Virus record (IMG/VR): IMGVR_UViG_3300044796_000662
Coordinates: 186,001-250,000 of that record
Strand: one strand, 5' to 3'
Length of the DNA stretch: 64,000 nucleotides
Shown here: positions 1 to 64,000 of the stretch, piece by piece
Layout of the letters: each line of letters begins with the position of its first letter
How positions within the stretch are numbered: the first letter of the stretch is position 1
Program-made: the position numbers and the translations under genes
Notes under the pieces: generated by a model
The model's database searches: none
What the model was told of the DNA's origin: nothing
The model's input: only the letters and a program-made list of their open reading frames with translations

Positions 1-690
1 CGCCATGACCACACCGGGCAGTGTCTTGAAGTCCGAGACGTTCCAAAAGAACGGGATCGGACCAAGGGACGGGACCGAGTAGCGGTACTCCGCCATGACC
101 CTCGCCCCGGGCTTGAAGCGGGTCTTGAAGACAATCGCTCCGGTCGAGTAGTTGACAACGTAGTCAGTACCCTCCGTGAGCAGCCAGTTGCCGTTCTCGT
201 AGATCCGGAGCGTGCCCTTCGAAGGAGGGTTCTGAAGCTGACCCTCAGTCTCGATGCCGGTCTGAAAGAAGAGCAGAGGTTCTTGGGGGACCGTGATGAG
301 GGGGTCAATCGTGTACATGCCAGGCTCGGAGGCGTTCTTGGGCACGGACAAGATCTCGATGTAGTAGACCCCAGGCAGGATCGGCATCTGCTCTTGGTTG
401 TTCGCGAGGACAGCCTGATCCTCGCGAACCCACTCGATAGGATGCGCGGGCGTACCAAAGTAGAAGAGACCCACGTGGCTCTCGACCGTCCCCATGAAGT
501 TGTCGCCAGCTAGGGAGATCTTGTTGGCACTCGATCCCTTGACGATGATCCCGTACTGCGGACGCTCGTTGAAGCTGTACTTGTTCTGGATGTACGGAAC
601 GATCTTGCTGTAGATGGGGTGGCGCGAGAACGAGTCTTTCAACTCGTTGATGATGCGCCGCTTGAGAGCCCCAATGATGTAGTAGTACAC
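1..690 (-). CDS. Virion structural protein, 3'-truncated by window edge (possibly tail-completion/neck-associated)
   Basis: Not in the ORF track. Manual translation from GTG at 690: MYYYIIGALKRRIINELKDSFSRHPIYSKIVPYIQNKYSFNERPQYGIIVKG...GTDYVVNYSTGAIVF...; open to position 1. DYxVNYxxGxIxF is typical of virion beta-domains. Confidence 0.65.
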   Translation of the reverse strand, partial: MYYYIIGALKRRIINELKDSFSRHPIYSKIVPYIQNKYSFNERPQYGIIVKGSSANKISLAGDNFMGTVESHVGLFYFGTPAHPIEWVREDQAVLANNQEQMPILPGVYYIEILSVPKNASEPGMYTIDPLITVPQEPLLFFQTGIETEGQLQNPPSKGTLRIYENGNWLLTEGTDYVVNYSTGAIVFKTRFKPGARVMAEYRYSVPSLGPIPFFWNVSDFKTLPGVVMA

Positions 691-697
691 GTGGGCC

Positions 698-1711
698 TCA
701 GGCGTGTTCCTCCATCGCCAGGACCAGGAGGCCCTCTGCGACAGCGGTCATGGGGTCCTTCGCCATCCGGATCTCGCTGATCTCGATGGGGAAGCCCTTC
801 TTCTTGATCTCGGAGAACTCCGACTTGAAGACCTCCTCGAAACCGATGGCCTTGCACGTGCCGCCGGAAACGACGAACGGGATCGGCCCTGGCAGCTCAA
901 TGCTCGACTGCGCCTTGCGGAACTGGATGGCGATGTTCTCCAGGCAATGGCGGATGAGCGCGCGGATGTAGAGAGAGATCGCTTCGGCGTCCCGATCATC
1001 ATCCTTGTGGTTGATGAGGTCCACGCCCTTCTCCTTGATGGTGCACATGCGCGAGGCCGTAGACCCGGTCGCCTTGGCTGCGTGGGAGTCGATCCAGTCG
1101 CCGCCACGTGCAAGAGAAAACTCCAGACCCTTGATGGTCTGATAGGAGAGCGCCACGTTGCACATGCCCGAACCGAATGACACGGACAGGCCCGAGAATG
1201 TCTCGTCGGCGCACTGGCTGTAGATGATCGCCATCGCCTCGTTCATCGGGTGCGCCGTGAACCCGTGCTCGGTGATGATCTTGCGGAAGATCTCCGTGTG
1301 GTAGACGACGTCCTGGTCCGGCATGTCCACGGGCGCCGCGGGGACGCTGTAGAAGCAGTGCTCGTCCTTGCAAGACGGCTCTTCGAGTACACTCTTGACG
1401 AGGAGACTCAGGATCTGCTGCGCCTTGAGTTCCCCGGCCGCGATGACGCCGTTGCTCAGGGGACGACGCACTTCCCTCTTGAAGAGGTTGGCCATCGTCA
1501 GAGCTGAATCGCCGATGACGACGAGCTGGCCGTCGCCCATCTCGATGTAATCGACCTTCGAGAGCCGGAGCTGCTTCTTGGCCTCCGATTCGAGGTCGAT
1601 GAATGCGTCGCGGATGCGGTTGGTCGAGACCTTGTCGCCGACCTGGCGTGCCGAGACGATGTTCATGGTCCCAATGTCGAGACCAATGCCCTTCCTCTTG
1701 TCCGTGCTCAT
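698..1711 (-). CDS. Actin-fold ATPase (MreB/MamK/FtsA superfamily)
   Basis: Phosphate-1 GLDIGTMN, connect-1 NEAMA, phosphate-2 SFGSGMCN, GGDWID, adenosine VSGGT, connect-2 DPMTAVAEG. Confidence 0.9.
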   Translation of the reverse strand: MSTDKRKGIGLDIGTMNIVSARQVGDKVSTNRIRDAFIDLESEAKKQLRLSKVDYIEMGDGQLVVIGDSALTMANLFKREVRRPLSNGVIAAGELKAQQILSLLVKSVLEEPSCKDEHCFYSVPAAPVDMPDQDVVYHTEIFRKIITEHGFTAHPMNEAMAIIYSQCADETFSGLSVSFGSGMCNVALSYQTIKGLEFSLARGGDWIDSHAAKATGSTASRMCTIKEKGVDLINHKDDDRDAEAISLYIRALIRHCLENIAIQFRKAQSSIELPGPIPFVVSGGTCKAIGFEEVFKSEFSEIKKKGFPIEISEIRMAKDPMTAVAEGLLVLAMEEHA

Positions 1712-1754
1712 CTGGGTCCTCTTTCATCTGACCGGGCAACGTGCCCGGTGAACT

Positions 1755-2534
1755 TCATTTGATCTTCCAGTCGGAAGCAGTCTTCACGCTCTTCGAAGCA
1801 ACCCGGCCGCCCGCACGCTGCTTGAGCAGGTACACGAACGACTCGTTCACGTCAGCGATGCCCTGGAGAAGGTTGTCAATGCCGTGCGAGAGCATCCCCT
1901 TCTTTTCCAACAGCTCGTAGCCGATACGCAGAAGCACGAGGAACCGGAGCACACCCTTGAGCGAGATGAGAACGCACTGCTCGGGCGCGGCCTGCATAGG
2001 GGCGGCGTTGTACAGATCCTTGACGATGAGGAGCTGGTGCGTGCTCTGGATGACCGGGTTCACGAGCACGGGAGTGCCGGCGCCCACTGCGCGCTCTCCA
2101 AGGCTGTCGATGAGCGGCTGCGTCTCGTTGTAGAGGCGTTCGAAGAGCAGGTGATCGGCGTAGAAGGCCGTGCCCTGCGTCTGCCAGTGATGCGTCTGGT
2201 GGATGAAGGAGAGCGCGCGAAGGTAGGTGAGCAGTGCCGCAAGCTCCGCCATCGACTGCTCGCCGTAGTCGAGCAAGAAGTGCGCGAGCACGTTGGCCAC
2301 GTCCTCGTTCGCGGCTTCTTTGGCCACCATCGCGCGGACCTCGGCCAGAGAGTCCTTGTCGGGAATCGACGAGGCACCCTTCGGACGACCCACTGCCTTC
2401 GAACACGAGGCATCCGGAAGATAGGGGGGACCCATCTTCAGGTGGTCGTATGTCGTGGGGTCGTGCCAGACTGCGTAGATCGAGTCGGCGTGTTCCCCAG
2501 AGTACGGGTCGATGACGGCGCGTTTGCCGCTCAC
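1755..2534 (-). CDS. Ferritin-like / Dps-like protein
   Basis: HQTHHWQTQGTAFYADHLLFERLY...IDSLGER matches the Dps ferroxidase signature HWxxxGxxFxxxHxLFExxY...DxxxER. Confidence 0.8.
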   Translation of the reverse strand: MSGKRAVIDPYSGEHADSIYAVWHDPTTYDHLKMGPPYLPDASCSKAVGRPKGASSIPDKDSLAEVRAMVAKEAANEDVANVLAHFLLDYGEQSMAELAALLTYLRALSFIHQTHHWQTQGTAFYADHLLFERLYNETQPLIDSLGERAVGAGTPVLVNPVIQSTHQLLIVKDLYNAAPMQAAPEQCVLISLKGVLRFLVLLRIGYELLEKKGMLSHGIDNLLQGIADVNESFVYLLKQRAGGRVASKSVKTASDWKIK

Positions 2535-2539
2535 AGCGC

Positions 2540-3055
2540 TCAGCCCTTCTTCTTGTGGATGCCGTGCGTGAATTCGAGGCTGCCCATACCGCCCGCCGAG
2601 GTGGACTTGATGCGGTGCTCCAGCTCATAGGGGCCCATGCCCTCCTCGTTGAGCTTCTTGGCGTCCTTGGGGTCGTAGCCGTGGGCTTCGAGGATGGCCT
2701 CAAGCTCCTTGAGTTCCCCAGGATGCGCTGCGCCTTCCGCCTGCCAGTCGGCCTTCTTGCGCTTGTTTTGTGTCTTGCCGCCAGGCCCAGCACCCCCGGG
2801 GAGCGCCGCCTTGGCCTCCTCACGCAGGTCTTGACCGACACCCGAGGGCGTCTCGCGCTCCGGCTTGGCGGTGAACGTCTTGCCCGTGTACGGAGAGCGG
2901 ACGGTCAGCTTCTTCTCCTTGAGCCAGAACTCGTTGCCCGTGGGATCCACGTACTTCCAAAGCATGCCGCCCTGGCCCTGCTTCTTGTCACCCTTGGCGA
3001 GCTTCTCGGTAAGCTCACTGGCCTGCTTCTTGAGCTGCTCTTGGATGGGGTGCAT
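2540..3055 (-). CDS. Hypothetical protein (probably virion-associated)
   Basis: Clean ORF with SD (AAGGAAG) and an upstream TTATC motif. Confidence 0.7.
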   Translation of the reverse strand: MHPIQEQLKKQASELTEKLAKGDKKQGQGGMLWKYVDPTGNEFWLKEKKLTVRSPYTGKTFTAKPERETPSGVGQDLREEAKAALPGGAGPGGKTQNKRKKADWQAEGAAHPGELKELEAILEAHGYDPKDAKKLNEEGMGPYELEHRIKSTSAGGMGSLEFTHGIHKKKG

Positions 3056-3094
3056 GGTCTTCCTTCTGTAACGGCCGAGGGGATAAGAGGAAGT

Positions 3095-3700
3095 TCAGGG
3101 CTTGGCCTTGCGCCGAAGCTCCCGAAGCTTGTCCGAAGCGCCCGAAAGGGTGCTATCCGACTCGGTTTTCTTGGCCTCGATGCGACTCTCGGTGTTTTCG
3201 GGCCTGATCGTCGCTGGGATGAACGTCGGAGTGTTGTCCTCGGGCACCGCCGCACGCACCAGCGGGCCGCCGTTGCCCTGGACCTGGACGATGGTCGTCG
3301 TCGAGGGACCCTGCGTGCGAAGAAGCTCCAAGATCGTGTCCAGCTTGACCGTGGCCCGCTGTTCAGCCGCCAGAGCGTCCTGGCGTTGCTTCTCAAGAGC
3401 TTCCCGCAGACGCTTGTTCTCTTCTTCGAGGGCCTGCTGGCGAGCCGCAAGCGAAGGGTCCGGAGCCGCTGCAACGGGCTCGGTTGAGCCCGGGGGGATG
3501 ATGACGTTTCGCTGGACGTAGGGACCCGACTGGATGAGGCAGATGTACTTCTGCCCGATAGCCCGCCAGAGATCCTTGGACTTGTTCGCTTTGTCCGCCG
3601 GGATCGTGACCGTATGGCCGTGGGGAACACCCACCCCCAAGTCCGTGATGAAGTGGATCCCGGCGACGAGGCCGAAGACGGTGACATCGCTCACGGCCAT
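3095..3700 (-). CDS. Hypothetical protein with central coiled coil
   Basis: ORF abuts neighbours; heptad segment LAARQQALEEENKRLREALEKQRQ. Confidence 0.7.
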   Translation of the reverse strand: MAVSDVTVFGLVAGIHFITDLGVGVPHGHTVTIPADKANKSKDLWRAIGQKYICLIQSGPYVQRNVIIPPGSTEPVAAAPDPSLAARQQALEEENKRLREALEKQRQDALAAEQRATVKLDTILELLRTQGPSTTTIVQVQGNGGPLVRAAVPEDNTPTFIPATIRPENTESRIEAKKTESDSTLSGASDKLRELRRKAKP

Positions 3701-3701
3701 G

Positions 3702-4211
3702 TCAACGACCCTTCTTGTTGTGGAGGGTCTGTCGGAGCTGGAGCATCACCTCACGGGTCATGCGCTCCTTGATGAACTTCTTGGCCTCTTGCTTGGCCTT
3801 CGTGATGAAGTCCACACGACCGCGGCCGGGGTGCCACCAGCTCCCGTTCTCCATCGAACGAGGCGTCGCCCAGCGGAAGATCATCTCGCCCGAGTCGAGG
3901 ACGATGGGGATCGGGACCTTCGCCTTCGTGAGCCACTTCATCTGCCTCTTCTCCTGTCCGAAGACGAGAGGCTTGAAACCGGGGTGACTGGTCGTGATGA
4001 CGAGGCTGTTCGGGAAGATCTTGATCCGGAGCGACTTCGACAGCGACTTGCGGGCGCGGTCCGAAAAGGTGGGAATGTTCTGGAACTTGGCCTTGAGGCG
4101 CCGGTTCAGCTCGGCCTTGAGCTTGCGCAGCACCCCTTCTGGGTTGACGTTGAGGTTCTCGCCGATGAGGGGTTTGGCGTAGACACCGCTGACACGCGTG
4201 GGGGCGCCCAT
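3702..4211 (-). CDS. Basic neck-region protein (possibly HK97 gp10/Ne1-like)
   Basis: ATG at 4211 coupled to upstream stop (TGATG); basic, WWHPG..DFITKA motif; follows adaptor/closure genes. Confidence 0.5.
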   Translation of the reverse strand: MGAPTRVSGVYAKPLIGENLNVNPEGVLRKLKAELNRRLKAKFQNIPTFSDRARKSLSKSLRIKIFPNSLVITTSHPGFKPLVFGQEKRQMKWLTKAKVPIPIVLDSGEMIFRWATPRSMENGSWWHPGRGRVDFITKAKQEAKKFIKERMTREVMLQLRQTLHNKKGR

Positions 4212-5575
4212 CAGTATTCCGTGTTCTCCCAAGCGTCGGTCTCTCCACGGAGCTGGCGCTCTGCGGGGATGTTGGGCTTGTTCGTGATCTCCGAGCTGGC
4301 TTCCTGGTCAGGGCCCATCGGAGCGAACTCGACGGCCGGGAACCTGACAGGATTGTCCACGGGCACCTTGTTGCGGATGTCCTTCTCGTCGAAGTGACCC
4401 ACCGTGAAGTGCTGTTGCAGGATCATGCCTCGGCTTGTAGGCATCCGAACGGCGCCGATCGAGTATCGTTCACCGTTGATCTTCACGAAGAAGTCACGGT
4501 GTGCAAGGAGCGGCGTCGGTCCCGTCCAGGACTCGTACGTGTGCTCGACCGTGCGACCGCGATCCTTCTGTGTGATGCGCTTCTCAGAGTCATCCGGCGC
4601 GATGATGATGTCGTACGGTCCGTCGTAGCCGCCGATGATCCCCGTACCGAAGCAGAGGGGATCGTCATTGATTGGTTGCTTGTGGATGTCGTCCTGGAAA
4701 CAAGGGCACGGCGTGCCCACCTGCTTGCGCAAGAAGACCTTCACGCGCTCGCCCGCCTGCTCAAGCAGCCAGCGGTTTCGGCGTGCGGCCTCCTTCCAGA
4801 TGTAGTCGATCTTCTCCATCTCGTAGGAGTTCGTGGCCGTCGCGTACTCCAGCGGCGTCTCCATGACCTTCTGGGACTGGACAACGCTCGTGGCGTGGTT
4901 GACGGGGATGCCCACGGTCGTGACGAGATAGAAGACCCTCTGAACGAGGTCCGTGCGCACGAGCTGCTTCGTGTACCTGTACGAGCAGGTCACGACGCTC
5001 GTTGAAGAAGGGACCACCGTGGGCAAGTAGTTCTGCGTGCCCGTGTCGGGGTAGCGCCGGACGTCGATCTCGATCTCGCCCGTCTGACCATCGACACGCA
5101 GGACCGGAACGATCTGGCCATCGACGATGACCTGCACGTCCTCGGCAGAGTTGGCGTAGACCTCCTGCGAGGCTTCCTTGACGATGGGCCGAAGCAGCGT
5201 GCGGAAGACGTAACGAGGACCATAGCCGGCCATGCCCGTGCTCTGCTCGCCGAAGATGACCCACTGTTGAGGGGTGATCTGCTCGTCGGTAACGAGGACG
5301 TTGTTGGTCTGATCGCGCCAGTAGCGAGACCCGATGGGCAGGCTGTTCACGCGCTCGAACGGTCCGAACTCCGAGTCGAACGCACGGTAGATGTTGACCC
5401 CCAAGATGGAGAACCGACCGTTGAGGGTCAGGATCCCGGGGCTGTCCCACGTGAGGTCGAACACACCAGGCCGGTACCCACTCCTCACGAAGAAGTTGAG
5501 GGGTGAGACCGGCCACGGAGCCCGGACGTACTCCAGCTCACTGGGGTTCCGGTCGCGATTACTTGCATAAGGCAT
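4211..5575 (-). CDS. Head-closure/neck protein with N-terminal Fn3-like region and Cys motif
   Basis: GERVKVFLRK...CPC...CFGTGIIGGYDGP motif; LTWDSP...GVNIYRA Fn3-like start; directly after adaptor. Confidence 0.55.
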   Translation of the reverse strand: MPYASNRDRNPSELEYVRAPWPVSPLNFFVRSGYRPGVFDLTWDSPGILTLNGRFSILGVNIYRAFDSEFGPFERVNSLPIGSRYWRDQTNNVLVTDEQITPQQWVIFGEQSTGMAGYGPRYVFRTLLRPIVKEASQEVYANSAEDVQVIVDGQIVPVLRVDGQTGEIEIDVRRYPDTGTQNYLPTVVPSSTSVVTCSYRYTKQLVRTDLVQRVFYLVTTVGIPVNHATSVVQSQKVMETPLEYATATNSYEMEKIDYIWKEAARRNRWLLEQAGERVKVFLRKQVGTPCPCFQDDIHKQPINDDPLCFGTGIIGGYDGPYDIIIAPDDSEKRITQKDRGRTVEHTYESWTGPTPLLAHRDFFVKINGERYSIGAVRMPTSRGMILQQHFTVGHFDEKDIRNKVPVDNPVRFPAVEFAPMGPDQEASSEITNKPNIPAERQLRGETDAWENTEY

Positions 5576-5612
5576 GGAGGCTCCCCCAGATCAGCCCCCA
5601 TAAAGGGAAGAA

Positions 5613-5930
5613 TCACTGCGGTGCTTGCGCACCTTCACCCTGGGCGTTGACGAAGCTGATCTGCCCTGTCTTGGCGTCCACCTCGACAGGTGTACCCGGG
5701 TTGAGCCCACGGTCGGTCAACTCCTTGGCGAAGAGACGCTGCTTCTCCTCGTCGAGCTGCCTGGCCGAGACGAGGATCTTGATCTTCTCGTGCTCCAAGT
5801 CGAGGAGCTGGTCGCCAAGCTGAGACCTGGCAGCCGAGACCTGTGCCATTCTTTTCAGCACATCTGGCGAGATCGGGTCGTTCGGGGTCAGCTTCTTCTC
5901 GGTGCTCATCTTCATCCTCCGGTGGCGCAC
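5613..5930 (-). CDS. Small coiled-coil hypothetical protein
   Basis: ORF fills the gap; heptads; start may be a downstream ATG. Confidence 0.65.
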   Translation of the reverse strand: MRHRRMKMSTEKKLTPNDPISPDVLKRMAQVSAARSQLGDQLLDLEHEKIKILVSARQLDEEKQRLFAKELTDRGLNPGTPVEVDAKTGQISFVNAQGEGAQAPQ

Positions 5931-5985
5931 AAACGCGCGCCCGTCCTACAGGAGGGGATGGCATAAGAGGACTAGACAGCTTGGG

Positions 5986-6903
5986 TCAGAAGCCGACGAA
6001 CTTGCGAGGAGAGAGCACACCTCGGCCGGCGTACGGACCGAATGCCGAACGGATGCCGGTACCAAACTTGGGCTGCTGGACGCCCTTGATGTAGTTGACG
6101 GTCGCCTTGCCCTTTTCGAGCTGCGTCTGGAAGTGCTCACTGGCGGCTTGCTGAGCGCCTTCGTACTTGGCGGCCTTCTCCAGGTTGAGCGAGACACCGC
6201 CGATGCTGTAGTCGAACTCGTCGGCGATCCAGTTGATGCGCATGGCCTGGAGCGCGTAGTACGTCGCGCCCGTCAAGAGCATCGTCCTCCACTCGGGATG
6301 GAGCTGCACCATCTGAGCGATGTTGGCGAAGGGAGTCTTGGGGGGCGCCGCGATGATGTCGTCGAGCGCGTTGTACATGTACTCGACCAGCTCGTGGTCC
6401 TCCCAGATGAAGCCGAAGACCTTGCTGAACTGCGTAACCGTCTCTTCGTGGGCCGGCGGACGGAAGTGGTAGTTGCGGTCGGGGTTGTTGTCGCGGAGCA
6501 GGTTGCGCAAGCGGCGCATGAGTTCCCGCTCGTGGTGGTCCATCTCGCCACCCTCACCCCCACCGGGGCCGAACCCACCCGGTTGGACCCGGTCGATGAC
6601 CGCGAAGTTCATGACGACCTGTTGCAGCGGCCCTCCGACGACCTCACGGAAGGTCCAGCGGATGCGGTAGGCACCGATGTTGGCGTCAAGCGGGATGAGC
6701 AGGCTCGCGTAGTATTCCCCGACAGACGGGTTCACGGGCACACGCATGCTCGGACCGACGAGGACTTCGCTGCCGGTCGTGAAGTCGTAGAGGGCGTAGC
6801 TGATCTCGGCGGCGTTGACGGGCGTGCCGTTGACGTTCGTCAGGTAGATGTTGAGGTCGTTCCTGCCGAGGAGCTGACCCTTGTAGAATGCGGTGGTTGC
6901 CAT
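5986..6903 (-). CDS. Head-tail adaptor/neck protein with N-terminal Ig-like domain
   Basis: LRNLLRD...IWEDHELVEY..ALDDI...DYSIGGVSL resembles adaptor (Ad1/gp6-like) pattern; N-terminal beta-sandwich. Confidence 0.55.
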   Translation of the reverse strand: MATTAFYKGQLLGRNDLNIYLTNVNGTPVNAAEISYALYDFTTGSEVLVGPSMRVPVNPSVGEYYASLLIPLDANIGAYRIRWTFREVVGGPLQQVVMNFAVIDRVQPGGFGPGGGEGGEMDHHERELMRRLRNLLRDNNPDRNYHFRPPAHEETVTQFSKVFGFIWEDHELVEYMYNALDDIIAAPPKTPFANIAQMVQLHPEWRTMLLTGATYYALQAMRINWIADEFDYSIGGVSLNLEKAAKYEGAQQAASEHFQTQLEKGKATVNYIKGVQQPKFGTGIRSAFGPYAGRGVLSPRKFVGF

Positions 6904-6906
6904 GCT

Positions 6907-9900
6907 TCAGTCCCATCCGCGCTTGCGGCCTCGTGGCGTCTTGTCGTCGGGGAAGTGCGCCGAGACGGCGTCGAGCACCTCGAAGTAGTAGTCCTTCGTG
7001 AAGGACTGGCTAAAGAAGGTTTCTTGAACGGTCCAGCGGACCATCCAGATGCCCGGCTGGCCACCTTCGCCAACGACACCCGTGACGTAGAAGTGTCCCA
7101 CACCGGGGCCGTGCGCCGGCTCGCGAGCGTCGGGCCCGACCGGCATGAGGAACATGTCCTTCACCTGGTAGAGGGCGAACGTGACCTTGTAGGGTTCGAC
7201 CGGGTGACGGCGCTTGTCGTCGTCCTTCTCGTAGACGTAGAGCGGCAGATGGTGCGGCTCGAAGAACGTGGCCCAGTACGGGAACGCGACGAGCCGCGAG
7301 GTCGTGCGAGTCCTGAGGATGGGCGGCAGAACCGGGGCTTGGTAGTTGTAGCCCGCGATGATCGCGCTGATCGGCGGTAGCGAGACGTACTGCGCCGGCG
7401 GCTGGACGTAGATGAAGGCGTTCTGCGAGGGAACACCGTAGCCCGCGAAGATCGAATCTTGGGGCGGGAGGTCTGCAACCGGGGGGAGAGCCGCAGGAAT
7501 GATCTGCGCGTTCTGTGGTGGGAACCCGAAGCCCGCGAAGAGGTACTGCGGGGGCGGGAGGTCCGGAACGAGCGGGGCCGGGATCGTCGGGATGATCTGC
7601 GGTGCTTGCGCCGCCTGGCCGTAGCCGACCACCAGCTCCGGGATCACAGTGGGGTACGGAGCGCGAGCGTCGTACGCCTGGAAGAGCTGTGCGACCTGTG
7701 CAGGGAAGCCGAACCCAGGGATGACGTACTGAGGCGGCGGAAGATCCGGTACGAGCGGGGGCGGTACCGCAGGGATGATCTGAGCAACCTGTGCTGCCTG
7801 CCCGTAGCCTGCCAGCACGTAGTCCGTAGGCGGCAAGAGCGCAGCGGGGGCGGGCACGCCGATGTAGATGGCGGGGTTCTGCGCGGCCTGTCCGAAGCCT
7901 GCGAAGAGGCTGTCGAGCGGGGGCAGAGGGACGTAGTCTGCGGGGGCTGCCTTCGAGATGAAGGGCGCCTGAGCGGCCTGCCCGTAGCCCGCGAACAGGT
8001 AGTCCGTGGGCGGGAGCTGCACGTAGGGGGACGGCGGGGGCAGCGAGAAGACCACTGCGGACTGCGCGGCCGTTCCAGCACCACCCGTGAGAGCACCACC
8101 GGACGTCGCATAGAAGGCCGGCGGCGGATCACCCGAGCTGAGGAGCAGCGGCGGCGGGATGAGGTAGTACGCGTGCGGGGCGACGGGCGGAGCGATGATG
8201 ATCTGCGCGTTCTGCGCGGCCTGACCGTAGCCCTTGAGGACGTAGTCCTGAGGGGGGAGCTGAGCACTCGGCGGGAGAACGAAAGGTTGGAACAGCTCGG
8301 GGCTCTGCGCTGCCTGGCCGTGTCCTGCGAAGACTGCGTCCTCCGGAGGGAGCTGGGTGAACGGTGGCACGAGTGGCTGCGTGTAGACCACGGCCTTCTG
8401 AGGCGGGAACCCGAAGCCAGCGAAGATGGAGTCCAGCGGAGGCAGTGCAGCGCTCGGCGGGAGAACGAACGGCTGGTAGAGAGCGGCGTTCTGAGCCGGA
8501 CGTCCAAAGCCCGCGTAGATGCTCTGTGGGGGCGGCAGCACCTCGGTTGGAGGCAGCACGAACGGCTGGACGAGGGTCGGTGCCTGCGCCGCCTGACCGA
8601 AGCCCTTGAGGATGTAGTCGGTCGGAGGCAGTGCAGCGAACGGCGGGACGAGCGGCTGCGTGTAGATTGCCGGGTTCTGTGGCGGGTAGCCGAAGCCCGC
8701 GAAGATCGAGTCCTCGGGCGGCAGGACAGCCGAGGGCGGCAGCAACGTGGGCTGCACGAAGAACGGCGCTTCGGCGGGCTTGCCGTACCCCGCATAGATG
8801 TAGTCCTGCGGCGGGAGTACCTCGGTCGGAGGCAGGATCGTCGCCTGAACATGGAAGGGTGCTTCCGCGGCCTGGCCGTACCCGGCGAACACGTAGTCCT
8901 GCGGAGGCAGATTGGCGCTTGGGGGAAGCAACGTGGGCTGCACGAAAAAGGGCACTTCGGCGGCCTGCCCGTAGCCTGCAAAGATCGAATCCAGCGGGGG
9001 AAGAGCAGCCGAGGGCGGAAGAACGAACGGCTGGAACAGCGCTGCGACCTGTGCAGGCTTGCCGTAACCGGCGTAGATGCTCTGCGGCGGAGGCAGGGCA
9101 GCCGAGGGCGGTAGGACGAACGGCTGTACGAAGAACGGTGCCTGAGCAGCCTGACCATACCCAGCGTAGACGTAGTCTTGCGGAGGCAGGTTCGCAGCGG
9201 GCGGCGGAACCCCAATGATCTGGACCGCCACTTGTGCAGGCTTGCCGAAGCCTGCGAAGATCGAATCCTCGGGCGGCAGGGCCACGTACGGGGGCTGCGG
9301 TTGCAAAGTGAAGGGGATGTTCGAGAGGCTGGGGGTTCCGTAGCCCGCGAAGATCGAGTCCTCCGGGGGCAAGATCGCGCTGGGGGCCGGGAAGAGCGAA
9401 GGGTAGAAGACCTCGGCGATCTGCGCAGCTTGACCGTAGCCGGTGACCACGTAGTCCTGCGGAGGCAGCGTCGCGCTCGGAGCAACGAGCGGTTGGGAGA
9501 TGGTGAACGCGTTGAGCGAAGGCTTGCCGTACCCTGCAACGAGGAAGGTGGGAGGGGGCAGGAGTGCAGACGGCGGCAGGACAAACGGCTGGAAGAGCGC
9601 TGCGTTCTGTGCCGGTTGACCGAACCCGGCGAAGATGCTTTGGGGTGGGGGCAGATCCGGAACCCTGGGCGGCGGGATCGCAGGGAGGATCTGTGCGACT
9701 TGAGCCGGCTGACCATACCCAATGAAGATCGAGTCCTCCGGGGGCAGAACCGCGAAGGGTGGGATCTGCGCCGGAACAACGGACGGGGCTTGTGTTGCCT
9801 GACCGAAGCCCTTGAGGATGTAGTCTTGCGGCGGAAGCTGAACGTAGGGGGCGGGGGGCTGTACCAGGAGTTGGGCGACCTGCGAGGGTTGACCGTATCC

Positions 9901-12900
9901 AGCGAAGATCGAGTCGAGCGGCGGGAGCGTTGCCGAAGGTGGGATCTGCGCCGGGACGATGAACGGCACTTGTGCCGCCTGTCCGAAGCCCGTGTAGATG
10001 TAGTCGGTAGGCGGGAGGATCGCGCTCGGAGCAGGAACCCCAATGAACGTGGCCGCTGCCTGTGCAGCTTGACCAAAGCCAGCGTACACGGACGTGGGAG
10101 GGGGCAGAGCAGGAACAACTGGCGGCGGAATCGCAGGAATGATCTGCGCGGCCTGCGTCGGGAAGCCGAATCCCGCGAAGACGTAATCGGTCGGCGGGAG
10201 CTGTGCGCTCGGCGGGAGGATCGTCGGCTGGACGAAGAACGGTGCCTGCGAAGGCTGGCCGTACCCCGCATAGACAGAGTCGAGAGGAGGCAGGCTCGCA
10301 TTCGGCGGGAGTACGAAGGGCTGAACGAGCTGTGCGTTCTGAGCAGGCTGGCCGTACCCAGCGTACACGTAGTCCGTGGGAGGGAGCAGAGGTACGAATG
10401 GCGGCGGTGTTCCAACGAAGGTCGCTGGGGCCTGAGCTGCCTGACCGAAGCCCGCGTACACGTAGTCCGTGGGCGGAAGCAGCGGCACGAAGGGGGGCGG
10501 AACCGCAGGGATGATCTGCGCCGTCTGCGAAGGTTGGCCGTATCCCTTGAGGACGTAGTCAGTTGGCGGAAGCAGCGCGAGTTGAGGGAGGTTGAACGGC
10601 TGGTACAGCGCTGCGTTCTGCGGGGGTTGGCCGTATCCTGCCAACACATAGTCGGTGGGCGGTAGCTGCGCGTTCGGCGGAAGCACAAACGGTTGAACGA
10701 AGAACGGCGCTTCTGCGGGTTGACCGTACCCGGCCAGCACGTAGTCGGTCGGAGGAAGCACCGCGGACGGCGGCAAGACCACCGGCTGGACGAGAGATGC
10801 ATTCTGGGAGGGTTGGCCGTATCCCGTAAGAACCGCGTCAAGCGGAGGCAGGATCGCGCTCGGCGGGATCACGAACGGCTGCACGAGCTGCGCGTTTTGC
10901 GAGGGTTGGCCAGCACCCGTGTTGGTCTGCCCGCCGAACGCGCCCGTGATGCCGATGGGCTCCCCGTTCTCAATCGCCTGGAAGAGCGGCAAGTCCGCTA
11001 CTAGGGGCGGGAGGAACGAGTTGCCATAGACGTACCCCACGAGCGGATTGGCGCCCTGTCCGAGAGCGCCGCCCGAAGTGGCGTTGAACGTACCACCATC
11101 CGAGATGTACACGGTAGGCGGTTTGGTACGGTAACGCTCTGCCGGAGCCTCGATGTCGAACTCCGTGAAGGTGATGACAGGAGGTTGTGCGGCTTGGCCG
11201 GCACCTTGACCAAGAGCACCGCCTGAGGTGGGGTTGAAGGACCCACCGTCCGAGATGTACACGTGCGGCGGCTTCCCACGGCCACGCAGCGCCTCCGCGT
11301 CGATGTCCAACTCACTGTAGAGGGTAATGGGCGAAGGAGGCGGCCCCGGCTGGCCGTACCCAGTGTTGGTCTGCCCTCCGAACGCACCCGTGATGCCGTT
11401 GGGTTCACCGTTCTCAAGAGCCTGGAACGGAGGCAGGTCGGCACGGATCTGATTGAAGATCTGCTCCTGCGCGTTGAGGTTGATGGTCGTCGCAAGCCCC
11501 AGGGGCTTGAATGCGGCAACCGCAGCGCTCCAGTTGTAGCTCGACGTGAACGTACAGCCTGGCGAGTAGGTGCCAGGGGCGCCCGCGAGCTGGTCTTGCT
11601 CCATCGCTGCGCCGGAGTTGAAGTTGTACCTGGTGATCGCACCGCCCGTGGGCACGTAGCCGGTGCTAGACCCGTTCGTCTCGATGACCGTGAACAGGAG
11701 GTCCGTGCCTACCGTTGTCGTGATCGGCACTGACACGGAGGTGCTTGCAGTGGTGCCGATCGCGGTCGCCACATCAAGGGGATCCGACGTGTTCTGGACA
11801 CCGGAGTATTCCACCACACTGAGTTCGTAGTAGTTGGATCCACCCCAAGTCGCGGTGACGGCGTTGCTAGCGTGGGCAGCGATGTTCCAAGCGTAGTAGA
11901 TAGCGACGATACCCCCAGGACTGACCACTGCCGAGTGGTACACGTTGCCAGCGGTATCAGTGACCGAGATGGGACCACCAGTGGGCGAGAACACCGCCGC
12001 CACAAGCAGGTTGCCCGCTGTGTTCGAGCCGGTGAACGTAGCCGTGACGCTGGTACCTGGGGCGACGTTGTTGCTCGCCACCTGGACGTACGTGGGAGCC
12101 GTGATGCCGGGGTTTCCCGCGATGCTCAACGAACCAAACTGACCACTGATGTTGAGGTACCCCGTAAGGGTAACAACATCGAGTCCCTTCAAGATCGTTT
12201 GCTGCGTTGGGGGAAGCCCCCACGGCTGCATCGCGGGGGACAGGACATCCAAGGGGCTCGCGTAGATGGTCCCCTTCGCCGGCACGATAGAACCGGCCCC
12301 TGCGTGGAGAGCTATGCTGTAGGGCAGCACCTCGGGAGCCTTGAAGGGCGATGAGTGCGAGACGTACGCGACGCCTGGCGATTGACCGTACCCGGCCTTG
12401 ACGCCTGTTGTCGCCGGAAGCTGTGGCGACTCGCTAACCGAGGGTCTGGTGATTGTGTTGATGTTCGACAGACCCGCAAAGCTCTGTGCCTTGAAGGTCA
12501 CAATGCAAGAGACAACCGAACCGCCCGACGACGCGATCGTGGAAGTGCTGCTGTAGGCCCCGGTCGATGTGACTACACGATCGGCCACACCATTCCACGG
12601 ACCGTTGCCACCGAGACCTCTGGAAGTCCAAGTGGGGTCCAACGCTGAAAGGTTGTTACCCGCCCAAGCGAGCCAGTTGAACAGAAGCTCGGTGGCTTGG
12701 GTTGTTGTGGGGGTAGGACCCGTTGTGAAGCTCGTACCAGACGAACCCGTGTAGGTATCGACAGAAACGTCTGGACCAGCAAGCCCGCTGTACTCCAAGG
12801 CCCACACGTAGAAGCTCTGCATGCCTCCCGTGGTGTACGTGACCGTGATGTGCGTGGCGCCCGCGATCGTGATCTTCGAGTAGTAGACCCCCGTCTCGTA

Positions 12901-15186
12901 CGTGCTCGCGTCGTCGAACGTGGTGAGGGCCGGATAGTACGAGTTGCCCTTGTCGTCGGTAACCGAGACGAAGCTTGAAGGGTACTGCCCGCTCCAGGCG
13001 ACGATCACGGTGTTGCCCACCGTGGCCGCCACGGGGAGGATGGCCGTAACGGAGGTGACCGCGGTGTAAGCCACACCCGCTACAGGGGCCTTTTGAATGA
13101 ACGTTGGGTTCGCGTACCCCAAGCCCAGTTGCTGTGTGAGTGTGCCAACAGCACCCGTGACGTTAAGGCCACCGTAGATCGGTTGGAACGAGCCACCGCT
13201 TAGCGCGCCACCTGTCGTTGGCTCGAAGGTCCCGCCGTCTGCGAGCTGCACCGCGGTCAACGAAGGCAGATCAGCGGGAGCAGGTCGCAGACGGTTGTAG
13301 ACCGAGGACTGGATAGCCGAAGGGTTGTTCCAGTAGAAGTTCGCCGCGATCATACCCCAAGAGGCGTTGCCAGCGAGCGTAACTCCCGCGCTGTTGGTAC
13401 CGATCGTCGCACCGATGTCATCTTCAATGATCTGGTCGAAAATAGAAGTGACCAGGCGTTGCGTGTACCCAGAACCGGGCGTCGTCGTCGGTTGCGAGCC
13501 GCTCCACCCGGTAGCGATGATGGCGCCGAGCTTGCTGGTCGTGAAGTTGCCCGTGGATGGCGTGGAGGTGAACAACGAGTTCGTGCTCGTGTCCATCGCC
13601 GCGCCCGTATCGTAGGCGTTGATGCCCGAATACTCGGCCGCGATCACGGTCATCGCGTTGACGTTGGTCGTGGTGAAAGCGACGCTGACCTGATTGCCCG
13701 AGCCGCCCGTGATGCCGAAGGCAACGTAGACGGCCATCGACACGGCGCTGTAGCCGCTGCTCGCCGTGCCCGCCCAGCTCAAGACCTGTGTGTAGGAGTT
13801 CCCTTGGGTATCGGTCACGCCCGTGCCCGGGAAGCCGTTGGCCGGATAGACCATGCCGCACATGACGAAGACCACGATGGCGTTACCCGCGGTGTTCGCC
13901 GATCCGAAGGCTGCCGTCGTCGCTGGGCTTGCAACGCTACCGCCGGGCTCTTCGAGATACGCTCCCTGTTTGAACGTGACGGCCGGAACCGACACGGGAG
14001 TGCCCGACAGGACCATGGTCCCGAGGTTGCCCGTGACATTCAGGAGGCTGAATATGTTGGACGGAACGCCAAGCGTCGTCTGGCCACCAAAAGCACCCGT
14101 GATGCCCGTTTGATTGGCGTGCTGAAGGGTTTGGAACGGAGGCAGGTCCGGAACCACCGGAGGCAAGAAGATGTTGTCGATCTCGTATCCGATGGTGAGC
14201 GGAGGCGGCGGGGTAAACGGACCCGGCGCGACTTGACCGCCAAAGGCGCCCGTGATCCCGTTGTTGTGGCCCGTAGGGATCGCCTGAAACGGCGGCAACA
14301 ACATCACATCGGTCGTAGGCGCGGCCGAAGCTTCCAGGGCGTTGATGACCGATTCGTCCTGTGCTGCGTAGAACCCCGCCGCGACGATCCCCCAGGTCTG
14401 AGCGGTCATGGTCGCAATGGCCGTCACGGACCCCGCAGCACCAAAGACCGCGTACTCCAGAATGTCTGCGTATCCGCTCGTCTTCTGAATGAGCCTGAAC
14501 CCACCACCAGCTCCCGTCGCCGAACCAGTGTTGATCGTCGCTGCGAAGACAATGCACTGGCGGTGAGCGAGGTTGAAGGGCCCAGTGGTGGCGTTTGCCG
14601 TCGTACCCGTAGCCCCAGCGCCGTTGTCGTAAGCAGTGATACCCGCGACCTCGAAGCAGTAGATGGCGGGCGAGGTCATGCTGCCCGTAGCCGTAAAAGA
14701 CACCGCGTTGGAAGCCCCGCCCACCACATTGAAGGCCACGTAAACGGCCATCTGCGTGCTGTTGGGTGTGCTCGATACGGAGGCACCCGGGCAGGCGACG
14801 TATGTGTTGCCTTGAGTGTCCGTGACCGTGTTAAACGTGACGCCCGTGGAGTTCTGGTTGGCGAGGATAACGACGATCGCTCGTCCCGGCTTGACGGTGG
14901 CTCCGAATGTTGCTGTCTGCGTAGACTCCCCGACCGCCACCTGAATGTACTGCGGCGCTTGCGCCATCGAGTTGCTGAACAGCGTCCCGATCCTGCCAGA
15001 CACGTTCAGACCCGCGAGCACCCCTAGATTGGCACCCGTGTTGACCTGGCCACCAAAGGCGCCCGTGATGCCGTTGGACTCGCCGTTATCGATCATCTGA
15101 AGCGGCGGCAAGTCCGCCGTCAAAGGAGGCAGCGAGTGCGTGTGGAACAAAGAGGTGGGCCGCAACGGCGGCGCACCGAAGCCCAC
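6907..15186 (-). CDS. Giant repetitive virion fibre/appendage-like protein (~2759 aa)
   Basis: Open frame 6907-15228; probable start GTG 15186 (GGAG 7 nt upstream). Four Thr/Ser/Gly/Ala-rich beta domains, ~38 Pro-rich repeats, C-terminal Ig-like domain. Confidence 0.8.
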   Translation of the reverse strand: MGFGAPPLRPTSLFHTHSLPPLTADLPPLQMIDNGESNGITGAFGGQVNTGANLGVLAGLNVSGRIGTLFSNSMAQAPQYIQVAVGESTQTATFGATVKPGRAIVVILANQNSTGVTFNTVTDTQGNTYVACPGASVSSTPNSTQMAVYVAFNVVGGASNAVSFTATGSMTSPAIYCFEVAGITAYDNGAGATGTTANATTGPFNLAHRQCIVFAATINTGSATGAGGGFRLIQKTSGYADILEYAVFGAAGSVTAIATMTAQTWGIVAAGFYAAQDESVINALEASAAPTTDVMLLPPFQAIPTGHNNGITGAFGGQVAPGPFTPPPPLTIGYEIDNIFLPPVVPDLPPFQTLQHANQTGITGAFGGQTTLGVPSNIFSLLNVTGNLGTMVLSGTPVSVPAVTFKQGAYLEEPGGSVASPATTAAFGSANTAGNAIVVFVMCGMVYPANGFPGTGVTDTQGNSYTQVLSWAGTASSGYSAVSMAVYVAFGITGGSGNQVSVAFTTTNVNAMTVIAAEYSGINAYDTGAAMDTSTNSLFTSTPSTGNFTTSKLGAIIATGWSGSQPTTTPGSGYTQRLVTSIFDQIIEDDIGATIGTNSAGVTLAGNASWGMIAANFYWNNPSAIQSSVYNRLRPAPADLPSLTAVQLADGGTFEPTTGGALSGGSFQPIYGGLNVTGAVGTLTQQLGLGYANPTFIQKAPVAGVAYTAVTSVTAILPVAATVGNTVIVAWSGQYPSSFVSVTDDKGNSYYPALTTFDDASTYETGVYYSKITIAGATHITVTYTTGGMQSFYVWALEYSGLAGPDVSVDTYTGSSGTSFTTGPTPTTTQATELLFNWLAWAGNNLSALDPTWTSRGLGGNGPWNGVADRVVTSTGAYSSTSTIASSGGSVVSCIVTFKAQSFAGLSNINTITRPSVSESPQLPATTGVKAGYGQSPGVAYVSHSSPFKAPEVLPYSIALHAGAGSIVPAKGTIYASPLDVLSPAMQPWGLPPTQQTILKGLDVVTLTGYLNISGQFGSLSIAGNPGITAPTYVQVASNNVAPGTSVTATFTGSNTAGNLLVAAVFSPTGGPISVTDTAGNVYHSAVVSPGGIVAIYYAWNIAAHASNAVTATWGGSNYYELSVVEYSGVQNTSDPLDVATAIGTTASTSVSVPITTTVGTDLLFTVIETNGSSTGYVPTGGAITRYNFNSGAAMEQDQLAGAPGTYSPGCTFTSSYNWSAAVAAFKPLGLATTINLNAQEQIFNQIRADLPPFQALENGEPNGITGAFGGQTNTGYGQPGPPPSPITLYSELDIDAEALRGRGKPPHVYISDGGSFNPTSGGALGQGAGQAAQPPVITFTEFDIEAPAERYRTKPPTVYISDGGTFNATSGGALGQGANPLVGYVYGNSFLPPLVADLPLFQAIENGEPIGITGAFGGQTNTGAGQPSQNAQLVQPFVIPPSAILPPLDAVLTGYGQPSQNASLVQPVVLPPSAVLPPTDYVLAGYGQPAEAPFFVQPFVLPPNAQLPPTDYVLAGYGQPPQNAALYQPFNLPQLALLPPTDYVLKGYGQPSQTAQIIPAVPPPFVPLLPPTDYVYAGFGQAAQAPATFVGTPPPFVPLLPPTDYVYAGYGQPAQNAQLVQPFVLPPNASLPPLDSVYAGYGQPSQAPFFVQPTILPPSAQLPPTDYVFAGFGFPTQAAQIIPAIPPPVVPALPPPTSVYAGFGQAAQAAATFIGVPAPSAILPPTDYIYTGFGQAAQVPFIVPAQIPPSATLPPLDSIFAGYGQPSQVAQLLVQPPAPYVQLPPQDYILKGFGQATQAPSVVPAQIPPFAVLPPEDSIFIGYGQPAQVAQILPAIPPPRVPDLPPPQSIFAGFGQPAQNAALFQPFVLPPSALLPPPTFLVAGYGKPSLNAFTISQPLVAPSATLPPQDYVVTGYGQAAQIAEVFYPSLFPAPSAILPPEDSIFAGYGTPSLSNIPFTLQPQPPYVALPPEDSIFAGFGKPAQVAVQIIGVPPPAANLPPQDYVYAGYGQAAQAPFFVQPFVLPPSAALPPPQSIYAGYGKPAQVAALFQPFVLPPSAALPPLDSIFAGYGQAAEVPFFVQPTLLPPSANLPPQDYVFAGYGQAAEAPFHVQATILPPTEVLPPQDYIYAGYGKPAEAPFFVQPTLLPPSAVLPPEDSIFAGFGYPPQNPAIYTQPLVPPFAALPPTDYILKGFGQAAQAPTLVQPFVLPPTEVLPPPQSIYAGFGRPAQNAALYQPFVLPPSAALPPLDSIFAGFGFPPQKAVVYTQPLVPPFTQLPPEDAVFAGHGQAAQSPELFQPFVLPPSAQLPPQDYVLKGYGQAAQNAQIIIAPPVAPHAYYLIPPPLLLSSGDPPPAFYATSGGALTGGAGTAAQSAVVFSLPPPSPYVQLPPTDYLFAGYGQAAQAPFISKAAPADYVPLPPLDSLFAGFGQAAQNPAIYIGVPAPAALLPPTDYVLAGYGQAAQVAQIIPAVPPPLVPDLPPPQYVIPGFGFPAQVAQLFQAYDARAPYPTVIPELVVGYGQAAQAPQIIPTIPAPLVPDLPPPQYLFAGFGFPPQNAQIIPAALPPVADLPPQDSIFAGYGVPSQNAFIYVQPPAQYVSLPPISAIIAGYNYQAPVLPPILRTRTTSRLVAFPYWATFFEPHHLPLYVYEKDDDKRRHPVEPYKVTFALYQVKDMFLMPVGPDAREPAHGPGVGHFYVTGVVGEGGQPGIWMVRWTVQETFFSQSFTKDYYFEVLDAVSAHFPDDKTPRGRKRGWD
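7354..10917 (-). repeat. Coding tandem repeat, ~38 units of 30-32 aa (~93 bp): G[YF]GQ[PA][AS]Q-x10-PP-x3-LPPxD[YS][IV][FY]A
   Basis: Units counted by hand in the translated ORF. Confidence 0.9.
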
Positions 15187-15514
15187 GCCCGGACTCCGCG
15201 ATCGTCTCGAACGATACTTCGAACGCATGACGAGCGTGGACGGCCTTGTCGTAGGCTTCCTTCGCCATGTTGAGGGCGATCTCGACGTCCTGGAAGAGCG
15301 AGCGTCGGTTGGCTTCGGCCTTCGCTGCCGAGAAGTCTTCGTTGTTCCAGGTGTTGTCCGCCTGGCGCTGCACCGTCTCGACGAGGGCCTTGTCGAACTC
15401 GGGCACTTCCCCCTTCATGTACTGGAGGTAGTTGTGCAGGAGTCCGAGCACCTCAAGGGAAACACTCGGAGGGTCCTCGGGAGGACGATTGACGAGGTTG
15501 CTCATGGTGACCAT
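15086..15514 (-). CDS. Hypothetical protein (accessory, probably leaderless)
   Basis: CGGTGTAG motif 9 nt upstream of ATG; 3' end overlaps start of the giant gene. Confidence 0.6.
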   Translation of the reverse strand: MVTMSNLVNRPPEDPPSVSLEVLGLLHNYLQYMKGEVPEFDKALVETVQRQADNTWNNEDFSAAKAEANRRSLFQDVEIALNMAKEAYDKAVHARHAFEVSFETIAESGRGLRCAAVAAHLFVPHALAASFDGGLAAASDDR

Positions 15515-15523
15515 GCCCGCCTT

Positions 15524-15531
15524 CTACACCG
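15524..15531 (-). promoter_or_regulatory. CGGTGTAG candidate promoter element
   Basis: Intergenic, 9 nt before ATG 15514; same motif at 26035, 26796, 28027, 55880. Confidence 0.65.
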
Positions 15532-15548
15532 CGATGGGCCCAAGCGGC

Positions 15549-15878
15549 TCAAGTTTTCTTCGCCTGGGACAGCGCCTCGAACTCGCTCATGGGCCGCTCG
15601 AAGAAGCAGAGCCGTTTGGCCCCGCTCTCGTCCGCGAGGGAGACGCCGCGGATGTAGTGCTGGACGCCCTTGTCATCGGGCCACAGGGGAAGAGGGCACT
15701 CGTCTACCCAGAAGAGCGCTCCTGAGGCCAGAACGATGAGGTATTCCTCAGGCTCCGCCCCAACCGCCGTCGTCGTCGCCTTCGTCACGGTCTTGACCGG
15801 GATAGCGTCGGTGATGCCCTGGTCCGGAGTCGTGCCATTCGTCATCGTGCCGTTCGTCGTCTTCATCTTGGTGCTCAT
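15549..15878 (-). CDS. Hypothetical protein
   Basis: Typical codon usage; overlaps 3' end of upstream ORF by 131 bp. Confidence 0.6.
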   Translation of the reverse strand: MSTKMKTTNGTMTNGTTPDQGITDAIPVKTVTKATTTAVGAEPEEYLIVLASGALFWVDECPLPLWPDDKGVQHYIRGVSLADESGAKRLCFFERPMSEFEALSQAKKT

Positions 15879-16350
15879 TTTCGAACTGCTCGTATTGCTC
15901 TCGACGGTAGATCTCGTCGAATCGAACCCAGACCCTCATCCACGGTTCCCGAGGGTTGTAGCGTAGGTAGCGCAGCCGTACCCCGCCACCACGGTACCCA
16001 TCATGGCAGTGACAGCCGCACTCGTGATGGCAGTGCGGCCGACAGATGGGACAGGGTACATGGACAAGATCTGCGAAGCCCGCAAGGATGCCTACACCAA
16101 TCGCTGGGAGCGGGACTGAAGCGATCAAGTCGCCGTGCCCCGAAACCCGGCTTCCAAGGAGGTGTATCTCCTTGACGACCTGCCCGTAGAAGGTCGCCGC
16201 TCCCGCAGCCGTGCCCCCAGCGAGAAACTGGTAGTCATAGGCAAGGGTTCCCACGCCGGCTGCGCGGCCGGTCATGAGGACCACATTTTGCGTGGAGCCC
16301 GTCAGGGTACCAACGCCACTGGCCTTGCCGGAGACGTTGAGGGTCGCCAT
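15748..16350 (-). CDS. Gly/Ala-rich virion accessory protein with Cys/His cluster
   Basis: GxAxGxGTL repeats, then CPICRPHCHHECGCHCHD. Confidence 0.6.
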   Translation of the reverse strand: MATLNVSGKASGVGTLTGSTQNVVLMTGRAAGVGTLAYDYQFLAGGTAAGAATFYGQVVKEIHLLGSRVSGHGDLIASVPLPAIGVGILAGFADLVHVPCPICRPHCHHECGCHCHDGYRGGGVRLRYLRYNPREPWMRVWVRFDEIYRREQYEQFENEHQDEDDERHDDEWHDSGPGHHRRYPGQDRDEGDDDGGWGGA

Positions 16351-16361
16351 CCGCTACCCCG

Positions 16362-16745
16362 TCAGGTTTCGGTGACGATGAGCTGTCCCGTGGGGAACAC
16401 GATCTGGTCGTTGACAAGAACGACGCGAGACGAACTCAGGGAGCTGAAGTAGAGAAGGTTGCCGCCCGACACGGAGTCAAGGAGGCCGAACGCTACAATC
16501 GTACCCCAAGAGCTGCTAGCGATGGGGAAAGAGACCGTCGTAGCGTTGTTCGTCTGCCCGTTGGTGGGAGAGACGAAGGTCACGGTCTGACGAGCGTAGC
16601 TGCCGCCCGTGACCTCAGTGCCCGAGGTGGTCGGTGTGGGGGACACCGTGTAGAGGGCCACGTAGATGGTCGTGGGCGCGACGAATACGCCGTTGAGCAG
16701 CACGTAGTTGAGGACGTTGTTGTCGAGGTACGTGCTCTTCGGCAT
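16362..16745 (-). CDS. Small virion/tail-fibre-associated beta protein (paralogue of 17641-18051)
   Basis: YVALYT..PT...GTEVTGGSYARQ.VTF...FP.A...WGTIVAFGL.D...GGNLLYF, a common phage structural family. Confidence 0.75.
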   Translation of the reverse strand: MPKSTYLDNNVLNYVLLNGVFVAPTTIYVALYTVSPTPTTSGTEVTGGSYARQTVTFVSPTNGQTNNATTVSFPIASSSWGTIVAFGLLDSVSGGNLLYFSSLSSSRVVLVNDQIVFPTGQLIVTET

Positions 16746-16749
16746 GGTC

Positions 16750-17145
16750 TTACCGAGGGGGCTTCATAAACGAAGCAACGAGGCCCGGAGTGGGCGTGGA
16801 GAGATTGTTGACCACGTCGTAGTCCTGCGCCTGAATCTGCGGGACTGACGTGTACGTGAGAATCACCCGCCAGTACCCCACGCCGATCGGCCGAAACCGA
16901 ACATTGTAGAACCCAGCGCTGCCCGGGATCTCGTTGAAGTACACGTTGCCAGACGCGACCTGCGCGTCAGGGACAGTCGTGCCATCCACAAGGCCCCACG
17001 GCTGGATAGCGTTGTTGAAGAAGAGCTGAAGGGTGAGCTGGCTTGGCGTCAGACCCGAAAGGCGTGTGAAGCCGTCCGACTGGAAGAAGTCGGGCTGGTC
17101 GATCACCGTCGCGTTGTTCTGAACGATCCTGCCACGCGTGCTCAT
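16750..17145 (-). CDS. Ig-like virion accessory protein
   Basis: EIPGSAGFYNVRFRPIGVGYWRVILTY beta-sandwich pattern. Confidence 0.6.
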   Translation of the reverse strand: MSTRGRIVQNNATVIDQPDFFQSDGFTRLSGLTPSQLTLQLFFNNAIQPWGLVDGTTVPDAQVASGNVYFNEIPGSAGFYNVRFRPIGVGYWRVILTYTSVPQIQAQDYDVVNNLSTPTPGLVASFMKPPR

Positions 17146-17148
17146 GGC

Positions 17149-17322
17149 TCACGGCCTCCGCATAGGGCGGAACACAACGACTTCCTCGGGCGCCGGCTGG
17201 TTGGCCAGCTCGGGCGGCGGATGCTTGCGCTTGATGTTGGCCCCAAGAGAGAAGGCCATCGACGCCCGGGTGTCCGTGGAAGCAGTCGCGATGAGGTTGG
17301 CCGAGAGCTGAATCTCGGCCAT
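17149..17322 (-). CDS. Small hypothetical protein (57 aa)
   Basis: Below ORF-track cutoff; MAEIQLSANLIATASTDTRASMAFSLGANIKRKHPP...RPMRRP* exactly fills the gap. Confidence 0.65.
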   Translation of the reverse strand: MAEIQLSANLIATASTDTRASMAFSLGANIKRKHPPPELANQPAPEEVVVFRPMRRP

Positions 17323-17323
17323 C

Positions 17324-17623
17324 TCAGGTCTTCCGGGTCGGGATGCTGAGCTGCTGCGGGAAGGTGGGCTGGGCGATGACCCGAAGAGGGGTCGCCGTAA
17401 GCACCACAGGCGGAAGCGGAGTCACGTGGTGCGCAACCGACATGAACACCGGCCCAAAGTAGGCTTCTGCCGAGATGTGTGCGATCTCCCCTGCCTTGTC
17501 GGAGAGAGACGCGCCCACGCTGGCGCTCGCAGAAACGGTGGAGTGGAGCGCGAAGTGCTCCGTGGCCCCCGCCGTAACGGTGGCCCCGGCGATGATGGTC
17601 GAGGCGATGAAGTAGGCGGTCAC
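17324..17623 (-). CDS. Ala/Ser-rich virion accessory protein
   Basis: Repetitive A/S/T pattern; between structural genes. Confidence 0.6.
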   Translation of the reverse strand: MTAYFIASTIIAGATVTAGATEHFALHSTVSASASVGASLSDKAGEIAHISAEAYFGPVFMSVAHHVTPLPPVVLTATPLRVIAQPTFPQQLSIPTRKT

Positions 17624-17640
17624 GTGCAGCCCTTACCCGG

Positions 17641-18051
17641 TCACTGCTCAGTGACGGAGAGCGAGGTACCCGCGAAGGAGACCGTGTCTCCGGAGCCGAC
17701 CGTCTTCGAAGACGTCAGGTTGCCGAAGTAGAGGATCGTCGAGTCAGGCGAGCCCGAGGCCGTCGCAGCGTTGCAGATGGCGCACGCCACGATGGTGCCC
17801 CATCCCGCGCCCGTCGCGGTCGGGAACGTGACCGTACCCGAGTTCGAGGTGCTGCCTCCCGAGGGAGCCGAGAACGTCACGGCCGTGCGGGCGTAGCCCG
17901 TACCCGAAGACGTGACCTCAGTGCCCGAGGTGGTCGGCGTCGGAGCGACCGTGTAGAGGGCCACGTAGACCGTCGAGGTGGACGTGTACGTACCGTTGGT
18001 CAGAAGCAACGCGAGCATCGCGTTGTCGAGGATCTGGGACTTGGCGGCCAT
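17641..18051 (-). CDS. Small virion/tail-fibre-associated beta protein (paralogue of 16362-16745)
   Basis: YVALYTVAPTPTTSGTEVT..GYARTAVTF...FPTAT..WGTIVA; SD and TTTATG upstream. Confidence 0.75.
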   Translation of the reverse strand: MAAKSQILDNAMLALLLTNGTYTSTSTVYVALYTVAPTPTTSGTEVTSSGTGYARTAVTFSAPSGGSTSNSGTVTFPTATGAGWGTIVACAICNAATASGSPDSTILYFGNLTSSKTVGSGDTVSFAGTSLSVTEQ

Positions 18052-18164
18052 GGTGGTTCCTTCTCTGAGCCAGCGAGCGGCATAAAAGAAAGCGGGCGCT
18101 GCCCAACGTCAGTGGTTGCGAAACTTCGACAGAAGAGCGAGGGTCTGGAGGAGCGACTTGGCGC

Positions 18165-18449
18165 TCAACTCATGTGACAGACCGACTTCAATGACTTAAT
18201 AGCGTTTGCGTAGGGCAGCGCTGCGACTTTTCCCTGGTTGTTGAACCAGGCGGTCTTCAGCTCTTCGATGTTGGAGACCGAAGTGTCGAAGACGAAGAAG
18301 ACGCGCCCGTTTTCTCTGTCCGTGCGCTTCATCTCCACCCCTGCGGTCTGGAGATACGCTGCGAAGTAGAGGTCCGGCGTGCGGAACGTGTTGTCCTCGC
18401 CGGGGGCGAACTTGTGGCCTGGTCTCTGCTGGCTCATCTGATTCCTCAT
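18165..18449 (-). CDS. DUF5659-like small protein
   Basis: TPDLYFAAYL..G...RVFFVF...V....Y..AIK.LK pattern. Confidence 0.6.
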   Translation of the reverse strand: MRNQMSQQRPGHKFAPGEDNTFRTPDLYFAAYLQTAGVEMKRTDRENGRVFFVFDTSVSNIEELKTAWFNNQGKVAALPYANAIKSLKSVCHMS

Positions 18450-18533
18450 CTTGGCTCCCCCAAGATCTGGGGGAGCCAGGAAACGTCTTTCCGATCCGAA
18501 TCTGGGTATGAATCTTTGCGGCCCTGCGGCCGA

Positions 18534-20054
18534 TCAGGTGACGGTGAACGCGATCGGGGCCGACAGGCTCCAAACGAGCGAACCGCTGCTCGTGTCAGGC
18601 AGGAGCGCGTTGGGGTTGAGGATCTTGACGCTCGACGACGAGATGTACGACGTCACGAGGAAGGATCCGTTGTTGCGGGTCGGGTACTCCGAGCCGTTGA
18701 TCGTCAACTGCGAACCGACCGCAGCGGACGTCATGTTCGTGAGGCCCGTCACGGTGACGTAGGTCCCGTCGAAGGACGAGAGCGTCGCCGCCGCACCGTA
18801 GACGGTGTTTGCCAGCGTGGTGAACCGCAGCTCCACCGTGGAGCCCGCGACGCCGAGCGCCGTGCCCGCGGAAGCAGGAACCGCAGGGAACGGGTGACCG
18901 GGCGGGTTCACCAGGAGCAGCGAAGCCGGGATGACGATCGAGGTCGGGGTGACCGAACCCTGAGTGCCGCCCGTCAACGTGTGGTTGATGAGCTTCTGCG
19001 ACAGCGTGACGGACGGAGCCTTGAGGCCGGGTCCGGGGCTCACGCCGGTCACGATGACCTTCGTGGAGTCGAAGTACTCGGTGACGCCGAGACCGACGCC
19101 CGTGATGGTGATGTCACCCGCGTTCGGCGTGTTGTGCACGGCGCCCGTGATCTCGGGGAACGCGAACGTGTAGGCCGTGTGGCCGTCGTTCTGCACCACC
19201 TGGATCGCCGGACCGTAGGCCGGAAGCGGGATGAGACGCGGGTTGGGGTTGAAGGACGAGCGCAGGAAGCCCGCGAGGTTGCCGATCGCGAAGCTCTTCT
19301 GGGCCACGTCCGTCTCGTTGAACTGCGGCGCGATGAGGTTCGCGATGTTCTGAGCGGCCGGAGCAGCTCCGAGGGTCGAAGTGATGGTCGCGGCGCGAAC
19401 GTCGATCGCACCCGTTGCCGGGGGGACCTGAACAGGGTTCAGGGCCGTGATGATGGCCGTCGCCGAGGGCATCGTGAAGTTCGCACCGCTCGTAGAGAAG
19501 CCGAGCGTAGCGTTGGCCGTCGAACCGTTGCCGTTCGTGTCCAGCCCGATGTACGACCCTACGCCAGGGACAGTGCTCTGAAGAACGAGCAGGGTGCCCG
19601 TGCTGTCCTGAGTCGCCGTGACCCCGACCCCCGCCGTCTTGAGGGCTGCGTTCACAGCCGCCAGAAGCGTGGTCATGGTGGCGTAGACGCCGTTGGCAAT
19701 CGTGGCCGCCACGAACGACCCCGTGGAGGTGTTCTTGACGCGGAGCACGTTGTTCGGGCTGCCGCTGCTCACGATGGTGACAGAGAAGGACACCGCCGTG
19801 CCTTCGATGCCTGCCGGCACGCCACCCGCGCCGAACTTTCCGGCCGGGATGGGGATCGTGATCGCCGGAGCCCCGTCAGGGGTGTCCGACGAGTACACGC
19901 CGGCGAGGAAGTTGGTGATCGCCGTGGCGTTCGGACGCGAGATGTAGCGCGTCTGAGTGACGGGATCGACCGGGAAGTTGGACTGGCTGGTGGGCTCCAG
20001 GTCGGACAAAAAGACCGGACCCGGCAGATCTCCGCGAATGACTCCGACGCGCAT
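18534..20054 (-). CDS. Virion structural protein (Thr/Gly/Ala-rich, IPT/Ig-like segments)
   Basis: Composition and beta-strand pattern; partial similarity to 20445-21062. Confidence 0.65.
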   Translation of the reverse strand: MRVGVIRGDLPGPVFLSDLEPTSQSNFPVDPVTQTRYISRPNATAITNFLAGVYSSDTPDGAPAITIPIPAGKFGAGGVPAGIEGTAVSFSVTIVSSGSPNNVLRVKNTSTGSFVAATIANGVYATMTTLLAAVNAALKTAGVGVTATQDSTGTLLVLQSTVPGVGSYIGLDTNGNGSTANATLGFSTSGANFTMPSATAIITALNPVQVPPATGAIDVRAATITSTLGAAPAAQNIANLIAPQFNETDVAQKSFAIGNLAGFLRSSFNPNPRLIPLPAYGPAIQVVQNDGHTAYTFAFPEITGAVHNTPNAGDITITGVGLGVTEYFDSTKVIVTGVSPGPGLKAPSVTLSQKLINHTLTGGTQGSVTPTSIVIPASLLLVNPPGHPFPAVPASAGTALGVAGSTVELRFTTLANTVYGAAATLSSFDGTYVTVTGLTNMTSAAVGSQLTINGSEYPTRNNGSFLVTSYISSSSVKILNPNALLPDTSSGSLVWSLSAPIAFTVT

Positions 20055-20071
20055 GTCAGGCTCCGTTTTCC

Positions 20072-20437
20072 TCAGGTGGTTGAACCAAGCTGACCCCGAA
20101 GGAGATCGAACTTGAGAAGTCGAAGGATCGCCCCGTAGTCCGAGTAGAACTGCGTGACCGCTTGGATGAACCGAAGCTGATCCGCCTTCCAGGTGAAGGT
20201 TGCCGTGCGCAAGTCGAGGCGCATGCGGCGAAGAAACTTGATGTATCGGTCACGACGATCGAGCTTGTCCAGCTCCGGCTCTGCTTCTGAGAGATGCTCG
20301 AAACGATGTTCGAGGTCGTGGATGAGCACCCGCACCTGCGCGCCCATGAGGAGGTTCCTTGGGCGCCAGCGGTTCTCGATCTGCATGAAGGCATCGCCTT
20401 CACGATCGATGAGCTGTCGGAGGAGCGGGAAGTCCAC
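20072..20437 (-). CDS. Hypothetical helical protein
   Basis: Fills gap between structural genes. Confidence 0.6.
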   Translation of the reverse strand: MDFPLLRQLIDREGDAFMQIENRWRPRNLLMGAQVRVLIHDLEHRFEHLSEAEPELDKLDRRDRYIKFLRRMRLDLRTATFTWKADQLRFIQAVTQFYSDYGAILRLLKFDLLRGQLGSTT

Positions 20438-20444
20438 GTCATCA

Positions 20445-21062
20445 TCAGGTCAGGGTGAAGGTGTTGCTGTTCTGCTCGTTGGCGTTGACGACCACGGTGT
20501 TGCCGGCAACCGTTGCCTGCCCCGTGAAGAGGGCAGCGGGGATGGTGATGGAGGTAGCCGTCACCGTGCCGCCTCCCCCGATGATCGCGGCCTGCGTGAA
20601 GACAGCCGGCGAAGGGGTGGTGCCCGCCGAACCCTTGGCGAAGGTCACGGTCGTGGTGTCCGGAGAGACCGAAGTGAGGGTCGTCCCAGTGACCGTGACC
20701 GGGCTCGCGCCGTGGACACAGGCCGTGACCACCGGAGCCGCGATCGATGCGGACGTGATGGTCGTCACCGTGATCAGCCCCGCCTGCTGGAGCTTGTAGA
20801 TCTTGCCGGTGCCCGCAGACATCGTGATGCGGGGGGTCTGGTTGACGTTGATGTACCCCTGCGTGCCCGAGTACCCGTACGCCTTGCGGGTGTACGGGAC
20901 GTAGCAGGACTGCTTGTCAGCGCCCGCAGCGCCGTTGCGCTTGAATGCCTTCTTGTCGGCCTGGGACCCGAGGCGATAGACTTCCTTGTTGGGAAGCCCG
21001 TCGTCGATGTCATCGACCAGCAGGGCACCTACCACGGTCTGGTTGTGAATGAGACGCAGCAT
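20445..21062 (-). CDS. Virion structural protein with C-terminal IPT/Ig-like domain
   Basis: VTVTGTTL...VTF...TATSITIP...VVVNANEQNSN.FTLT; SD GGGAG and TTATG upstream. Confidence 0.65.
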   Translation of the reverse strand: MLRLIHNQTVVGALLVDDIDDGLPNKEVYRLGSQADKKAFKRNGAAGADKQSCYVPYTRKAYGYSGTQGYINVNQTPRITMSAGTGKIYKLQQAGLITVTTITSASIAAPVVTACVHGASPVTVTGTTLTSVSPDTTTVTFAKGSAGTTPSPAVFTQAAIIGGGGTVTATSITIPAALFTGQATVAGNTVVVNANEQNSNTFTLT

Positions 21063-21158
21063 TGTCGCTCCCTACGGTGGTCCGTTCGATCTTGATCGAC
21101 GCATAAGAAGGAAAACGAGAGGAACCCGGTGAGTTTGGATTACTACCGGGTGCGAGCT

Positions 21159-21821
21159 TTACCTCGGGTTGGCCAGTGTGCAGGTCGCCGAGAAGTTCAC
21201 CGCACCACCCCCGCCACGAACCCAGAGGCTCCCCTGGACGCCCCAGAGCGTCTGATAGCCCGCGAACCCGAGCTTCGGGCCGACTTCCACTTCGGGTCCA
21301 CCCGCCTCGGTCGAGACGTAGAGGGTGTTGGTCCCGTCGTTGTTGGTGATCTGGAAGTTCTGCATCAAGCGAGGCAGATCGATCTGAAGCGAGTTCGCCG
21401 AGGCCGCTCCGCTCGGGGCGTTGCCCTGGATGGTCACGATCCCGATGCCGTGGTTGGCGCTGTCGGGAAGTACGAGCGTGGGGGCGCCCACGAGCGTCTC
21501 GGACCCTCCGGTGACCTGCGCAAACTGGAGCCAGAACGAGCTGGTATCCGTGATGCCGAAGGTCGCCGGGTTGAACACGATGCGGATGTTCCGGCCGCCA
21601 TTGCTCGCCGTGCCGCCCATAGGCTGCGCATCCACCACATTGGGGTTGATGCCGGGGTCAAGGTAGCCGACATTCGAGGACGTCAGGAACGTCGTGAACG
21701 ATCCCGAGTCGAAGTTGGCCGCCCACTTGAGGCGATAGCCGGTGACGCCATATGCGAACGGCGTCTGGATGTCCACGTAGTTTGGACGCCTGCGGATCAT
21801 ACCGAAGAGCCGGTTCATCAC
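21159..21821 (-). CDS. Probable virion structural protein
   Basis: Beta-rich; ITNNDGTNTLYVS..GGPE motif typical of small capsid accessory domains. Confidence 0.6.
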   Translation of the reverse strand: MMNRLFGMIRRRPNYVDIQTPFAYGVTGYRLKWAANFDSGSFTTFLTSSNVGYLDPGINPNVVDAQPMGGTASNGGRNIRIVFNPATFGITDTSSFWLQFAQVTGGSETLVGAPTLVLPDSANHGIGIVTIQGNAPSGAASANSLQIDLPRLMQNFQITNNDGTNTLYVSTEAGGPEVEVGPKLGFAGYQTLWGVQGSLWVRGGGGAVNFSATCTLANPR

Positions 21822-22246
21822 TTGGTCCCTTCTACAAGCGGATCATACGTTTGAGCGACCAGCTTCGCGGCGCTCTCCCCCAGGGTCTTTGAGGTCTCCA
21901 CCCGGGCGAACTCCCGGGCGTCCTTCCAGGTCCCAGTCTCGATGCCCTGGTAGTTGGCCTGGAGCTTGGGCTTGAACACATGGTCCCGCTCCCGACGCGC
22001 CATGACCTCACGGTGACGTGCGCGCCAAGCGTTCTCCTTCATGGCCTTGCTCTGCCAACCGCCAGACTCCCCGTCCTTCATGACGAACTGCACGCTGCTC
22101 GGATCGAAGAGGATCTGGCAGTGGGCGTCGCACTTGTTGCAGACGAGGTTCTTGGCACCCTTCTGGATGTCGTCGTAGTCGGCAAACGAGAGGCGAAGGT
22201 CGCCCGCGTCACCGCAGCCCAGGCATTGTGTCGTATAGACCGGCAT
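21818..22246 (-). CDS. FmdB-like zinc-ribbon protein
   Basis: MPVYTTQCLGCG...CNKC...F...GW. Confidence 0.75.
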   Translation of the reverse strand: MPVYTTQCLGCGDAGDLRLSFADYDDIQKGAKNLVCNKCDAHCQILFDPSSVQFVMKDGESGGWQSKAMKENAWRARHREVMARRERDHVFKPKLQANYQGIETGTWKDAREFARVETSKTLGESAAKLVAQTYDPLVEGTK

Positions 22247-22249
22247 CGT

Positions 22250-23143
22250 TCATTCCTTCGATTTGGGTTTGGATTTCGGGAGCTGCCACTTCTGAATCGT
22301 CCGTAGAACGGCCGCCACGTGCTTGCAGACGCGGTTCTGACCCTCAGGGTCCCGAATGACGGGCTCAGAGGCCGTTCCGCGGGGCTTGCCGTTGATGTAC
22401 CCCTCGCCCTTCGACCAGTGCTCCGGACCGAGCCACCGCCAGGCTGGGCACGAGCAGGCGAGGTGCAGGTCCATCTTCGTGACCTTCACGGCCTTGCCGC
22501 GCTCCGCCATGAGCTTGACGGCTCGGGGTCCGTTGCCGCAGTTCACGGCGAAGATCCAGCGCATGTTCGGGATGTCAGCGCGCTTGAGGTCCACGCTGCA
22601 CGAGTGCGAACGCTCGATGAACTTGGGGTTCAACCCCTCCTCGATGGCGTCCATCCGGGTTGCCACTCGGATGCCATGGCCGGTCTCTGCGGGAACAACC
22701 AGCTCGTGAGCTGTTCGGAGCAGATGAGCTTCGACCACATAAGCGACTGAGGCGTAGTGCTTGTGCTTCCGGTCATCACGGTAGGGGTAGTCCGTGACCG
22801 TGGGGTCGCCTTTCGGACGGCCGCCAGGACCCGTGTACGTGGGCTTGAAGTCCTCGTGATGCGGCCGATCCCCCTCGGGGTCATCCTGGGGCTTGGCCAG
22901 GTCGTCCGGACCGTCCTTGCGGTAGATGGACCCCGGCTCGGCCTTGTCGAACTCCCGGATGTCACCCTCAGGCTTGTTGAAGGTGCTCGTGCCCGGGATG
23001 TCCTTGTCCAGCGAGCGCCCCTTGTCAGAGGGACCGCCGCCTGGAAGACCCGACTCCGCCACGGACGGGGGCATCCGCTTCTGACCGTAGGCTGGTCGAG
23101 AAACGAGAGGCTGCGTCAACGTAGCGGAGCGGTCCTCTCCCAT
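22250..23143 (-). CDS. SWIM-type zinc-finger protein with disordered N-terminus
   Basis: ACSCPAWRW...RVCKHVAAVL (CxC...CxH). Confidence 0.75.
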   Translation of the reverse strand: MGEDRSATLTQPLVSRPAYGQKRMPPSVAESGLPGGGPSDKGRSLDKDIPGTSTFNKPEGDIREFDKAEPGSIYRKDGPDDLAKPQDDPEGDRPHHEDFKPTYTGPGGRPKGDPTVTDYPYRDDRKHKHYASVAYVVEAHLLRTAHELVVPAETGHGIRVATRMDAIEEGLNPKFIERSHSCSVDLKRADIPNMRWIFAVNCGNGPRAVKLMAERGKAVKVTKMDLHLACSCPAWRWLGPEHWSKGEGYINGKPRGTASEPVIRDPEGQNRVCKHVAAVLRTIQKWQLPKSKPKSKE

Positions 23144-23146
23144 ACG

Positions 23147-24196
23147 TCACTTGTGCTGGTTCTTGACGACGTCCTTGTTCTTCTCCCAGTGATCCGCCGC
23201 CTCTTCGAGCTGCGCGTCCGTCATGGCAGGGTTCGCGTCCTTGAAACCCTTCATGACGTCCTCACGGGACGAAGCCTGCTGGTAGATGGCCGCCGCCACC
23301 TGAGCGCCGACTTGCTGCATCTGCTGCTGCGACTGTTGCTGCATCGGCTGGATCTGGTCCGCGATGACGTTGCGGAGCATGTTCGCGAGCGCGAGACGGC
23401 TCGGAGCCTTGCCCTCTTGGGGGTTGAGCAGGCCGGCAGCGACCTCACGAAAAACCGCAGCGGCCTTTGCTGCCGGAACCGAGGCGCGCTTGGTGTTGCC
23501 TTCGAGGGCGCCAAGCAGGGCCACGACGCGGTTCATCGGAACCTTGCCCGTACCTTCGGTCTGCGCCGCGAGGGCGAGGAACTGTTCAGCAGCTTGCTTC
23601 GGAGTCATCATCGGAGTGCCCTTTCCAGTTGAAATAGGGGTGTCACCCCCAGCGGTTTTCGCAGCACCAACATCGGTGCCCTCACTCATGTCCTTCGGCT
23701 CGCCCTCGACGAGGCGGCGAACCCCCACGGTCGGCTCCGTGCCGGCCCACTCCGAAGAGCGGCGCTTCAAATAGCGAAGGCGAACGTCCTGGAGCGCATC
23801 CTCCAGCTCGTCCGCCTTCTCCGGCTTGAGCGTGTCCTTGATCTCTTCGTAGTCGAGACGGGCGGCAGCGAGCGCGGATGCGTCGAGCGCCTTCTCCATC
23901 TTGAAGAGGGCATCGGGGATGCCGTGGATCAGGTGGGCGGCAACCTCGAAGAAGTGGTCCCGTTGAGGGGACTTCTCGATGAGATCGGTCGCCTCCTTGA
24001 CGTACTTCTTGAGCTGGGCGCAGCGCAAACGCGCATCCCCCAACTCCTCCAAGAGGTAGACCGTGATTCCGGCCGCGACCTTGTCAGCGGCGGCCTTGTC
24101 CACCCCGTGGGCGACGAGGTACGAGGCAAGACGGGCAGGCAACGTGGTGCTGCCTGCCGCTGTCTTGTTCATGCAACGCTCGATGTCGTAGGGCAC
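23147..24196 (-). CDS. Hypothetical helical protein (putative internal head protein)
   Basis: SD GGGAGAGG and TTATC upstream; several K-x-A motifs. Confidence 0.65.
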   Translation of the reverse strand: MPYDIERCMNKTAAGSTTLPARLASYLVAHGVDKAAADKVAAGITVYLLEELGDARLRCAQLKKYVKEATDLIEKSPQRDHFFEVAAHLIHGIPDALFKMEKALDASALAAARLDYEEIKDTLKPEKADELEDALQDVRLRYLKRRSSEWAGTEPTVGVRRLVEGEPKDMSEGTDVGAAKTAGGDTPISTGKGTPMMTPKQAAEQFLALAAQTEGTGKVPMNRVVALLGALEGNTKRASVPAAKAAAVFREVAAGLLNPQEGKAPSRLALANMLRNVIADQIQPMQQQSQQQMQQVGAQVAAAIYQQASSREDVMKGFKDANPAMTDAQLEEAADHWEKNKDVVKNQHK

Positions 24197-24239
24197 CGCA
24201 GACCTCTCCCGTTCACGGAGAGGGAGCTGATAAGGTGTT

Positions 24240-25520
24240 TTACGATGCGGAAGCTTCGAACGCCTTCGGGAACTCCTGAAGCAGGAGCGCCTTCATGTCG
24301 TCCGTCTCGGCCGCGTAGACGGCCTTGAGGACGTCGTAGCGATCCTCGTAGTCCGCCTGGAGCCGCGCCAACTTCTTCTTGGGCGACAGGGTGAAGTCGT
24401 AGTTCTCCGGGAACTCCGGGCAGACCATCTTCGCGATGGCCCGGCGGGTGTCCAGATTGGCCGGGACGGGCGGGGGCGCTTCAGCCGAGGCCACGACAGC
24501 CTGCGGAGCCTGAGGCGCTGCCTGGCGCTGGTTCTGAGGCCGGCGCGGGCCGTTGGTCGTGGTGAAGCGCATCCCCTCCTGCTCGAAGGTCTCGACGCGA
24601 TCCTCCTGAACGTGACCGACCACGATGCCGTCCGACTCGTCGCCGATGGCCGTTCCGCCGCCGACGCTGTTCGTGAACTGCATCCCCTCGCCGTGCCCGT
24701 GGCGGTTGGACTGCACGCGGGCGACCACCTGACGGTGGGGCGGGCGAGGCTGCGACTGCATCGGAGGCGCCTCGCTCACGTACTGAGCGCGGAGGGCCTC
24801 CTTCTTGGCGATGTACTCCTCTTGCTGCTCGGGAGACATCCGCTGCATCATGTCTTCCTCGGTCTGGCCCACTCCGGGCACCACCTTGGCGTCACGTGCA
24901 ACACGAAGCGCGCGGGCGGCCTTCTCGCTCGTGAGGTCGAGCCGCTCCTTGGACTTCTCGCCGGCGGGCGTCGAGAGCTGGCGATCGAGTTCGATGCCGT
25001 CCTGGACCTCGACCTCCATGACCCCGCGTTGGGTCATGACCTTCGTCCCAGGCTGGACCACGTTCACGGGCGTCTGCCCGCGGACGAAGTTGCGGTTCTG
25101 CGTCTGCGTCTGCTGCGAGTGCGCCCGAACCTGCGTCACCTCACGCTCATCGGACACCGTGGTCGCAATGGCCATCCGCTGCTGAGGCTGGAGCGGGTTG
25201 CCGCCGTCACGGGGACGGACCTGGATGTTGGCCGACGTGCGGCGCTGGTAGTTCGGGTCGTTCGGGTCGTACTCCTCCGCGAGGACCATCCAGCCGGCCT
25301 TCACGGCTCCGCGAAGGAAGGGGAGAACGTACTCGGATCCTTCGACCTCGGCATGCGTGCCATCGAAGAGGATCTCCGTGCCCGACCGGACCTGCACCCC
25401 GGTCTGACCGAGAGTGAAAGGCCGCGTCGTCACGAAGAGCATCATCTGCCCGGCGCGGAACTGAAGGGCTCCTGGCTGCGGGGCGCCACGGTACTGATTG
25501 GGGTACGGGTTCGGGTTCAT
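24240..25520 (-). CDS. Hypothetical protein (Gln/Pro-rich)
   Basis: Long ORF, SD AGGAG. Confidence 0.75.
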   Translation of the reverse strand: MNPNPYPNQYRGAPQPGALQFRAGQMMLFVTTRPFTLGQTGVQVRSGTEILFDGTHAEVEGSEYVLPFLRGAVKAGWMVLAEEYDPNDPNYQRRTSANIQVRPRDGGNPLQPQQRMAIATTVSDEREVTQVRAHSQQTQTQNRNFVRGQTPVNVVQPGTKVMTQRGVMEVEVQDGIELDRQLSTPAGEKSKERLDLTSEKAARALRVARDAKVVPGVGQTEEDMMQRMSPEQQEEYIAKKEALRAQYVSEAPPMQSQPRPPHRQVVARVQSNRHGHGEGMQFTNSVGGGTAIGDESDGIVVGHVQEDRVETFEQEGMRFTTTNGPRRPQNQRQAAPQAPQAVVASAEAPPPVPANLDTRRAIAKMVCPEFPENYDFTLSPKKKLARLQADYEDRYDVLKAVYAAETDDMKALLLQEFPKAFEASAS

Positions 25521-25522
25521 AT

Positions 25523-25560
25523 CTGCTCCTACGGGACGAAGAGGTCCCCGTATGGAGCAG
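25523..25560 (-). promoter_or_regulatory. Hairpin occluding the SD of gene 24240-25520
   Basis: CTGCTCCATACGGGGAC-CTCTTC-GTCCCGTAGGAGCAG; AGGAG lies in the 3' arm. Confidence 0.5.
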
Positions 25561-25575
25561 TCAAAAAGTAGATCC

Positions 25576-26025
25576 TCAGTTCTGCGGGCTGTCCGGAACG
25601 TCTTCCTCGGCAGGAGGGACCTCTTTGGCCATCTCCTCCATGGTCTTTTCCCCTGACTCGAAGGCCAGCGGGGGCAGGTTGAGGATAGCCAGGGTGCTCT
25701 CCAGCGCGTTGACCTGGAACTTCGTGCTCTCGAACTCCGCCTGGAGGTGCTCCCCGATCACCTTGAGGGCCGCAGCGGCGCAGATCTCGGGAGTGGCGGC
25801 CGCCACCTCCCAGATCTTCTCCCGAGTCGGGACCACGTTGCCTTCGGTGTCGTGCTTGTCGAAGTCGTCGAAGGACATGAGCTTGACGGTCAAGCTCCAC
25901 TGATCGACCCCAGGAACGTCCGAGGGATCGTGCTCGAAGTGGATGTGGACCTTGGGGATCGCTCCCGTCGTGTCGCTGTTGGCGTAGCTCGTGAGGACGT
26001 GAGCGAGCTTGGAGAGCACCTTCAT
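25576..26025 (-). CDS. Hypothetical acidic protein (accessory, probably leaderless)
   Basis: CGGTGTAG 9 nt upstream of ATG. Confidence 0.75.
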   Translation of the reverse strand: MKVLSKLAHVLTSYANSDTTGAIPKVHIHFEHDPSDVPGVDQWSLTVKLMSFDDFDKHDTEGNVVPTREKIWEVAAATPEICAAAALKVIGEHLQAEFESTKFQVNALESTLAILNLPPLAFESGEKTMEEMAKEVPPAEEDVPDSPQN

Positions 26026-26034
26026 GGCCCTCTT

Positions 26035-26042
26035 CTACACCG
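26035..26042 (-). promoter_or_regulatory. CGGTGTAG candidate promoter element
   Basis: 9 nt before ATG 26025. Confidence 0.65.
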
Positions 26043-26049
26043 GGTCCGT

Positions 26050-26412
26050 CTACTTTTTCTTCGCCCGCTCGGTCATTTCCTTGACGGTGCGGACGACCAT
26101 CGCGATGCGGCCCGCTGCCATCCGGGGAGTGTTCTCGATCTCGTGCTGCCAGATGCGGACTACAGCCCAGCCCTCTTTGCGCAGCTTGGCGTCCCTATCG
26201 TTGAGCCTCTTCCATAGAGCCGCAGTGGACTTCCTCTTGGGACCGTGCCACGGACAGTGCGACTCTTCGCAACCGTCCACGAAGACCGCGATCTTGCAGC
26301 TCGCGATGACGAACGAAGGCGTGGAGTTGAGGACGCGTTCGTTCGCACGAAAGCGGACACCGAACTCCCAGAGGGTCGCTCGGAGCAGCTTCTCCGCAGA
26401 CGTTGCCGACAT
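26050..26412 (-). CDS. vsr: Vsr-family endonuclease-like protein, degenerate active site
   Basis: T..EKLLR..LW..GVRFR.N...P.FV....KIAVFVDGC...L...GW.VVRIW.HEI. Confidence 0.75.
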   Translation of the reverse strand: MSATSAEKLLRATLWEFGVRFRANERVLNSTPSFVIASCKIAVFVDGCEESHCPWHGPKRKSTAALWKRLNDRDAKLRKEGWAVVRIWQHEIENTPRMAAGRIAMVVRTVKEMTERAKKK

Positions 26413-26486
26413 CTTGCACTACGTTTTTCGATAAGAAAAACGCGAGGCTATGGCGTACACGTAGCGAATGTGTGCGGTCGTCGCGC

Positions 26487-26786
26487 TCACTCGATGCAAG
26501 GTAGGGTCAGCTCGAATTGGCTCCCGCTCTGGTAGCCGATGTCCGTCCGCGTGTAGCACTCGATGAACTTGAGCTGGTAGAGCAGCTCGCCAAAATGCCC
26601 CACATCCAGGTGGACCCTCTCGGTCTGCCAGATGGCCGGCTTCGGGTCGTCCAGCGGACGGAACCAGTTGGTCCAGAGGAGCTTCTCCTCTTCGAACATG
26701 AAGAGCTGGAATCCGACAGGCTTGAGCCAGACCTTGGGCCTCAACTCGTGGTAGCCCATCGCGGCGAGCGCCTCAGGGAGCGTCAT
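26487..26786 (-). CDS. Hypothetical protein (accessory, probably leaderless)
   Basis: CGGTGTAG 9 nt upstream of ATG. Confidence 0.7.
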   Translation of the reverse strand: MTLPEALAAMGYHELRPKVWLKPVGFQLFMFEEEKLLWTNWFRPLDDPKPAIWQTERVHLDVGHFGELLYQLKFIECYTRTDIGYQSGSQFELTLPCIE

Positions 26787-26795
26787 GCCCAGGCA

Positions 26796-26803
26796 CTACA
26801 CCG
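26796..26803 (-). promoter_or_regulatory. CGGTGTAG candidate promoter element
   Basis: 9 nt before ATG 26786. Confidence 0.65.
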
Positions 26804-26804
26804 T

Positions 26805-27059
26805 CTACGCGCTACCCGTGATCGCGAGGCTGAAGATCATCCCGTCCTTGACCCGCACACTTTCGCTCGGAGCGAGGCAGCCATCCTGCTTGGGGCAGTG
26901 CCCGTGCTGGTAGACAATCGTGATGACCGCCCCAGGCAGCTTGGACCAGGCGATCATCTTCGGTCTGTCCTCGTAGGCGATCTCCACGACGTCCGCGTAG
27001 GACAACTCGGCAGCCGCGGTCTCCACCTTGCGCGTGTTCACAGTGATGATCGCCATCAT
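26805..27059 (-). CDS. Ubiquitin-like (multiubiquitin-domain, beta-grasp) protein
   Basis: IITVNTRKVE....LSYADVVEIAY...ITIVY..G.....G.L.P.ESVRVKDGMIFSL..T matches the bacterial multiubiquitin-domain pattern. Confidence 0.75.
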   Translation of the reverse strand: MMAIITVNTRKVETAAAELSYADVVEIAYEDRPKMIAWSKLPGAVITIVYQHGHCPKQDGCLAPSESVRVKDGMIFSLAITGSA

Positions 27060-28018
27060 CCGGACCCTCCCACAAAAGCCTTCGGGCGACCCACTGTGCG
27101 TGGATGCTCGATGCCGAACTCCTTGAGATAGCGGCTGACGGTGTTGTATCCGACGTTCAAACGTCGCCCGATCTCCCGAAGAGGCACTCCTTCGGTTGCT
27201 AGCTCTTGGAGTGCCTCTCTGGTGAGGGTCTTCCGGACCTGGTAATGCGGCCCCTGGAAGCCAAACGTCAACTTCTTAGACGTCATGCACTCCGGCATGT
27301 GCGGCTTGACAAGGGAGATGAAGAGGTGGGCCTGCTCCTCCCCGTCGAAAATGAAGTCGCCAGTAGTCTCTGTGTGCCACTCCCACCTGGGATACAGGCT
27401 GAACTTCGCGAAGATGTCGAACGCGATCTGACGGCTCTCAGGAGACAAGCCAAACGTGATGCGAGGCCACCAGCCGATGGACCCATCGTCCATGTACCAG
27501 ATAGCCAGGGCGAACGCGTCCACGTACTGGATGACCTCAGGGCGGAGTCTCTTCACGGTGCTAGTGCCGTAGAACAGATCGAACCACTGGTTGAGGAGCC
27601 GATGAGCAGCCGTCTCGAAACGCCACCCCTGAAAGTCCTTCCCCTTGAGAGTCCAGGTGACCGACTTCACTCCAGACTTCACCCAGGTACCCCACTCGGA
27701 GACCTTCCACTGAAGGTACTCCTTCTGATCGTTGCCATGGTTTTCGCGGAAACGGGTCGAGTGCGTCAGTCGTTGTAGACTACCATCGCCCAACATCGAG
27801 CCCACGAGAAACGATCGAAGGCGGCCTTCAATGGGTACCACCTCATGACGCTCGGTTCTCTGGACCGTCTCGATACAGAACCTCTTCCTCCAGGAACGAA
27901 CCCTCTTGAGAGTCACGTCAAGCCCGAGACGATCAACGATCTCGGCGTCAGTCAGTTTCTCTTCTCGATAGAGCCGGTGCAGTTCCTCTGCGGTAACAGG
28001 GCAAGGTATAGGTCGCAT
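27056..28018 (-). mobile_element. Free-standing LAGLIDADG homing endonuclease with terminal HTH domains
   Basis: Motif 1 FLVGSMLGDGSL, motif 2 LAIWYMDDGS; HTH LREIGRRLNVGYNTVSRYL; more AT-rich than flanks. Confidence 0.85.
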
Positions 28019-28026
28019 GTTGGTAC

Positions 28027-28034
28027 CTACACCG
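28027..28034 (-). promoter_or_regulatory. CGGTGTAG candidate promoter element
   Basis: 8 nt before ATG 28018, just downstream of the capsid terminator. Confidence 0.65.
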
Positions 28035-28063
28035 ATCAGATAGGGACATTATGCAGAAAGCAC

Positions 28064-28103
28064 AAAAGCGAAAGGGCCACCTCTTTCGAGGTAGCCCTTT
28101 CGC
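28064..28103 (-). terminator. Rho-independent terminator after major capsid gene
   Basis: GCGAAAGGGCTACCTC-GAAA-GAGGTGGCCCTTTCGC-TTTT. Confidence 0.9.
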
Positions 28104-28133
28104 CTGGTTAGCTGCTTTTACAGCTAGTTACGC

Positions 28134-29015
28134 TTAGAAGCGTGTGACAACGAGGCGGGTCAACCCACGTGGGTTGAAGGCACCGATGCCCACATTTTCA
28201 AAGCACGAGAAGCCGATGGTGCGGGCCTTGGGGTCGTCGGCGCTGAGAACCGTCAGCTCCGTACGGACGGGGAAGCGTCCGAAGTTTTCCGGCTCGGCGC
28301 ACACGTAGACGAAGCCCACGGGCACGAGGCGGGAGATGATGATCTGAGCGCCCCAGAGGACCGCTTGCAGACCCGTCTTGAGCAGCGTCGCCTGGCTCTC
28401 GATGTCCAGGATGTCGCGGCCGAACTTGCGGATGTCCGCGTAGTCAACCGCGTTCATGTAGATACGGGCAACCCGGAGGTCGTTCCGCTCCACCTCTGCG
28501 AACGCGTCAGCGAGGACGCTCGGGCTGATCGGAGCAACCACCGACACGTCGGGGTTGGTCTGACCGGGGAGGGTGTCGAAGCCCGAGACAGCGATGCTGT
28601 CCAGAACCGCGAACACGCGCTCGTCCTCGGCGGCCTGAATCTGCGCCTTCGCGAGATCCTGGGCGCGCTCGATCAGGTCGAAGCGACGCTCCTTGATCTG
28701 CGTGAGCGGGATTTCCGGGTTCGAGGCGACCTCGAACAGCGGGAAGATCACGCGGCGCGGCTTCTGGATCGCGAGGATGTTCTCGCCTTCCTCGCCGACG
28801 ACGAAGGCCGTGACTTCCGGGTCCTTGTCGTAGATGGGGAGAGCGCCGTCAGGAAGCTGCTCGACCAGGAAGGTCTTGCGGCCGACTGCGGTGTAGTCGC
28901 GACGCAGCCGAAGCGGCTGGATCATCGACGCGGCCAGCTTGGAGCGACCGGCAGCGGTCTTGATGTACTCCGAGATGATCGCCTGCTTGGTCTCGTTGGA
29001 AACGGTGGGCATCAT
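28134..29015 (-). CDS. Major capsid protein (HK97 fold)
   Basis: E-loop LPIYDKDPEVTAFVVGEEGE, FDLIERAQDLAKAQIQAAEDERVF helix, LWGAQIIISRLVP, FENVGIG..NPRG; follows protease-scaffold-decoration genes; strong terminator; highly biased codons. Confidence 0.88.
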   Translation of the reverse strand: MMPTVSNETKQAIISEYIKTAAGRSKLAASMIQPLRLRRDYTAVGRKTFLVEQLPDGALPIYDKDPEVTAFVVGEEGENILAIQKPRRVIFPLFEVASNPEIPLTQIKERRFDLIERAQDLAKAQIQAAEDERVFAVLDSIAVSGFDTLPGQTNPDVSVVAPISPSVLADAFAEVERNDLRVARIYMNAVDYADIRKFGRDILDIESQATLLKTGLQAVLWGAQIIISRLVPVGFVYVCAEPENFGRFPVRTELTVLSADDPKARTIGFSCFENVGIGAFNPRGLTRLVVTRF

Positions 29016-29055
29016 GGCTTTTCTGGGCTCCTCTTCTTGTCCTTGGGGATCTTCT

Positions 29056-29682
29056 TCAGATCCTCATGTCGATCACGAGGAGCGACGAGTTGGCGTCCGG
29101 GGCGACCTTGACGACGCCGATGAGCGTCGGAGCGGGGTTGCCGGACACGTTGTACTCATACGCGTCCGTGCTCAGGTTCGTGATGAGCCCGTTGACGGAA
29201 GCGTAAACCTTGTCACCGGGGTTGTAGGTGACGGCCTGGCCAGCGGTGACGCTGCCCTGGGTGATCTGACCCTTGGTCTCGTAGACCGAGAGGGCGACGC
29301 ACGAGCCCGTGCCGCAGACGTACGGACCACGGCCGCTGGCGACGCCAGGGGTGTTCTCGTACGCGTTGCCGATGGCGTCGTTCAGGAAGATGCCGAGAGG
29401 CTGGCAACCCGACGCGTAGGACGTCGTGTTGGGGCCCCCGTGGTAGCCGTTGCCGTAGTCGGGGCGCGTCATGGCGACGGTGCCGCCGAGGACGCCGACC
29501 TTGGTGATGGATGCGAGGGTGGAGGAGACCTGGCTGGTGACCTTGCAGGGGTTCGCTTGCGTGAACGCGTCCGGCGTCAGGAGGCCCAGGGAGTTCCTGG
29601 TCACGACGTGGAGGAGTTGAACGCGAGCCGAAGTCTCCTTGAAGTCACCCGAGCCCTGGCCGCCGATTGCGAAGGTCGTCAT
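29056..29682 (-). CDS. Capsid decoration/cement protein
   Basis: Immediately upstream of MCP; PLGIFLND...YET...YNPGDKVYASVNGLIT...IGVV. Confidence 0.7.
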   Translation of the reverse strand: MTTFAIGGQGSGDFKETSARVQLLHVVTRNSLGLLTPDAFTQANPCKVTSQVSSTLASITKVGVLGGTVAMTRPDYGNGYHGGPNTTSYASGCQPLGIFLNDAIGNAYENTPGVASGRGPYVCGTGSCVALSVYETKGQITQGSVTAGQAVTYNPGDKVYASVNGLITNLSTDAYEYNVSGNPAPTLIGVVKVAPDANSSLLVIDMRI

Positions 29683-29746
29683 GTCGATCTCCTAGATGCG
29701 AACAGGCGTTGAGGTTGGGTGATCTGATTCGATCTTCATCTACTGA

Positions 29747-29779
29747 GTTGGGCCCAAGTAGTAAACTATTGGGCCCAAC
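29747..29779. repeat. Intergenic inverted repeat made of two TTGGGCCCAA palindromes
   Basis: GTTGGGCCCAA-GTAGTAAACTA-TTGGGCCCAAC. Confidence 0.8.
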
Positions 29780-29791
29780 CAGGGAGTTGCT

Positions 29792-31153
29792 TCACTTGAT
29801 GCCGAAGTGCTCGCGGACGTCGGGAGCCGACGACCAGAGGTTCGACAGCTTGTCGATGTCCGAGGAGGCCGTCTTCACTGCCGGGGCGCTGGCGCCACCG
29901 ACCTTGGAGACACCCTGCGAGGGACGCGTGCCGACCGTGCGAGCGGCGGGCTGTGCGACCATGGATGCCTGCTTCTCCTGGCCCTGGCTCATCTGCTGAG
30001 CCTTCTCGGCGTCCTGCGACTCCTGAGTGGCGAAGAGCGTCTTGAGGACGTCGTCATCCGGTCCGAGCTGAACCTCGCCCATGTCCATGGTCGGGGGTTC
30101 GAGTTCGATGTCGCCGATGCCGGGACCCATGTCACCACCGGGGGCGGGGGCGAGCATCTGGTCGAGGAGGGCGTCATCGCCCGCCTGCACCTGGATCTGC
30201 TCCTGCTCCTGGATGGGGGCCTGCTCCTGTTGCTGGCCCTGACCCTGTTGCTGCATGAGGGCCTGGATTTGTTGCTGGACGGCTTGCTGCACCATCTGCT
30301 GCATCGACTGTTGGTCCATGCCCGCTTGTTGGACCTGGTCCTGTTGCTGCGCGACGGGTGCCGGCGCTGCCGCTTGCTGTTGCTGCGGCTGACCACCCTG
30401 GCCCTGGCCGCCCTGCTCCTGACCCTGGTCCTGAGCCTTCTTGCTCGCGACCGGGTTGTTCTTGCCCCACTGGCCGCCGGGGAAGTCGGCCTGCGAGCCC
30501 TGTTGCTGCTTCATGGCCTCTTGGACCATCTGCTGCACGGCGCCCATCATGGCCTGTTGGTCACCTTGCTGCATGGCCTGCATGCACTGCTCGGCAGCCG
30601 ACTGGTAGCTCGACGCTTGCTGTTGCTGGTCCTGCGCCTGAGCGACGGGAGCCGGCGCGGCAGCCTGTTGCTGCTGCGGCTGGCCCTGTCCACCCTGGCC
30701 CTGACCCTGCTCCTGATCCTGAGCGAGACGCTGGAAGGTCTCGATGAGGTCAGCGTCGGGGAGCGCCATGAGCGAGACCGCCTGGTCCTCGACCACGTTC
30801 TCGGCGACCTTGGGGCCGAGCATCTGGCGAGCGACCTTCACGCAGAGGTCGGCCTTCTTGACGAGAAGCTGCGTAGAGGCAGCCTTCGCAAGCTCCGGGT
30901 GGTTGAAGGTCTCGGGGCGGAAGTCGGCAAGACCGACCTCGTCGCGCTTGGTAGCGCCGCCCGAGTATTCCTTCTCCCACTCGTTGGGGGAGTGGACGTC
31001 CTCAGCCCAGCTCGACGGAGTACCGTTCATGTACTTGTCGGCGCGGGGGTTCTGGGACACGTGGTCCTGGTTCATGAGATAGGGGTCAGCGGTCTTGCCC
31101 ATGGCAGCCGTCCGCTGGATCTCGTTCCGGTTCCAAGTGGTGCGTTCACGCAT
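29792..31153 (-). CDS. Gln-rich scaffolding/core protein
   Basis: Between protease and decoration/MCP; low complexity; ATG 31153 has GGAG SD. Confidence 0.65.
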   Translation of the reverse strand: MRERTTWNRNEIQRTAAMGKTADPYLMNQDHVSQNPRADKYMNGTPSSWAEDVHSPNEWEKEYSGGATKRDEVGLADFRPETFNHPELAKAASTQLLVKKADLCVKVARQMLGPKVAENVVEDQAVSLMALPDADLIETFQRLAQDQEQGQGQGGQGQPQQQQAAAPAPVAQAQDQQQQASSYQSAAEQCMQAMQQGDQQAMMGAVQQMVQEAMKQQQGSQADFPGGQWGKNNPVASKKAQDQGQEQGGQGQGGQPQQQQAAAPAPVAQQQDQVQQAGMDQQSMQQMVQQAVQQQIQALMQQQGQGQQQEQAPIQEQEQIQVQAGDDALLDQMLAPAPGGDMGPGIGDIELEPPTMDMGEVQLGPDDDVLKTLFATQESQDAEKAQQMSQGQEKQASMVAQPAARTVGTRPSQGVSKVGGASAPAVKTASSDIDKLSNLWSSAPDVREHFGIK

Positions 31154-31199
31154 GGGAGGCTCCAACCTTTTCTCGAACACTCAGGGTTTATAGATAGAT

Positions 31200-32711
31200 T
31201 CACGACCCCAAAGCGAAGAGGCGGCCCTTGTCGATCAGGGCAGACGCTTCATCTGGGCTGAGGTCACGGCCCACGAACTGACGGCAAGCCGCCAAATACG
31301 ATGCGATGTCGTTGTACGCGCCCATCCCGTTAACCGCCAAAACAGCGCGGTAAATGCGGGATTCTCCCGCCATAGAGGAGCGCTTCATCATGTCCATCAT
31401 CCGAGATACGGCGAGAAGCTCACGCCCAGAGAAGCTGCCGGTCTTCACCAGCGAACTCCACCCGCCGCTCTTGTACAGCACAAGTCCCAAAAGGATTTTC
31501 TTGGCTGCCTTTGGATTCTTCACAGTCGCGATCACACCACGAGCGATTCCATTCCACTCGGGGGTCTTGAGCGCGGACTTGATGATGGACTCGTTCTCGC
31601 GGTTCTCGTTGAGGTCAGCGGCGTTGCCGGACTCACTCTTCGAGATCTCACTGCGGACCTTCTTGATGGCCTCTTCGCGCACCGCGTCCGCGAGATCTTC
31701 AATCGCCTTTTGAATGGGCGTCTTCTCGCTCTTGCCGGCGTCAGCCTTGGGGGTCTCTTCCTTGGGGTCGTCCATCCCAAAGTCCTGCGCGAGGATCTTG
31801 CGAACCGCGGGCGGGATAGCGACCTTGAGCTGACCCTGGCTGCGAGCTGCCTTCTGGATTCCAACACCCGGCTGCGCGACGCGAGCGGGCTGCGAGAAGG
31901 CCACCTGCATCTTGCCGTTGATGTTCTCGATGTCCTCGGCAGAGAGGATGTTGCGGAGCACCGCGCCCGTGAAGGCGGGGTTGGCTACCCAGCTCGCCTC
32001 GATGAAGCGAACGGAGCCCGGCTCCTCATCCACGTGACCGCACAGCTCGGCGACCTTGCGCTTCTTGCCGAACGAATCGTAGAAGTCCGAGCCCTTGAAG
32101 TATTTGACGTGGGGGCAGAGCTGCGTCTCGTCGTAGGCGACGTTGCCGCACTTGGTGCAGAGCGTGAAGCCGACCTGGCAGCCCATCGAAAGCGTCGAGA
32201 GCTGGCCGCTGGAGATGGCCTCGATGAGGGGCTTGTGCTTCCGATCCGTCGCGACGAGGATGTCCACGTAGATCGAGTCACCGATGTCACGCGCAGCGCT
32301 GTCGATGATCTTGCCCTTCGACAGCTCGGGGATCTGGATGTGCTCGACGTAGTTCTCTCCGCCCGTGAAGGTGCGGAACGACGAGAGCAGGAGCTTCTTC
32401 TCCCAGCAGTCGTTGTTGTTGTTGATGTACTTGAGTGTGTTGGGGGTGACCTGCCAGTCGGCGAACTTGCGCTCGATCTGGAAGCCGTCCACGACCATAC
32501 GGCCAAGCGGCTGATCAACCTTCTCGGTCTCGACCGAGGCGATGATCGTGCAGTGCGAGAGGAGGTAGCGCTTCGGGTCGTACTTCTCCAGAACGACCTT
32601 GGCGGCGTTGCGGCTGTTGAACCCCGTGGCCTTCGCGCACACCGCGTCCCATCCAGCGAAGGTGATCGCGGGCTTGACGAGATTGGCGTTTGCGTACTTG
32701 TTGAAGGCCAT
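31200..32711 (-). CDS. Prohead maturation protease (HK97/assemblin-type Ser protease with Zn insert)
   Basis: NNNNDCW, YVEH (His), KGKIIDS, LSMGC (Ser), CTKC...CPH insert, FIEASWVANPAFTGA. Confidence 0.8.
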   Translation of the reverse strand: MAFNKYANANLVKPAITFAGWDAVCAKATGFNSRNAAKVVLEKYDPKRYLLSHCTIIASVETEKVDQPLGRMVVDGFQIERKFADWQVTPNTLKYINNNNDCWEKKLLLSSFRTFTGGENYVEHIQIPELSKGKIIDSAARDIGDSIYVDILVATDRKHKPLIEAISSGQLSTLSMGCQVGFTLCTKCGNVAYDETQLCPHVKYFKGSDFYDSFGKKRKVAELCGHVDEEPGSVRFIEASWVANPAFTGAVLRNILSAEDIENINGKMQVAFSQPARVAQPGVGIQKAARSQGQLKVAIPPAVRKILAQDFGMDDPKEETPKADAGKSEKTPIQKAIEDLADAVREEAIKKVRSEISKSESGNAADLNENRENESIIKSALKTPEWNGIARGVIATVKNPKAAKKILLGLVLYKSGGWSSLVKTGSFSGRELLAVSRMMDMMKRSSMAGESRIYRAVLAVNGMGAYNDIASYLAACRQFVGRDLSPDEASALIDKGRLFALGS

Positions 32712-32714
32712 TGT

Positions 32715-33026
32715 TCAACCCCTGCCGAAGCGCTCCTTCATCTGGTTCGCGATGATCTCGCAGGTCTCGCCCAGGCCACGAATGGCGGGCTCCACATGCA
32801 GAAGGACCATCGTAGGATCTTCGGTCCGGCCGACTCCGATGCTCTTCATCCCCTTGGAACGCTTGTCGGCTTCCTCTATCGCCTTGAGGATGGCGTCAAA
32901 GCCCTTCTGGATAACCTTGATGGCCTCGTGCTCGGCCTTCTTCTCCAGGATCGCCGAAGCCTCTTCCCACTGCGCGGGACTGGAGGCGACCTTCATGACA
33001 GTTTGGACTGCTTCGCGGTTCTTCAT
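32715..33026 (-). CDS. Hypothetical protein (putative internal head protein)
   Basis: Tightly packed ORF; MKVAS, KKAE motifs. Confidence 0.65.
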   Translation of the reverse strand: MKNREAVQTVMKVASSPAQWEEASAILEKKAEHEAIKVIQKGFDAILKAIEEADKRSKGMKSIGVGRTEDPTMVLLHVEPAIRGLGETCEIIANQMKERFGRG

Positions 33027-33029
33027 CGC

Positions 33030-33641
33030 TCAGGTCCAGCCCATCTTCTTGAAGATCTTGCCGAGGGCGTCGTTGCCGTCTTGGACGGCCTTGTACGCTG
33101 CCTCGTAGTGCTTCTGCACCTCTTGGATCTCCGGGTGGAGTTCCTTGAGGTGGGCGTACTTGCGCAGAGTGATGTTGATCTCCTGAAGCGCCGTGAAGGC
33201 GTTCCACATCACCTTGCTCTGCATGCCGTAGAGCACGTTGGTTGCGGCACGAGCTTCCTCGCTCGCGGGTTCCTTACCCTCGGCGGCGAACCGACTGGCG
33301 ACTCGCTCTGCGATCGTCTTCTTGCTAGCTTCGCGGTCGTGCCAACCGGGCTTGATCTTGTACCCGAGAGAGGACATGTACTCGTCGTCCATGATCTTGG
33401 CGTGTGGGATCGCCAGAACACGGCGGCCTGGACCAAGCGAGCCGTCCTTCTTGACGGGGTAGTAGTAGTGCTCGTCAGGGAAGTCGTACTTGAGCCCCAC
33501 ATTCTTGTGAGGGAACTGGCTGACGGCCCTTCGCTGGTCTGTCGAGGACAGATCCTTGAACGCAACATAGGCATTCGCTCGGGCGTCACCCAGCAGCTTT
33601 GCCTCGTGAGGGCTCATGAAAGCAGAGTCCCAGTTCTTCAT
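33030..33641 (-). CDS. Hypothetical protein (putative internal head protein)
   Basis: TGATG-coupled start; AERVASRF motif. Confidence 0.7.
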   Translation of the reverse strand: MKNWDSAFMSPHEAKLLGDARANAYVAFKDLSSTDQRRAVSQFPHKNVGLKYDFPDEHYYYPVKKDGSLGPGRRVLAIPHAKIMDDEYMSSLGYKIKPGWHDREASKKTIAERVASRFAAEGKEPASEEARAATNVLYGMQSKVMWNAFTALQEINITLRKYAHLKELHPEIQEVQKHYEAAYKAVQDGNDALGKIFKKMGWT

Positions 33642-34375
33642 CACCACTCCACCGGCTCCCCGTCAGGACCAACCAGGTCAGACTGCTTGAGGAGGAAGAG
33701 GTCCTTCGGGCAAGCGAACAGACGAGCGCGAGCGCCCTTGTCCATCTTGTAGGTCGTCTTGCGCATCGCGGTGCCGCACTTGGGGCACGCCGGCTTGCGA
33801 GTGTCGAGGTCACCCGACGTTGCACGGTACTGACGGTTGGACGCAGCCCAGTACGCCGCCGTCTTCGCCGTCTTGTAGACGTGCTGTGTGATCCGGAGAT
33901 CCGCGAGGTTGTTCGCGACGAGGTAGAACTTCTGCACCTCGTCACGAACCGCCATGTCCTGCGCGCCCTGCGAGGCGTAGCGCCTCCACAGCTCGTCGTA
34001 GGCAAGCACCTCACTGGCACCCTTGGCCCAGAGAAACGCCATGTCCTGGTGGAAGCCTCGCGGCAACTCGGTCGTCTTCCAGAGCTTCTGCCCTGCCACC
34101 TTGCGGTCCTGGATGACGTCCTCGGACACGTACGTCTGATCGAGCGTCGGAGGGAACCAGCCCTGGATGCGCGAATCGACGCGGATCACGTCGTCGGGGA
34201 AGACGCGCTCGTTGCCGTACGGGAACTGCACATCAATGACCCCAAGACCACGATGGACGGCAGTCACGCGGCCCAGGAACGGGGAGAGGCCGAAACCGCC
34301 CATCCCTGGCCAGTACCGCATGACTGAGTCGCCGGTCTTGAAATCCCGGGTGAGCTTCCAGTAGTCGATCGCCAC
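33641..34375 (-). CDS. SH3-like plus zinc-ribbon protein
   Basis: FKTGDSV...GRVTAV...IDVQF; CPKC...ACPKD. Confidence 0.65.
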   Translation of the reverse strand: MAIDYWKLTRDFKTGDSVMRYWPGMGGFGLSPFLGRVTAVHRGLGVIDVQFPYGNERVFPDDVIRVDSRIQGWFPPTLDQTYVSEDVIQDRKVAGQKLWKTTELPRGFHQDMAFLWAKGASEVLAYDELWRRYASQGAQDMAVRDEVQKFYLVANNLADLRITQHVYKTAKTAAYWAASNRQYRATSGDLDTRKPACPKCGTAMRKTTYKMDKGARARLFACPKDLFLLKQSDLVGPDGEPVEW

Positions 34376-34402
34376 GGGTTCCTCGCGACGGCCTTGCCGT
34401 GA

Positions 34403-34801
34403 TCAGGTGCCGGAGGTGAACGGTCCGTGCCCCGGAGCGAGCTTGCGGCCCGTCGAGTCCATGCCGTGCTGAACGACGCTGGACTGGTCCGGCATGTTGT
34501 AGCGCTCCATGTACGGCTCATCAGCGTCACGCTGGTGAACCTCCATGGGGTTCTTGAAGGTCTGCATGTAAGGCTCGTCCGCCTCACGCTTGATGACCTC
34601 GGCCTGTCGCTTCGTGAACGACTCCTTGCCGAACGACGCGAGTTCAACCGCGTCAGCGGTCTTGTCGAGATCGTTGACGACGGCCTTCGCGACTTCGAAG
34701 GGCATCCCCCACGACTCGTAGTTGGCCTGGATGGTCTGAGCCATCTTGTCGAGGCGGGTGAGGATTGCCTCGGCATCCTGAGCTGCGAACTTGGGCATCA
34801 T
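34403..34801 (-). CDS. Hypothetical head-region protein with tandem RxADEPYM repeats
   Basis: Start MMPKFAA at 34801 (GGAG SD); upstream extension in ORF track overlaps another gene. Confidence 0.7.
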   Translation of the reverse strand: MMPKFAAQDAEAILTRLDKMAQTIQANYESWGMPFEVAKAVVNDLDKTADAVELASFGKESFTKRQAEVIKREADEPYMQTFKNPMEVHQRDADEPYMERYNMPDQSSVVQHGMDSTGRKLAPGHGPFTSGT

Positions 34802-34832
34802 GGTGCGTTCTCTCCGTGCGGTCTGAGGTGGC

Positions 34833-37800
34833 TCAGCCGAGCTTCTTGATGGTCTCCAGGAGCGGGCGGTATGCCTCGCGCAGGTGCGGGTTCGCCGCAG
34901 CCATCTTGATGACGGCGGAGCGGAGCTGGGTGTAGGACGCATCCTTCTGCTGTCCCTGACCCTGCTCATCCTTCTTCTCGCCGTCTTCCTTCTTGCCCTT
35001 CTGGTGCTCCAGGAACTCGGGCGGGAGCTGGGCCTGCTTCTGTTGCTGACCCTGCGACTCCTCTTGCTGCTCCTGCTCGGCGACCTTCATGGACAGATCG
35101 ACGAGGTCGTAGGCGACCACGGGGTTGCTGGACGCATACTTCGACGCGAACTGGCGGATGATGGCCGAGGGCTTCATGGGGTGTCCTTCTCCTGCTGTGG
35201 AGTGATAAAGAGACTCTGACGCCATCTTGGCGCCCGTATCGACTGTGATTGGACCCTTGATGTTGCTGCGGTCGGGCAGAAGAGCGTACGGATCCGACTC
35301 TCCCGTGAGCCGCGCGAGCAGCATGTTGTAGATCGGCGGCTGAAGGCCAACCGAGTACCGGCCGTTCTCGTGATCACGGATGGCCAGTTCCAGAGCCGCT
35401 CGAACCTGCGTCTCACGGTAGATGCCGTTCATCGCAGTCGAGAGGACGGGGGTCTTGAGCCACTCGCGGGCCGCCTTGACCAGGGAGTCGAAGTCCTTCT
35501 CCCCAAGGTCACGCTGGTGCACCTGAGTCCAGGGCACATACGGCGTGTTGACGGCCTTGTCCTTGGGGTACGGTTCAACGCCCCAGTAGACAGCCGCCTT
35601 TGCACGCTCCGCTACGCGGATGGAAAGCGAGTCGCCCATCGCCCAATGGGGCTTACAAGTAGAAACTCCGCTCACTCGGGCTACGACGCGCGCCAGAGTG
35701 GAGGCGGTCTTCAGGGCCGAATCCTGGTCCTTCAAGCGGTCGTAGAGCTGTTTGCGGGCGTCCTTCACATCTCCCGGCTCCCCGCGCGCCTGACCGTAGC
35801 CTGCCGGTCGTGGTGGGGGCTGGGGCAGATCCGCAGGTACGCCCTCACCCTGGCGGTAGGGGTCGCTGACGCGGTCCTTGTGCTTCTTGACGGCCTTGTC
35901 GTAGTCGTCGCCCCACTTCTTGAGCTTGTCCTCGTACTCGTCGTACTCCTTCTCCTTGATGTAGGAGTTGACGAAGGGGTACTTCTCCGGGGCCAGCGTG
36001 CGGATCTTGTCGAGGACGCGGTTGCGGAAGTTCTGCTTCGCCGGGATCTGCCCGCGCATCTCCTTCGGGTAGCGCTTGTCGGCCTTGTCGAAGAACTCGT
36101 CAATGCGCTTGAGGCCCTTGACGATCGCGCCCGGTGACTCGTGCTCCGAGATCGCGCTGGGCGAGTCATGGGAGAGGAACTCCTTCTGCGCACGAAGGTA
36201 GTCGTTGGCCTGCGCGTAGCCGACCGCAAGCCGCTGCGCTGCCGGATCGTCCTTGAGCTGATCGAGGAGCTTACCGATCTGCTTCTCGCTGATTTCCTTC
36301 GGCGCGGGGCGCTTGGGTAGCGCCTTGTCTTCGCTCTCGTCGTACTCCTCGCCGCGGTCCCTCGCCTCTTGGGTGTGCTGCTCAATCAGCATCTCCCTCT
36401 TGCGTTGCCAGCGAGCGTACTTGTCGGCGTCATCCTCCATGAGGCCACGCTCGACAGCATCCTTGAAGACGTGCTTGGCCATCGTGGTTGCGCGAGCATC
36501 ACGATCCTCAGGCGTCTCGTTCGGGTGCTTGCGAAGCATGAAGTCGGCGATGTGCCCCAGAAGCTCATCGGGGGCGTTCGTCTTCTTCCGGAGCTTGTCC
36601 ACCTGCTTCTCTCGGGCAGCAAGGCTCATCCCCAGAACGAACATGCGGTGCTTCTGCATCGCATCGGCCTTCTCGCCTTCGGACAGCTTCTCGAAAGGCA
36701 CTTCCTCGCCGTAGCGGTTCAGTCCCTTGGCGGGCGGGCGGACCTTCTCCGGATCCGTCTCGTAGTGTCCCTCGACGGCCTTGATCAGGCTGTCGCCACT
36801 CTTCTCCCCCATCGCCATCGAATGCGTTTCCACGAGGTCACGCACATCGTCCGGGTGAAGCGGGGGATCAGACTCAAGCAGGCGCTCGGCAACATCCGCC
36901 GGCATCGTCTCGATGATCTGACGCTTGGCCTTGTCCTGCTCCTCAGGGGTGACCTCACGCCGACTTGGTTGCGGAGGCAGGTGGTGCATCTCCGCGGCCG
37001 CCGCGAGCAAGTCTCCTACGGTCTTGACGCCAGGGGGAAGGTCGGCATCCCGCAGCTCGGGGATCGACTTCTTGATGCTCTGGTACTCCAGCCTGCCACC
37101 CTGCTCCTTGAGACGCTCGCGCAGGTCGCTATGGGGGTTCGCCAGATCCTTCAAGGTTCGCGAGAGTTCGGGATTCGTGACCGCCTTCTCACGCAGACCC
37201 TTGAGGTTCTCGTTGATGGCTTTGGACCGCTGGAAGCGCTCCACCCAATCGGCCTGCGCACGTGGGGGGAGGCTCTCGAAGGGAACGTGCTTCTTTTTCT
37301 TCTCGTCCGGGTAGAGCATCTCCCCGGAGTCGTCGCGGACGGTGCTGGAGTCCTCGTCCGCCCAGTCCTGAAACTCGGGCGTCTTGTGCTTCTGTCCCTT
37401 GATGAACTCGGCGGTGGCCGCCTCTTCCTCGGAAGGCTTGACCTTCGGGCGCTCGGACTTCTCGTCCTTCTTCTTGCCCTTCGGCTTCTCTTCCGGCGGA
37501 GGCTCGGCGATGGTCTTGAGACCCTCGGCAAGCTGCTCCTCCGAAGGCTTTCCAGCCGGCGCGGGCTGCTCCTTCGCTGCCGGCATCGGCTGCGTCGGCA
37601 TGGGCTGCGTCTTCGGCGTCGGGCGAGGGACAGGGGGCTTGGCAGCGGGCGGAGCCCCTGGCTTGGCACCTGGGGCCTGTCCTGCGGGAGCCTGACCGGG
37701 AGCCGCCTGAGGAGGGGCCTTGGGCGTAGGACGTGGGACAGGGGGCCGCGCCGGCTTCGCTTCTGCGGCCGGAGGCTTGCCCTCTTCCTTCTTGGGTTCC

Positions 37801-38876
37801 GCCTTCGGCTCGGAGAGCTTGAGGGCGTTCATGAAGTCGCCAACGGTCTTGACGTTCTTCGGGAAGATGCCCCGCAGATGCTTGGCGATCTCCTCGCCGG
37901 GGCTCATCTTCTGGCGCAGACGTGCGAACGAAGCAGGGTCCGCCGAGTCGAACTGGTGAATGAACGTCCCCACGGCGGGGTCGTTCTTGGCCATCTCGCG
38001 AAGCTGCTTGCCGGACTCGGCGAGTTCGCCTTCCTTGGTCGGCTCAAGAGGGGGGCCGCCTGTCGGACCCTCACCCTTCGGCGCCTCTGCCGGCTTGCCC
38101 TCACCCTTCGCGGGTTCCGGCTTTTCGTTCTTCGGCTCGGCCTCGTCCTCTTCCTTCCAGCGCGCCTTGAGCTTCTCCTCGACCTTGTCAAGCTGCTTGG
38201 TCGCATTGATGGCCTGACGAAGGTCACCCATGGTCTTGAACGGCTTGAAGGCAGGATTCTTCTCGGTGTCGATGAGGGCCTTCGGCATCCGATCGAGCGG
38301 GATCTCGTTGCCCCACCCACGCAGCTCGCTCTTCGGGTCGATGAGCGACTTCGTGAAGGACTGGAGCGCCAGGTCGTCGTCGATGGCGTCCTTCAAGCCG
38401 TGAAGCGCCTGGAGCTTCTGCTCCTCCTTCTTGCGCTTCTCGTGCTTGGGCTCCCCCGACTCGGGCTTCTTGGCACCGGGCTCCCCAGGCTTCTCGACCT
38501 TGGGCTCTTCAGGCGCACCCCCCGCATCCTCCTCGCCTTCCTTCACGGGCTCGTAGTCGCGCCCGTTCTCGCTCTGGAGGAAGTCCTTCGTGACCTCGCG
38601 GGTCTGCCCCGTCTCCCGGTGACGGACCTTGACCTTCGGAGACTCCTCGGCCCACCGAGTGAAGGCCCGGCCGAGCACACGGGCCACTATCGAGGCGGCA
38701 GCGGCGTCCTTGTCGTGCTTCTCAGGCTCGTCGTCCACTTCGATCCGCTCACGCCGCAAGTCTTTGCGCGGCGGCTTGACCTTGGGCGAGGGACGAATGA
38801 GACGCTCGGTCTCTTCCGTCTCCCGCTCGAAGTGGTCCTTTGTTGAGCGGATCTCCACGCTCAGCCCACGCCACAA
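34833..38876 (-). CDS. Large charged protein downstream of portal (putative internal head/core protein)
   Basis: 1347-aa ORF, K/E/P-rich, internal repeats; start may be GTG 38858. Confidence 0.75.
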   Translation of the reverse strand: MWRGLSVEIRSTKDHFERETEETERLIRPSPKVKPPRKDLRRERIEVDDEPEKHDKDAAAASIVARVLGRAFTRWAEESPKVKVRHRETGQTREVTKDFLQSENGRDYEPVKEGEEDAGGAPEEPKVEKPGEPGAKKPESGEPKHEKRKKEEQKLQALHGLKDAIDDDLALQSFTKSLIDPKSELRGWGNEIPLDRMPKALIDTEKNPAFKPFKTMGDLRQAINATKQLDKVEEKLKARWKEEDEAEPKNEKPEPAKGEGKPAEAPKGEGPTGGPPLEPTKEGELAESGKQLREMAKNDPAVGTFIHQFDSADPASFARLRQKMSPGEEIAKHLRGIFPKNVKTVGDFMNALKLSEPKAEPKKEEGKPPAAEAKPARPPVPRPTPKAPPQAAPGQAPAGQAPGAKPGAPPAAKPPVPRPTPKTQPMPTQPMPAAKEQPAPAGKPSEEQLAEGLKTIAEPPPEEKPKGKKKDEKSERPKVKPSEEEAATAEFIKGQKHKTPEFQDWADEDSSTVRDDSGEMLYPDEKKKKHVPFESLPPRAQADWVERFQRSKAINENLKGLREKAVTNPELSRTLKDLANPHSDLRERLKEQGGRLEYQSIKKSIPELRDADLPPGVKTVGDLLAAAAEMHHLPPQPSRREVTPEEQDKAKRQIIETMPADVAERLLESDPPLHPDDVRDLVETHSMAMGEKSGDSLIKAVEGHYETDPEKVRPPAKGLNRYGEEVPFEKLSEGEKADAMQKHRMFVLGMSLAAREKQVDKLRKKTNAPDELLGHIADFMLRKHPNETPEDRDARATTMAKHVFKDAVERGLMEDDADKYARWQRKREMLIEQHTQEARDRGEEYDESEDKALPKRPAPKEISEKQIGKLLDQLKDDPAAQRLAVGYAQANDYLRAQKEFLSHDSPSAISEHESPGAIVKGLKRIDEFFDKADKRYPKEMRGQIPAKQNFRNRVLDKIRTLAPEKYPFVNSYIKEKEYDEYEDKLKKWGDDYDKAVKKHKDRVSDPYRQGEGVPADLPQPPPRPAGYGQARGEPGDVKDARKQLYDRLKDQDSALKTASTLARVVARVSGVSTCKPHWAMGDSLSIRVAERAKAAVYWGVEPYPKDKAVNTPYVPWTQVHQRDLGEKDFDSLVKAAREWLKTPVLSTAMNGIYRETQVRAALELAIRDHENGRYSVGLQPPIYNMLLARLTGESDPYALLPDRSNIKGPITVDTGAKMASESLYHSTAGEGHPMKPSAIIRQFASKYASSNPVVAYDLVDLSMKVAEQEQQEESQGQQQKQAQLPPEFLEHQKGKKEDGEKKDEQGQGQQKDASYTQLRSAVIKMAAANPHLREAYRPLLETIKKLG

Positions 38877-38888
38877 CTAGAAAACCAC

Positions 38889-40745
38889 TTACCCGCCGCC
38901 GAAGCGGTCGTTGGCGGCGTTGGGCTCTTCCTTGATCTTGAGGCCCAGGTAGTCGGTGATCTTGTCGGACAGGTCGGACTTCTCGGCAAGCGTCTGGCCG
39001 AGCGCCGAGTAAGCCGCACGGCTCATTTCGTTGAAGAGCGCGTCGTTGACCGTCCAGAGGTCGCGCTTGATCTTCGTCGCCGTGTCGTCCGGATCGATGT
39101 TGAACATCTCCAGGATGAGGTCGATCGAGATCGAGCCCTTCTGGTACAGGTTGTAGAGCGCGTCGAACGTGTCCTGGCTGTCGCGCAGCGGCAGACGCGT
39201 GAAGGAGAGCTTGGGGTAGAGGACGACTTCCTCGCCCCACTTGTCCTTCTCGACGAAGCCCTTGCGACGCGCAACCGGCTTGAACAGGTACTCCTCGACG
39301 TACTCCTGAAGGATCTCCCGAAGGAAGAGGTAGCGCTGGTTGATGACTTCGAGCTTGAGGCGGTCGCCCGAGTAGAGCGTTTCGCCAGAGAGCAGCGACT
39401 CAGTCACGCCAAGACCAGTGCGCAGACGGCGCTCGGTCTGCTCGTACTCCGTCGAGAGATCGAGAAGGCGGTCCTTGCTGCCCATCTCCTCCCAGTGGAC
39501 CTCGTAGTTGGCTACGATGGAGTAGTCGGGATCGACAAGCGACAGGTCCACCTGCTCACGGAGGTCGTCGGCGTCCGTGTCCGAGATGTCCTCAGCCCAC
39601 ACGATACGCTTGGGGGTCATCGCGCGGCTGGCGATCTGTGTCTGCGCCTGGCGAAGCTTCTCGCGGTAGTACAGGGTCCGGAGGCACCGATCGAGGATGC
39701 TCTGCCCAAGCTCCTCGCCGGCCTGCTTACGGCCCGAAAGCATGTAGACGAACGAACCCTCATCGGGGTCCGTGCCAAGCGGGATGAGGCGTCCAGAGCC
39801 GATGAACTCCCGGACTTCCTCGGGCATCTCAGCGGCCATCTCGGCGGCCACGGGATCGCCCATGTTCGCCTGCTCGATGAGCGCGCGGTCACGGTCCGAG
39901 GGGATCAGCTCGACGCGGATCTTGTCGGTGAAGCTGAAGGTGCTGATCTGCACCTGGTCGATCGGGAAGATGATGAGCCGGTCCCACCCCTTGTAGTTCT
40001 TGCGGTAGTGCTCCAGCTCTTCTTCTTCGCGGTTGTCCTTCTCCGTGTAGCCCTTCTCTTGCTGCTCGATCGTTTCGCCGTCCTCGGTCACAACCGAGCG
40101 GGTGACGACCTGCTCCTTGTACCCAACCTCGGGCGGGATGGGGACTTCGCTGTCCTCCGCGAAGATCGCTGTAGTTCCATCCAACCAGAGGTGGTGGACG
40201 CCCATGACGAGCTTCTGGAACAGCTTGAGGCGCTTCTCCATCTTCTGGAAGAAGCTCAGGATGTACCGACCGTAGTCCTCGGGGTCGTCGAACCCCTTGG
40301 GGCACGTACGAGGCTTGGGGGCCGCGAGGCGAACCTTGGAAAGGGGCAACTCCGTGTGCAGGTCGATCGACTGCGCGACGATCTCGTCGGTGTTGTAAAA
40401 GTGCCGATAGATCTCGCGCTTCTCGCGGATCGACTGCGGCAGTTCAAGGAAGTCCGTCGAGAGCTGCGGGGAGAAGAACGAGCTGGTCCCCGACATCATC
40501 GTGTCGGCGCTGCCTACCGGATCGATGCCGTAGGCCGCGATCTTCGTGCGGTTCGACTGGATGCCGAATGGATCGGTCTTCTGCTGGAACAGCTTCGCCA
40601 GACGGCGAGCCTCACGCTCACGCTCCGTGAGCGGCGCCATCTTGCTACCCTGAGGCCCAGCCGCGTAATGCTTCGTCTTGACAGACGGGGGCATCGGCGC
40701 CGAGTTGGCACGTACGTTCGAGACGTTCGTGAACTTAACGGGCAC
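38889..40745 (-). CDS. Portal protein
   Basis: YRHFYNTDEIVAQSIDLH, GQSILDRCLRTLYYREKLRQAQ..IA.R..TP.R; between terminase and protease. Confidence 0.8.
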   Translation of the reverse strand: MPVKFTNVSNVRANSAPMPPSVKTKHYAAGPQGSKMAPLTEREREARRLAKLFQQKTDPFGIQSNRTKIAAYGIDPVGSADTMMSGTSSFFSPQLSTDFLELPQSIREKREIYRHFYNTDEIVAQSIDLHTELPLSKVRLAAPKPRTCPKGFDDPEDYGRYILSFFQKMEKRLKLFQKLVMGVHHLWLDGTTAIFAEDSEVPIPPEVGYKEQVVTRSVVTEDGETIEQQEKGYTEKDNREEEELEHYRKNYKGWDRLIIFPIDQVQISTFSFTDKIRVELIPSDRDRALIEQANMGDPVAAEMAAEMPEEVREFIGSGRLIPLGTDPDEGSFVYMLSGRKQAGEELGQSILDRCLRTLYYREKLRQAQTQIASRAMTPKRIVWAEDISDTDADDLREQVDLSLVDPDYSIVANYEVHWEEMGSKDRLLDLSTEYEQTERRLRTGLGVTESLLSGETLYSGDRLKLEVINQRYLFLREILQEYVEEYLFKPVARRKGFVEKDKWGEEVVLYPKLSFTRLPLRDSQDTFDALYNLYQKGSISIDLILEMFNIDPDDTATKIKRDLWTVNDALFNEMSRAAYSALGQTLAEKSDLSDKITDYLGLKIKEEPNAANDRFGGG

Positions 40746-41238
40746 CGCGGACGATCTCCTTCCCGTACAATTTCATAAAATCTTCAAGAGGTTTATCGTC
40801 CCCCTTGAGCGGATTTGGGTTGTGCAGCGGGTCCACACGCACGGGCCGGTCGGCCTTCGGCTGAGCTTGTGGCATGGATGGCCTGGGCTCCAACTCGGCA
40901 TGCTGGCGCTGAGCCGAGGACAGCACCCGGTCGGTTGTGCTTGTCCTTCTGAGCCCTTGCTGCACGGCAGCCGCCAGCCGAGTCCAACCGTTGGCGTACG
41001 CAAGGTACGCTGGAGTCGTACTGTTGGCTCCTCCTCGCCGCACCTGGGCATAGAGAACGCGGGACAGCTCAATGACCCGCTGAGCTGCGAGGTTCATCGT
41101 CTCGCGGAGGGATGAGATCTCCTCCACGATGTCCTCGGGGGTCATCGTCTGCGCGTTGCGCGCACCCGAGGCGACCCGAGAACGGTAGATGTCCTCAAAC
41201 TGGCCGCGTCTGATCCGATCTTCTGTGTCGTTCGGCAT
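40735..41238 (-). CDS. Hypothetical protein
   Basis: Probable start MPNDTED at 41238; longer track ORF overlaps the upstream gene. Confidence 0.65.
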   Translation of the reverse strand: MPNDTEDRIRRGQFEDIYRSRVASGARNAQTMTPEDIVEEISSLRETMNLAAQRVIELSRVLYAQVRRGGANSTTPAYLAYANGWTRLAAAVQQGLRRTSTTDRVLSSAQRQHAELEPRPSMPQAQPKADRPVRVDPLHNPNPLKGDDKPLEDFMKLYGKEIVRGAR

Positions 41239-41246
41239 GTTGCCTT

Positions 41247-41786
41247 TCAGAGCTTCGTCTGAACCCCCAAGTACGACTGGTTGTACTGGTTGGGTACCTG
41301 AGAGACGAGCCCGCAATACAACGCCGGCGCGCGAGGATCGCCGCTCAGAGTCAGCTCGTCTTCCTTGGTCCAGTACCCTCGAAGCGACATGTACAGGGGG
41401 TCGCTCGCGTTGTAGACGAGAGGGACAAGAGGACCCGAAAGCCTCGAAGCGTACGTGTACTGCTCGTAAGTGCGCGTCGAGATGATGGCCCGACCTGCCA
41501 TGAGAACGCCGTAGTCGTAGTAGAGGAACTGACCCGTCATGGCCGTAAGCTGATCGGCTGTCTCGTTCGACCCCCAGAGCATGAAACCGCCGAAAAGCCC
41601 GGAAGAATAGGTCAGAATCGGCGTGTCCGGATCCGTGTACACGTCCCACTGCACGCCCTGACCGCCAACCCAACCGCCCTCCAGCATCGCCTGAGAGACC
41701 GTCATGGCATAGGCGTCCCCCTTGGAGAACACGATGCAATCGCGGTCTCGTAGAAGGTCGATGCCTTGGAAGTCGATCTTGAGCAT
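41247..41786 (-). CDS. Decoration-like protein, paralogue 3 of tandem triplet
   Basis: GFMLWGSNETADQ...ISTRTYEQYTYASRLSGPLVPLVY...SLRGYWT. Confidence 0.7.
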   Translation of the reverse strand: MLKIDFQGIDLLRDRDCIVFSKGDAYAMTVSQAMLEGGWVGGQGVQWDVYTDPDTPILTYSSGLFGGFMLWGSNETADQLTAMTGQFLYYDYGVLMAGRAIISTRTYEQYTYASRLSGPLVPLVYNASDPLYMSLRGYWTKEDELTLSGDPRAPALYCGLVSQVPNQYNQSYLGVQTKL

Positions 41787-41787
41787 G

Positions 41788-42303
41788 TCAGGTCTGTGTG
41801 GATACGCCGAGATAGTTCAAGTTAAGACTCGGATTGGGGACCTGCATGACAGAACCCACAACGAACCCGAGGCCCGATTCATCCTGAATCGTGAAGAGCC
41901 CTCGCAGAGAGAAGAACAGGGGCGCACCTATTGTGTAGACGTTGGGGACCAGTGGCCCTGCCATGCGCGAGGCGAGGGTGTACTGCTCGTAGGTGCGGGT
42001 CGAGATGCTCCAGCCGCCGAAGCAGTAGGTAGCGAAGGAGTACATCGGCTGGTTCTCCGTGTACGAGATGTACTGGTCCGCCGACTCGTTCGAACCCCAG
42101 AGCAGGAACCCGCCTGGGAGTCCTGCGGAGAAGGTGACGGTGAACGTGTCCGCCGCGGGGTTGTCAGTCCACGTCACGCCCTGCCCGCCAGCCCACCCCT
42201 GAGTCCTGAGGTTGGAGTCGATCATGGGGGTGAACGACGGACCCTTCGCGAAGACGATGACGTCTCGGTCGCGAACATCGGGGTCGAACGGTGCGAGCGT
42301 CAT
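41788..42303 (-). CDS. Decoration-like protein, paralogue 2 of tandem triplet
   Basis: ATGA-coupled start 42303; GFLLWGSNESADQ...ISTRTYEQYTLASRMAGPLVPNVY...SLRGLFT. Confidence 0.7.
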   Translation of the reverse strand: MTLAPFDPDVRDRDVIVFAKGPSFTPMIDSNLRTQGWAGGQGVTWTDNPAADTFTVTFSAGLPGGFLLWGSNESADQYISYTENQPMYSFATYCFGGWSISTRTYEQYTLASRMAGPLVPNVYTIGAPLFFSLRGLFTIQDESGLGFVVGSVMQVPNPSLNLNYLGVSTQT

Positions 42304-42827
42304 ATGGAGACCTGGATGGTCATGTAACCGCCCGTTGATGCAGACGGGACCTGAGACACGAAGCCCGTGTACAGGAGGTTCGGAGCACGGGGATCGAGAC
42401 TGAGCGTCCACTCGTCTTCCTTGGTCCATAGACCACGGAGGGAGAACCGCAGCTTGTCGCTCGGGTTGTAGACGATGGGAACCAGTGGTCCCGACTGCCT
42501 TGAGGCATACGTGTAGACCTCGTATTGAGGCGTCACGATGATCCAGCTCCCGTAGCAGAGGACCCCGAACCTGTAGTAGGGTTGGTTCTCGGTCATCGCC
42601 GTGAACTGGTCGCTCGACTCGTTAGAGCCCCAGAGCAGGAACCCGGCCACGTAGCCGTTGGACTGCGTGACCATCAACTCGTCCTTCGAGGACGTGGTCC
42701 ACTGCGCGCCGATGCCACCCGGCCAGCCCGAGGTCACGAAGTTGTTGTCCACGGTGACCGTGATCGTTTCACCCTTGACGAGGGTGTAGCAGTCGCGAGT
42801 ACGCGGGATCTCGGTGTCCACCGCCAT
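42300..42827 (-). CDS. Decoration-like protein, paralogue 1 of tandem triplet
   Basis: GFLLWGSNESSDQ...YEVYTYASRQSGPLVPIVYNPSDKLRFSLRGLWT. Confidence 0.7.
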   Translation of the reverse strand: MAVDTEIPRTRDCYTLVKGETITVTVDNNFVTSGWPGGIGAQWTTSSKDELMVTQSNGYVAGFLLWGSNESSDQFTAMTENQPYYRFGVLCYGSWIIVTPQYEVYTYASRQSGPLVPIVYNPSDKLRFSLRGLWTKEDEWTLSLDPRAPNLLYTGFVSQVPSASTGGYMTIQVSI

Positions 42828-42828
42828 G

Positions 42829-43080
42829 TCAGATCACCCGGTCCGACTTCTTCTCGTGGGGCAGCTTCGACCAGCCGGTAACGACCTTCGTGAGCAGGTC
42901 CATTTGCTGCATCGAGCCCAGTCCTAGCTGGTCCCAGGACCCGCCAAGCGTGCGGAAGACCACCCGGATCGCCGAGTAGTCGTCAGCCTTGACCTTGAAC
43001 CCGTCTGCGAACAGGTGGTCGATGAGCTGCCGGATCACCTTGTTGGCGAAGATGCGCGGAGGCTTGGGGCGGTCGTCCAC
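42829..43080 (-). CDS. Small hypothetical protein
   Basis: Fills gap after terminase. Confidence 0.6.
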   Translation of the reverse strand: MDDRPKPPRIFANKVIRQLIDHLFADGFKVKADDYSAIRVVFRTLGGSWDQLGLGSMQQMDLLTKVVTGWSKLPHEKKSDRVI

Positions 43081-43104
43081 ACCAGGGCCTTCGCAAAAGA
43101 GCTT

Positions 43105-45129
43105 TCAGCGCACGCGACCGCGAACCCGTCCACCACCGCCGCCCCGGGGTCTCATCCGCTCTGTAAACACACCATGTTTACGGGCTCGGCCCATCTGGTA
43201 GGCCGCGAGCGTCGGTCCGACGTTCGCGTGTAGCCGGTCAGGGTGTGAGTTGTAAACATGCTTCATGTTGCCGAGGCGCTCGTGCGAGAGCCAGATGGCA
43301 CGGATGAGAGCGTCGCTCATGTCGTCGTGGTAGCCCGGGTGCTCAGGGGCGCTGACGACAGTGACGTTTCGGGAGAACTGCTCGGCCTGAAGAGTCAGAA
43401 GCTCGGCGATGAGGGGCGAGTGCTTGACCTGCGCCCCCGCCACTGCGGCAGGGTAGTCGTACAGGACCAGCTTGTGGTCCCACATGAGCGTCTTGACCGC
43501 CTGGTACATCTTCGAGGTCACGTCGCGCGTGAAGAATTCGGCCCGCATCTGCGTGAAGCCCTTCTTCATGAAGGTCTGCTCCATCGACATGCCCTGCCAC
43601 TGGTCGTAGAGCCCGTCCGTGATGTGGAATCGCTTGCTCAGCGACATGACCCAGTTGACGATCTCGTCGAAGTCCAGCCGGTCCACGTTCTGGAGCGTCC
43701 TGGCGTAGTCGGTTGGGTAGTTCGACCCGAGATGCGGGTTGCTCTCCCGCCAGTCCACGCCCGCCTGCCAATACTCGTGGTAGGCGAGAACGATCTTGTC
43801 CCCATCCGGGTATGTGATCGCGATGGCCGTACCGTCGTTGATGACACCGACGTCCATCCCGAGCTGGTGCGGGTAGCGCGGGGTGCCGATGGTCATGGGC
43901 ACGCGTCCAGGCTCGACGCAGTCCATGAGATCCTGCTCACGCTCGATCCAACCGCGAACACGGTCCGAGAAGTTCGCCCCGTGCTCTGTCGAGAAGGTGG
44001 CGGGGTCCTCGTGGTACTTGTCGCGGTAGTAGTCCGGCGAGATGGTCGGGTTGATCTCCCAGGTCGGGGCCTGGATGGCGAGCTTGTTGGCCGCAGCGTC
44101 GCCGCCGCGCATCGCCTGGTGGAACAGCTCATAGAACTTGCCCGCCTTGTTGAGCGGGGAGCTGATGCAGATGATCCGGCCCTCGTTCGGCCCGATGGGG
44201 TTCGAAGTGTTTTCCGGATCCTTCGGCGAGAAGGCCGCCTTGCTCGGCGAGATCGCGTCGTAGATCTCCTTGGCGCTCGACTGACCCTCGTCGATGAAGT
44301 GCGCCATCTCGTCGAGGATGATGACGATGTTACCGGCACCGCGGAGACCCTTGGCGACGCACGACTTGAACGTGACGCGCAGAGTGGCCTTACCGTTGAG
44401 GGACTGGAACTTACCGTCCTTGAAGCGCGTGATGACACCGAACCGCTCGATGTCGTAGGGCGTCCTGAACTTGATGTCCGAGAGGGTGCTGGACGCGATG
44501 TACGGCTTGAAGTAGTCGCAGCGCGCCAAGTGCGCGGTCACCTCGTTGAAGAGCAGTGACGCCTGGTCCTTGTCGGTAGCGACGGAGATGATCTGGATGC
44601 GGTTGCCGGGCGGCAGACCGTAGTAGCCCTGCGGGTGGTTCAGGTTGAGTAGACGGTAGACCTCGTAGCTGGCGAAGATGCCCGAGAGGGTCGTCTTGCC
44701 GCCACGGCGCCCGATCGCGAGGATCAGCTCCCGTCGCTCGTGGTCCTGCTCGCCGATGTTGCAGCGGCCTTCGTTGAAGAGGAACTGGAGGTATTCCTTC
44801 TCCGTGAAGTGGTACAGGACACGCGTCTTGAGCATGTCCGTGACTTCGATGGTCTTGTTCTTGTCGTCGAGCGGCAGATGGTAGTAGAGCTTCACGATGA
44901 AGCGCTGCACCGGATACAGGTGCATCGAGAGGCCCCAGTCGCTCTCGATGTACTCCAGAATGTTGAAGATGTGCGGCTGCTTAGCCCTCGGCTGGACAGT
45001 TTCGCCGCCGATCTCCGAGAGCAGACCAAAGGCTTGGTCGTCGAGGACTTCCTGAGCCTTGATCTTCGCCTGTTGGCCCGCAGCCCTGAGAAGAGCCGCG
45101 ATACCGCCACCGTTATTCGACGCTGCCAT
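43105..45129 (-). CDS. terL: Terminase large subunit
   Basis: Walker A GRRGGKTT, Walker B IILDE, ISSP coupling motif, RNase H-like GMDVG..DGTA and HDDMSDA. Confidence 0.92.
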   Translation of the reverse strand: MAASNNGGGIAALLRAAGQQAKIKAQEVLDDQAFGLLSEIGGETVQPRAKQPHIFNILEYIESDWGLSMHLYPVQRFIVKLYYHLPLDDKNKTIEVTDMLKTRVLYHFTEKEYLQFLFNEGRCNIGEQDHERRELILAIGRRGGKTTLSGIFASYEVYRLLNLNHPQGYYGLPPGNRIQIISVATDKDQASLLFNEVTAHLARCDYFKPYIASSTLSDIKFRTPYDIERFGVITRFKDGKFQSLNGKATLRVTFKSCVAKGLRGAGNIVIILDEMAHFIDEGQSSAKEIYDAISPSKAAFSPKDPENTSNPIGPNEGRIICISSPLNKAGKFYELFHQAMRGGDAAANKLAIQAPTWEINPTISPDYYRDKYHEDPATFSTEHGANFSDRVRGWIEREQDLMDCVEPGRVPMTIGTPRYPHQLGMDVGVINDGTAIAITYPDGDKIVLAYHEYWQAGVDWRESNPHLGSNYPTDYARTLQNVDRLDFDEIVNWVMSLSKRFHITDGLYDQWQGMSMEQTFMKKGFTQMRAEFFTRDVTSKMYQAVKTLMWDHKLVLYDYPAAVAGAQVKHSPLIAELLTLQAEQFSRNVTVVSAPEHPGYHDDMSDALIRAIWLSHERLGNMKHVYNSHPDRLHANVGPTLAAYQMGRARKHGVFTERMRPRGGGGGRVRGRVR

Positions 45130-45132
45130 AGG

Positions 45133-45813
45133 TCACCGGACCAGTTCTGCTGCGTTCTCCTCCCACCCTTCCATCGACGTGGACAGGCGGTTGAAAAGCA
45201 GGTCGATCTGTTCCGGACGCATCCCGATCTCCACGCACATCTCACGGAAGTGACCGATGAGGAGACCGAACACCTTCTGGAACTTCTCGGATTTCAGGTT
45301 GATCACGTCCGCACCCATCTTCTTGATCTCCAGCTCGATGCCGGCGATCTTCGTGAGGGCGTCGATACGACGTGTGGACACCTGGGCTGTGTCCTTGCCC
45401 AGCTTCTCGTTCTCGATTCGCTGGAAGTGCAGCGCCGCCGCCTCTTTGGCGACTTCGTGCTTGATGATGCGGAGCATGTCTACGGCGTCAGAACGGGCTC
45501 CGATAGCCTTGACGACCGGGTCACTCTCGATGAACCCGACCTTCTCCTCGGTCATCGCCTGGTGGTATTCCAGGTCCGTCTGGTTGGGCTTGCGCGTGAT
45601 CTGACGAGGACGTCCCACGCGCCGGGTGATGTTGGGGCCACCGGCTGCATGCACAGGGAGCAAGGTGATGAGCTTGGCGGTGCGCTGGCGGTCATCCACC
45701 GGCTCATCGGTCTCCTCGATCTCCTCGGCCCCAAGCAACGAGGCTTCCTCGACCTCCGATGCCTCGTCCCCCTCAACTACGTCGTTGCGCTGTCCCTTGT
45801 TGTTCTCGCTCAT
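45133..45813 (-). CDS. Putative terminase small subunit
   Basis: Directly upstream of terL; helical; VGRPR motif; positional inference. Confidence 0.45.
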   Translation of the reverse strand: MSENNKGQRNDVVEGDEASEVEEASLLGAEEIEETDEPVDDRQRTAKLITLLPVHAAGGPNITRRVGRPRQITRKPNQTDLEYHQAMTEEKVGFIESDPVVKAIGARSDAVDMLRIIKHEVAKEAAALHFQRIENEKLGKDTAQVSTRRIDALTKIAGIELEIKKMGADVINLKSEKFQKVFGLLIGHFREMCVEIGMRPEQIDLLFNRLSTSMEGWEENAAELVR

Positions 45814-46190
45814 GACTTCTTGCCTGCGGGTTTGCCGTCCCCGCCTCCTTGGGTCCGAATCAAGAACTGCGACAGGTTGTAGACCGTGTCGTAGCCCTTA
45901 TCTCTCGGGACTCCCTTGTCGATTGCGTGCTGTAGATCCTTGCCCGTCTCGACGTAGTTCAATACCCCAGCGTTATTGGGGGTCAGATTGAACACGTCAG
46001 CCGGCTGGATGTCTCGGCGGTTGATGATGGGGTGATCCATCATGTACTCGCCGTTTTCCTTGACGATCTCCTTGGAGATGCCCTTCGGGGCGTTGACGGG
46101 CTTCGTCAGACGCTTGGCGTGCTGACGCCCGCCTGGGGCTTGATCGGCCAGGCGTCGCTGAAACCTCGCCGCGACGCGAAGAGCGATCAT
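45810..46190 (-). CDS. Hypothetical protein (N-terminal RVAARF motif)
   Basis: ATGA-coupled ORF. Confidence 0.65.
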   Translation of the reverse strand: MIALRVAARFQRRLADQAPGGRQHAKRLTKPVNAPKGISKEIVKENGEYMMDHPIINRRDIQPADVFNLTPNNAGVLNYVETGKDLQHAIDKGVPRDKGYDTVYNLSQFLIRTQGGGDGKPAGKKS

Positions 46191-46432
46191 AGCCGGTTCA
46201 GGGCCTCGATTGCCTTGAGGGCATCCACGAGGATGTGCTCCTGGCGTTCCTTGACGAACACCTCGCGGGGCACCTCGTCAGCGAGGTGCCTCACGATGAT
46301 GGCGCCACCCTCAGTCTCGATCTCGATGTTCTTCTCCCAACCCTCGTCCAGATGGTGCTGCGAGAGCCACTTCGAGACCGGATGGTCCTCGTAGCTGACC
46401 TTCCACGCTGCGCTCTTGACGGAGACAGGCAT
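46187..46432 (-). CDS. Small hypothetical protein
   Basis: Tightly packed ORF. Confidence 0.6.
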   Translation of the reverse strand: MPVSVKSAAWKVSYEDHPVSKWLSQHHLDEGWEKNIEIETEGGAIIVRHLADEVPREVFVKERQEHILVDALKAIEALNRL

Positions 46433-46433
46433 G

Positions 46434-48437
46434 TCAGACCTTCACCTTCGCGCGGCCCATGACGATCTCGAACGAGGTGGCGGGCTTGGCCTCGTCAACC
46501 TCGACCGTCATGCCGCCGTTCTGGAGCTGGTACTCGGCGACCATCGAGAGCCCCGTGCCCTGCATCAGGCTGGGGAGGTTGGTCTCCGTGGCAGCGCCAG
46601 AGTTGAGCATCGCGTGCTGTTGCGCGGTCTTGTCCACGTACGGCGGCTCGTGGACGAGCGCCTTGCCGAGCTTCGAGCACGTGTTGTTCACGTTGTGGAC
46701 GCAACCCGTGCACTTGGGACCGATCTTGGCGTACTTGACCTGCTTGGACTTGTAGAGGCGCGAGACCTCTTCGCAGCCAGCGCCGTAGTCGGAGTACGGG
46801 GCCGGATCGATGTAGTAGATGCCTTGGAGACCCTGCTCGGCGAAGACCGCCTTGAGTTCCCCACGGGCAGCCTGGATCTCCTCAGCGGAGAAGGCCAGAC
46901 GCATCGTACGCACGAGATCCTCACCGTAGAGTCCCTCGTTGAGGTACTTGCGGGCGGCCGCGACGATCGGACGAACGACCGGCCTCTGAGGTTCACGGGC
47001 AGGTGCCCCGTGGAAGGCCCGGACGATGTCCAGACGACCCGATGCTTGGACGGGGGGCGCCTCACGCGCGACAGACTGGTAGATGCCCTTGAGCTGCTCG
47101 CGAGGAGTGTTGCCCCACGAAGAAGCAACCCTGCCATCGACCGGAGGCAAGCGGCCGGCGGTGCGAAGCTCCAGGATGACAGCGTTGACGGTCTGCGGCG
47201 TGTACAGGTCGCTCGCCTCGCGAATGAGGGGCTTGCCGTACAGCATGCAGCGGCCGATCTTGTTGTAGATGCACGACTCGCACTTCGAGCCCGTGACGAT
47301 GCCACGGATGCCGAGGTTGTGCTTCGCCACGAAGTCCGCGCCCTCGTGGCAGTCGTCGAACGAGTCCTGCGTCGAGTAGACTCGACCATAGAGACCCGCC
47401 TCACGGAAGTGTGGCTCCCAGACCGAACGCGTCCTCGCCAGGTCGTCCATCGAGAACCGAACTCGAAGGGACTCGCCGACTTCAGCGGACGTACGACCCT
47501 TGAGCATCTCGCGACGGATGAAGGCGACGATCGGCGTGGCCTTGTGGTCCAGCGCCATCTTCTCGTCGCGCTTGCGCGTCAAGTTGCTGGCCGCCACGAG
47601 CTGGTCACTGAGGCCCTCGGTCGAACCGCCAACAGGCTTGGGGAACTGGTTCTCGCCCACGCCACGATAGACGGCCTCACGCTTCGGAGTCTCCGCGAGC
47701 ACCGCCAGACGGATGCGCTCCTTGGGGGCTGCCGTTGAAGCCTGGATGACCTTGCCCTGCATCCGCTGGAGCTGCTCGACCTCGGCGGCGAGCTGCTCCG
47801 TGTACGGCACGTTGAGGACGACTTCCTTGTGGAAGACGGCGCAGTTGGTGGTGCTGCCGATCTTCTTCGCATGGATGCAGTTGTTGCACTGCGGCTTCGC
47901 GACGATGTACTTCGCATCAGACGCGTGCCGGCGCACGAAGAGCTGCGGCGTCTTGGGCGAGTTATGGCAGCTTGGGAAGTCCGAAGCCACGATGTAGACG
48001 CGCCCGAGAAGACCCCGCTCCTGGAGAGCCTGAGCGATGACGTCGCGGTTCGCTTGAAGCGTCTGTGCGTCGAACTTGGCGGTGAGCGTCCGACGAAGGG
48101 CGTTCAAGTCCGAAGACTGGATGAGGGCGTAGCGCGTGACCTTGGCCACGTCTTCGGCCTTCGCACGCAGGGGGCCATGCGCCATGGACAGGTCGCCCAT
48201 GGTGTGGACTTCACCCGCGCCGGGGAACGGCTTGACCGGCCCCGTGTTCGGGACGAGGTGGTTCGTCGAGGGGTCGTCCTCGTGAGCCCAGAGCGCCTGG
48301 AGGTCCGGTGCGATGTCCAAGTTCTGCTTGGGCAGCACGGACTCCTTCTGGTACTCCTTCTCGTCAACGTCGAGCCAATCGAGGTTGGCGACGCTGCCCT
48401 CCTTCAGGAAGTTGCTGAGGTCACCTAGATCAGCCAT
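46434..48437 (-). CDS. Protein with three Cys4 repeat domains
   Basis: 3x ExGLxGxxY...C...CxxC...C. Confidence 0.75.
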   Translation of the reverse strand: MADLGDLSNFLKEGSVANLDWLDVDEKEYQKESVLPKQNLDIAPDLQALWAHEDDPSTNHLVPNTGPVKPFPGAGEVHTMGDLSMAHGPLRAKAEDVAKVTRYALIQSSDLNALRRTLTAKFDAQTLQANRDVIAQALQERGLLGRVYIVASDFPSCHNSPKTPQLFVRRHASDAKYIVAKPQCNNCIHAKKIGSTTNCAVFHKEVVLNVPYTEQLAAEVEQLQRMQGKVIQASTAAPKERIRLAVLAETPKREAVYRGVGENQFPKPVGGSTEGLSDQLVAASNLTRKRDEKMALDHKATPIVAFIRREMLKGRTSAEVGESLRVRFSMDDLARTRSVWEPHFREAGLYGRVYSTQDSFDDCHEGADFVAKHNLGIRGIVTGSKCESCIYNKIGRCMLYGKPLIREASDLYTPQTVNAVILELRTAGRLPPVDGRVASSWGNTPREQLKGIYQSVAREAPPVQASGRLDIVRAFHGAPAREPQRPVVRPIVAAARKYLNEGLYGEDLVRTMRLAFSAEEIQAARGELKAVFAEQGLQGIYYIDPAPYSDYGAGCEEVSRLYKSKQVKYAKIGPKCTGCVHNVNNTCSKLGKALVHEPPYVDKTAQQHAMLNSGAATETNLPSLMQGTGLSMVAEYQLQNGGMTVEVDEAKPATSFEIVMGRAKVKV

Positions 48438-50178
48438 CGATCTCTCCGTTGGGCTTTGCGTAGGGCCCTTCGTTATCCCGCTGGCTCATCCAGTCAGGCC
48501 GCATGTTGTGGGTAGAGTCGTCCCACTTCGTGTAAGGCTCATCCATCTGCTCGTAGCGGTAAGCCGAACCTGGTTGCATGTCCTTGTCGAACTCGGTGGT
48601 TGCGGACCCACCATCGCCAGGGAGCTGCGTCGTAGCGAACTCGAACTCGCCGAAGTGGGACGGGCGAGGAATCAGCGGGCGAGGCGGAGAGGGCGGGCTG
48701 CTCTGCGGCAACTCGCTCTCAGCGACCCCTGAAAGCACCGGGTTCTCTGTCGGACCCTTGATGGTGTCGATGTCGTTGTCCTTCGGACCCGTGTAATAGT
48801 CCGAGCGGGCGACTCCCTGTTGCTCATCCCCAGGTAGGCTGGTCAGCGCGGGCGGGCCAACGAAAGTTCCGAGGATAGCTTGCAGTCGCTCTCGGGCCAT
48901 CTTGACCGACTTGTTGATGCTTTTCTCGACCGCGGGCGTCGAGTCGGGGTTCTCGTTGTCGTGAACCTTGCCGCCCGGGTCGTTGGGCAGACCGGACTCG
49001 GGGCCATAGACGCCCTTGTCGCCCATGCTGGGGCTCGACTGACCGTAGCCGCCCGCGCCCTGGCCGTGCGCATCGTTGCCGTTCCCTCGGCCGATGCCGA
49101 AGTCGTAGCCCTCAGTGCGTGTGTCGAAGCTCGTGTTCGAGTCGGGCATCGCGGACGTGCCGACAGGTGCCTGCTGCGGGGCAGCGTTGCGGCCGCCGTC
49201 GTACTGGTAGGCAGGCTGGCTTCCGTAATCCTGGCTCATGGGCTCGCCGCTGACGCCCTCATCCTTGCCCCAAGGGTCTTTCGGAAGGCCCGGCTCGCGC
49301 TGGTTGACCGCGCCGCCCCAGCCCGTTTGATCCGTGTCTGCGCGATCGAGGTGCTTGACGCGAGGGCCGCCGAGAGAATCGGGGTTCACCGAAGAGTTGG
49401 CGAGGATGTCGAAGACGATCTGAGCGGCCATGCGCTCGACCGGCGAACGGTAGTCGTAGCTCGACTGCTTGTGGTTCTTGTTCTGAGCCGGCGGCTTGGC
49501 CTTCTGCACGGTCTCAGCATCACCACCATCGGGCAGGTCGGAGGCAGGCTTGCCTTCCTCCTCGCCTTCCATCTGCTTGACCCACGAGGTGCTGGGCTTG
49601 CCCTTCTTCTCGACCTCGGCCTCGTCGTCCTCGATGTCTTCTTCGGGGTTGTCGAGGATCGATTCGGACTCGCCAATGAGGCGCTCGATGCTGACGAAGT
49701 CTTCCTTGGTCAGCTCGCCGAGCTTGGGCTTCCAGTGCGGGGCGTTGACCTCGTCGTGAATCGTGTCGGAGACAGCGGACAGTGCCTCGCAAGCGTCATA
49801 GAGGCGCTGGCGAAGGTCCGTGACCTTCATGATGTACCCACGGCCGCCGACCATACCGTCCGGAGAGACGGTGCTCGACTTGACGCGGTTGAAGAGGCGG
49901 TACGCTTGAAGTGCGTGCCCGAGGCTCACGCTCATCGCCCACAGCATCTTGGCGAGAGGCTTGAGCGCCTTGGGGTCGTACTTGTGGTCCGAGGGGATCT
50001 GGCGGTTCGCCGGTCCGTTGGGGCCTTCGATGGGCATTCCATCCGCACCGGGAGGCATCATCTGCCCCGGCTGCGCTCCGCCCTTGGGCGGCGGGGGCGG
50101 CGGTCCCTTAGCCACGCGGACGCCATCGGCCTTGGCAAGGGCCGCTCGAACGTGAGTGCGGAAGTCCTTGTCGCCCAT
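48430..50178 (-). CDS. Hypothetical protein, helical N-domain plus long disordered G/P/D-rich tail
   Basis: Long ORF in head gene block. Confidence 0.75.
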   Translation of the reverse strand: MGDKDFRTHVRAALAKADGVRVAKGPPPPPPKGGAQPGQMMPPGADGMPIEGPNGPANRQIPSDHKYDPKALKPLAKMLWAMSVSLGHALQAYRLFNRVKSSTVSPDGMVGGRGYIMKVTDLRQRLYDACEALSAVSDTIHDEVNAPHWKPKLGELTKEDFVSIERLIGESESILDNPEEDIEDDEAEVEKKGKPSTSWVKQMEGEEEGKPASDLPDGGDAETVQKAKPPAQNKNHKQSSYDYRSPVERMAAQIVFDILANSSVNPDSLGGPRVKHLDRADTDQTGWGGAVNQREPGLPKDPWGKDEGVSGEPMSQDYGSQPAYQYDGGRNAAPQQAPVGTSAMPDSNTSFDTRTEGYDFGIGRGNGNDAHGQGAGGYGQSSPSMGDKGVYGPESGLPNDPGGKVHDNENPDSTPAVEKSINKSVKMARERLQAILGTFVGPPALTSLPGDEQQGVARSDYYTGPKDNDIDTIKGPTENPVLSGVAESELPQSSPPSPPRPLIPRPSHFGEFEFATTQLPGDGGSATTEFDKDMQPGSAYRYEQMDEPYTKWDDSTHNMRPDWMSQRDNEGPYAKPNGEIDG

Positions 50179-50180
50179 GA

Positions 50181-50564
50181 TCAACCCTTGAGGGGCTCCC
50201 CGTTGTCGTCGAACAGGCGCTCGATGAAGAAGTCCCCGCCCTCGCGCTTGAGCGTCCAGAGATCCCTCTGGCTCTTGTGGATGAGCGTCTCGTTCGAGAC
50301 ACGCACGAAGTTCGACAGGTCACCGAGCGAAGCGACCTTCTTGCGGCCGGTTTTGTGGGCCGAGACGATGTGGGGTTCACGCTGGAAGAGCGCGTCGATA
50401 CCCGTGGCCTCCGAGCCCTGGATTTCCCCCAGCTCGAAGTTGGGCTTCGAACCGACCTCGATCTTCGTGAGGATGGAGCCCTTCGTGAAAGGGCCACTCT
50501 CGCTCGCGCCCGACAGGAAACCGTCGATGTCAGCACCGTTGCTCAGGTCTTCGATCTTCGCCAT
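50181..50564 (-). CDS. Hypothetical head-region protein
   Basis: TLIHKSQRDLW...IERLFDDNGEPLK C-terminal domain after KKVAS. Confidence 0.7.
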   Translation of the reverse strand: MAKIEDLSNGADIDGFLSGASESGPFTKGSILTKIEVGSKPNFELGEIQGSEATGIDALFQREPHIVSAHKTGRKKVASLGDLSNFVRVSNETLIHKSQRDLWTLKREGGDFFIERLFDDNGEPLKG

Positions 50565-50571
50565 GGGTTCC

Positions 50572-51471
50572 TCAGGTGACAGTCAGAGTGACCGACAGGT
50601 CTTGGTAGGAGTTGCTAGAGAAGCCGCTGACCCGGAGCGTCTCCGTGTACGTGCCCGGCTGAAGGTTGCAGGACGTGGACACTGCGACCGACACGTTGAC
50701 CGCACCGCTCGAAGCGATGGTGCCAGACGACGGCGTGAAGCTGGTCAGCCAGGGCGACAGCCCAATGAGCTTCTGCACCTGGAAGTTGAGGATCGAACCC
50801 GCGGGCCCCGTGTTCTGCACCTGGAAGGTCTGTGCGGGGATGGGGACAGGCGGATTGCTGAACGCGATCCCGTTGAACGAGAGCGCCGTGGGAGACAGGG
50901 TGATCGTCGCTTGCGGTAGAACCGTGATCGTGACCGGGATGGTCTGGGGGTTGTTCGTCGCGTTCACGTCTTGGATGGTGACAGTCGCCGTGTAGGGGCT
51001 GTTGAGTGCAAGCAGGTCAGTCCCATCCACGGACACGTTGGTCATGCCCGAGGCGCCGAAGGCGATACCGCCCATGTTCGCCGGCGTCGCCTGCAAGTAG
51101 TCCGCTGACGTGGTCACGGAGGGGGACAGGAGCGAGCCGTACACGCCACTGTTCGTGACCGTGATGATCTGGGGCGTTCCGAACCCCTGCCCCTGCGTCG
51201 TCGTGAACGCAAGCGAAGTCGGCGCTGCCACGATGAGCGGAGCGAACGCCGATTGCAGCTCCGTGATGCTGTTGCCCATGGCCGTGACCACCGGGCCGGG
51301 CAACGGGATGTTGTCCCGAAGCAGCCCGAACGGGCTCACGATGTCCCGGACTTGAAAGGACACCACCGCCCTCGACACGTCAACGCGTGTCGTCCACCGC
51401 CACGTCCCCTGAGGAACCTGGATGGCGTACTGGTAGTCCTGAGTCTGTAGGTTGGACGCGAGGCTCGGCAC
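50572..51471 (-). CDS. BACON/Ig-like domain virion protein
   Basis: Two repeats of PTxLxF...Q...V.N.G..GS.L...W/YL...P..G. Confidence 0.75.
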   Translation of the reverse strand: MPSLASNLQTQDYQYAIQVPQGTWRWTTRVDVSRAVVSFQVRDIVSPFGLLRDNIPLPGPVVTAMGNSITELQSAFAPLIVAAPTSLAFTTTQGQGFGTPQIITVTNSGVYGSLLSPSVTTSADYLQATPANMGGIAFGASGMTNVSVDGTDLLALNSPYTATVTIQDVNATNNPQTIPVTITVLPQATITLSPTALSFNGIAFSNPPVPIPAQTFQVQNTGPAGSILNFQVQKLIGLSPWLTSFTPSSGTIASSGAVNVSVAVSTSCNLQPGTYTETLRVSGFSSNSYQDLSVTLTVT

Positions 51472-51530
51472 TGTATGGACGCTCCGGTGCTCACGGAACG
51501 TGGCCGATAAAAGAAACCGCGCCGGTTCGG

Positions 51531-51749
51531 CTAGTTGGGCCGGGTCGGAAAGACCTGTTTGGCCACAAAACGCGACAAACCGTCGAGGCGATGCATCGCC
51601 CGAAAAAGCCGGTGACGCACGCGACCCTGCGTCAGCCCCAGGGCGGCGGCTGCCGCCTTGATGGGGTAGGGCTCGTTCCGACTTCTCATCTCATCCAGGG
51701 TCCGAAGGATCTGGACGTCCATGTCGTCGATGATGTCAGAGGACTTCAT
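51531..51749 (-). CDS. Small HTH protein (copy of second HTH of upstream gene)
   Basis: Start MKSSD 51749; DVQIL...AAALGLTQGRVRHRLFRA. Confidence 0.7.
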   Translation of the reverse strand: MKSSDIIDDMDVQILRTLDEMRSRNEPYPIKAAAAALGLTQGRVRHRLFRAMHRLDGLSRFVAKQVFPTRPN

Positions 51750-52371
51750 CACCGCCACGATTGGCCCACTGGGGGAGTTTGACCTCGCGGAGGATGTTGA
51801 AGCGCTTCGAGCTGATCGCGTTGAAGACCTTGTGGTACGGGATGAACTTCCCATCCTTGGCGGCGGCGTCCTTGAGGGTCTTGACCGCCTTGAAGAAGCG
51901 GTGTCTCACGCGCCCCTGTGTGAGCCCCAGGCGGCTGGCCACCTCACTCTGGCAGGTCGTCTGCCACATGCCGATGAGGATGTCCACGTCGATGTCCTTG
52001 AAGACTTCGGGCAGATCGCGCCGCAAGTCCTCTTCGGTCACGGGCGGGATGCTGAGCAGGAACTTGATGCGCTGCAAGCCTCGATCGAGTCGATAGCTGA
52101 TCGCAGCCTGCGTCACCCCGAAGATCTCGGCGATGTCCGCCTGACGCTTCTTCTGGATGTAGTAGAGCTGGATGAGATCCGCCTCCCTTTGGGGGATGCG
52201 ATTGAGCAGAGGCATGATGCGGTCTTCGTAGTCCCCGTCTTGGAGGATCTTCTCGACCGTATCGTCCTCGGGCTCTTGTACCGGCTCTTCGTCGCTGTAG
52301 GGATCGTCGTTGGTGGCAAAGCGGTTGGCGAGTTCGGACGGGTCAACCGGAATCACGTAGCCGATGGTCAT
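51736..52371 (-). CDS. Tandem sigma70 region-4-like HTH protein
   Basis: LNRIPQREADLIQLYY....QADIAEIFGVTQAAISYRLDRG and QSEVASRLGLTQGRVRHR; ATG 52371 with GAGGGA SD. Confidence 0.8.
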   Translation of the reverse strand: MTIGYVIPVDPSELANRFATNDDPYSDEEPVQEPEDDTVEKILQDGDYEDRIMPLLNRIPQREADLIQLYYIQKKRQADIAEIFGVTQAAISYRLDRGLQRIKFLLSIPPVTEEDLRRDLPEVFKDIDVDILIGMWQTTCQSEVASRLGLTQGRVRHRFFKAVKTLKDAAAKDGKFIPYHKVFNAISSKRFNILREVKLPQWANRGGDEVL

Positions 52372-52408
52372 GTGGGTTCCCTCACGCGCGGGCTGCGCGG
52401 TTGCGGCT

Positions 52409-54385
52409 TCACCGAGCGCGTTCGTTGAAGAACACGGCCAGGATAGGCTCGGCCTGTACATCCACATCTGTGAGTCGCTCAGCGGCGACCTTCTGATCTG
52501 GGTTTGGCACGACCTCCGTGAGGGGAACGTCCCGGAGGGTCATGATGTCGAGGTTCAAACGAACCTGTGCTTCAGCGTCCCGGAGGCACTGATAGCGGAG
52601 CTTAGTCAAGCCTGCCAGATTCGAGGCGTAGATGCCATCTATGGTTCCGTAGAGCTGGACCAACCCCAGAAGCACCTTCTGTGGAACGGTCGGAACCCCA
52701 GGCAGGTTGTCTGACGAATCCCCAAGCAGTGCGCGAAGAGTCACGATCTGTGACGGCCCCACACCCCACTCCTGCGTCAGTGCGTCGATGTCGTACAGCA
52801 CTTCCTTTCGCTTACCTTGTGCCGGCGTCAGTAGACGGTCGGTCTCTGTCACGAGCTGTAGAAGGTCACGGTCCGAGGAGAGGACCACGTTGTTCTGGCC
52901 CTTCAAGGTGCCACGCAGGAGGCTTGCGATGGCATCGTCGGCCTCCTCCCCCTCGTTGTAGAGCTGTGTAACCCCCAGAATCGGGAGCACCTCGCGCAGC
53001 CAGGCCACCTGGTCCCAGCGCACGCCCCCTGTCTCTTCTTCCGCGAAGCCGCTCGAACGGTTGGCCTTGTAATCGGCGTACTTGGCCTTGCGGGTTCGAT
53101 TCGAGCCATCCCAGACCACGTAGATGCTGGCCCCTGGGAACCGCTTGAGCAGGCTTGCGGTCGAGCGCAGAAAGCCGAAGAGCACGCCCGTGTGCCTCTG
53201 TTGCGTGTCCCGCATGTCCGACATGCCGGGCGCGTAGAAGCAGCGATAGGCGAGGTTGAAACCGTCGATGATGACGTTCTGGACTTCCACGCTGGTCTCC
53301 TCAATCTCGCGCTCGATCTCCGAGACGTCGTCTGACAGGTTGTCCAGGCTCTCTTGCAAGTCCTGCAACGTGAGCCACTTGAAGTACCGTCCCTCGATCT
53401 CCGAGAAGGGCGTCTCGACGAGGCTCTCGCGGACAAGGGGTACGAGACCGTCCCAACGCTGTGTGAGACCATCAAGCAGGATCGCTCGGTCCCCTTGCTC
53501 CTTGAGCTTGCTCGCATCGAGGGGGATGTAGAACGACCGAACGAGGTTGGAGCGATGCTCCAGCCCCTCAGCCCAGTCGTTCAGTTGCGTATAGACGTCG
53601 AGTCTCGGACGTATCCGGGTGATGAGCGTGGGCGCGGTAAGTGCTGTCTGGATGGTCGTGAAACTCTCGACCTTGGACACCCAAGACTGGAACTGGAGAT
53701 ACTCCTGGTAGTGCTTGTTCAGGCGCGCGAAGCCGACGAGCTTTGGGGCCTTGAGCAGATCGTAGAAGTCGTTGAACCAGTCACGGACGCCTGCGAAGCG
53801 GTCCATGGCCGGAGCCTTGGGCGCCTTGGAGACGAGCCGGAGGAAGCTCCGGGGCAGCGTGATGATCGAGTCCTTGGAGCGTAGAAGAACCCGTACCTGG
53901 ACCTTGTCCTCTTCGGGAATCTCCTCGATGACCTTCGCCTGGATCTGGCGATAGGCCCCTGAGGTGATGAGAACCGTGTCGTCGATACCGATCCCCTGGT
54001 CGGTCTCGACATGGATCTGCCGCTTCATCTTGTCGATGGCGGAGTTCTCGACGAAGGCTAGCTGCCGGACAGGACGCCCCCCGTTCTCGGGTCGGACGAT
54101 CTTCGTGAGCACCTTCTGGACGTACTTGGAGTTGTCCAGTCTGTTGTAAAGCGTATCGGGGTGCTTGTGCCGAATGAACGCGTAGCCATCGACGAGGTAG
54201 TGCACTACCCGGTCCTCACCGATCTGCGTGACCGCAGCCGGAATGAACACTTCGGCGCCCTTCACTGCGTAGGTGATGGAACGCCGGACGATGTCCGGGT
54301 CCTCCCCTTCGGCCTTGGAACTCAGTTCCAAGATGACCCACTGGTTGGGATCGCTCGTCACAACGACTACGCCCTCCTGGGCCAT
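52409..54385 (-). CDS. NusG (NGN+KOW) fused to Pol I-type 5'-3' exonuclease/flap endonuclease
   Basis: N-term WVIL...EVFIP...LVDGYAFI...V.ITSGAY....AKV.E; C-term IIDGFNLAYR, VVWDG, YKANR, EADD, SSDRDLLQL, GDSSDNLPGV. Confidence 0.85.
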   Translation of the reverse strand: MAQEGVVVVTSDPNQWVILELSSKAEGEDPDIVRRSITYAVKGAEVFIPAAVTQIGEDRVVHYLVDGYAFIRHKHPDTLYNRLDNSKYVQKVLTKIVRPENGGRPVRQLAFVENSAIDKMKRQIHVETDQGIGIDDTVLITSGAYRQIQAKVIEEIPEEDKVQVRVLLRSKDSIITLPRSFLRLVSKAPKAPAMDRFAGVRDWFNDFYDLLKAPKLVGFARLNKHYQEYLQFQSWVSKVESFTTIQTALTAPTLITRIRPRLDVYTQLNDWAEGLEHRSNLVRSFYIPLDASKLKEQGDRAILLDGLTQRWDGLVPLVRESLVETPFSEIEGRYFKWLTLQDLQESLDNLSDDVSEIEREIEETSVEVQNVIIDGFNLAYRCFYAPGMSDMRDTQQRHTGVLFGFLRSTASLLKRFPGASIYVVWDGSNRTRKAKYADYKANRSSGFAEEETGGVRWDQVAWLREVLPILGVTQLYNEGEEADDAIASLLRGTLKGQNNVVLSSDRDLLQLVTETDRLLTPAQGKRKEVLYDIDALTQEWGVGPSQIVTLRALLGDSSDNLPGVPTVPQKVLLGLVQLYGTIDGIYASNLAGLTKLRYQCLRDAEAQVRLNLDIMTLRDVPLTEVVPNPDQKVAAERLTDVDVQAEPILAVFFNERAR

Positions 54386-55860
54386 GTGCGCTCGAATTCC
54401 CGTCGCCAGTCTTCCGGCGTCAGAATGCGATTCATCTCGTCCTCTGTTCCTTGATGGAAGGACAGCGGAACGTCAATGTTGCCTGGGTTGGAACGGCTCC
54501 GAGGCCGCCCCAACGGCACAGCCTTGTGGTCTTCGGAGGTGAGAGCGTAAGGGTCCCCTGAGCCGATAGCTCCGATGCCGTCCGCCCGCATCTTGCCGTT
54601 GCCCCCATTGGTTGCCGCGTGGACGATGGGGACTTGGGGTGCCGGAGAGGGGGAGGGTGGCGCCGCCGTTGTCACGGGAGACGGTGCAGACACCGGCTGT
54701 GACACCGCAGGAGGCGTTGAGGGGGTAGCTTGAACCGCTGCGGTCTGAACAGGGACCGAAGCGACGGCCATGGGTGCAGACACGGACAGCACAAGAGGCT
54801 GCGCCCCCATCTGTTGGGGAACGGCGCCGTTGGACTGCGCGAGGCTCACGATGTCGCAGACAAGGCTGATCCGCGACACTGCCCGATGCCGAAGGAAGTA
54901 TTCGGCCAGCTTGGTGCACCCCGTGGTGAACCGCTGGTAGACCTGCTCGGCCAGTTGCCGGTCCACGTACACGAAGTCGGCCGCCATGTTGTTGGCAAGC
55001 CGGAACGAGTTCATGGCCGCCTCGGCAAGACCTGCGGCCACCTGGTCAGCGGGCACTCGCTCGCATGCCTGGTCCACGAGTTCGAGAGCCTGCTTGGGGT
55101 TCCCGAGCGCAAGGAGGATCTGGTAGTACGTCGAGACGACACTGAGGTGTAGGTACTCTCGAACAGACTCGACCGTGACCGACCCCATCTGGGCGATCAT
55201 CTCCAGCTTGTTCAAGATGTCCCGGACGTGCCCGCCCGAGTGATCGATCACGATCAACACCGCGTCGTCTTGGTACTCGACCTTCTCGGTTTCGAGCACC
55301 ATTCGCATCCGCCCGAGCACGTCCTCACGAGTGACCTTACGGATCGGGTACGTCTCGCAGCGGCTCTGGATGGTCCCGCGGATGTTCTGAGGCTCGGTCG
55401 TACAGAAGATACCGAGGAGCTTCTTCTCCTCGATGGGCTTGAGCAGGACGTCCTGAGCCTCCTTGCTCATCCGGTGCGCCTCGTCGAAGAGGTAGATGCG
55501 GATGGGCGCCCCCATGGGCGGCATGTACGGGAGGTCTTCGAGCAGGTCACGGACGTTGGCAACGCCGCCGTTACTAGCCGCGTCGCGCTCCGTGAAGGCA
55601 CTGGGCTGGTCCTCCAGAATCGCGAGGCACTGCTCGCAGACGTTGCAGGGCTCCCACTCCTCACGGTTCAAGTTCTGACAGAGGGCCGCCCTCGCCAGCA
55701 CACGGGCAAGGGTGGTCTTGCCCTGCCCGTGACCGCCCGCGAAGATGTAGGACGTGTTCAGGATGGTCCCGTTCCTCAAGCGAGCCTTGATGAGCTGGAC
55801 GGATCCCTCCTGACCGAGCACCTCGGAGAACTTGCGCGGGCGGTACTTAGTGTCCCACAT
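54367..55860 (-). CDS. dnaX: DNA polymerase III gamma/tau-like clamp loader subunit
   Basis: KYRPRKFSEVLGQ, GGHGQGKTT, C..PCNVCEQC Zn module, DEAH, SRC, Pro-rich C-terminal linker. Confidence 0.92.
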   Translation of the reverse strand: MWDTKYRPRKFSEVLGQEGSVQLIKARLRNGTILNTSYIFAGGHGQGKTTLARVLARAALCQNLNREEWEPCNVCEQCLAILEDQPSAFTERDAASNGGVANVRDLLEDLPYMPPMGAPIRIYLFDEAHRMSKEAQDVLLKPIEEKKLLGIFCTTEPQNIRGTIQSRCETYPIRKVTREDVLGRMRMVLETEKVEYQDDAVLIVIDHSGGHVRDILNKLEMIAQMGSVTVESVREYLHLSVVSTYYQILLALGNPKQALELVDQACERVPADQVAAGLAEAAMNSFRLANNMAADFVYVDRQLAEQVYQRFTTGCTKLAEYFLRHRAVSRISLVCDIVSLAQSNGAVPQQMGAQPLVLSVSAPMAVASVPVQTAAVQATPSTPPAVSQPVSAPSPVTTAAPPSPSPAPQVPIVHAATNGGNGKMRADGIGAIGSGDPYALTSEDHKAVPLGRPRSRSNPGNIDVPLSFHQGTEDEMNRILTPEDWRREFERTWPRRA

Positions 55861-55879
55861 GGTGCTTGGTTCGTGTCAG

Positions 55880-55905
55880 CTACACCGTTCAGGAATCCTG
55901 AACGG
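55880..55905 (-). promoter_or_regulatory. CGGTGTAG motif overlapped by a 21-bp palindrome
   Basis: Motif 55880-55887; CCGTTCAGGA-A-TCCTGAACGG at 55885-55905. Confidence 0.55.
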
Positions 55906-56380
55906 TTTCCTCTGCGATGCTGGCGCTGACGACGTCGTTGACCAAGTCCTCGATCTTGACGTCCTTGGCGATCGAAACGAAGCCGTTCAGCTCCTCATTC
56001 CAGGCGCCGTGACGCTGAAGGATGGACGAGAACTCCTGGACGTCCGGCTTGCGGATCTTCCAGGACATCTCCCCCGACTTCTCGTCTTCCTCGCCGTAGC
56101 AGCGCTCCAGGAGGTGGTCGATGAGAGCCGTCCTCTGTTCGACGCCCAGCTCGTTGAACTCGTCCAGAGCGACTTCGATCAGGAAGTCCACCTCCAGAAG
56201 GAACTGAAGAACGCCAGAGATCTTGCGGACCTTGCCCAGGACAGGGCGACCGGACTCCTTGGAGGCCGTGTCCACGTAGATGTACTTGACGCGGGCCGTG
56301 GCCAGCTCGGGGTGGTAGCTCGGGATGAGCTTCAACGCGATCTGCTCCACCGTGTCGGCAATTCCGTAAACCTTAGCCAT
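55889..56380 (-). CDS. Phage metallopeptidase-like protein (HExxH degenerate)
   Basis: VLGKVRK...DFLIEV....F..L..EQR.ALIDHLLER...IRKPDVQEF..I..RHG.W. Confidence 0.75.
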   Translation of the reverse strand: MAKVYGIADTVEQIALKLIPSYHPELATARVKYIYVDTASKESGRPVLGKVRKISGVLQFLLEVDFLIEVALDEFNELGVEQRTALIDHLLERCYGEEDEKSGEMSWKIRKPDVQEFSSILQRHGAWNEELNGFVSIAKDVKIEDLVNDVVSASIAEETVQDS

Positions 56381-57101
56381 CGTTTCTCTCCATCAGGCGG
56401 TTGAAGGGCTCTACACCCTCCCGAATGAATTTGCCGAGATACTCTTCACCCCGAAGCTCCCAGAGGTCCCCTGGGTCCTTCGTCATCTTGCCGTTGGGCA
56501 TGGGCAACTTGGCCCAACGGATGCCCTCGATCTGGTACTCACGCCCATGCTCCTTGTAGAAGCTGGCGGCGGCCTTTTGGCCAGTGGTGTCATTATCATA
56601 CGCAAGCACGATACGCTTGCATGTTCTCCGCAGCGTGGCGAGAAAGGGCCCAACGACACGTGCGGTCATGGTCGCGACCACCGCTGGGGAATGCCTCTGG
56701 ACCGGGAACAGGTCGTTGGCCCCCTCAACGAGGGTCACCGATTCCGTGGCCCAAATGTGCGGCATCGCCTGCCCGAGTCCGAAGAGGATCGGCTCCCCGG
56801 TATCGAGCATGAAGTTCGAGTTGAACTTGCGGCTCCTGTCCACGGGGCGGAACTGCACCCCACGGATCTCCCCGAGCGCGTTGGTCAACGGATAGACGAA
56901 CACGTCGTCAAGAACCGTCCCCGAACCGTACTGTTTGAGGAACTTCGGATCGTAGTCCAACGGCGGAAGCGTCCGCTTCAAGTAGCCGATGTTGTACTCC
57001 CTGATCTGCTCGTCGGAACAGCCGCGGACGTTGAGCGCCTCGACCACCCGCTCTGTCATGAGCGAGCGGGCGTACTCGACTAGTTGATCAAGCCACGCCA
57101 T
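56373..57101 (-). CDS. dnaG: DnaG-type DNA primase catalytic core (TOPRIM), no Zn-binding domain
   Basis: LFGL, LVEGANDL, LAYDNDTTGQKA, KDPGD. Confidence 0.85.
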   Translation of the reverse strand: MAWLDQLVEYARSLMTERVVEALNVRGCSDEQIREYNIGYLKRTLPPLDYDPKFLKQYGSGTVLDDVFVYPLTNALGEIRGVQFRPVDRSRKFNSNFMLDTGEPILFGLGQAMPHIWATESVTLVEGANDLFPVQRHSPAVVATMTARVVGPFLATLRRTCKRIVLAYDNDTTGQKAAASFYKEHGREYQIEGIRWAKLPMPNGKMTKDPGDLWELRGEEYLGKFIREGVEPFNRLMERNDG

Positions 57102-57723
57102 CGCCGACCACCATGATTGCCCGATCCGCCCTCTGGATCATGAGCCCCAGGTAATCGCCCACGCGCGTATACAGGCCCGCGAACTCCGGGTGTGTCGAGA
57201 CCAACGCTGCCCCGGGGGGGAGGTCGGCCGTCATCACCTGCATGTCGTCCACGGTTGCCACGTATCCTTGCGCCTTCATCATCTGGGAGGCCCACTTGGG
57301 ATCGAAGTCTGGACCGCAGATGTCCGGGAGAACGCTCTCTGGGACAACCAGAAGAGCCGGTTCAAGACCCAACCCTCGTAGGCGGGTGACCGCCTCTGTT
57401 ACGCTGTTACACCGATTGCCCCACTGATTTTTCAGGGAAAAATCGAGCAGTGACATGTACAGCTCGATGACGAGCTGCTCCTCTTCGTCCACTGGAACCT
57501 CGGAGAAACCGTACCGAGCCGTCCCGCGAACAGAGCTTCGTCGCGTCTGTACGAACTGACGCGCTGCGTTCGTGGACAGAAGCGGCTCTACGTCATCGGG
57601 GACCTCAAGCTCATTCAGTGCCGGGCGCGAGGAGACCCCCGACCGGATGGAGGCTTGAAGTTTCTCCGGCATCCGCATGTTGCGCCGCTCGGGCACGAAG
57701 AGGCGCCCCAACACCGTTGCCAC
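57088..57723 (-). CDS. Hypothetical protein; C-terminal half resembles part of the capsid (HK97) fold
   Basis: By-eye alignment to this window's MCP (see findings). Confidence 0.55.
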   Translation of the reverse strand: MATVLGRLFVPERRNMRMPEKLQASIRSGVSSRPALNELEVPDDVEPLLSTNAARQFVQTRRSSVRGTARYGFSEVPVDEEEQLVIELYMSLLDFSLKNQWGNRCNSVTEAVTRLRGLGLEPALLVVPESVLPDICGPDFDPKWASQMMKAQGYVATVDDMQVMTADLPPGAALVSTHPEFAGLYTRVGDYLGLMIQRADRAIMVVGDGVA

Positions 57724-57726
57724 GGG

Positions 57727-58293
57727 TCACTCCTCGACGATGGGCAGCGACGGCTTGGACTGAACAGGCTCCCACGGAGGTAGAAGCTTCTCCGGGTCCT
57801 CCGGCTGGCTCAAGGGTTCGACCTGGATGCGCAGGAGCTTGTACCAGAGGCGCTTCCACCAGGGGATGTCCGGCACCTGCATCTTGTTGATCGCCCATAG
57901 CAACCCGTAGACCTCGGGCATGTTGACCCTGAGCCAGTCCGGATCCTTGAGCTGTTGCGCGAAGTCGTTCCAGATCGTCTTCTTGTTGGCCTTGGGGTTG
58001 AAGTACGGGCAGCGCTGAGCGTCGATGGGCTCCTCGCAAATCGTACCCGGCCAGTCCTCGACGCTTGAGGCGCCGAGCATGCAAAGACCCATCGACGGCG
58101 TTCCAGGGGACGTCCCGATGCGGTTGTAGTTCTCGTTGACCTCGCCCGCGATGCGCTTGCGCACGTCCAGCGGGTGCCGATAGTTGTGCGTACAGAGGTG
58201 CGGGAGCCGGTGCTCCGCGAGCTTCACTCTGGCGGTCAGCTCTTCTACGAGCAGAAACCTGATCCGCGCTTCGATCTCGGTTGCATCTCTCAT
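57727..58293 (-). CDS. Cys-rich hypothetical protein
   Basis: CTHN...C...C...CPYF; ATGA-coupled. Confidence 0.7.
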   Translation of the reverse strand: MRDATEIEARIRFLLVEELTARVKLAEHRLPHLCTHNYRHPLDVRKRIAGEVNENYNRIGTSPGTPSMGLCMLGASSVEDWPGTICEEPIDAQRCPYFNPKANKKTIWNDFAQQLKDPDWLRVNMPEVYGLLWAINKMQVPDIPWWKRLWYKLLRIQVEPLSQPEDPEKLLPPWEPVQSKPSLPIVEE

Positions 58294-58952
58294 TTGGGTC
58301 CTCGGAGCCGTTTCAGGCCCAGTGACCAGGTTGTATCAGAAGATTGCTCTTCGAAGCCCTGGTAGGCAGACTTCGCGTGGTCCAAGAACGCCTGGTTGTG
58401 CGTGACGAGAAGGATCGGGATGTTCGTCGTTTCCGACAACTTCCTGAGGAACTGGCCGGTCTGATCCACGTAGTAGTCACTGACGGCCGACAGAGTCTCA
58501 TCCAGGAACAGGACAGGGAACTTCTTGAGGCGCATGAGCGCCAAGAGCCGCAGCGTCAAAGACGCGATGCTCGACACACCACCGCCCGTTGTTTCTAGCG
58601 GCGGTCCGACGATCTCGATGTCGTTCTGCGTGCGCTTGACGAGCAGGTCGATGGAGACCTTCCCTCGGGACTGACCGACCTCAGCCTGAAAGGAGAGGTC
58701 GATGTCGAAGAAGATGGACTTGAGCCCCTCGGTCACGATGGACTCGATGGCCTTCACCTGGTCCATGACCAGCTTGTCCATGAGCAGGCGAAGAAGCTCC
58801 CCTGTTTTGGAGAGCTTCTCCACCCGCTCGGACAACACCGTGATCTCCCTCGCCGTCTTGTCCCGCTGCTGGACAAGGGAGTCCCTCCGCGTCTGAACAC
58901 GGGTCGCGGAGGTCTTGAGTGCTTCAACCCTGGTCTTCCAGGCGTCGGTCAC
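58290..58952 (-). CDS. sbcC: SbcC/Rad50 C-terminal half
   Basis: GTGA-coupled start 58952; coiled coil, signature-like TGGG, Walker B LFLDE, H-loop LVTH. Confidence 0.85.
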   Translation of the reverse strand: MTDAWKTRVEALKTSATRVQTRRDSLVQQRDKTAREITVLSERVEKLSKTGELLRLLMDKLVMDQVKAIESIVTEGLKSIFFDIDLSFQAEVGQSRGKVSIDLLVKRTQNDIEIVGPPLETTGGGVSSIASLTLRLLALMRLKKFPVLFLDETLSAVSDYYVDQTGQFLRKLSETTNIPILLVTHNQAFLDHAKSAYQGFEEQSSDTTWSLGLKRLRGPK

Positions 58953-60259
58953 TCGTACGACGGCATGAACCGAGTCACCGTGCATGAGATTGCTCCTGCC
59001 GGAACCTGCCCTCCCTCGGGCAGTTCACCGGCCACCGTCTTGCCCTCGGCATCGAGGTAGAACCTGTCGATGGTCCGGAGGTAGGCGCCACCCTTGGGGC
59101 GCTTCTCGCTCGGGTCGATCGGGTAGACCCGAAGCTCGACGGTGCCACCCTCGGCGTCCTTGAACAGCGAGAGGAGCTGCTTGCGGTTGATGAACGGCTC
59201 CAGGGTACGGTCGGGCTCCGCCAGCGACGAGTCCTTGCCGACGCTGATGAACATGCTCTTGATGCCCTTGGCGTTACCCTCGGCCGCCTCCAACTGAAGA
59301 GTGTTGGAGTCCTTGTTCCAGAGGAGCCGCACCTTGTCGTGCTTGTCCCCCAGCTCCTCGCCCATGTAGCCGAGCGCGTCGATCATCTCGGCCTTGGGGA
59401 TCTTGAAGACGAACTTGTCGCCGCCGAGCCCGTAGTACGAGTGCTTGGCGTGCAGCTTCGTGGTGTGCGTCCAGCCGAAGACCCGGCTTTCCGACTCGTC
59501 GCAGACGAAGGTCTTCGTGTCCGTAGACTTGATGACCGCCGTCCCCTCGATCTTGCCGAGGAAGCTGAGAAGCAGACCGAGATGCTCGGCCTTGAGCGCG
59601 AAGCTCTTGCCCTTGAACGCCTCGCAGTCGAAGTAGAACGCCTGCGAACCGTTGGCAGCGTAGAGCACGCCGTCACCCTTCTCGTAGGGCTTGATCATCT
59701 GACCCTTGTTCTTCGGGTCCTCGACCTCCGCGTCCTTGTCGAACATCTGGATGGTCTTGTGCTGATCCTCGGCACGGGGATTGTTCTCCCCGTGGAAGTC
59801 CTTGGACAGACTGAGAGCCTTGCGAAGGACGGCGGCGGGGAACTTGCCGGTCTCCTTGGCGGCCTTCAGCTCCTTGTCGAAGGTAGCCAGCCACTTCGGG
59901 TCGAAGGCGGGGCGGGTGCCGCCGGCCCCACGCCCGGGGTCGTAGCTGACGCTGAACTGGTCGCCATCCCTCTTGGACTCGAAGCTGATCGGGCCCGAGA
60001 AATACTTGAACGCCCCGATCGATTCGTACGGGTAGGCGAAGACGCCCTCACCATCCGCGTCGAAGATGTCCATGCGTGCCCGAGCGACATGGTTCGCGTC
60101 GGCCGAGTACATGTACCCCTCGGTCGAGTTGCGGATGTAGAAGAGGAAGCCCGTGTCCCTCTCCTTGTTGCACGCCCTGGGGACCACCGTCTGAACGGCG
60201 TCGATCGCGGCGTTCAGGTGGGCGGCTTGCACTGAGAACTTGATCATGTTCATCCTCAT
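58949..60259 (-). CDS. dnaN: DNA polymerase III beta sliding clamp-like protein
   Basis: IKFSV....L..AI..V..VVP start, three-domain periodicity (LYAANG, FINRKQLLSL), size and context near DnaX. Confidence 0.65.
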   Translation of the reverse strand: MRMNMIKFSVQAAHLNAAIDAVQTVVPRACNKERDTGFLFYIRNSTEGYMYSADANHVARARMDIFDADGEGVFAYPYESIGAFKYFSGPISFESKRDGDQFSVSYDPGRGAGGTRPAFDPKWLATFDKELKAAKETGKFPAAVLRKALSLSKDFHGENNPRAEDQHKTIQMFDKDAEVEDPKNKGQMIKPYEKGDGVLYAANGSQAFYFDCEAFKGKSFALKAEHLGLLLSFLGKIEGTAVIKSTDTKTFVCDESESRVFGWTHTTKLHAKHSYYGLGGDKFVFKIPKAEMIDALGYMGEELGDKHDKVRLLWNKDSNTLQLEAAEGNAKGIKSMFISVGKDSSLAEPDRTLEPFINRKQLLSLFKDAEGGTVELRVYPIDPSEKRPKGGAYLRTIDRFYLDAEGKTVAGELPEGGQVPAGAISCTVTRFMPSYE

Positions 60260-60528
60260 TTCTTCTCGTAGGCCGAGAAGGCTGACTCGGTCTTCGTCAA
60301 GTCGGACTCGTACTCACCGAGCATCTGTTCGAGTTCCGCTTTGGCCTTGTCCCGCTCCCCCACGAGAGTCTTCGGGTCGTAGCCGGCGGCCTTGATCTCC
60401 TTGATCAGAGCCGCCAGTTCCTCTTTCTTGGCCTGAAGCTGGCCGCCGAACTGGGCCTTTTTGGTAGCCACAGCGTCCGTTCGCTTCTGAAGGTCGTCGA
60501 TCTTCTTCTTGATCTCGTCGGGCGTCAT
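60256..60528 (-). CDS. Small coiled-coil protein (possible middle piece of split Rad50)
   Basis: Helical hairpin with central GYDP turn. Confidence 0.65.
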   Translation of the reverse strand: MTPDEIKKKIDDLQKRTDAVATKKAQFGGQLQAKKEELAALIKEIKAAGYDPKTLVGERDKAKAELEQMLGEYESDLTKTESAFSAYEKK

Positions 60529-60546
60529 GTGTCTTCCTCTGTCGGC

Positions 60547-61434
60547 TTATTCGTCGATAGCGACATCCTCTACACCTGACGCTGGGGAAATCTGAGGACG
60601 ATTTTCAGAGGTCATTACCTGGCCTTCCGGGCACGCGAAGACGAACGGGCAGAAGCCGCAGGCACCCTTCTTCGCCCTGGCGGGGAACGCCTGTGCGGCA
60701 ATCGGCAGCCTCTTTCGCTGTTCGATCTCCTCGATGGTACGTATGACCGTCTCTTGCAGCTCGTCTACGGCGTCCCGCGTGGGGACTGACCAGTCCACAG
60801 CCTCGTCGGGCGGGAAGCGCCAGAAAACGAACGCCACCTGGTCGGGGAGCGACCCTGTCTTGCGGCGGTGAAGCATCGAGTACCAGTGGAGCTGCTCGAT
60901 GTCCACGTACTTGTCCCGGTGCCTTGAGCCCTTACCATCGAGGATGATGAGGTCCCCGAGGGGGTGCAGACGTCGCATCCGGAAGTCACAGCGTCCCCCG
61001 AGCATGTGCCCGCTGATCTCGGAGTCCAGCTTCACCTCTGCGGCCGCATCCGTACCGAGCAGCTTGAACTTGCGGATGATGGCAAGGCTGTTCGGGATCG
61101 CCTCTCGGATCTCCTGTATGACCTGGTCCAGAGAGTGCGGGCCGTTCTTCTTGAGCTTGGGATCCTTCCAGTTGAAGATCCCGCCGCCCTTGATCTCGTT
61201 ACGCATCGTCTCGGCAACGACAGAGGACACCCGACTGAGCATCTCTTTGGCGGGATCGGGGAGCTTCCACATCTTGTCGCGGTAGAAGTGCTCGACGATG
61301 ATGCCGATGCAAGACCCGTAGAGCATGTTCACCCGGTTCTCGGGCGTCGGCACCTTGGTCTTGTTGACGTACGAGTGCCAATACTGCCTGGGGCACTCCC
61401 TGTACTTCTTGAACCCGGAGTAGGAGAGGTACAT
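60547..61434 (-). CDS. PD-(D/E)XK RecB/Cas4-like nuclease with Fe-S cysteines
   Basis: LSYS....Y.ECPRQY, GRCD, IILDGK, QLHWY, CGFCPF...C. Confidence 0.88.
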   Translation of the reverse strand: MYLSYSGFKKYRECPRQYWHSYVNKTKVPTPENRVNMLYGSCIGIIVEHFYRDKMWKLPDPAKEMLSRVSSVVAETMRNEIKGGGIFNWKDPKLKKNGPHSLDQVIQEIREAIPNSLAIIRKFKLLGTDAAAEVKLDSEISGHMLGGRCDFRMRRLHPLGDLIILDGKGSRHRDKYVDIEQLHWYSMLHRRKTGSLPDQVAFVFWRFPPDEAVDWSVPTRDAVDELQETVIRTIEEIEQRKRLPIAAQAFPARAKKGACGFCPFVFACPEGQVMTSENRPQISPASGVEDVAIDE

Positions 61435-62420
61435 TAGCCCACGCCCGTTTCTGCTCTTGCGCGTTCCAGGTAGTCGATGGCGAGCTGCTTGACGTCGGAA
61501 GCGAACGAGAGCCCCTGGATGTTGGCCTCGATGGTCTGCGACACGTCAAAGGACGCCTCGCTCTGCAACCGCTCAATGAACTGGTCGATGTTCTCGTGCT
61601 CGCGCTCTGCGCGTTCCTTGCGTTCGAGGTCGAACACTTCGGACGCCGGCGCGACGGACAGCAACAGAGGAGTAATCTCGGCACGCCCCGGCTCGAAGCC
61701 CAAGAGTGCCACCTTTGGGGATCGCTGAAGGTTCTCGTTGATGAGAGCCCCGCGGCTGACAGCACCGAGATTGACGAACTGCTTGCCCCCGAGCTGAACG
61801 ATCCCCTGATCCTTGTGCCAGTGCCCGAAGCACCACACATCTGGACCGTCCTTCGTGACAAGCTGGTCGTACCGGAAGACAGGCTCGTTGAAGAATTCGC
61901 GCACGTTCGGGGGCGGTTCCTCTCCTGCCAGCGAGTGCACGATGGCCACGAGGAAGTCATCACCCGGCTGCTTCTGAATGGCCCTCAGGTCGTCAGCGGT
62001 ACGGTTCGCACTGTAAGGCACCCCGACCACTCGCACGCGCATCCCGCCGTCCTCGAAGACCGTGCTCCGCAAGTGCCGAAAGACCCCCGTCTCGTAGAGA
62101 ACACCCAGAGGTTGACCGGCCACGCTGTCGAGTCGGTTGTAGGCGATGTCGTGGTTGCCCTCGACGCAATACGTGGGCACCCCATACGTGTTGTGCACGC
62201 TAGCCGTTTCCACAACGATCGCGTGGGGGTTGCGACTGGCAGCCTTGATGTGGAAGTAGTCGCCCCCATCGAGGACGGCCTTGACCTCATGCTCCTTGGA
62301 GAAAGCCCCGATCTGCCGGAGGTTGGACCAGATCTCCGCGGGGTAGTCCGCCTTCCAGGAGGAAGGGCTACGGTCGCAGAGATGGGTGTCTGTCCGGTAG
62401 AGCAGAGAGACGCGCGGCAT
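61434..62420 (-). CDS. sbcD: SbcD/Mre11 metallophosphoesterase nuclease
   Basis: DTH, GGDYFH, GNHD, GHWH, NLGA. Confidence 0.9.
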   Translation of the reverse strand: MPRVSLLYRTDTHLCDRSPSSWKADYPAEIWSNLRQIGAFSKEHEVKAVLDGGDYFHIKAASRNPHAIVVETASVHNTYGVPTYCVEGNHDIAYNRLDSVAGQPLGVLYETGVFRHLRSTVFEDGGMRVRVVGVPYSANRTADDLRAIQKQPGDDFLVAIVHSLAGEEPPPNVREFFNEPVFRYDQLVTKDGPDVWCFGHWHKDQGIVQLGGKQFVNLGAVSRGALINENLQRSPKVALLGFEPGRAEITPLLLSVAPASEVFDLERKERAEREHENIDQFIERLQSEASFDVSQTIEANIQGLSFASDVKQLAIDYLERARAETGVG

Positions 62421-62421
62421 A

Positions 62422-63666
62422 TCAGGCCAGCTTCCTCTCCTCGTGGCTGTGCCCGATCTTGACGGGCTGTGCGCACGAAGGACAGAAAGGCAGGGACTTG
62501 ATCTCTCCTACCAGTACCTTCTCGTCAGCGAGAGTCTTGTCGTAGTTGTTCTCCAGGTTCGAGATGGTCTCTTCGAGCGAGGCCATTCTCGACGCGAACG
62601 ACGAGAGCTGGAGGAGTCGATCCCTGGCCACCTTGAGGCCCGTGGGGTCCGGCGTCGTGACGTTCTCGACCCCCTTGAACTTGACCCACTGATCCTGCAA
62701 GCTCTGGAGCTTGTTCGTCCAGGTCGAGAGCTTCTCGAACTTGTCCGCGGCAGCGACGACAGGAGCGGCGATCGGCGTCGGGATGGTCTCGACACCCATG
62801 AGCGACTTCACAGCCGTCGCGCGATCGATCACATCGGACTGGTAGCGGGAGAGCTTCTCGAACTCACTGCGCTTGGCCAGCACTGCGTCGATGGTGGGGA
62901 CTGGCGTTTCGACAGCCTTCTTCAGGGTATCGACGCGGAAGCCGATCGCTCGCAGTTCCTCGATGTAGGAGTCGAGAGACTCGACTGCCTCCTGAACGAC
63001 GGTGATCTGCCCGAGCTTCTTCTCGACCGCGACGACTCCCGCCACGGCCTCGTCGAGGCCCTCGTACTCGTTGATCTGATGCGTTAGCTCGGTCATGTCC
63101 TTCTCCCGGACCTTCCTTGTGGAGACGGCCTCTTTGCGGTCCTTCTCGACGAACCTCATCGCGACGTTGATGCGGTCAAGATGGGCAACGTCGGAGAACA
63201 CGTCAGCGACAACTCCGCCCGACTGGTCGAGCAAGAAGATGTTGTCGAACTGGTCAGCGATCTGGAGCAGCTTGGCGTTGGGCCCGATCTGCACCATCCC
63301 GAAGTCCTTGGCGAGCTTGGGCCTCTCCAAGAAGTCCGGGGTCCCTCTGTTGGGGACCCCGTAGTCCTGACCGTTGAACGTGTAGCTGTTGCGCTTGTCC
63401 CCCTTCTCCCACTTGAGGTCGAAGCCCTCCGTGCGGAGGTGCACCGAGCAGTAGCATTCGCAGGTCTTGGACCCGCGCAGACGCCTATGACAGGCGACAC
63501 CATGACGGACGAACGAGGTCCCAGTCGCGCCCGTGAGGGCCGCGCGAACGGCCCTCACGATGGCGCTCTTGCCGATGTCGGACTTCCCGACGAGGGCGGT
63601 GAACCCGTCGATGTTGATCGAGACGTGCTCGATCGATTGGAAGTTCCGGACCTCTACGTCGATCAT
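62422..63666 (-). CDS. sbcC: SbcC/Rad50 N-terminal half
   Basis: VRNFQS, Walker A GKSDIGKS, Q-loop, coiled coil ending in CPSC hook. Confidence 0.88.
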   Translation of the reverse strand: MIDVEVRNFQSIEHVSINIDGFTALVGKSDIGKSAIVRAVRAALTGATGTSFVRHGVACHRRLRGSKTCECYCSVHLRTEGFDLKWEKGDKRNSYTFNGQDYGVPNRGTPDFLERPKLAKDFGMVQIGPNAKLLQIADQFDNIFLLDQSGGVVADVFSDVAHLDRINVAMRFVEKDRKEAVSTRKVREKDMTELTHQINEYEGLDEAVAGVVAVEKKLGQITVVQEAVESLDSYIEELRAIGFRVDTLKKAVETPVPTIDAVLAKRSEFEKLSRYQSDVIDRATAVKSLMGVETIPTPIAAPVVAAADKFEKLSTWTNKLQSLQDQWVKFKGVENVTTPDPTGLKVARDRLLQLSSFASRMASLEETISNLENNYDKTLADEKVLVGEIKSLPFCPSCAQPVKIGHSHEERKLA

Positions 63667-63668
63667 GA

Positions 63669-64000
63669 TCAGGACTCGCCGGTTCCGCCGTCGATGTCCT
63701 CCGAACCGGGCACCTCATCGTCGCTGTCGAAGGCAGCGTCGTCGCCGAGGTCGGACTCGATCTCCGCGATGAGGGCGTCGTCCTCGCTCTGCTGCTCGGC
63801 AGGGTTGACCGCGGTCGCCGTCGAGAACATGGCCGCCGTGACCTTCGCTTGCAGCTCGGCCAGCAGCTTGGGGTTCTCCGTGAGAACCTTCTGGAAGGTC
63901 TCCTGACCGTGGTAGCGCTGACCGTCGTAGATCAACCAGCCAGCGGCCTCCTTCTTGATCTGCTTGAACCGGATGCCGTTCTCGATGATCGAGTACGTGT
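63669..64000 (-). CDS. recA: RecA recombinase C-terminal domain (5'-truncated by window edge)
   Basis: Manual translation TYSIIENGIRFKQIKKEAAGWLIYDGQRYHGQETFQKVLTENPKLLAEL plus acidic tail. Confidence 0.75.
   Translation of the reverse strand, partial: TYSIIENGIRFKQIKKEAAGWLIYDGQRYHGQETFQKVLTENPKLLAELQAKVTAAMFSTATAVNPAEQQSEDDALIAEIESDLGDDAAFDSDDEVPGSEDIDGGTGES

What the first reader, a model, noticed from the sequence alone, without database searches (positions are those of the whole stretch)
51531..52371. Sigma-region-4-only tandem HTH protein followed by a mini-protein with an identical recognition helix
Seen: a 211-aa protein with an acidic N-terminus and two sigma4-like HTHs but no recognisable sigma region 2. 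The next gene (72 aa) repeats D.D..IL...LGLTQGRVRHR.F.A...L, with LGLTQGRVRHR exactly conserved despite synonymous DNA changes. The pair ends the replication operon just before the first late-motif gene. Inference: a split-sigma/co-activator plus a same-site competitor, forming an early-to-late switch.
Basis: partly seen in the sequence, partly recalled or inferred. Interest (0 to 1): 0.65.

Follow-up and report, generated by a model that had tools for sequence, protein, structure and literature searches.

The report
Tandem sigma4 factor plus mini-paralogue
A huge uncultured phage carries a strongly conserved transcription protein made of two sigma-region-4-type DNA-binding modules and no sigma region 2, followed by a small, dispensable copy of its second module that keeps the same DNA-reading helix. 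It is an interesting variant of known phage transcription factors, but the tools available here cannot show that it is a switch.

Summary
Window 51736-52371 (-) encodes a 211-aa protein. It has a conserved N-terminal peptide, an acidic disordered linker, a sigma-70 region 4 domain, a second sigma4/LuxR-type HTH and a conserved tail, and it has no sigma region 2. Window 51531-51749 (-) encodes a 72-aa paralogue of the second HTH. LGLTQGRVRHR is identical in both despite 6 synonymous nucleotide differences.

The 211-aa protein is a core gene of a clade of 250-570 kb uncultured phages, with at least 750 homologues and dN/dS 0.04. It always sits after DnaX and a NusG-like gene, directly upstream of the first late promoter (TTTCTTTTATCGG).

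The mini-gene is accessory:
- present in the 97% relative, where the helix carries H46Y;
- cleanly deleted in the 95% relative;
- replaced by an endonuclease gene in the 91% relative;
- diverged in one 78% relative;
- absent from 23 of the 25 IMG/VR loci (one further locus ends inside the gene);
- free-standing elsewhere in four other contigs.

It is nevertheless under purifying selection (dN/dS about 0.17).

The phage also encodes a separate, divergent protein with a sigma2-like domain, 72 kb away. A two-protein sigma is therefore possible but unproven.

The most likely reading is a clade-specific factor that retargets host RNA polymerase, plus an optional modulator that shares its target. 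The mini-gene is not the early-to-late switch itself.

The parts
51736..52371 (-). P0001, 211-aa tandem sigma4-type HTH protein (stop codon included)
   Evidence: ORF and translation. Homologues all start M-x-x-GYVIPVDP, which fixes the ATG at 52371. Pfam Sigma70_r4 E 7e-16. At least 750 homologues on huge-phage contigs.
52315..52362 (-). Conserved N-terminal peptide GYVIPVDPSELANRF (residues 4-19), a candidate docking motif
   Evidence: Invariant or nearly invariant columns Y5 V6 I7 P8 D10 P11 R17 in 36 homologues. Low model confidence, with a short helix at residues 11-17. The function is inferred.
52240..52314 (-). Acidic linker (residues 20-44), variable in length and predicted disordered
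   Evidence: Alignment A1. pLDDT below 50 for residues 20-39. It aligns with the linker that precedes region 4 of FliA in the PDB profile search.
52039..52239 (-). Module 1: sigma-70 region 4 domain (residues 45-111)
   Evidence: Pfam Sigma70_r4 profile positions 1-49 of 50. VIA-align matches to SigR, BldN, SigL and SigF region 4 at Z 8.7-8.9, rmsd 1.2-2.2. PDB profile hit to SigF region 4, E 1.9e-5.
51856..52035 (-). Module 2: second sigma4/LuxR-type HTH (residues 113-172)
   Evidence: Second Sigma70_r4 stretch, 23.6 bits. VIA-align matches to DesR, NarL and RpoS region 4 at Z 6.3-7.5. Recognition helix TQGRVRHRFF is invariant in 36 homologues.
51898..51930 (-). Codons for LGLTQGRVRHR in P0001
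   Evidence: Sequence and codon comparison.
51739..51807 (-). Conserved C-terminal tail (residues 189-211, FNILREVKLPQW..RGGD)
   Evidence: Invariant F191 N192 V197 L199 P200 Q201 W202 G206. Also recognisable in the 43% relative LR745208.1. The function is inferred.
51531..51749 (-). P0002, 72-aa single-HTH paralogue of module 2 (stop codon included)
   Evidence: Translation. Sigma70_r4 E 2.6e-6. BLASTP against module 2, E 4e-10. Orthologues P0122-P0125, L047 and L004. dN/dS 0.16-0.26.
51609..51641 (-). Codons for LGLTQGRVRHR in P0002
   Evidence: Six synonymous differences from the P0001 copy. Synonymous variation is also seen among four orthologues.
51736..51749 (-). 14-nt overlap of the P0002 start with the P0001 stop codon
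   Evidence: Sequence GGCGGTGATGAAGTCCTCTGA. Translational coupling is inferred.
51514..51528 (-). Terminator-like hairpin closing the operon
   Evidence: stem GAACCG-GCG-CGGTT(T) followed by CTTTTATCGG.
51504..51516 (-). Late-promoter motif TTTCTTTTATCGG, 33 nt before the next start codon
   Evidence: 15 of 46 genome sites lie 20-50 nt before called starts. Conserved upstream of the orthologous gene in 17 loci.
50572..51471 (-). First late-motif gene (299 aa, Ig/BACON-like), start of the head and packaging side
   Evidence: Weak BACON_2 hit. Large terminase lies further downstream at 43105-45129. Order conserved in relatives.
52409..54385 (-). Upstream neighbour: NusG-like N-terminus fused to a 5'-3' exonuclease (658 aa)
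   Evidence: 5_3_exonuc_N and 5_3_exonuc domains. Residues 43-179 match phrog_6386, transcription antiterminator, E 1.1e-4. In L003 the NusG-like part is a separate gene, and in L004 the exonuclease part stands as a 309-aa ORF of its own.
54367..55860 (-). DnaX-like clamp-loader gene, first gene of this run
   Evidence: DNA_pol3_delta2 E 1.6e-24.

Best explanation
P0001 is a clade-specific transcription factor of huge phages. These phages have no RNA polymerase of their own and must redirect the host enzyme.

Architecture of P0001. It looks like the C-terminal half of a sigma factor, an acidic linker plus region 4, extended by a second sigma4/LuxR-type HTH. Two invariant terminal peptides frame it. 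It is made from the replication (middle) operon, next to a NusG-like factor. The gene ends at a terminator immediately before the first late promoter.

Proposed action of P0001. It most likely acts on RNA polymerase at the change from middle to late transcription. One module would serve as a sigma4-like anchor or DNA reader and the other as a second DNA reader. It may work together with the phage's separate protein P0128, which carries a sigma2-like domain.

P0002. It is an accessory single-domain paralogue of module 2. It keeps the whole HTH, including the reading helix, but lacks module 1, the linker and both terminal peptides. Here it is translated from the same mRNA as P0001. It most likely occupies the same target as module 2 (a DNA site, or less likely a protein partner) without delivering the rest of the protein. 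That would make it a dose-setting partial antagonist or buffer, not the switch.

Shown: the architecture, conservation, gene order, accessory status and purifying selection.
Inferred: RNA polymerase association, the DNA target, and antagonism.
For: Architecture.

Core status and strong constraint:
- At least 750 homologues were found, with both recognition helices and both terminal peptides invariant.
- dN/dS is 0.04 against the 97% relative.

No phage RNA polymerase beta or beta' was found in the 363-kb record.

Conserved order DnaX, NusG-like, P0001, [variable slot], first late gene:
- Seen in the window, in the IMG/VR loci whose flanks were examined, and in the closest relatives.
- The late motif is real and is conserved at that junction.

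The mini-protein is a true paralogue of module 2.

The mini-gene is under purifying selection:
- dN/dS is 0.16-0.26 among orthologues and 0.17 against L047, similar to the neighbouring structural gene at 0.18.
- Synonymous variation runs through the conserved helix codons.

The mini-gene is accessory and dispensable:
- It is absent from 23 of the 25 IMG/VR loci; L028 ends inside the gene and cannot be judged.
- It is deleted in the 95% relative, which keeps a remnant of its 3' end.
- An Endonuclease_7 gene fills the slot in the 91% relative.
- Only five distinct sequences were found in the protein collections.

The start/stop overlap is shown.
Against: - No experimental or expression data exist.
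- No DNA target could be assigned. The late motif varies among phages (TTTCTTTTATCGG, TTTACTTGTAYGC, TTTTACTTATAGG) while the P0001 helices stay invariant. That argues against simple base-specific reading of that motif.
- Late promoters show no conserved element at -35, where a flap-bound sigma4 would sit.
- The mini-gene occurs in other phages away from any P0001 gene, so its function need not be tied to P0001.
- In the closest relative the mini helix has H46Y while the large protein keeps H.
- The fold test of a direct P0001-P0002 contact gave no verdict.
Confidence: 0.45

Rival explanations
1. Split sigma. P0128 supplies sigma region 2 and reads the -10-like element. P0001 supplies the linker and region 4 and binds the beta-flap. 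Together they form a two-polypeptide late sigma, as T4 gp55/gp33, SigO-RsoA or Tn916 Sig7-8 do. P0002 competes with P0001 module 2 and sets the timing.
For: - P0128 has a sigma2-like domain. All of the top 11 VIA-align hits are sigma-factor chains, aligned within model residues 10-256, the part that holds the Pfam region-2 match. RpoE scores Z 7.5 and T4 gp55 Z 5.3.
- Sub-threshold Sigma70_r2 matches occur in 4 of 9 family members.
- No Pfam sigma4 is detected in its C-terminus.
- It co-occurs with P0001 in all five clade genomes examined.
- In P0001, the acidic linker plus region 4 align with the linker and region 4 of FliA and SigF.
- Split sigmas are an established kind (bioRxiv 10.64898/2026.10.01.756105; PMC7824862).
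Against: - The two genes are 72 kb apart and are not co-transcribed.
- By eye, the P0128 C-terminus (residues 282-350) looks like a 4-helix HTH of its own, so it may be a complete ECF-like sigma.
- P0128 was not detected in LR745208.1, which does have a P0001 homologue.
- All Z scores are below 8.
- The mini-gene is dispensable and co-translated, so it is a poor timer.
- No interaction test was possible.
Confidence: 0.2
2. Ordinary bipartite DNA-binding regulator. P0001 binds DNA on its own through two adjacent HTHs, as MarA or Myb-type tandem HTH proteins do. It would repress early or middle promoters, or activate late ones. P0002 would be a helper that binds the same half-site, for example as a dimer, and so acts as a co-repressor rather than a competitor.
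For: - The two HTH modules are joined by a very short linker.
- Both recognition helices are basic.
- The early and middle promoter classes carry repeated GGT(T)G boxes. Class 2 is GGTTGATTC-N13-GGGTTGTAGT and class 1 is cGGTGTAGG. These could be operator half-sites.
- Module 2 resembles LuxR/NarL effector domains, which act as stand-alone dimers.
Against: - No motif could be tied to the protein.
- The conserved terminal peptides and the acidic linker suggest docking to a partner rather than a free DNA binder.
- Module 1 matches sigma region 4 better than any repressor.
Confidence: 0.2
3. The mini-gene is mobile cargo in an insertion hot spot, and its function is not directed at its own P0001. 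It could be a decoy used against co-infecting relatives or against a host factor that targets module 2. This would be sigma mimicry of the kind seen in PhyR (named from the reporter's own knowledge of that system).
For: - The slot holds different accessory genes in close relatives: Endonuclease_7, an HNH-like gene, or nothing.
- Mini-gene orthologues sit in unrelated small-gene arrays. Those contigs share only this gene with the present genome, yet use the same class-1 promoter grammar.
- The mini-gene evolves faster than P0001, with 14% against 3% amino-acid divergence from the closest relative.
Against: - The overlap with the P0001 stop codon is kept in the 97% relative, which suggests integration into that operon.
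- The L004 copy sits in the same slot and shares the PxP insertion and the C-terminal PxN. That points to vertical descent there rather than repeated insertion.
Confidence: 0.12
4. The mini-ORF is not a gene. It would be a decaying remnant of a tandem duplication.
For: - It was not called as a gene in the 97% relative's public annotation.
- It has been deleted without obvious consequence in the 95% relative.
Against: - The frame is intact in six lineages.
- dN/dS is about 0.17-0.26 with saturated synonymous change.
- The N-terminus, the HTH and the C-terminal PxN are conserved.
- A Shine-Dalgarno-like GGCGG precedes the ATG.
Confidence: 0.03

Closest known systems
T4 late transcription set gp55 / gp33 (with the sliding clamp gp45)
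   Same: - A phage without its own polymerase divides sigma functions among small proteins.
- Late promoters are a single short AT-rich element with no -35.
- An acidic helical protein occupies the place of sigma4 on the beta-flap.
- The genes lie close to replication genes.
- P0128 shows a weak structural match to gp55 (Z 5.3).
   Different: - No PHROG or Pfam match of P0001 carries a gp33 or late-coactivator annotation among the hits listed, the best 25 of 29 PHROG families.
- gp33 does not bind DNA (reporter's own knowledge), whereas P0001 has two canonical basic recognition helices.
- No sliding-clamp gene was found in the 363-kb record.
- Nothing in T4 resembles the mini-paralogue.
Minimal single-HTH sigma factors of group 2 jumbo phages (Iyer et al. 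2021, PMC7824862)
   Same: They are phage proteins reduced to a sigma4-type HTH, proposed to bind the promoter and the beta-flap. P0002, and each module of P0001, fits that description.
   Different: - P0001 is a tandem of two such modules with extra conserved peptides.
- The clade here is uncultured, and its only match in the phage collection is LR745208.1.
- Homology to those proteins was not tested.
Two-subunit sigma factors SigO-RsoA (B. subtilis) and Sig7-Sig8 (Tn916)
   Same: Regions 2 and 4 lie on separate polypeptides that both join RNA polymerase. Here a protein with a sigma2-like domain and a protein with only sigma4 co-occur in every clade genome examined.
   Different: - In those systems the two genes are adjacent and co-regulated. 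Here they are 72 kb apart.
- P0128 may have its own C-terminal HTH.
- No association data exist.
LuxR/GerE-type stand-alone HTH regulators (for example GerE, 74 aa; reporter's own knowledge)
   Same: P0002 is a protein of about 70 aa that consists only of a tetrahelical sigma4/LuxR-type HTH. Module 2 matches NarL, DesR and DosR effector domains.
   Different: - The sequence matches Sigma70_r4 rather than GerE in Pfam.
- Dimerisation and DNA binding were not tested.
MicroProteins and sigma mimicry (PhyR-NepR partner switching; reporter's own knowledge, with PhyR listed)
   Same: A small or single-domain paralogue of a transcription-factor domain titrates that domain's target.
   Different: The principle has not been demonstrated here. 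PhyR mimics a whole ECF sigma in order to bind an anti-sigma, not DNA.

Membership tests
Sigma-70 family sigma factor | Region 2 (core binding and -10 recognition) | tested here: not met
   - P0001 and P0002 have no Sigma70_r2 match.
- Residues 1-44 of the P0001 model are mostly disordered, and no sigma2-like fold was found.
Sigma-70 family sigma factor | Region 4 (tetrahelical HTH that reads -35 and binds the beta-flap) | tested here: met
   - Fold and sequence are met for module 1 (Pfam 7e-16; Z 8.7-8.9), module 2 and P0002.
- Function (flap binding, -35 reading) cannot be tested here.
Sigma-70 family sigma factor | Binds core RNA polymerase and confers promoter specificity | not testable with these tools
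Two-subunit (split) sigma factor | A partner polypeptide carrying region 2 | tested here: inconclusive
   - P0128 has a sigma2-like fold (Z 6-7.5) and sub-threshold Pfam r2 hits, and it co-occurs in 5 of 5 clade genomes.
- It is distant in the genome, and it may be a complete sigma.
Two-subunit (split) sigma factor | Adjacent, co-expressed genes for the two halves | tested here: not met
   The neighbours of P0001 are a NusG-like/FEN gene and the mini-HTH. P0128 lies about 72 kb away.
T4 gp33-type late co-activator | Detectable homology to gp33 | tested here: not met
   The PHROG and Pfam hits listed for P0001 are sigma factors, KorA, Q-like and generic HTH families. None is annotated as gp33 or a late co-activator among the 25 of 29 PHROG families shown.
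T4 gp33-type late co-activator | Terminal clamp-binding peptide and dependence on a phage sliding clamp | tested here: inconclusive
   - Conserved terminal peptides exist.
- No DNA_pol3_beta match was found in the 363-kb record, which is only 76% complete.
LuxR/GerE-type HTH regulator | Tetrahelical HTH of the LuxR/NarL effector type | tested here: met
   Module 2 matches DesR, NarL, DegU and RcsB effector domains at Z 6.0-7.5. The fold is shared with sigma4, so this does not separate the two families.
Dominant-negative mini-paralogue (microProtein-like) | Paralogue of one domain of a larger factor that lacks the other functional parts | tested here: met
   P0002 aligns only with module 2 and lacks module 1, the linker and the terminal peptides.
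Dominant-negative mini-paralogue (microProtein-like) | Competes for the same target and reduces the activity of the large factor | not testable with these tools
   Only identity of the recognition helix is shown. Competition is inferred.

The most novel reading that the evidence does not exclude
The clade uses a three-part surrogate sigma on host RNA polymerase. P0128 would act as region 2. P0001 would act as a linker plus region 4 with an added second reader. A NusG-like factor would supply processivity. In some lineages a free copy of the second reader, P0002, would act as a decoy that sets the threshold for late transcription or interferes with related phages. That would make it the first sigma-domain paralogue used as an anti-factor.
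Probability: 0.12. Interest if true: 0.7.

Novelty: new variant of a known kind. Interest (0 to 1): 0.42.

Why it matters
- Phages of 250-570 kb that lack their own RNA polymerase must reprogramme the host enzyme, and how the uncultured clades do this is unknown.
- P0001 is among the most conserved proteins seen here (dN/dS 0.04, invariant helices). It sits exactly at the boundary between the middle and late modules, so it is a prime handle on that programme.
- Natural variants with and without the mini-gene (97% and 95% relatives) offer a ready-made comparison for testing whether a domain-sized paralogue tunes a transcription factor.
- The three promoter classes found in passing give concrete templates for in vitro work.

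Tried and rejected
- Complex prediction of P0001 with P0002 gave no verdict, with score 0.00 against a mark of 0.32. It is not evidence either way.
- One contig look-up failed and was repeated later.
- Foldseek against the PDB and BFVD gave no whole-protein analogue of P0001, only sigma4 pieces and phage sigma factors at E of at least 5e-3.
- Foldseek and PDB sequence searches with P0128 found nothing significant. Only the exhaustive aligner showed the sigma2-like fold.
- Profile-profile comparison of P0128 with P0001 found no shared domain.
- A PDB profile search with the mini family found nothing below E 0.4. A resemblance I recalled between the RVRH helix and the -35 reading helix of primary sigma region 4.2 therefore stays an untested lead and is not used.
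- The idea that the late motif is read base-specifically by the invariant helices was weakened, because the motif varies among relatives.
- The clamp-coupled (T4-like) idea has no support beyond gene neighbourhood, since no clamp gene was found.
- The large representative search returned one 746-aa repeat protein (P0126), which looks like a low-complexity artefact of unknown origin. I set it aside and did not search further with it.
- The word-based protein search sees only proteins of 116-369 aa for P0001. Longer fusions, for example with a region 2, cannot be excluded.
Full report
**Setting**

The window is bases 186001-250000 of a 362,937-base IMG/VR virus record. The record is labelled provirus and estimated 76% complete. 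The same proteins also occur on a 569,965-base contig. G+C is about 62%.

The genes discussed here, and the strongest ORFs across the rest of the window, lie on the minus strand. They fall into two modules:
- Upstream of the finding (higher coordinates) are replication and recombination genes: SbcCD-like, PD-(D/E)XK, Toprim, a metallopeptidase, a DnaX-like clamp loader, and a 5'-3' exonuclease.
- Downstream are unannotated, probably structural genes and the large terminase at 43105-45129.

**The observation**

P0001 (51736-52371, minus strand, 211 aa) and P0002 (51531-51749, minus strand, 72 aa) are as described.
- P0001 matches Pfam Sigma70_r4 with two stretches, E 7e-16. The first covers the whole profile at residues 55-103 and the second lies at about residues 122-166.
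- P0002 matches the same family at E 2.6e-6.
- BLASTP aligns P0002 with the second stretch of P0001 at 41% identity, E 4e-10, and LGLTQGRVRHR is identical.
- The 33 bases that encode it differ at six positions, all synonymous.
- The P0002 ATG lies 11 nt before the P0001 stop codon, a 14-nt overlap, and is preceded by GGCGG.
- A terminator-like hairpin at 51514-51528 follows the P0002 stop.

**Anatomy of P0001**

An AlphaFold model built on 36 homologues has mean pLDDT 72 and is entirely helical. The parts in order:
- Residues 1-44 are a short conserved peptide (GYVIPVDPSELANRF) plus an acidic, length-variable, disordered linker.
- Residues 45-111 superpose on region 4 of SigR, BldN, SigL and SigF (Z 8.7-8.9, rmsd 1.2-2.2).
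- Residues 118-189 superpose on the LuxR/NarL effector domain and on RpoS region 4 (Z 6.3-7.5).
- A conserved tail (FNILREVKLPQW..RGGD) ends the protein.

No chain in the PDB or in BFVD matches both modules together. A PDB profile search aligns the linker plus module 1 with the linker plus region 4 of FliA and SigF. No region 2 exists in this protein by sequence or by fold.

**Distribution of P0001**

- The word search found 750 homologues at E of 0.001 or better. The 120 listed are 203-220 aa long and 66-100% identical, and many lie on contigs of 150-570 kb.
- The ESM Atlas places the protein among several all-viral clusters.
- In the collection of sequenced phages only one uncultured 485-kb genome, LR745208.1, has a homologue, at 43% identity.
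- Across 36 aligned members both recognition helices (TQAAISYRLDRG and TQGRVRHRFFK), the N-terminal peptide and the C-terminal tail are invariant or nearly so.
- Against the 97% relative, dN/dS is 0.04.

Gene order is conserved. In the window, in the IMG/VR loci whose flanks were examined and in the closest relatives it runs DnaX, a NusG-like gene, P0001, a variable slot, a roughly 300-aa Ig-like protein, a 90-130-aa protein, then a 500-750-aa protein. In the window, the first 200 residues of the 658-aa upstream protein match a phage antiterminator family (phrog_6386, E 1.1e-4). In L003 this NusG-like part is a separate gene, and in L004 the exonuclease part stands as a separate 309-aa ORF.

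**Distribution of the mini-gene**

At the DNA level, the slot after P0001 is as follows:

| Phage or locus | P0001 identity to window | State of the slot |
|---|---|---|
| 23 of 25 IMG/VR loci | 62-76% | No mini-gene |
| L028 | 72% | Ends inside the P0001 gene, cannot be judged |
| L004 | 78% | Diverged 90-aa copy with helix LGMTAVRIKQR |
| L047 | 97% | Intact 72-aa copy, not called in the public annotation, helix RVRYR |
| L044-L046 | 95% | About 190 bases deleted, last bases (CCCAACTAG) remain, 76-nt gap |
| L049, L050 | 91% | An Endonuclease_7 gene fills the slot |

The L004 copy shares with P0002 a PxP insertion and the C-terminal PxN.

The word search and the exhaustive search of 1.8 billion representatives found only four further sequences, P0122-P0125, at 63-72% identity. 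Three of them (P0122-P0124) were traced to four contigs, where the gene sits in arrays of small overlapping genes. Those contigs share nothing else with this genome, yet they carry the same class-1 promoter motif. In these sequences ALGLTQGR(V/I)RHRLF is conserved while the codons vary synonymously.

dN/dS among orthologues is 0.16-0.26, and 0.17 against L047. That is similar to the neighbouring 299-aa gene at 0.18.

The mini-gene is therefore a real, selected coding gene. It is also accessory, dispensable and mobile within the clade. Gene callers can miss it, so protein databases under-count it.

**Promoters**

Three motif classes stand out in the 363-kb record.

| Class | Motif and position | Support |
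|---|---|---|
| 1 | cGGTGTA(A/G)G ending 9-11 nt before ATG/GTG | 34 at called starts, against a median of 0 for permuted hexamers; suggests leaderless mRNAs |
| 2 | GGTTGATTC-N13-GGGTTGTAGT, then about 6 nt to ATG | 16 copies, some in divergent pairs |
| Late | tTcc(Y)(Y)TTAT(S), 20-50 nt before starts that carry Shine-Dalgarno sequences | 15 of 46 sites, against 1-4 for controls; the 13 sites aligned by eye lie between 143 and 287 kb, and nine are in the window |

The site at 51504-51516 is the first late motif after the replication genes. It is conserved in 17 related loci, although its sequence drifts: TTTCTTTTATCGG, TTTACTTGTAYGC, TTTTACTTATAGG. No conserved element lies upstream of it.

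**Other transcription proteins of the phage**

- No RNA polymerase beta or beta' domain and no above-threshold Sigma70_r2 were found in the record.
- Two related genomes gave sub-threshold region 2 matches. Their product has a homologue here, P0128, 351 aa, at about 310.1-311.1 kb of the record.
- In the model of P0128, all of the top 11 VIA-align matches are sigma-factor chains (RpoE Z 7.5, SigW, SigH, SigK, SigB, AlgU and others), aligned within model residues 10-256, the part that holds the Pfam region-2 match. T4 gp55 scores Z 5.3. A winged-helix-like segment, which matches excisionases, is inserted in this domain at about residues 120-210.
- Pfam sees no region 4 in the P0128 C-terminus. 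By eye, residues 282-350 form a 4-helix HTH-like unit.
- P0128 homologues occur in all four related genomes searched, but none was found in LR745208.1.
- A further 132-aa protein with a C-terminal region 4 lies at about 301.5 kb.

**Interpretation**

Shown: P0001 is a core, strongly constrained protein with only sigma4-type modules, at the boundary between the middle and late modules. P0002 is a selected but dispensable paralogue of its second module.

Inferred:
- Because the phage lacks a polymerase, and because module 1 is a region 4 preceded by an acidic linker, P0001 most likely works on host RNA polymerase at the middle-to-late change. It may act together with P0128 and the NusG-like protein.
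- P0002 keeps the reading helix but none of the other conserved parts. It would then occupy the same target without function, acting as a modulator.
- Because it is co-transcribed, overlaps the P0001 stop codon and is lost in near-identical phages, it cannot be the switch.

The split-sigma reading remains a serious rival, because a sigma2-like protein without a recognisable region 4 co-occurs with P0001. The rivals that treat P0001 as a free DNA binder, or the mini-gene as mobile decoy cargo, are not excluded.

**Limits**

- The host is unknown.
- The complex test gave no verdict.
- Length limits of the word search mean that longer fused relatives could exist.
- The record is incomplete, so absences (clamp, polymerase) are provisional.

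Noticed in passing
whole record G000; in the window e.g. 28033, 26042, 26803, 55887 (minus strand): Class-1 motif cGGTGTA(A/G)G sits 9-11 nt before ATG/GTG at 34 called gene starts, against a median of 0 for permuted hexamers. It looks like a -10-type element that drives leaderless mRNAs. It is dense at 1-110 kb and 250-360 kb of the record and sparse in the late region.
   Followed up: partly
G000:C1 e.g. 2489, 79465/79477, 317081, 320556, 359281/359336 (outside the window): There are 16 copies of a bipartite promoter-like motif, GGTTGATTC-N13-GGGTTGTAGT, followed after about 6 nt by ATG. Some copies form back-to-back divergent pairs. Both halves begin GGTTG.
   Followed up: partly
window 3088, 5605, 5968, 18087, 21108, 24235, 26436, 40780, 51512 (minus strand): The late motif tTccYYTTATS lies 20-50 nt before starts with Shine-Dalgarno sequences. 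It often follows directly after a GC-rich hairpin, so terminator T-tracts and promoter overlap.
   Followed up: partly
G000:C1 about 310.1-311.1 kb (L039:1447-2502, minus strand), outside the window: A divergent sigma-like protein, P0128 (351 aa), has a sigma2-type domain interrupted by an inserted segment of about 90 residues that resembles a winged helix or excisionase. No Pfam region 4 is detected. It is conserved in four related genomes.
   Followed up: partly
window 52409-54385 (minus strand); L003 5318-5941; L004 5060-5989: In the window a NusG-like (NGN/KOW) antiterminator domain is fused to a 5'-3' exonuclease. In L003 the NusG-like part is a separate 207-aa gene, and in L004 the exonuclease part is a separate 309-aa ORF.
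   Followed up: partly
slot between the P0001 homologue and the first late gene: L049/L050 3158-4012, L015 6738-7610, L006/L007 about 6640-6830: This slot is an insertion hot spot. It holds an Endonuclease_7 gene, a 290-aa HNH-like gene, short Zn-ribbon remnants, the mini-HTH, or nothing, depending on the phage.
   Followed up: partly
L047 about 3123-3341: The intact 72-aa mini-gene of the 97% relative is absent from the public gene calls of that contig. Small genes that overlap an upstream stop codon are under-represented in the protein collections.
   Followed up: yes
L003 3508-5394 (LR745208.1): The DnaX-like protein there is 628 aa, against 497 aa in the window. By eye it carries an intein-like insertion after the Walker B region. 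This was not tested.
   Followed up: no
G000:C1 about 301.25-301.65 kb (L031:1252-1650, plus strand): A 132-aa protein has a C-terminal sigma-70 region 4 (46.6 bits) and a Cys-containing N-terminal half. It is a third sigma4-bearing gene in the record, lying among tRNA-like sequences.
   Followed up: no
window 6907-15228 (minus strand): A very long ORF of 2773 aa lies in the late region. It was not examined.
   Followed up: no

What the first reader, a model, noticed from the sequence alone, without database searches (positions are those of the whole stretch)
51531..60259. System-level: transcription factors interleaved with clamp, clamp loader and primase
Seen: beta-clamp, primase, DnaX, NusG-exonuclease, tandem sigma4 and mini-HTH are in one co-oriented, mostly overlapping run directly upstream of the late block, whose candidate promoters lack a -35. 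Known: T4 late transcription uses a minimal sigma plus co-activator tethered to the sliding clamp loaded at nicks. Inference: an independently assembled, replication-coupled late-transcription apparatus built from bacterial-type parts.
Basis: inference. Interest (0 to 1): 0.65.

Follow-up and report, generated by a model that had tools for sequence, protein, structure and literature searches.

The report
Huge-phage replication operon with transcription factors
A strictly conserved gene run in a clade of uncultivated 400-570 kb phages mixes a sliding clamp, clamp loader and primase with a NusG-nuclease fusion and an unusually conserved double sigma-region-4 protein, and it ends at a conserved promoter-like site without a -35 in front of the virion genes; this suggests, but does not show, that late transcription is tied to replication.

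Summary
On the minus strand, 51.5-60.3 kb encodes a divergent DnaN-type beta-clamp, a Toprim primase-like protein, a DnaX-type clamp loader, a NusG(NGN+KOW)-helical linker-FEN 5'-nuclease fusion, a 211-aa tandem sigma-region-4 protein and a small HTH. These genes overlap or nearly abut and lie just upstream of the virion block (TerL, portal, protease, major head protein).

The 19-gene order is identical in 52 of 52 related loci from phages of up to about 530 kb. The tandem-sigma4 protein is the most conserved gene of the block (median 67% identity; clamp 32%). A 12-nt element, gTTTcCTTTTAT, with no conserved -35, sits before the first downstream gene in every relative.

- No gp55-like or sigma-region-2 factor was detected.
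- The sigma4 protein has no canonical clamp-binding motif.
- The complex prediction gave no answer.

The NusG-FEN fusion does carry a conserved PIP/clamp-binding-like C-terminal tail, which could link RNA polymerase to the clamp. The small HTH is a lineage-specific partial duplicate.

Best reading: a conserved replisome/recombination operon that ends in the clade's likely late-gene transcription factor. Clamp coupling remains a live minority hypothesis.

The parts
62422..63666 (-). SbcC/Rad50-like ATPase, N-terminal half (Walker A plus coiled coil); start of the conserved recombination/replication run within the window
   Evidence: PF13175 E 1.9e-9 and PF13476 E 2.1e-8. Same position in L002, L013 and L014.
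61434..62420 (-). SbcD/Mre11-like metallophosphoesterase
   Evidence: PF00149 E 6e-12. Conserved at a median of 58.6% identity.
60547..61434 (-). PD-(D/E)XK nuclease
   Evidence: PF12705 E 1.5e-16.
60256..60528 (-). 90-aa conserved protein of unknown function; the only hits are weak matches to coiled-coil families
   Evidence: Only weak matches to coiled-coil families. Present in 49 of 51 loci.
58949..60259 (-). Divergent DnaN-type beta sliding clamp (436 aa)
   Evidence: Family profile versus PDB beta clamps: 8dt6 E 6.9e-11, 7rzm E 2.4e-8. 1vpk at E 7.8e-5 with a 4-sequence profile. Top Foldseek hits are all DnaN clamps. The family has 240 representative clusters. It is the fastest-evolving gene of the block (median 32% identity).
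58290..58985 (-). 231-aa ATPase matching the C-terminal half of SMC/Rad50/ABC heads; probably the other half of a split SbcC
   Evidence: PF02463 positions 136-215 of 220, E 1e-4. TIGR02168 positions 1105-1160, E 6e-7. phrog_15167 E 1.4e-21.
57727..58293 (-). 188-aa conserved protein of unknown function with four invariant Cys
   Evidence: No Pfam, PHROG, NCBIfam or PDB-profile hit. Invariant C34, C71, C86 and C95.
57088..57723 (-). 211-aa conserved protein of unknown function
   Evidence: No hits. Present in 48 of 51 loci.
56373..57101 (-). Toprim-domain, DnaG-type primase-like protein (242 aa; no zinc-binding domain detected)
   Evidence: PF13155 E 3.3e-7, TIGR01391 E 3.4e-14, phrog_47 E 5e-15.
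55889..56380 (-). Phage metallopeptidase-family protein (163 aa)
   Evidence: PF18894 E 1.1e-24.
54367..55860 (-). DnaX (gamma/tau)-type AAA+ clamp-loader subunit (497 aa)
   Evidence: PF13177 E 1.6e-24, TIGR02397 E 8e-63 (212.8 bits, cut-off 250), phrog_5846 E 7e-57.
52409..54385 (-). NusG-like (NGN about 15-128, KOW about 137-186) - helical linker (about 190-366) - FEN/5'-3' exonuclease (371-622) - C-terminal tail with conserved [DE]P[IV]LAxFF
   Evidence: The family has at least 204 members, many on 200-530 kb contigs.
51736..52374 (-). Tandem sigma-70-region-4 protein (211 aa): conserved N-terminal peptide, acidic linker, two ECF-type sigma4 HTH domains, conserved C-terminal tail; no region 2
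   Evidence: PF04545 E 1.1e-15 (two stretches), PF08281 E 1.6e-11, TIGR02937 region-4 part only. True start taken from L002. 884 homologues, of which the best 120 are all at least 66% identical. Alignment.
51531..51749 (-). Small HTH (about 72 aa), a diverged copy of the second sigma4 domain; specific to this genome
   Evidence: PF04545 E 5.7e-6. Sequence. In other loci the tblastn matches fall inside the tandem-sigma4 gene.
51507..51518 (-). Promoter-like element GGTTTCTTTTAT, 35 nt upstream of the start of the 299-aa gene
   Evidence: Best PWM hit in the genome at 20.2 bits. Conserved in L002, L013 and L014 and in 46-55 unique loci. No information in the 44 nt upstream.
50572..51471 (-). 299-aa protein, first gene of the downstream block that leads to TerL (43105-45129)
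   Evidence: Conserved in this position in 50 of 51 loci. TerL, portal, protease and major head protein are identified.

Best explanation
This stretch is the 3' half of the core replication/recombination operon of a large clade of uncultivated huge phages. Relatives include complete genomes of 437-513 kb with terminal repeats.

**What the phage encodes**
- Its own bacterial-type processivity system: a divergent DnaN clamp and a DnaX-type loader.
- A Toprim primase-like protein.
- A split SbcCD-like nuclease.
- A family A polymerase elsewhere in the genome.
- A 5'-flap nuclease fused to a NusG-like NGN+KOW module.

No RNA polymerase was detected in this record or in five relatives, so the phage most probably uses host RNAP (inferred).

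**Proposed mechanism (inferred)**
1. The last conserved gene of the operon is a tandem sigma-region-4 protein. It is most probably the clade's late-gene transcription factor. It would be made together with the replication proteins. It would then act through host RNAP, presumably at the beta-flap as sigma region 4 does.
2. Its target would be a -10-like, -35-less element, gTTTcCTTTTAT. The best and most conserved copy lies immediately downstream, in front of the virion and packaging block.
3. The NusG-FEN fusion most probably tethers a primer, flap or R-loop-processing nuclease to transcribing RNAP, and through its PIP-like tail to the clamp. There it would act at the interface of replication and transcription on a genome whose genes run one way for about 230 kb.

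**Shown here:** gene identities, order, conservation and the DNA element.

**Inferred:** the RNAP contacts, the role of the sigma4 protein at the element, the timing of expression and any clamp contact.
For: - **Identities:**
- **Strict synteny:** 52 of 52 loci.
- **Conservation:** the tandem sigma4 protein is the most conserved of 19 genes (median 67%, versus TerL 59.6% and clamp 32%). The best 120 of its 884 homologues are all at least 66% identical. This fits a protein that contacts a conserved host machine and a conserved DNA site.
- **The DNA element belongs to the downstream gene:** it stays 14-38 nt from the start of the 299-aa gene while the sigma4-to-p299 spacer varies from 67 to 2155 nt, including an inserted Endonuclease_7 gene in L013. 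It is therefore not the end of the sigma4 gene.
- **No -35:** no information in the 44 nt upstream, and no sigma70-type promoter on this strand.
- **Element distribution:** 15 of 22 PWM hits are intergenic, while about 14% of the genome is intergenic.
- **No phage RNAP:** no RNAP beta/beta' domains in this record, and no beta' (Rpb1) domain in five relatives, four of them complete.
- **Virion genes downstream:**
- **Precedent for the position:** late activators encoded at the replication/packaging junction are known, such as RinA upstream of terS (PMC3152322).
- **Polymerase:** family A polymerase present; no Pol III alpha or Pol B.
Against:
- The element does not match a canonical -10 and lacks an A at the -11 equivalent. 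Its count in the genome is no higher than in shuffled sequence (22 versus 19.5). Only its intergenic placement and its cross-genome conservation argue for function.
- In this genome alone, a weak hairpin precedes the T-run.
- A sigma4-only protein cannot melt DNA, so a region-2 function must come from the host sigma or from an unrecognised phage protein.
- Conserved order in a clade with a colinear core genome is weak evidence for functional coupling.
- The record is only 76% complete.
Confidence: 0.5

Rival explanations
1. One reading: replication-coupled late transcription of the T4/Mu type. The phage clamp would be loaded at nicks or primer ends by the DnaX-type loader. It would then slide to -35-less late promoters and activate host RNAP through phage factors tethered to it. 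In the version best fitting the data, the NusG-FEN fusion is the tether: its NGN domain on the beta' clamp helices and its C-terminal PIP-like tail on the clamp. The tandem-sigma4 protein would occupy the beta-flap.
For: - The clamp, the loader and two RNAP-type factors sit in one conserved operon next to the late block.
- The promoter-like element has no -35, as in T4 and Mu (PMC7892883, PMC12867686).
- A conserved [DE]P[IV]LAxFF motif lies in a tail beyond the FEN fold.
- The tandem-sigma4 protein has conserved N- and C-terminal peptides flanking its HTH domains. This is the same layout as the two clamp-binding motifs of MuC (PMC12867686).
- T4 has a comparable gene neighbourhood.
Against: - No gp55-like or region-2 factor was found, and none is conserved in relatives.
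- The terminal peptides of the sigma4 protein do not match QL[SD]LF or Qx[DE][LM]F.
- FEN nucleases bind clamps in ordinary replication, so the tail needs no transcriptional explanation.
- The clamp is the least conserved gene of the block while the sigma4 protein is the most conserved.
- No functional data exist.
Confidence: 0.17
2. Sigma appropriation or decoy. The tandem-sigma4 protein would not be a promoter-specificity factor. Instead it would compete with region 4 of the host sigma for the beta-flap. That would shut off -35-dependent host and early transcription, leaving RNAP able to use -35-independent phage promoters. This is functionally like T4 AsiA(/MotA) or Thermus phage P23-45 gp39.
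For: - The protein has region 4 only and no region 2.
- Its extreme conservation fits a contact with a conserved RNAP surface.
- The phage promoter-like element lacks a -35.
- gp39 is a phage protein that binds host RNAP and inhibits initiation (PMC3351154). Sigma appropriation in T4 is described in PMC6755090.
Against: - Both HTH domains keep ECF-type recognition-helix patterns, which suggests DNA binding.
- A simple decoy would not need two domains plus conserved tails.
- There is no direct test.
Confidence: 0.15
3. No transcriptional system at all. On this reading the co-location is only inherited synteny. The T-rich element would be an RNA-level signal (terminator U-tract, processing or translation signal). 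The NusG-like module would bind nucleic acid or a helicase rather than RNAP. The sigma4 protein would be a generic DNA-binding protein, for example involved in packaging or partition.
For: - The whole 19-gene block is colinear in all relatives, so order alone is uninformative.
- The element's count is not above shuffled expectation.
- A weak hairpin precedes the T-run in this genome.
- KOW domains also bind partners other than RNAP (general knowledge).
Against: - The hairpin is not conserved in relatives, while the 12-nt element is.
- The element tracks the downstream gene across insertions.
- The whole NGN+KOW architecture matches NusG/RfaH/Spt5.
- Region-4 domains are RNAP-flap binders in every characterised sigma.
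Confidence: 0.12

Closest known systems
Phage T4 late transcription (gp45 clamp, gp44/62 loader, gp55, gp33)
   Same: - The clamp and loader are phage-encoded.
- The late promoter-like element is a single -10-like element without a -35.
- RNAP-directed factors are encoded beside SbcCD-like, clamp and loader genes. In T4 the order is 55-47-46-rpbA-45-44-62.
- The phage depends on host RNAP.
   Different: - The clamp here is DnaN-type and the loader DnaX-type, not PCNA-like gp45 and RFC-like gp44/62.
- No gp55 homologue or other region-2-like factor was detected.
- The flap-directed candidate is a true sigma region 4 in tandem, not gp33.
- No clamp-binding motif has been shown on the transcription factors.
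- The element is TTTCCTTTTAT, not the A/T-rich T4 late -10-like element (TATAAATA, recalled from memory, not checked here).
Phage Mu MuC/Mor activators using the host beta-clamp (PMC12867686)
   Same: - A bacterial-type beta-clamp could take part in late transcription.
- An HTH activator has conserved terminal peptides.
- The late promoters have no evident -35.
   Different: - Mu uses the host clamp and sigma70, whereas this phage brings its own clamp.
- The tandem-sigma4 protein is not a Mor/C homologue.
- Its termini do not match Qx[DE][LM]F or QPDLF.
NusG paralogues (RfaH, LoaP) and NusG/Spt5
   Same: The NGN+KOW architecture and fold match. A long co-directional gene array would benefit from a processivity or antitermination factor.
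   Different: - The module is fused through a helical linker of about 175 aa to a FEN 5'-nuclease with a clamp-binding-like tail.
- No paper in the searched library contains all four terms NusG, flap endonuclease, bacteriophage and fusion.
- JGI pipelines already label homologues as '5'-3' exonuclease/transcription antitermination factor NusG'.
Stand-alone phage 5'-3' exonucleases/FEN (SPO1 gp32.85-type, T4 RNase H, Pol I N-terminal domain) and eukaryotic/archaeal FEN1 with a C-terminal PIP box
   Same: Both Pfam FEN domains score above their cut-offs. Identity to Bacillus phage exonucleases is 33%. The clamp-interaction-like motif sits in a C-terminal tail, as in FEN1 (general knowledge).
   Different: There is an N-terminal NusG module of about 370 aa with a linker. 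The motif reads E/D-P-I/V-L-x-x-F-F rather than QxxLxxFF or QL[SD]LF.
Late-operon activators encoded at the replication/packaging junction (RinA/ArpU type; PMC3152322)
   Same: It is a small sigma-region-4-like DNA-binding protein. It is encoded as the last gene before the packaging and virion block, with its presumed target promoter immediately downstream.
   Different: It has two tandem region-4 domains, a huge-phage context and far higher conservation. The target lies six genes upstream of terL rather than at terS.
Minimal sigma factors of 'group 2' jumbo phages (PMC7824862)
   Same: Both are phages without their own RNAP that encode reduced sigma-like HTH proteins to redirect host RNAP.
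   Different: Group 2 phages have family B polymerase, PCNA-type clamps, RFC-type loaders and gp33 orthologues. This clade has Pol A, a DnaN-type clamp and a DnaX-type loader.

Membership tests
T4-type clamp-activated late transcription | Phage-encoded sliding clamp and clamp loader | tested here: met
   The clamp and the DnaX-type loader are identified. They are of the bacterial beta/DnaX type, not the gp45/gp44-62 type.
T4-type clamp-activated late transcription | Sigma-region-2-like promoter-specificity factor (gp55) | tested here: not met
   No match to phrog_234 or phrog_12791, and only sub-threshold matches to PF04542 (E 0.09 or worse), in the 363-kb record. That record is 76% complete. 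Region-2 sigmas score above the cut-off in 1 of 5 relatives.
T4-type clamp-activated late transcription | Beta-flap-binding co-activator (gp33) carrying a clamp-binding motif | tested here: inconclusive
   No gp33 homologue was sought by name. The sigma region 4 domains could bind the flap. No canonical clamp-binding motif is present in the tandem-sigma4 protein.
T4-type clamp-activated late transcription | Late promoters made of a -10-like element without a -35 | tested here: met
   gTTTcCTTTTAT is conserved in 46-55 unique loci, with no information in the 44 nt upstream. Promoter function itself has not been shown.
T4-type clamp-activated late transcription | Late transcription depends on replication or clamp loading | not testable with these tools
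   This needs infection or in vitro experiments.
Bacterial DnaN beta sliding clamp | Sequence homology across the three-domain clamp | tested here: met
   The profile of 74 members hits 8dt6 at E 6.9e-11 over profile positions 3-362 of 411. Pfam DNA_pol3_beta is detected in only 2 of 74 members.
Bacterial DnaN beta sliding clamp | Three-domain ring fold, dimer | tested here: inconclusive
   The AF2 model has pLDDT 52. Its top Foldseek hits are all clamps but with TM of about 0.25. The oligomeric state was not tested.
NusG/Spt5 family | NGN domain followed by a KOW domain | tested here: met
   AF2 pLDDT 83. Foldseek hits to NusG/RfaH/Spt5 with E down to 4.6e-9. PDB profile hit to 2lq8 at E 1.8e-7. 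KOW Pfam in 14 of 39 members. TIGR00922 gives only E 3.3e-4, far below its cut-off.
NusG/Spt5 family | Binding to the RNAP clamp helices | not testable with these tools
FEN / Pol I-type 5'-3' exonuclease | N-terminal resolvase-like and C-terminal SAM-fold domains | tested here: met
   PF02739 at 103.7 bits (cut-off 34.3) and PF01367 at 50.1 bits (cut-off 40).
Sigma-70 family sigma factor | Region 4 (-35/flap-binding HTH) | tested here: met
   PF04545 at 57.3 bits (cut-off 24.1) with two stretches; PF08281 at 44.1 bits.
Sigma-70 family sigma factor | Region 2 (core binding, -10 recognition and melting) | tested here: not met
   TIGR02937 aligns only to its region-4 part, positions 86-162 of 165. 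The 55 residues before domain 1 are a short conserved peptide plus a variable acidic linker. The protein is therefore not a bona fide sigma factor.
DnaX (gamma/tau) clamp loader | AAA+ clamp-loader module | tested here: met
   PF13177 at 87.1 bits (cut-off 27). TIGR02397 at 212.8 bits, below its equivalog cut-off of 250. Delta and delta' partners were not identified.
DnaG primase | Zinc-binding domain plus Toprim RNA-polymerase domain | tested here: inconclusive
   The Toprim part matches. No zinc-binding domain is found in the 242-aa protein. The neighbouring 188-aa protein has four invariant Cys, but its role is unknown.
Mor/MuC clamp-dependent activators | Terminal clamp-binding motifs Qx[DE][LM]F / QPDLF | tested here: not met
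   The termini of the tandem-sigma4 protein are GYVIPVDPAELANRF and FNILREVKLPQWANRGGD. Neither fits the consensus given in PMC12867686.

The most novel reading that the evidence does not exclude
A third, independently built clamp-coupled transcription machine. In this huge-phage clade the NusG-FEN fusion and the tandem-sigma4 protein would together act as a 'split sigma-like' adaptor on host RNAP. The NGN domain would sit on the beta' clamp helices, where sigma region 2 and gp55 sit. The sigma4 domains would sit on the beta-flap, where gp33 sits. The fusion's PIP-like tail would hold the phage's own DnaN-type clamp. Clamps loaded at replication intermediates would then switch on the -35-less TTTCCTTTTAT late promoters.
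Probability: 0.12. Interest if true: 0.88.

Novelty: new variant of a known kind. Interest (0 to 1): 0.6.

Why it matters
Clamp-activated transcription was long thought to be peculiar to T4, and it was extended to Mu only in 2026 (PMC12867686). A widespread clade of 400-570 kb environmental phages keeps three things locked in one operon next to a conserved -35-less late element: its own bacterial-type clamp and loader, a NusG-nuclease fusion, and a hyper-conserved region-4-only protein.

If these parts work together, they would show a third, independently built way of tying virion production to genome replication. They would also show a new use for the universal NusG fold.

Even on the conservative reading, three things are concrete and testable entry points into how uncultivated huge phages take over host RNA polymerase:
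- the NusG-FEN fusion, with more than 200 members and, in a limited literature search, no paper describing it;
- the tandem-sigma4 factor, with about 880 members and more conserved than the terminase;
- the conserved DNA element.

Tried and rejected
- **Complex prediction, clamp (alignment A3) versus tandem-sigma4 (A5).** Score 0.00 with verdict 'no answer'. This is not evidence for or against binding.
- **Phage collection.** Megablast of the 8.7-kb stretch and tblastn of the clamp found nothing.
- **First clamp model.** The model from 4 sequences was poor (pLDDT 52). It was used only for fold ranking.
- **The 188-aa and 211-aa proteins.** Atlas look-alikes and PDB profile searches gave nothing.
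- **Distant clamp relatives.** P0261 and P0250 lie on 4-kb contigs with other neighbours (ParB_N, DUF3987), which is uninformative for synteny.
- **A phage-specific clamp-binding motif.** Scanning protein termini found only NusG-FEN with an [ILMV]Lxx[FY][FY]-type C-terminal motif among clear replication proteins. No cognate consensus could be derived.
- **The 243-aa 'tandem sigma4' ORF and 107-aa 'mini-HTH' ORF as listed.** Rejected as too long. The conserved starts give 211 aa and about 72 aa.
- **The T-rich element as a -35 box for the sigma4 domains.** Rejected, because only 14-38 nt separate it from the start codon.
- **GGTGTAG as an RfaH-ops-like site for the NusG module.** Not adopted. 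The motif sits at a fixed 8-12 nt before start codons all over the genome, and it is rare in this operon.

Full report
**Context**

The window is bases 186001-250000 of a 362,937-bp IMG/VR record that is labelled 'provirus' and estimated 76% complete. GC content is about 62%. From about 68 to 301 kb of the record, nearly all genes lie on the minus strand.

Relatives found through the proteins of this locus include records of 437,331, 447,761 and 512,571 bp with direct terminal repeats. Other relatives lie on contigs of up to 530-570 kb. This is therefore a clade of huge phages. The 'provirus' label is probably a trimming artefact. That is my inference: a start-codon-associated motif described below occurs across the whole record, flanks included.

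**Observation check**

The minus strand of 51.5-60.3 kb carries a run of genes with overlaps of 4-37 nt or gaps of 34 nt or less. Family scans identify:
- a DnaX-type clamp-loader subunit (54367-55860);
- a Toprim/DnaG-like protein (56373-57101);
- a phage metallopeptidase (55889-56380);
- an SMC/ABC-type ATPase C-terminal half (58290-58985);
- a 658-aa protein with both Pol I-type 5'-nuclease domains at residues 371-622 (52409-54385);
- a protein with two sigma-70 region 4 matches;
- a small ORF with one region 4 match.

*The clamp.* The 436-aa protein at 58949-60259 has no Pfam hit. A four-sequence profile hits the T. maritima beta subunit (1vpk, E 7.8e-5). The exhaustive search found 240 representative clusters. 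A 74-member profile hits solved beta clamps over nearly the full length (8dt6 E 6.9e-11, 7rzm E 2.4e-8). A low-confidence AF2 model (pLDDT 52) still ranks DnaN clamps first in Foldseek. It is a very divergent DnaN-type clamp.

*The NusG module.* The N-terminal 368 residues of the 658-aa protein fold confidently (pLDDT 83). They form an alpha/beta domain, a five-stranded barrel and a long helical region. The top Foldseek hits are NusG, RfaH and Spt5 (E down to 4.6e-9). The family profile hits T. maritima NusG (E 1.8e-7). KOW is detected in 14 of 39 members. The NusG-exonuclease fusion is real.

*The sigma4 genes.* Comparison with a close relative shows that the tandem-sigma4 gene starts at MTIGY (51736-52374, 211 aa). 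The small HTH is a copy of its second domain of about 72 aa.

*The downstream block.* It contains the large terminase, portal, head protease and major head protein.

**Conservation**

A scan of IMG/VR with the tandem-sigma4 alignment returned 71 loci. All 52 loci with full flanks, counting three from other sources, show the same order:

SbcD - PD-(D/E)XK - p90 - clamp - ATPase - p188 - p211 - Toprim - metallopeptidase - DnaX - NusG-FEN - tandem sigma4 - p299 - p127 - p584 - p667 - p126 - p226 - TerL

Median identity to the window's proteins:

| Protein | Median identity |
|---|---|
| Tandem sigma4 | 67% (highest of the 19) |
| TerL | 59.6% |
| NusG-FEN | 41% |
| Clamp | 32% (lowest of the 19) |

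The word search found 884 tandem-sigma4 homologues, and the best 120 are all at least 66% identical. Their alignment shows:
- an invariant N-terminal peptide (GYVIPVDPAELANRF);
- a variable acidic linker;
- two ECF-type region-4 HTH domains;
- an invariant C-terminal tail (FNILREVKLPQWANRGGD).

The small HTH is not conserved. In other loci its matches fall inside the tandem-sigma4 gene.

**A conserved -35-less element**

Several intergenic regions of the late block in the window share a T-rich YTYTTAT[CG] motif 27-45 nt before start codons. The best copy in the genome (GGTTTCTTTTAT, window 51507-51518, 20.2 bits) lies 35 nt upstream of the 299-aa gene that follows the sigma4 genes.

The same element is found in front of the orthologous gene in every relative examined. 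The consensus is gTTTcCTTTTAT, and some lineages have TTTACTTGTA variants.

The element stays 14-38 nt from that gene's start while the distance to the tandem-sigma4 gene varies from 67 to 2155 nt. In one relative an Endonuclease_7 gene has been inserted between them. The 44 nt upstream carry no information. No sigma70-type promoter is found on this strand in 50-61 kb.

The position leaves room only for a -10-like role with a short leader containing a GAGG-type ribosome-binding site. It cannot be a -35 box.

Caveats:
- The number of PWM hits in the genome equals the shuffled expectation (22 versus 19.5). However, 15 of the 22 are intergenic.
- No transcript data could be obtained.

**What is missing for the T4 model**

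Per PMC7892883, T4 late transcription needs four things:
- gp55, which is region-2-like and recognises the -10-like element;
- gp33, which binds the flap;
- the clamp gp45;
- clamp-binding motifs on gp55 and gp33.

Here, neither the PHROG families that hold T4 gp55 (phrog_234 and phrog_12791, identified) nor Pfam Sigma70_r2 matches the record above threshold; Sigma70_r2 gives only E 0.09 or worse. Among five relatives, four of them complete, region-2 sigmas score above the cut-off in only one. No RNAP beta' domain occurs in any of them, and none in this record. The conserved termini of the tandem-sigma4 protein do not match the beta-clamp motif QL[SD]LF or the Mor/C variants (PMC12867686). The one complex prediction allowed (clamp versus tandem sigma4) gave no answer.

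**What speaks for a link to the clamp**

The NusG-FEN family has a conserved motif beyond the FEN fold: RL.DVDV.P..IL.aFF, which reads EPILAVFF in the window. From general knowledge, this resembles both the PIP box (QxxLxxFF, at the C-terminal end of FEN1) and bacterial clamp-binding peptides. One polypeptide may therefore hold both RNA polymerase and the clamp. FEN nucleases bind clamps in ordinary lagging-strand processing, so this is not specific evidence for transcriptional activation.

T4 has a similar neighbourhood, 55 - 47 - 46 - rpbA - 45 - 44 - 62. The interleaving of transcription factors with clamp genes therefore has a precedent and need not be an independent invention.

**Mechanistic reading**

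The replicase is a family A polymerase (G000 100331-103270). No Pol III alpha or Pol B is present. The FEN domain is thus the separately encoded 5'-nuclease of a Pol A-type replisome that uses a beta-type clamp.

I consider it most likely (0.5) that:
- the operon is the middle-phase replication/recombination operon;
- its last conserved gene encodes the late-gene factor that redirects host RNAP to the T-rich -35-less promoters;
- NusG-FEN works at the replication-transcription interface of a genome transcribed in one direction for about 230 kb.

Alternatives:

| Reading | Confidence |
|---|---|
| Flap decoy or sigma-appropriation role of the tandem-sigma4 protein | about 0.15 |
| No transcriptional system | about 0.12 |

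**Comparison and novelty**

The closest systems are:
- T4 late transcription;
- the Mu MuC-clamp system;
- NusG paralogues;
- FEN1-PCNA;
- RinA-type late activators (PMC3152322);
- the minimal sigmas of group 2 jumbo phages (PMC7824862).

The locus fails the membership test for a T4-type system on the gp55 feature, and for a sigma factor on region 2. What is new is the combination and two protein architectures: NusG-FEN and tandem region 4. No paper in the searched library describes such a fusion, although JGI's automatic names already read '5'-3' exonuclease/transcription antitermination factor NusG'.

I rate it a new variant of a known kind, with interest 0.6.

**Limits**

- No expression data are available.
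- The host is unknown.
- The record is incomplete.
- My gene calls outside the window are heuristic, based on GC3.
- The clamp fold is low-confidence.

Noticed in passing
whole record G000; in the window e.g. 15524, 26035, 26796, 28027, 55880 (minus strand): The motif cGGTGTA[GA] occurs 104 times. At 52 of these sites the start codon of an ORF of at least 50 codons lies exactly 8-12 nt downstream, with a peak of 25 sites at 9 nt. Some sites lie inside the end of the upstream gene. Nothing is conserved upstream of the motif. Permuted 7-mers show no such peak. It is either a non-Shine-Dalgarno translation-initiation signal or a -10-only promoter for leaderless mRNAs; the A would sit at -11 if transcription starts at the ATG. 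It is frequent in the mixed-strand ends of the record and rare in the replication and virion blocks.
   Followed up: partly
window 62422-63666 and 58290-58985 (minus): The SbcC/Rad50-like ATPase appears split into two genes. The N-terminal Walker A plus coiled-coil half and the C-terminal signature/Walker B half are separated by SbcD, a PD-(D/E)XK nuclease, p90 and the clamp gene. The split is conserved across the clade.
   Followed up: partly
window 51531-51749 (minus): The small HTH gene is a diverged partial duplicate (about 40% identity) of domain 2 of the tandem-sigma4 protein. It is found only in this genome. The closest relative examined, L002 (95% identical tandem sigma4), lacks it but keeps the last roughly 17 nt of the ORF and the downstream sequence, which suggests a deletion of about 190 nt there or an insertion here.
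   Followed up: partly
window 27056-28018 (minus); L013 12879-13277; L014 19478-21935: Mobile endonucleases pepper the conserved core. A LAGLIDADG/HNH homing-endonuclease-like gene lies next to the major head protein gene in the window. An Endonuclease_7 gene lies between the tandem-sigma4 gene and its downstream element in L013. An intein (Intein_splicing, LAGLIDADG_3) sits in the terminase of L014.
   Followed up: no
window 57727-58293 (minus): The conserved 188-aa protein has four invariant cysteines and several invariant tryptophans and belongs to no detectable family. It lies two genes upstream of a Toprim protein that lacks a zinc-binding domain, so it might be a separate zinc module of a split primase. 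This is speculation.
   Followed up: partly
G000 301449-301847 (+), outside the window: A second region-4-only protein (132-aa ORF, PF04545 E 1e-12) with a Cys-rich N-terminal part lies in the mixed-strand part of the record.
   Followed up: no
G000 100331-103270 (minus), outside the window: A family A DNA polymerase of 979 aa is the only polymerase family detected. There is no Pol III alpha and no Pol B. The DnaN-type clamp and DnaX-type loader therefore presumably serve a Pol A replicase.
   Followed up: partly
G000 about 271-304 kb, outside the window: Intergenic k-mers are dominated by tRNA T-loop words (GGTTCGATTCC), which indicates a tRNA gene array. The window itself has no tRNA.
   Followed up: no
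window 6907-15228 (minus): A 2773-aa ORF lies in the virion block (GC3 0.77). It was not examined; it could be a tape-measure or another giant virion protein.
   Followed up: no
whole record: IMG/VR labels this record and two relatives as 'provirus'. Three other relatives of 437-513 kb have direct terminal repeats. The GGTGTAG start-codon motif runs through the flanks of this record as well. The label is therefore probably wrong.
   Followed up: partly

Follow-up and report, generated by a model that had tools for sequence, protein, structure and literature searches.

A predicted NusG-like module fused to a Pol I-type flap nuclease in a clade of huge environmental phages

A clade of very large environmental phages joins a copy of NusG, the universal RNA-polymerase-riding factor, to an intact DNA-replication flap nuclease in one protein. 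This conserved architecture appears to be undescribed and suggests a physical link between late transcription and DNA replication. The fusion was first seen in a 64,000-nt stretch of IMG/VR record IMGVR_UViG_3300044796_000662 (positions 186,001 to 250,000), referred to below as the window. The observation made in the preliminary description, namely a single ORF combining NGN and KOW domains, a helical spacer of about 175 aa, and an intact 5' nuclease, is correct. Its interpretation, however, is only partly supported, since the architectural claim is strengthened by conservation, while all proposed functions remain inferred.

Results

Domain organization

The ORF encodes 658 aa in three parts (Table 1). 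As for the N-terminal part, the single sequence gives only weak profile hits (TIGR00922, E 3e-4), with LoaP and a PHROG "transcription antiterminator" among the best families. A family profile, in contrast, hits solved NusG (2lq8) with an E-value of 1.5e-8 across both NGN and KOW domains, and the conserved G-Y-x-F strand aligns with F-P-G-Y-V-F of T. maritima NusG. The AF2 model has pLDDT >90 over residues 11-190, and all 50 top Foldseek PDB hits are NusG, RfaH, or Spt5, several of them RNAP-bound, aligned over ~180-190 columns. The KOW motif (G-x-V-x-I-x-x-G-P-[FY] in the superfamily) is represented by G-D-T-V-L-I-T-S-G-A-Y; Pfam KOW is detected in 35 of 41 family members, and PDB hits restricted to KOW include 1nz9 and 2mi6. 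However, the module scores far below the curated cutoffs of housekeeping NusG (TIGR00922, 20.5 bits against 135.7) and LoaP (NF033641, 18.4 against 125), and Pfam NusG is not hit by the window protein itself. It is therefore a distinct, phage-specific paralogue family, together with at least 69 stand-alone clusters.

The C-terminal part matches both Pfam domains of Pol I-type 5' nucleases (PF02739 and PF01367), with 103.7 bits against a cutoff of 34.3 for 5_3_exonuc_N and 50.1 against 40 for 5_3_exonuc (H3TH). Foldseek reports M. smegmatis FenA, ExoIX, Taq, and T5 D15 with E-values down to 6e-17, Taq being aligned over 295 columns. Residues D374, D426, E481, D483, D484, D505, D507, D556, and D559 align one-to-one with Taq D18, D67, E117, D119, D120, D142, D144, D188, and D191, respectively, and all nine are invariant in 41 homologues. 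Identity to the FENs of SPO1-like phages is 31-37%. Scores are, however, far below the equivalog cutoffs for DNA polymerase I (TIGR00593, 167 against 600, with only model positions 2-250 of 890 matched), Xni/ExoIX (NF007017, 78 against 261), and 5'-3' exonuclease. The H3TH glycine loop is replaced by R-V-P in most members. No XRN_N hit was found in Pfam.

The helical arm between these parts is predicted with pLDDT of 50-87. It is always present and recognizable (E-values from 1e-26 to 1e-52), although it is the least conserved part. Searches for structural and feature analogues returned none above TM 0.5 or score 0.6. A search among 1.84 billion representatives gave only 69 hits, which, apart from a few judged to be repeat noise, are the fusion itself and SbcC-like ATPases. 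Pairwise BLASTP of the arm against the SbcC-like protein is not significant, and only the profile-level match holds.

Table 1. Features of the fusion gene and its neighbours, in window coordinates.
Feature	Position	Strand	Description and support
NusG-linker-FEN ORF	52409..54385	-	658 aa; ATG start; stop codon TGA at 52411-52409
NGN domain	54002..54346	-	Residues ~14-128; family signature W-V-V-L-E-L and invariant G67-Y68-A69-F70
KOW domain	53816..54001	-	Residues ~129-190; motif G-D-T-V-x-I-x-S-G-x-Y, then invariant S170-K171 and P178-R179; beta barrel in the AF2 model
Helical arm	53291..53815	-	Residues 191-365; five long predicted helices, invariant W203, repeated L-x-x-W motifs; 27% column identity; length ~130 to 208 aa across the family
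Pol I-type 5' nuclease (FEN)	52412..53290	-	Residues 366-658; PIN-like domain 371-541, H3TH domain 542-622; nine carboxylates and YKANR arch motif
Candidate internal translation start	53288..53302	-	GAGGAG (53302-53297), 6 nt, GTG (53290-53288, V366); would give a ~33-kDa FEN-only product
Alternative N-terminal start	54359..54378	-	AGGAGG (54378-54373) and GTG (54361-54359), just after the dnaX stop (54369-54367)
DnaX-like clamp-loader ATPase	54367..55860	-	Pfam DNA_pol3_delta2 and TIGR02397; 3' end overlaps or abuts the start of the fusion; neighbour in every locus
Sigma-like protein	51736..52371	-	211 aa from ATG 52371; sigma region 4 plus a second HTH, no region 2 detected; invariant downstream partner of the NusG-like gene
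Conserved element	51507..51518	-	G-G-TTTCTTTTAT, 35 nt upstream of the first structural gene (p299, GTG 51471)
Divergent Pol III beta sliding clamp (p436)	58949..60259	-	Same replication module; ESM Atlas feature score 0.95 and structural TM 0.73-0.84 to DnaN clusters

Two gene starts might differ from the initial ORF calls. The true start of the fusion may be GTG 54361 rather than ATG 54385, since homologues begin near residue 12-14 of the window protein, and the downstream sigma-like gene most likely starts at ATG 52371 rather than 52467.

Conservation and single origin

The fusion is not a local accident. The ORF is supported by a DNA contig, an RNA-library contig spanning 50996-54753 with 0 differences, and a soil metagenome from another study with substitutions only, none of them having indels. 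In the metatranscriptome run the locus is found at flat depth in contigs of up to 80 kb; DNA carry-over cannot be excluded and no transcript ends could be read, so the RNA-library contig proves neither transcription nor particular protein forms.

More than 120 full-length homologues were found at 41-81% identity. At least 122 protein clusters (122 of 122 complete clade members) keep NGN-KOW, arm, and FEN in one ORF, as do 42 viral loci with the gene order primase, metallopeptidase, DnaX clamp loader, fusion, sigma-region-4 protein, and structural genes, as well as MAG contigs, which supports selection for the linkage. Thus, of the outcomes named beforehand as refuting, neither homologues encoded as separate genes with a stop lost only here nor an N-terminal domain lacking the NusG fold was observed. 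Related contigs come from peat, soil, and fresh water and range from a few kb (fragments) to ~620 kb, many being above 100 kb. A scan of genome contigs with the full alignment was dominated by the generic Pol I motif and returned only bacterial Pol I loci, giving no information on the host.

Sister phages, including a complete 485-kb genome, have a stand-alone 180-aa NusG-like gene in the same slot and no detectable FEN; in the complete relative neither a Pol I-type FEN nor the arm was detected anywhere. The nuclease is therefore a clade-specific gain added to the NusG gene, not a neighbour that merged. One free 180-aa homologue is that of LR745208. Fused and free modules remain colinear homologues (hhalign 99.9%). 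In a tree the fused NGN-KOW modules form one group with 100/100 support nested among stand-alone forms, with a very long stem (2.9 substitutions per site) and short internal branches, which means one event, remodelling, and then constraint. The long stem, however, could also mean that NGN-KOW changed partner after the fusion.

Genomic context

The gene lies between a replisome module (beta clamp, primase, and DnaX) and a sigma-like gene, followed by a conserved promoter-like element and the structural genes. All conserved genes of the window are on one strand. The DnaX, NusG-like, and sigma-like trio is conserved even in a 40%-GC phage and in the 485-kb genome, which supports the reading of the NusG-like module as a transcription factor. 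In one homologue (P0114/L139) the fusion and the sigma-like protein are read through into one ORF, but this triple fusion rests on a single 6-kb contig and is treated only as weak evidence. No canonical beta' motif of the D-F-D-G-D type was found in the window or in the 485-kb relative, so host RNAP is the likely target.

The conserved element has one copy on the coding strand 24-35 nt upstream of p299 in 28 related loci and is the only copy in 27 of them. It is absent from the stand-alone-NusG relative. A hairpin plus U-run after the sigma-like gene was considered as a conserved intrinsic terminator and rejected, since hairpins upstream of the conserved element are no better than shuffles (mean −6.8 against −5.8 kcal/mol; 8 of 22 strong). 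A k-mer search for a shared motif in all 11 coding-strand gaps of the window gave nothing convincing, and Rfam and tRNA scans of the window found nothing.

Internal translation start

The suggestion of a nuclease-only product, made in the preliminary description, gains support. An in-frame start codon is located at the domain boundary, 7-12 codons before the catalytic Asp, in 29 of 33 loci, against a background of 0.07 per codon, and ATG alone is found at position −7 in about 14 loci, against 1.5% per codon. SD-like pairing of −6 kcal/mol or better is present in about 15 of 33 loci (14% background). V and L at this site use GTG/TTG in every case, in contrast to 34% and 24% usage overall. A nuclease-only product is thus likely too.

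Comparison with known systems

Specialized NusG paralogues (RfaH, LoaP, UpxY, and TaA/ActX) are also two-domain NGN+KOW proteins divergent from housekeeping NusG. As with them, the gene is encoded next to the long operons it would serve, and a conserved short element sits in the promoter/leader of the putative target operon, reminiscent of ops-type recruitment sites, although only by analogy. The phage protein, however, is paired with a sigma-region-4 protein and carries a 470-aa C-terminal extension with an enzyme, whereas no NusG paralogue discussed in the family review has a catalytic domain (PMC7819879).

The Pol I 5' nuclease domain and stand-alone FENs (M. smegmatis FenA, E. coli ExoIX/Xni, T5 D15, and SPO1 gp32.85) share the fold, both Pfam domains, and the H3TH and arch motifs. 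The full set of nine carboxylates is present as in Pol I; ExoIX lacks some of them. In contrast, the fusion has no polymerase domain and is not free-standing.

In T4 (gp45-gp33-gp55) and Mu (C with the beta clamp), a replisome component is linked physically to the late-transcription apparatus, as would be the case here, and genes for clamp, clamp loader, and late factors are likewise clustered. There is no sequence relationship to gp33, gp55, or C, however, and the link here would be covalent, through a nuclease rather than through the clamp. Eukaryotic and archaeal Spt5 is an NGN-KOW factor on the polymerase that brings nucleic-acid-processing enzymes to the elongation complex, as the fusion would, but it recruits them non-covalently through KOW and CTR regions, and the nuclease here is Pol I-type, not XRN-type as in the Rat1/Xrn2 torpedo. 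As for lambda Q-type late antiterminators, the analogy is only positional: the regulator gene lies immediately upstream of the control region of the late operon, while the protein fold is unrelated and a hairpin before the conserved element is not consistently present.

No paper describing the fusion was found, which agrees with the earlier statement that no such protein was known, although the automatic annotation of JGI already names homologues "5'-3' exonuclease/transcription antitermination factor NusG".

Discussion

The explanation that appears to fit best, although tentatively, is that the gene encodes a bifunctional protein: a phage-specific NusG paralogue, in sister phages a free protein always encoded between the clamp loader and a sigma-region-4 factor, which in one lineage acquired, once, a helical arm and a complete Pol I-type 5' flap endo/exonuclease and has kept them as one polypeptide ever since. 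The fold (from models and profiles), motifs, conservation, single origin, and context are established by the analysis, whereas RNA polymerase binding, nuclease activity and its substrate, and the mechanism are inferred. In this view, the NGN domain, like all NusG-family proteins, would dock on the clamp of the host RNA polymerase while it transcribes the long, same-strand late operons of the phage. Binding to the clamp helices is inferred from the fold and from the conserved G-Y-x-F strand. The arm would let the tethered nuclease reach DNA next to the polymerase and remove 5' flaps and the RNA of RNA:DNA hybrids, meaning R-loops and transcripts left as primers when replisomes run into co-directional polymerases, so that heavily transcribed, replicating DNA stays intact and packageable. 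A second, nuclease-only product would probably serve ordinary Okazaki-primer removal. However, the arm varies in length and is poorly conserved, so it is not a precise ruler, and the conserved internal start shows that at least part of the work of the nuclease may need no tether. The choice of substrate (R-loop, mRNA primer, or flap) rests purely on what Pol I-type 5' nucleases do. Among the earlier functional suggestions, both R-loop removal at replication-transcription conflicts and coupling of late transcription to replicating DNA fit the context, and nothing computed decides between them, while torpedo-like termination or host mRNA destruction is the least compatible.

Two independent functions in one gene seem a less likely alternative. 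A NusG-like antiterminator and a replicative FEN would merely be co-expressed, the fusion fixing stoichiometry or timing with the clamp loader, the internal start supplying most of the working nuclease, and tethering having no mechanistic role. The conserved internal start, often with an SD, the variable arm, the tightly coupled or overlapping gene starts in the dnaX/fusion/sigma-like operon, and the fit of FEN to the adjacent replication module agree with this reading. Fusions of convenience, however, usually split again, and no fission was seen in 122 clusters or 42 loci down to 41% identity. Moreover, the arm with its invariant Trp is always present, and the burst of change exactly on the fusion branch suggests adaptation of NGN-KOW to the new partner.

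Replication-coupled late transcription in the manner of T4 gp45/gp33/gp55 or Mu C is also possible but somewhat more doubtful. The FEN domain would act mainly as a sensor or anchor for nicks, flaps, or the phage sliding clamp, and through NGN-KOW and the sigma-like partner would bring or activate RNA polymerase at the late operons, so that late genes fire only on replicating templates. Clamp-dependent late transcription has precedent in T4 (PMC2988020, PMC7892883) and Mu (PMC12867686), and the gene order and, weakly, the P0114 ORF are in line with it. In addition, the sigma-like protein lacks a detectable region 2, and NGN domains bind the same beta' clamp helices that region 2 uses (sigma contacts are summarized in PMC7892883). 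In contrast, the nine invariant carboxylates argue for catalysis, not mere binding, and sister phages manage with free NusG and no FEN. The conserved C-terminal I-L-x-A-F-F was considered as a PIP-like or beta-clamp motif, but it lies inside the region aligned to the normal nuclease fold of Taq and cannot be called a clamp motif.

A torpedo-like terminator, degrading nascent RNA 5'-3' to dislodge the polymerase, or a nuclease destroying host transcripts or DNA, is very unlikely. The FEN/PIN-like superfamily is distantly related to XRN nucleases, an RNAP-tethered nuclease could in principle reach the nascent RNA, and T5 and T7 5' nucleases contribute to host DNA breakdown. However, the domain scores as Pol I/FenA/ExoIX-type with an H3TH duplex-DNA-binding module, and such enzymes need a duplex junction rather than free single-stranded RNA. 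NusG-family factors mostly promote processivity, and the gene lies in the middle/late part of the genome, not among early takeover genes. An assembly or sequencing artefact is refuted by the independent assemblies and the hundreds of independent homologues sharing the architecture, and nothing was found in its favour.

In a broader reading, which is not excluded but remains less likely than not, the protein would be a new class of NusG-family effector, in which the elongation factor serves as a covalent tether carrying a replication/repair nuclease on the transcribing polymerase. It would give huge phages a built-in way to resolve RNA:DNA hybrids and transcription-replication collisions on long co-directional late operons or, alternatively, would license late transcription on replicating DNA. 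It may be loaded at the clade-specific G-TT(T/C)CTTTTAT element, which contains the TTNTTT motif that pro-pausing NusG proteins read on the non-template strand.

NusG/Spt5 is the only transcription factor conserved in all cellular life, and its known variants work by binding partners, not by carrying enzymes. The analysis also shows that huge environmental phages carry their own NusG paralogues, always paired with a sigma-region-4 protein, a module absent from the jumbo-phage and huge-phage surveys consulted. With one protein, separable domains, and sister phages having the unfused form as natural controls, the system offers a simple way of studying how R-loops, mRNA-primed replication restarts, or replication-coupled late gene expression are handled. 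A naturally selected, clade-wide fusion to an intact flap nuclease would be a direct physical link between the elongation complex and the replication/repair machinery.

Domain composition

The ATG-initiated ORF encodes 658 aa and combines 3 distinct parts. The C-terminal 290 residues are unambiguously a Pol I-type 5' nuclease: both Pfam domains score well above threshold, while partial hits to the Pol I and 5'-3' exonuclease NCBIfam models cover only the nuclease part. Foldseek also reports M. smegmatis FenA, ExoIX, Taq, and T5 D15, with E-values reaching 6e-17. All 9 active-site carboxylates correspond one-to-one with those of Taq Pol I and are invariant in 41 homologues. The canonical G-[IF]-G-x-K-T-A loop of the H3TH motif, however, is replaced by [RT]-V-P-x-K in most family members, and is canonical (G-F-G-L-K-T-A) in one subclade.

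In contrast, the N-terminal 190 residues taken as a single sequence give only weak NusG, LoaP, and antiterminator hits, and this module was therefore tested separately. A profile of 41 family members hits solved NusG proteins at 1.5e-8 across both NGN and KOW, with 29 of 41 members touching Pfam NusG and 35 of 41 touching KOW. An AlphaFold model of residues 1-368 (pLDDT above 90 for residues 11-190) returns NusG, RfaH, or Spt5 for every one of its 50 best PDB matches, several of them RNAP-bound. Between the two modules, residues 191-365 are modelled as 5 long helices of moderate confidence with no structural relatives (the arm). The observation made in the preliminary description, a NusG module, a helical spacer, and an intact 5' nuclease in one frame together with an internal GAGGAG-N6-GTG, is therefore right in every element. 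As for the N-terminus, the annotated ATG lies inside the 3' end of dnaX, and a GTG preceded by AGGAGG and placed 5 nt after the dnaX stop is an equally good start that fits the N-termini of the homologues.

Positions of the features discussed in the text (window coordinates unless a contig is named)
Feature	Position	Strand	Remark
NusG-arm-FEN ORF	52409-54385	-	658 aa
Alternative start of the ORF	54359-54385	-	GTG at 54361
Candidate internal start, GAGGAG-N6-GTG	53302-53288
H3TH loop of the FEN domain	~52700-52740	-
RNA-library contig spanning the locus	50996-54753
Sigma-like protein	ATG 52371		211 aa
ORF following the sigma-like gene	51531-51722	-	63 aa
Conserved element	51507-51518	-	35 nt before the first structural gene
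Second occurrence of the element	18082-18091	-	in another gap
Predicted beta sliding clamp, p436	58949-60259	-	436 aa
ATPase matching the C-terminal part of SMC_N	58290-58985	-	231 aa
SbcC-like protein, p414	62422-63666	-	arm-related residues 209-375 (62542-63042)
Giant ORFs without Pfam family	6907-15228 and 34833-38876	-	2773 and 1347 aa
Orthologue of p414	L125:714-1952
ORF of protein P0114	L139:934-3456		840 aa, on a 6-kb contig
Enlarged terminase-like and SbcD-like genes	L125:19478-21935 and L126:870-3077		intein and LAGLIDADG domains

Conservation and genomic context

The locus is spanned by a DNA contig of 63 kb and by an RNA-library contig, both of which match without any difference, while a soil metagenome from a different study carries the gene with point substitutions only. 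The protein search found more than 120 full-length homologues at 41-81% identity. Of the 192 related proteins gathered, 122 have NGN-KOW, arm, and FEN, a further 69 have NGN-KOW only, and 1 is a contig-end fragment. In 42 IMG/VR loci the fusion is one ORF in a fixed gene order: beta clamp (p436), ATPase, 2 unknowns, Toprim primase, metallopeptidase, DnaX clamp loader, the fusion, sigma-like protein, and the proteins p299, p127, p584, and p667. The terminase, identified separately, lies further downstream in the window. The same order occurs in MAG contigs of 421 and 452 kb. One 6-kb contig (L139) carries an ORF, P0114, in which the NusG-arm-FEN protein reads through in frame into the sigma-like protein, but since it rests on a single contig, it could be either a real triple fusion or an error.

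The window is part of a 363-kb IMG/VR contig (L081), and related contigs range from a few kb (fragments) to 620 kb, many above 100 kb, from samples of peat, soil, lake, and other waters. The only GenBank phage with a related N-terminal module is LR745208.1, a 485-kb uncultured phage that shares the gene order from primase to terminase (terminase E 3e-179). Most structural proteins have no Pfam family, 2 giant ORFs have none at all, and most of the structural module is unannotatable. Scans of the window for tRNA and Rfam elements returned none. No canonical beta' catalytic motif occurs in the window or in the 485-kb relative, which, together with the sigma-like gene, points to use of host RNA polymerase.

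As for the replication genes, p436 has no Pfam or PHROG hit but is a divergent Pol III beta sliding clamp according to language-model features and predicted structure (TM 0.73-0.84). The SbcC-like protein p414 matches only the N-terminal Walker-A part of SMC/AAA_23 models, whereas the 231-aa ATPase located 3.4 kb downstream matches only the C-terminal part of SMC_N (positions 136-215 of 220), and the two may represent a split Rad50/SbcC-type ATPase. Relatives also have greatly enlarged dnaX (904-924 aa in the related loci L094, L107, and L109), terminase-like (L125), and SbcD-like (L126) genes. Intein and LAGLIDADG domains were detected in the latter two, and inteins seem common in the replication and packaging genes of this lineage.

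Evolution of the fusion

Three more distant phages, L123, L124 (the latter only 40% GC), and LR745208, carry a complete but free NGN-KOW protein of 172-207 aa in exactly the same slot between DnaX and the sigma-like gene, and at least 69 clusters of this free form exist. When the whole of LR745208 was searched with HMMs built from the fusion family, the NGN-KOW gene was found once, while neither the FEN nor the arm was found anywhere. A maximum-likelihood tree of the NGN-KOW module (62 fused and 71 free forms) puts all fused forms on one side of a 100/100-supported branch of length 2.9, nested among free forms, and the two profiles remain colinear homologues at 29% identity.

Thus, the ancestral state is a free phage NusG paralogue paired with a sigma-like protein. 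The arm and nuclease were added once, the NusG module changed markedly at that moment, and the composite has since been under constraint. This is the opposite of the scenario that had been named in advance as refuting the fusion, in which homologues are always separate genes and a stop codon is lost only here.

The helical arm

A profile of the arm searched against 1.84 billion representative proteins finds only 69 proteins. Most of these are the fusion family, and about a dozen are proteins of 400-520 aa, of which the 4 that were checked have an SbcC/Rad50-type Walker-A head followed by a coiled coil. That group includes p414 and its orthologue in the related locus L125. In this exhaustive search the arm occurs almost nowhere else. 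None of 500 residue-shuffled versions of the p414 segment gave a hit; pairwise BLASTP, however, is not significant, and the relationship holds at profile level. The arm is thus a lineage-restricted helical module related to the coiled coil of the phage's SbcC-like ATPase, with which it shares repeated L-x-x-W helices. Its length varies from ~130 to 208 aa, and it has one invariant Trp.

A possible nuclease-only product

In-frame start codons just before the catalytic Asp were examined in 33 non-identical loci. ATG, GTG, or TTG is present at position -7 or -8 in 21 of 33 loci (background 0.07 start codons per codon), and ATG at -10 to -12 in 8 further loci (background for ATG 1.5% per codon). 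V or L at the site is encoded by GTG/TTG in every case, compared with 34% and 24% overall usage, respectively, and anti-SD pairing of -6 kcal/mol or better is observed in about 15 of 33 loci (background 14%). Related sequences are not independent, and these values are therefore not formal probabilities. The pattern nevertheless argues that many members also make free FEN, as the preliminary description had suggested.

Regulatory context

Gene junctions from dnaX through the fusion to the sigma-like gene are overlapping or very short. The sigma-like protein matches only sigma region 4, plus a second HTH. It is followed by a 63-aa ORF found only in this phage, whose helix-turn-helix nearly copies the C-terminal HTH of the sigma-like protein; in relatives, this ORF matches only the sigma-like protein itself.

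Then follows a short non-coding stretch with the element G-G-TTTCTTTTAT, which is invariant in an alignment of loci whose proteins are 40-60% identical. The clade-wide form, G-x-TT(T/C)CTTTTAT, occurs in 28 fused-clade loci (among L083-L125), always on the coding strand and 24-35 nt upstream of p299, the first structural gene, even where extra genes separate p299 from the sigma-like gene. In 27 of these loci it is the only copy, while L107 has a second copy elsewhere. The element recurs once more in the window and is absent from LR745208, the 485-kb relative with free NusG. Hairpins in front of it are not consistently present, and it therefore looks like a promoter or recognition site rather than a terminator. 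Since it contains TTNTTT on the non-template strand, the motif reported for NusG-dependent pausing (10.1101/2022.10.28.514324), it is a candidate late promoter or NusG loading/pause site, although the motif is treated here only as a lead.

Comparison with known families

By fold and motifs the N-terminal module belongs to the NusG/Spt5 superfamily, but it fails the curated thresholds for housekeeping NusG and LoaP, and so represents a separate phage paralogue family. The C-terminal module belongs to the Pol I-type 5' nuclease family without being an equivalog of Pol I or Xni. Functionally, the nearest analogues are operon-specific NusG paralogues (RfaH, LoaP, and UpxY) and Spt5 as a recruitment platform; none of the NusG paralogues discussed in the family review, however, carries an enzyme. 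Full-text searches, although of an incomplete body of literature, found no paper on a NusG-nuclease fusion or on NusG in jumbo or huge phages, and two broad surveys of such phages do not mention NusG, Spt5, or KOW. JGI's pipeline already labels homologues with both COG names. The architecture is therefore visible in databases but apparently unstudied.

Functional interpretation

The analysis itself establishes the fold, the catalytic motifs, the single origin, the persistence of the linkage, the position at the junction between replisome and late genes, and the pairing with a sigma-like factor. RNA polymerase binding and nuclease activity, in contrast, are inferred from family knowledge, according to which NGN domains bind the beta' clamp helices of multisubunit RNA polymerases and travel with elongation complexes, and Pol I-type 5' nucleases cut 5' flaps and remove the RNA of RNA-primed DNA. 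The interpretation in the preliminary description is partly supported, while its functional ideas remain inferences.

Among the alternatives, two independent functions that merely share a gene appear unlikely but remain the strongest rival. Slightly less likely is a T4/Mu-like coupling, in which the nuclease domain would sense replicating DNA or the clamp and license late transcription, for which precedents exist (PMC2988020, PMC7892883, PMC12867686). A torpedo or host-destruction role fits the enzyme type poorly and is very unlikely.

The reading that seems most likely, although it remains tentative, is that the full-length protein places a flap/RNA-primer nuclease on polymerases transcribing the long same-strand late operons of replicating phage DNA, where it would clear RNA:DNA hybrids and flaps. 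The internally initiated product, in this view, would serve lagging-strand maturation.
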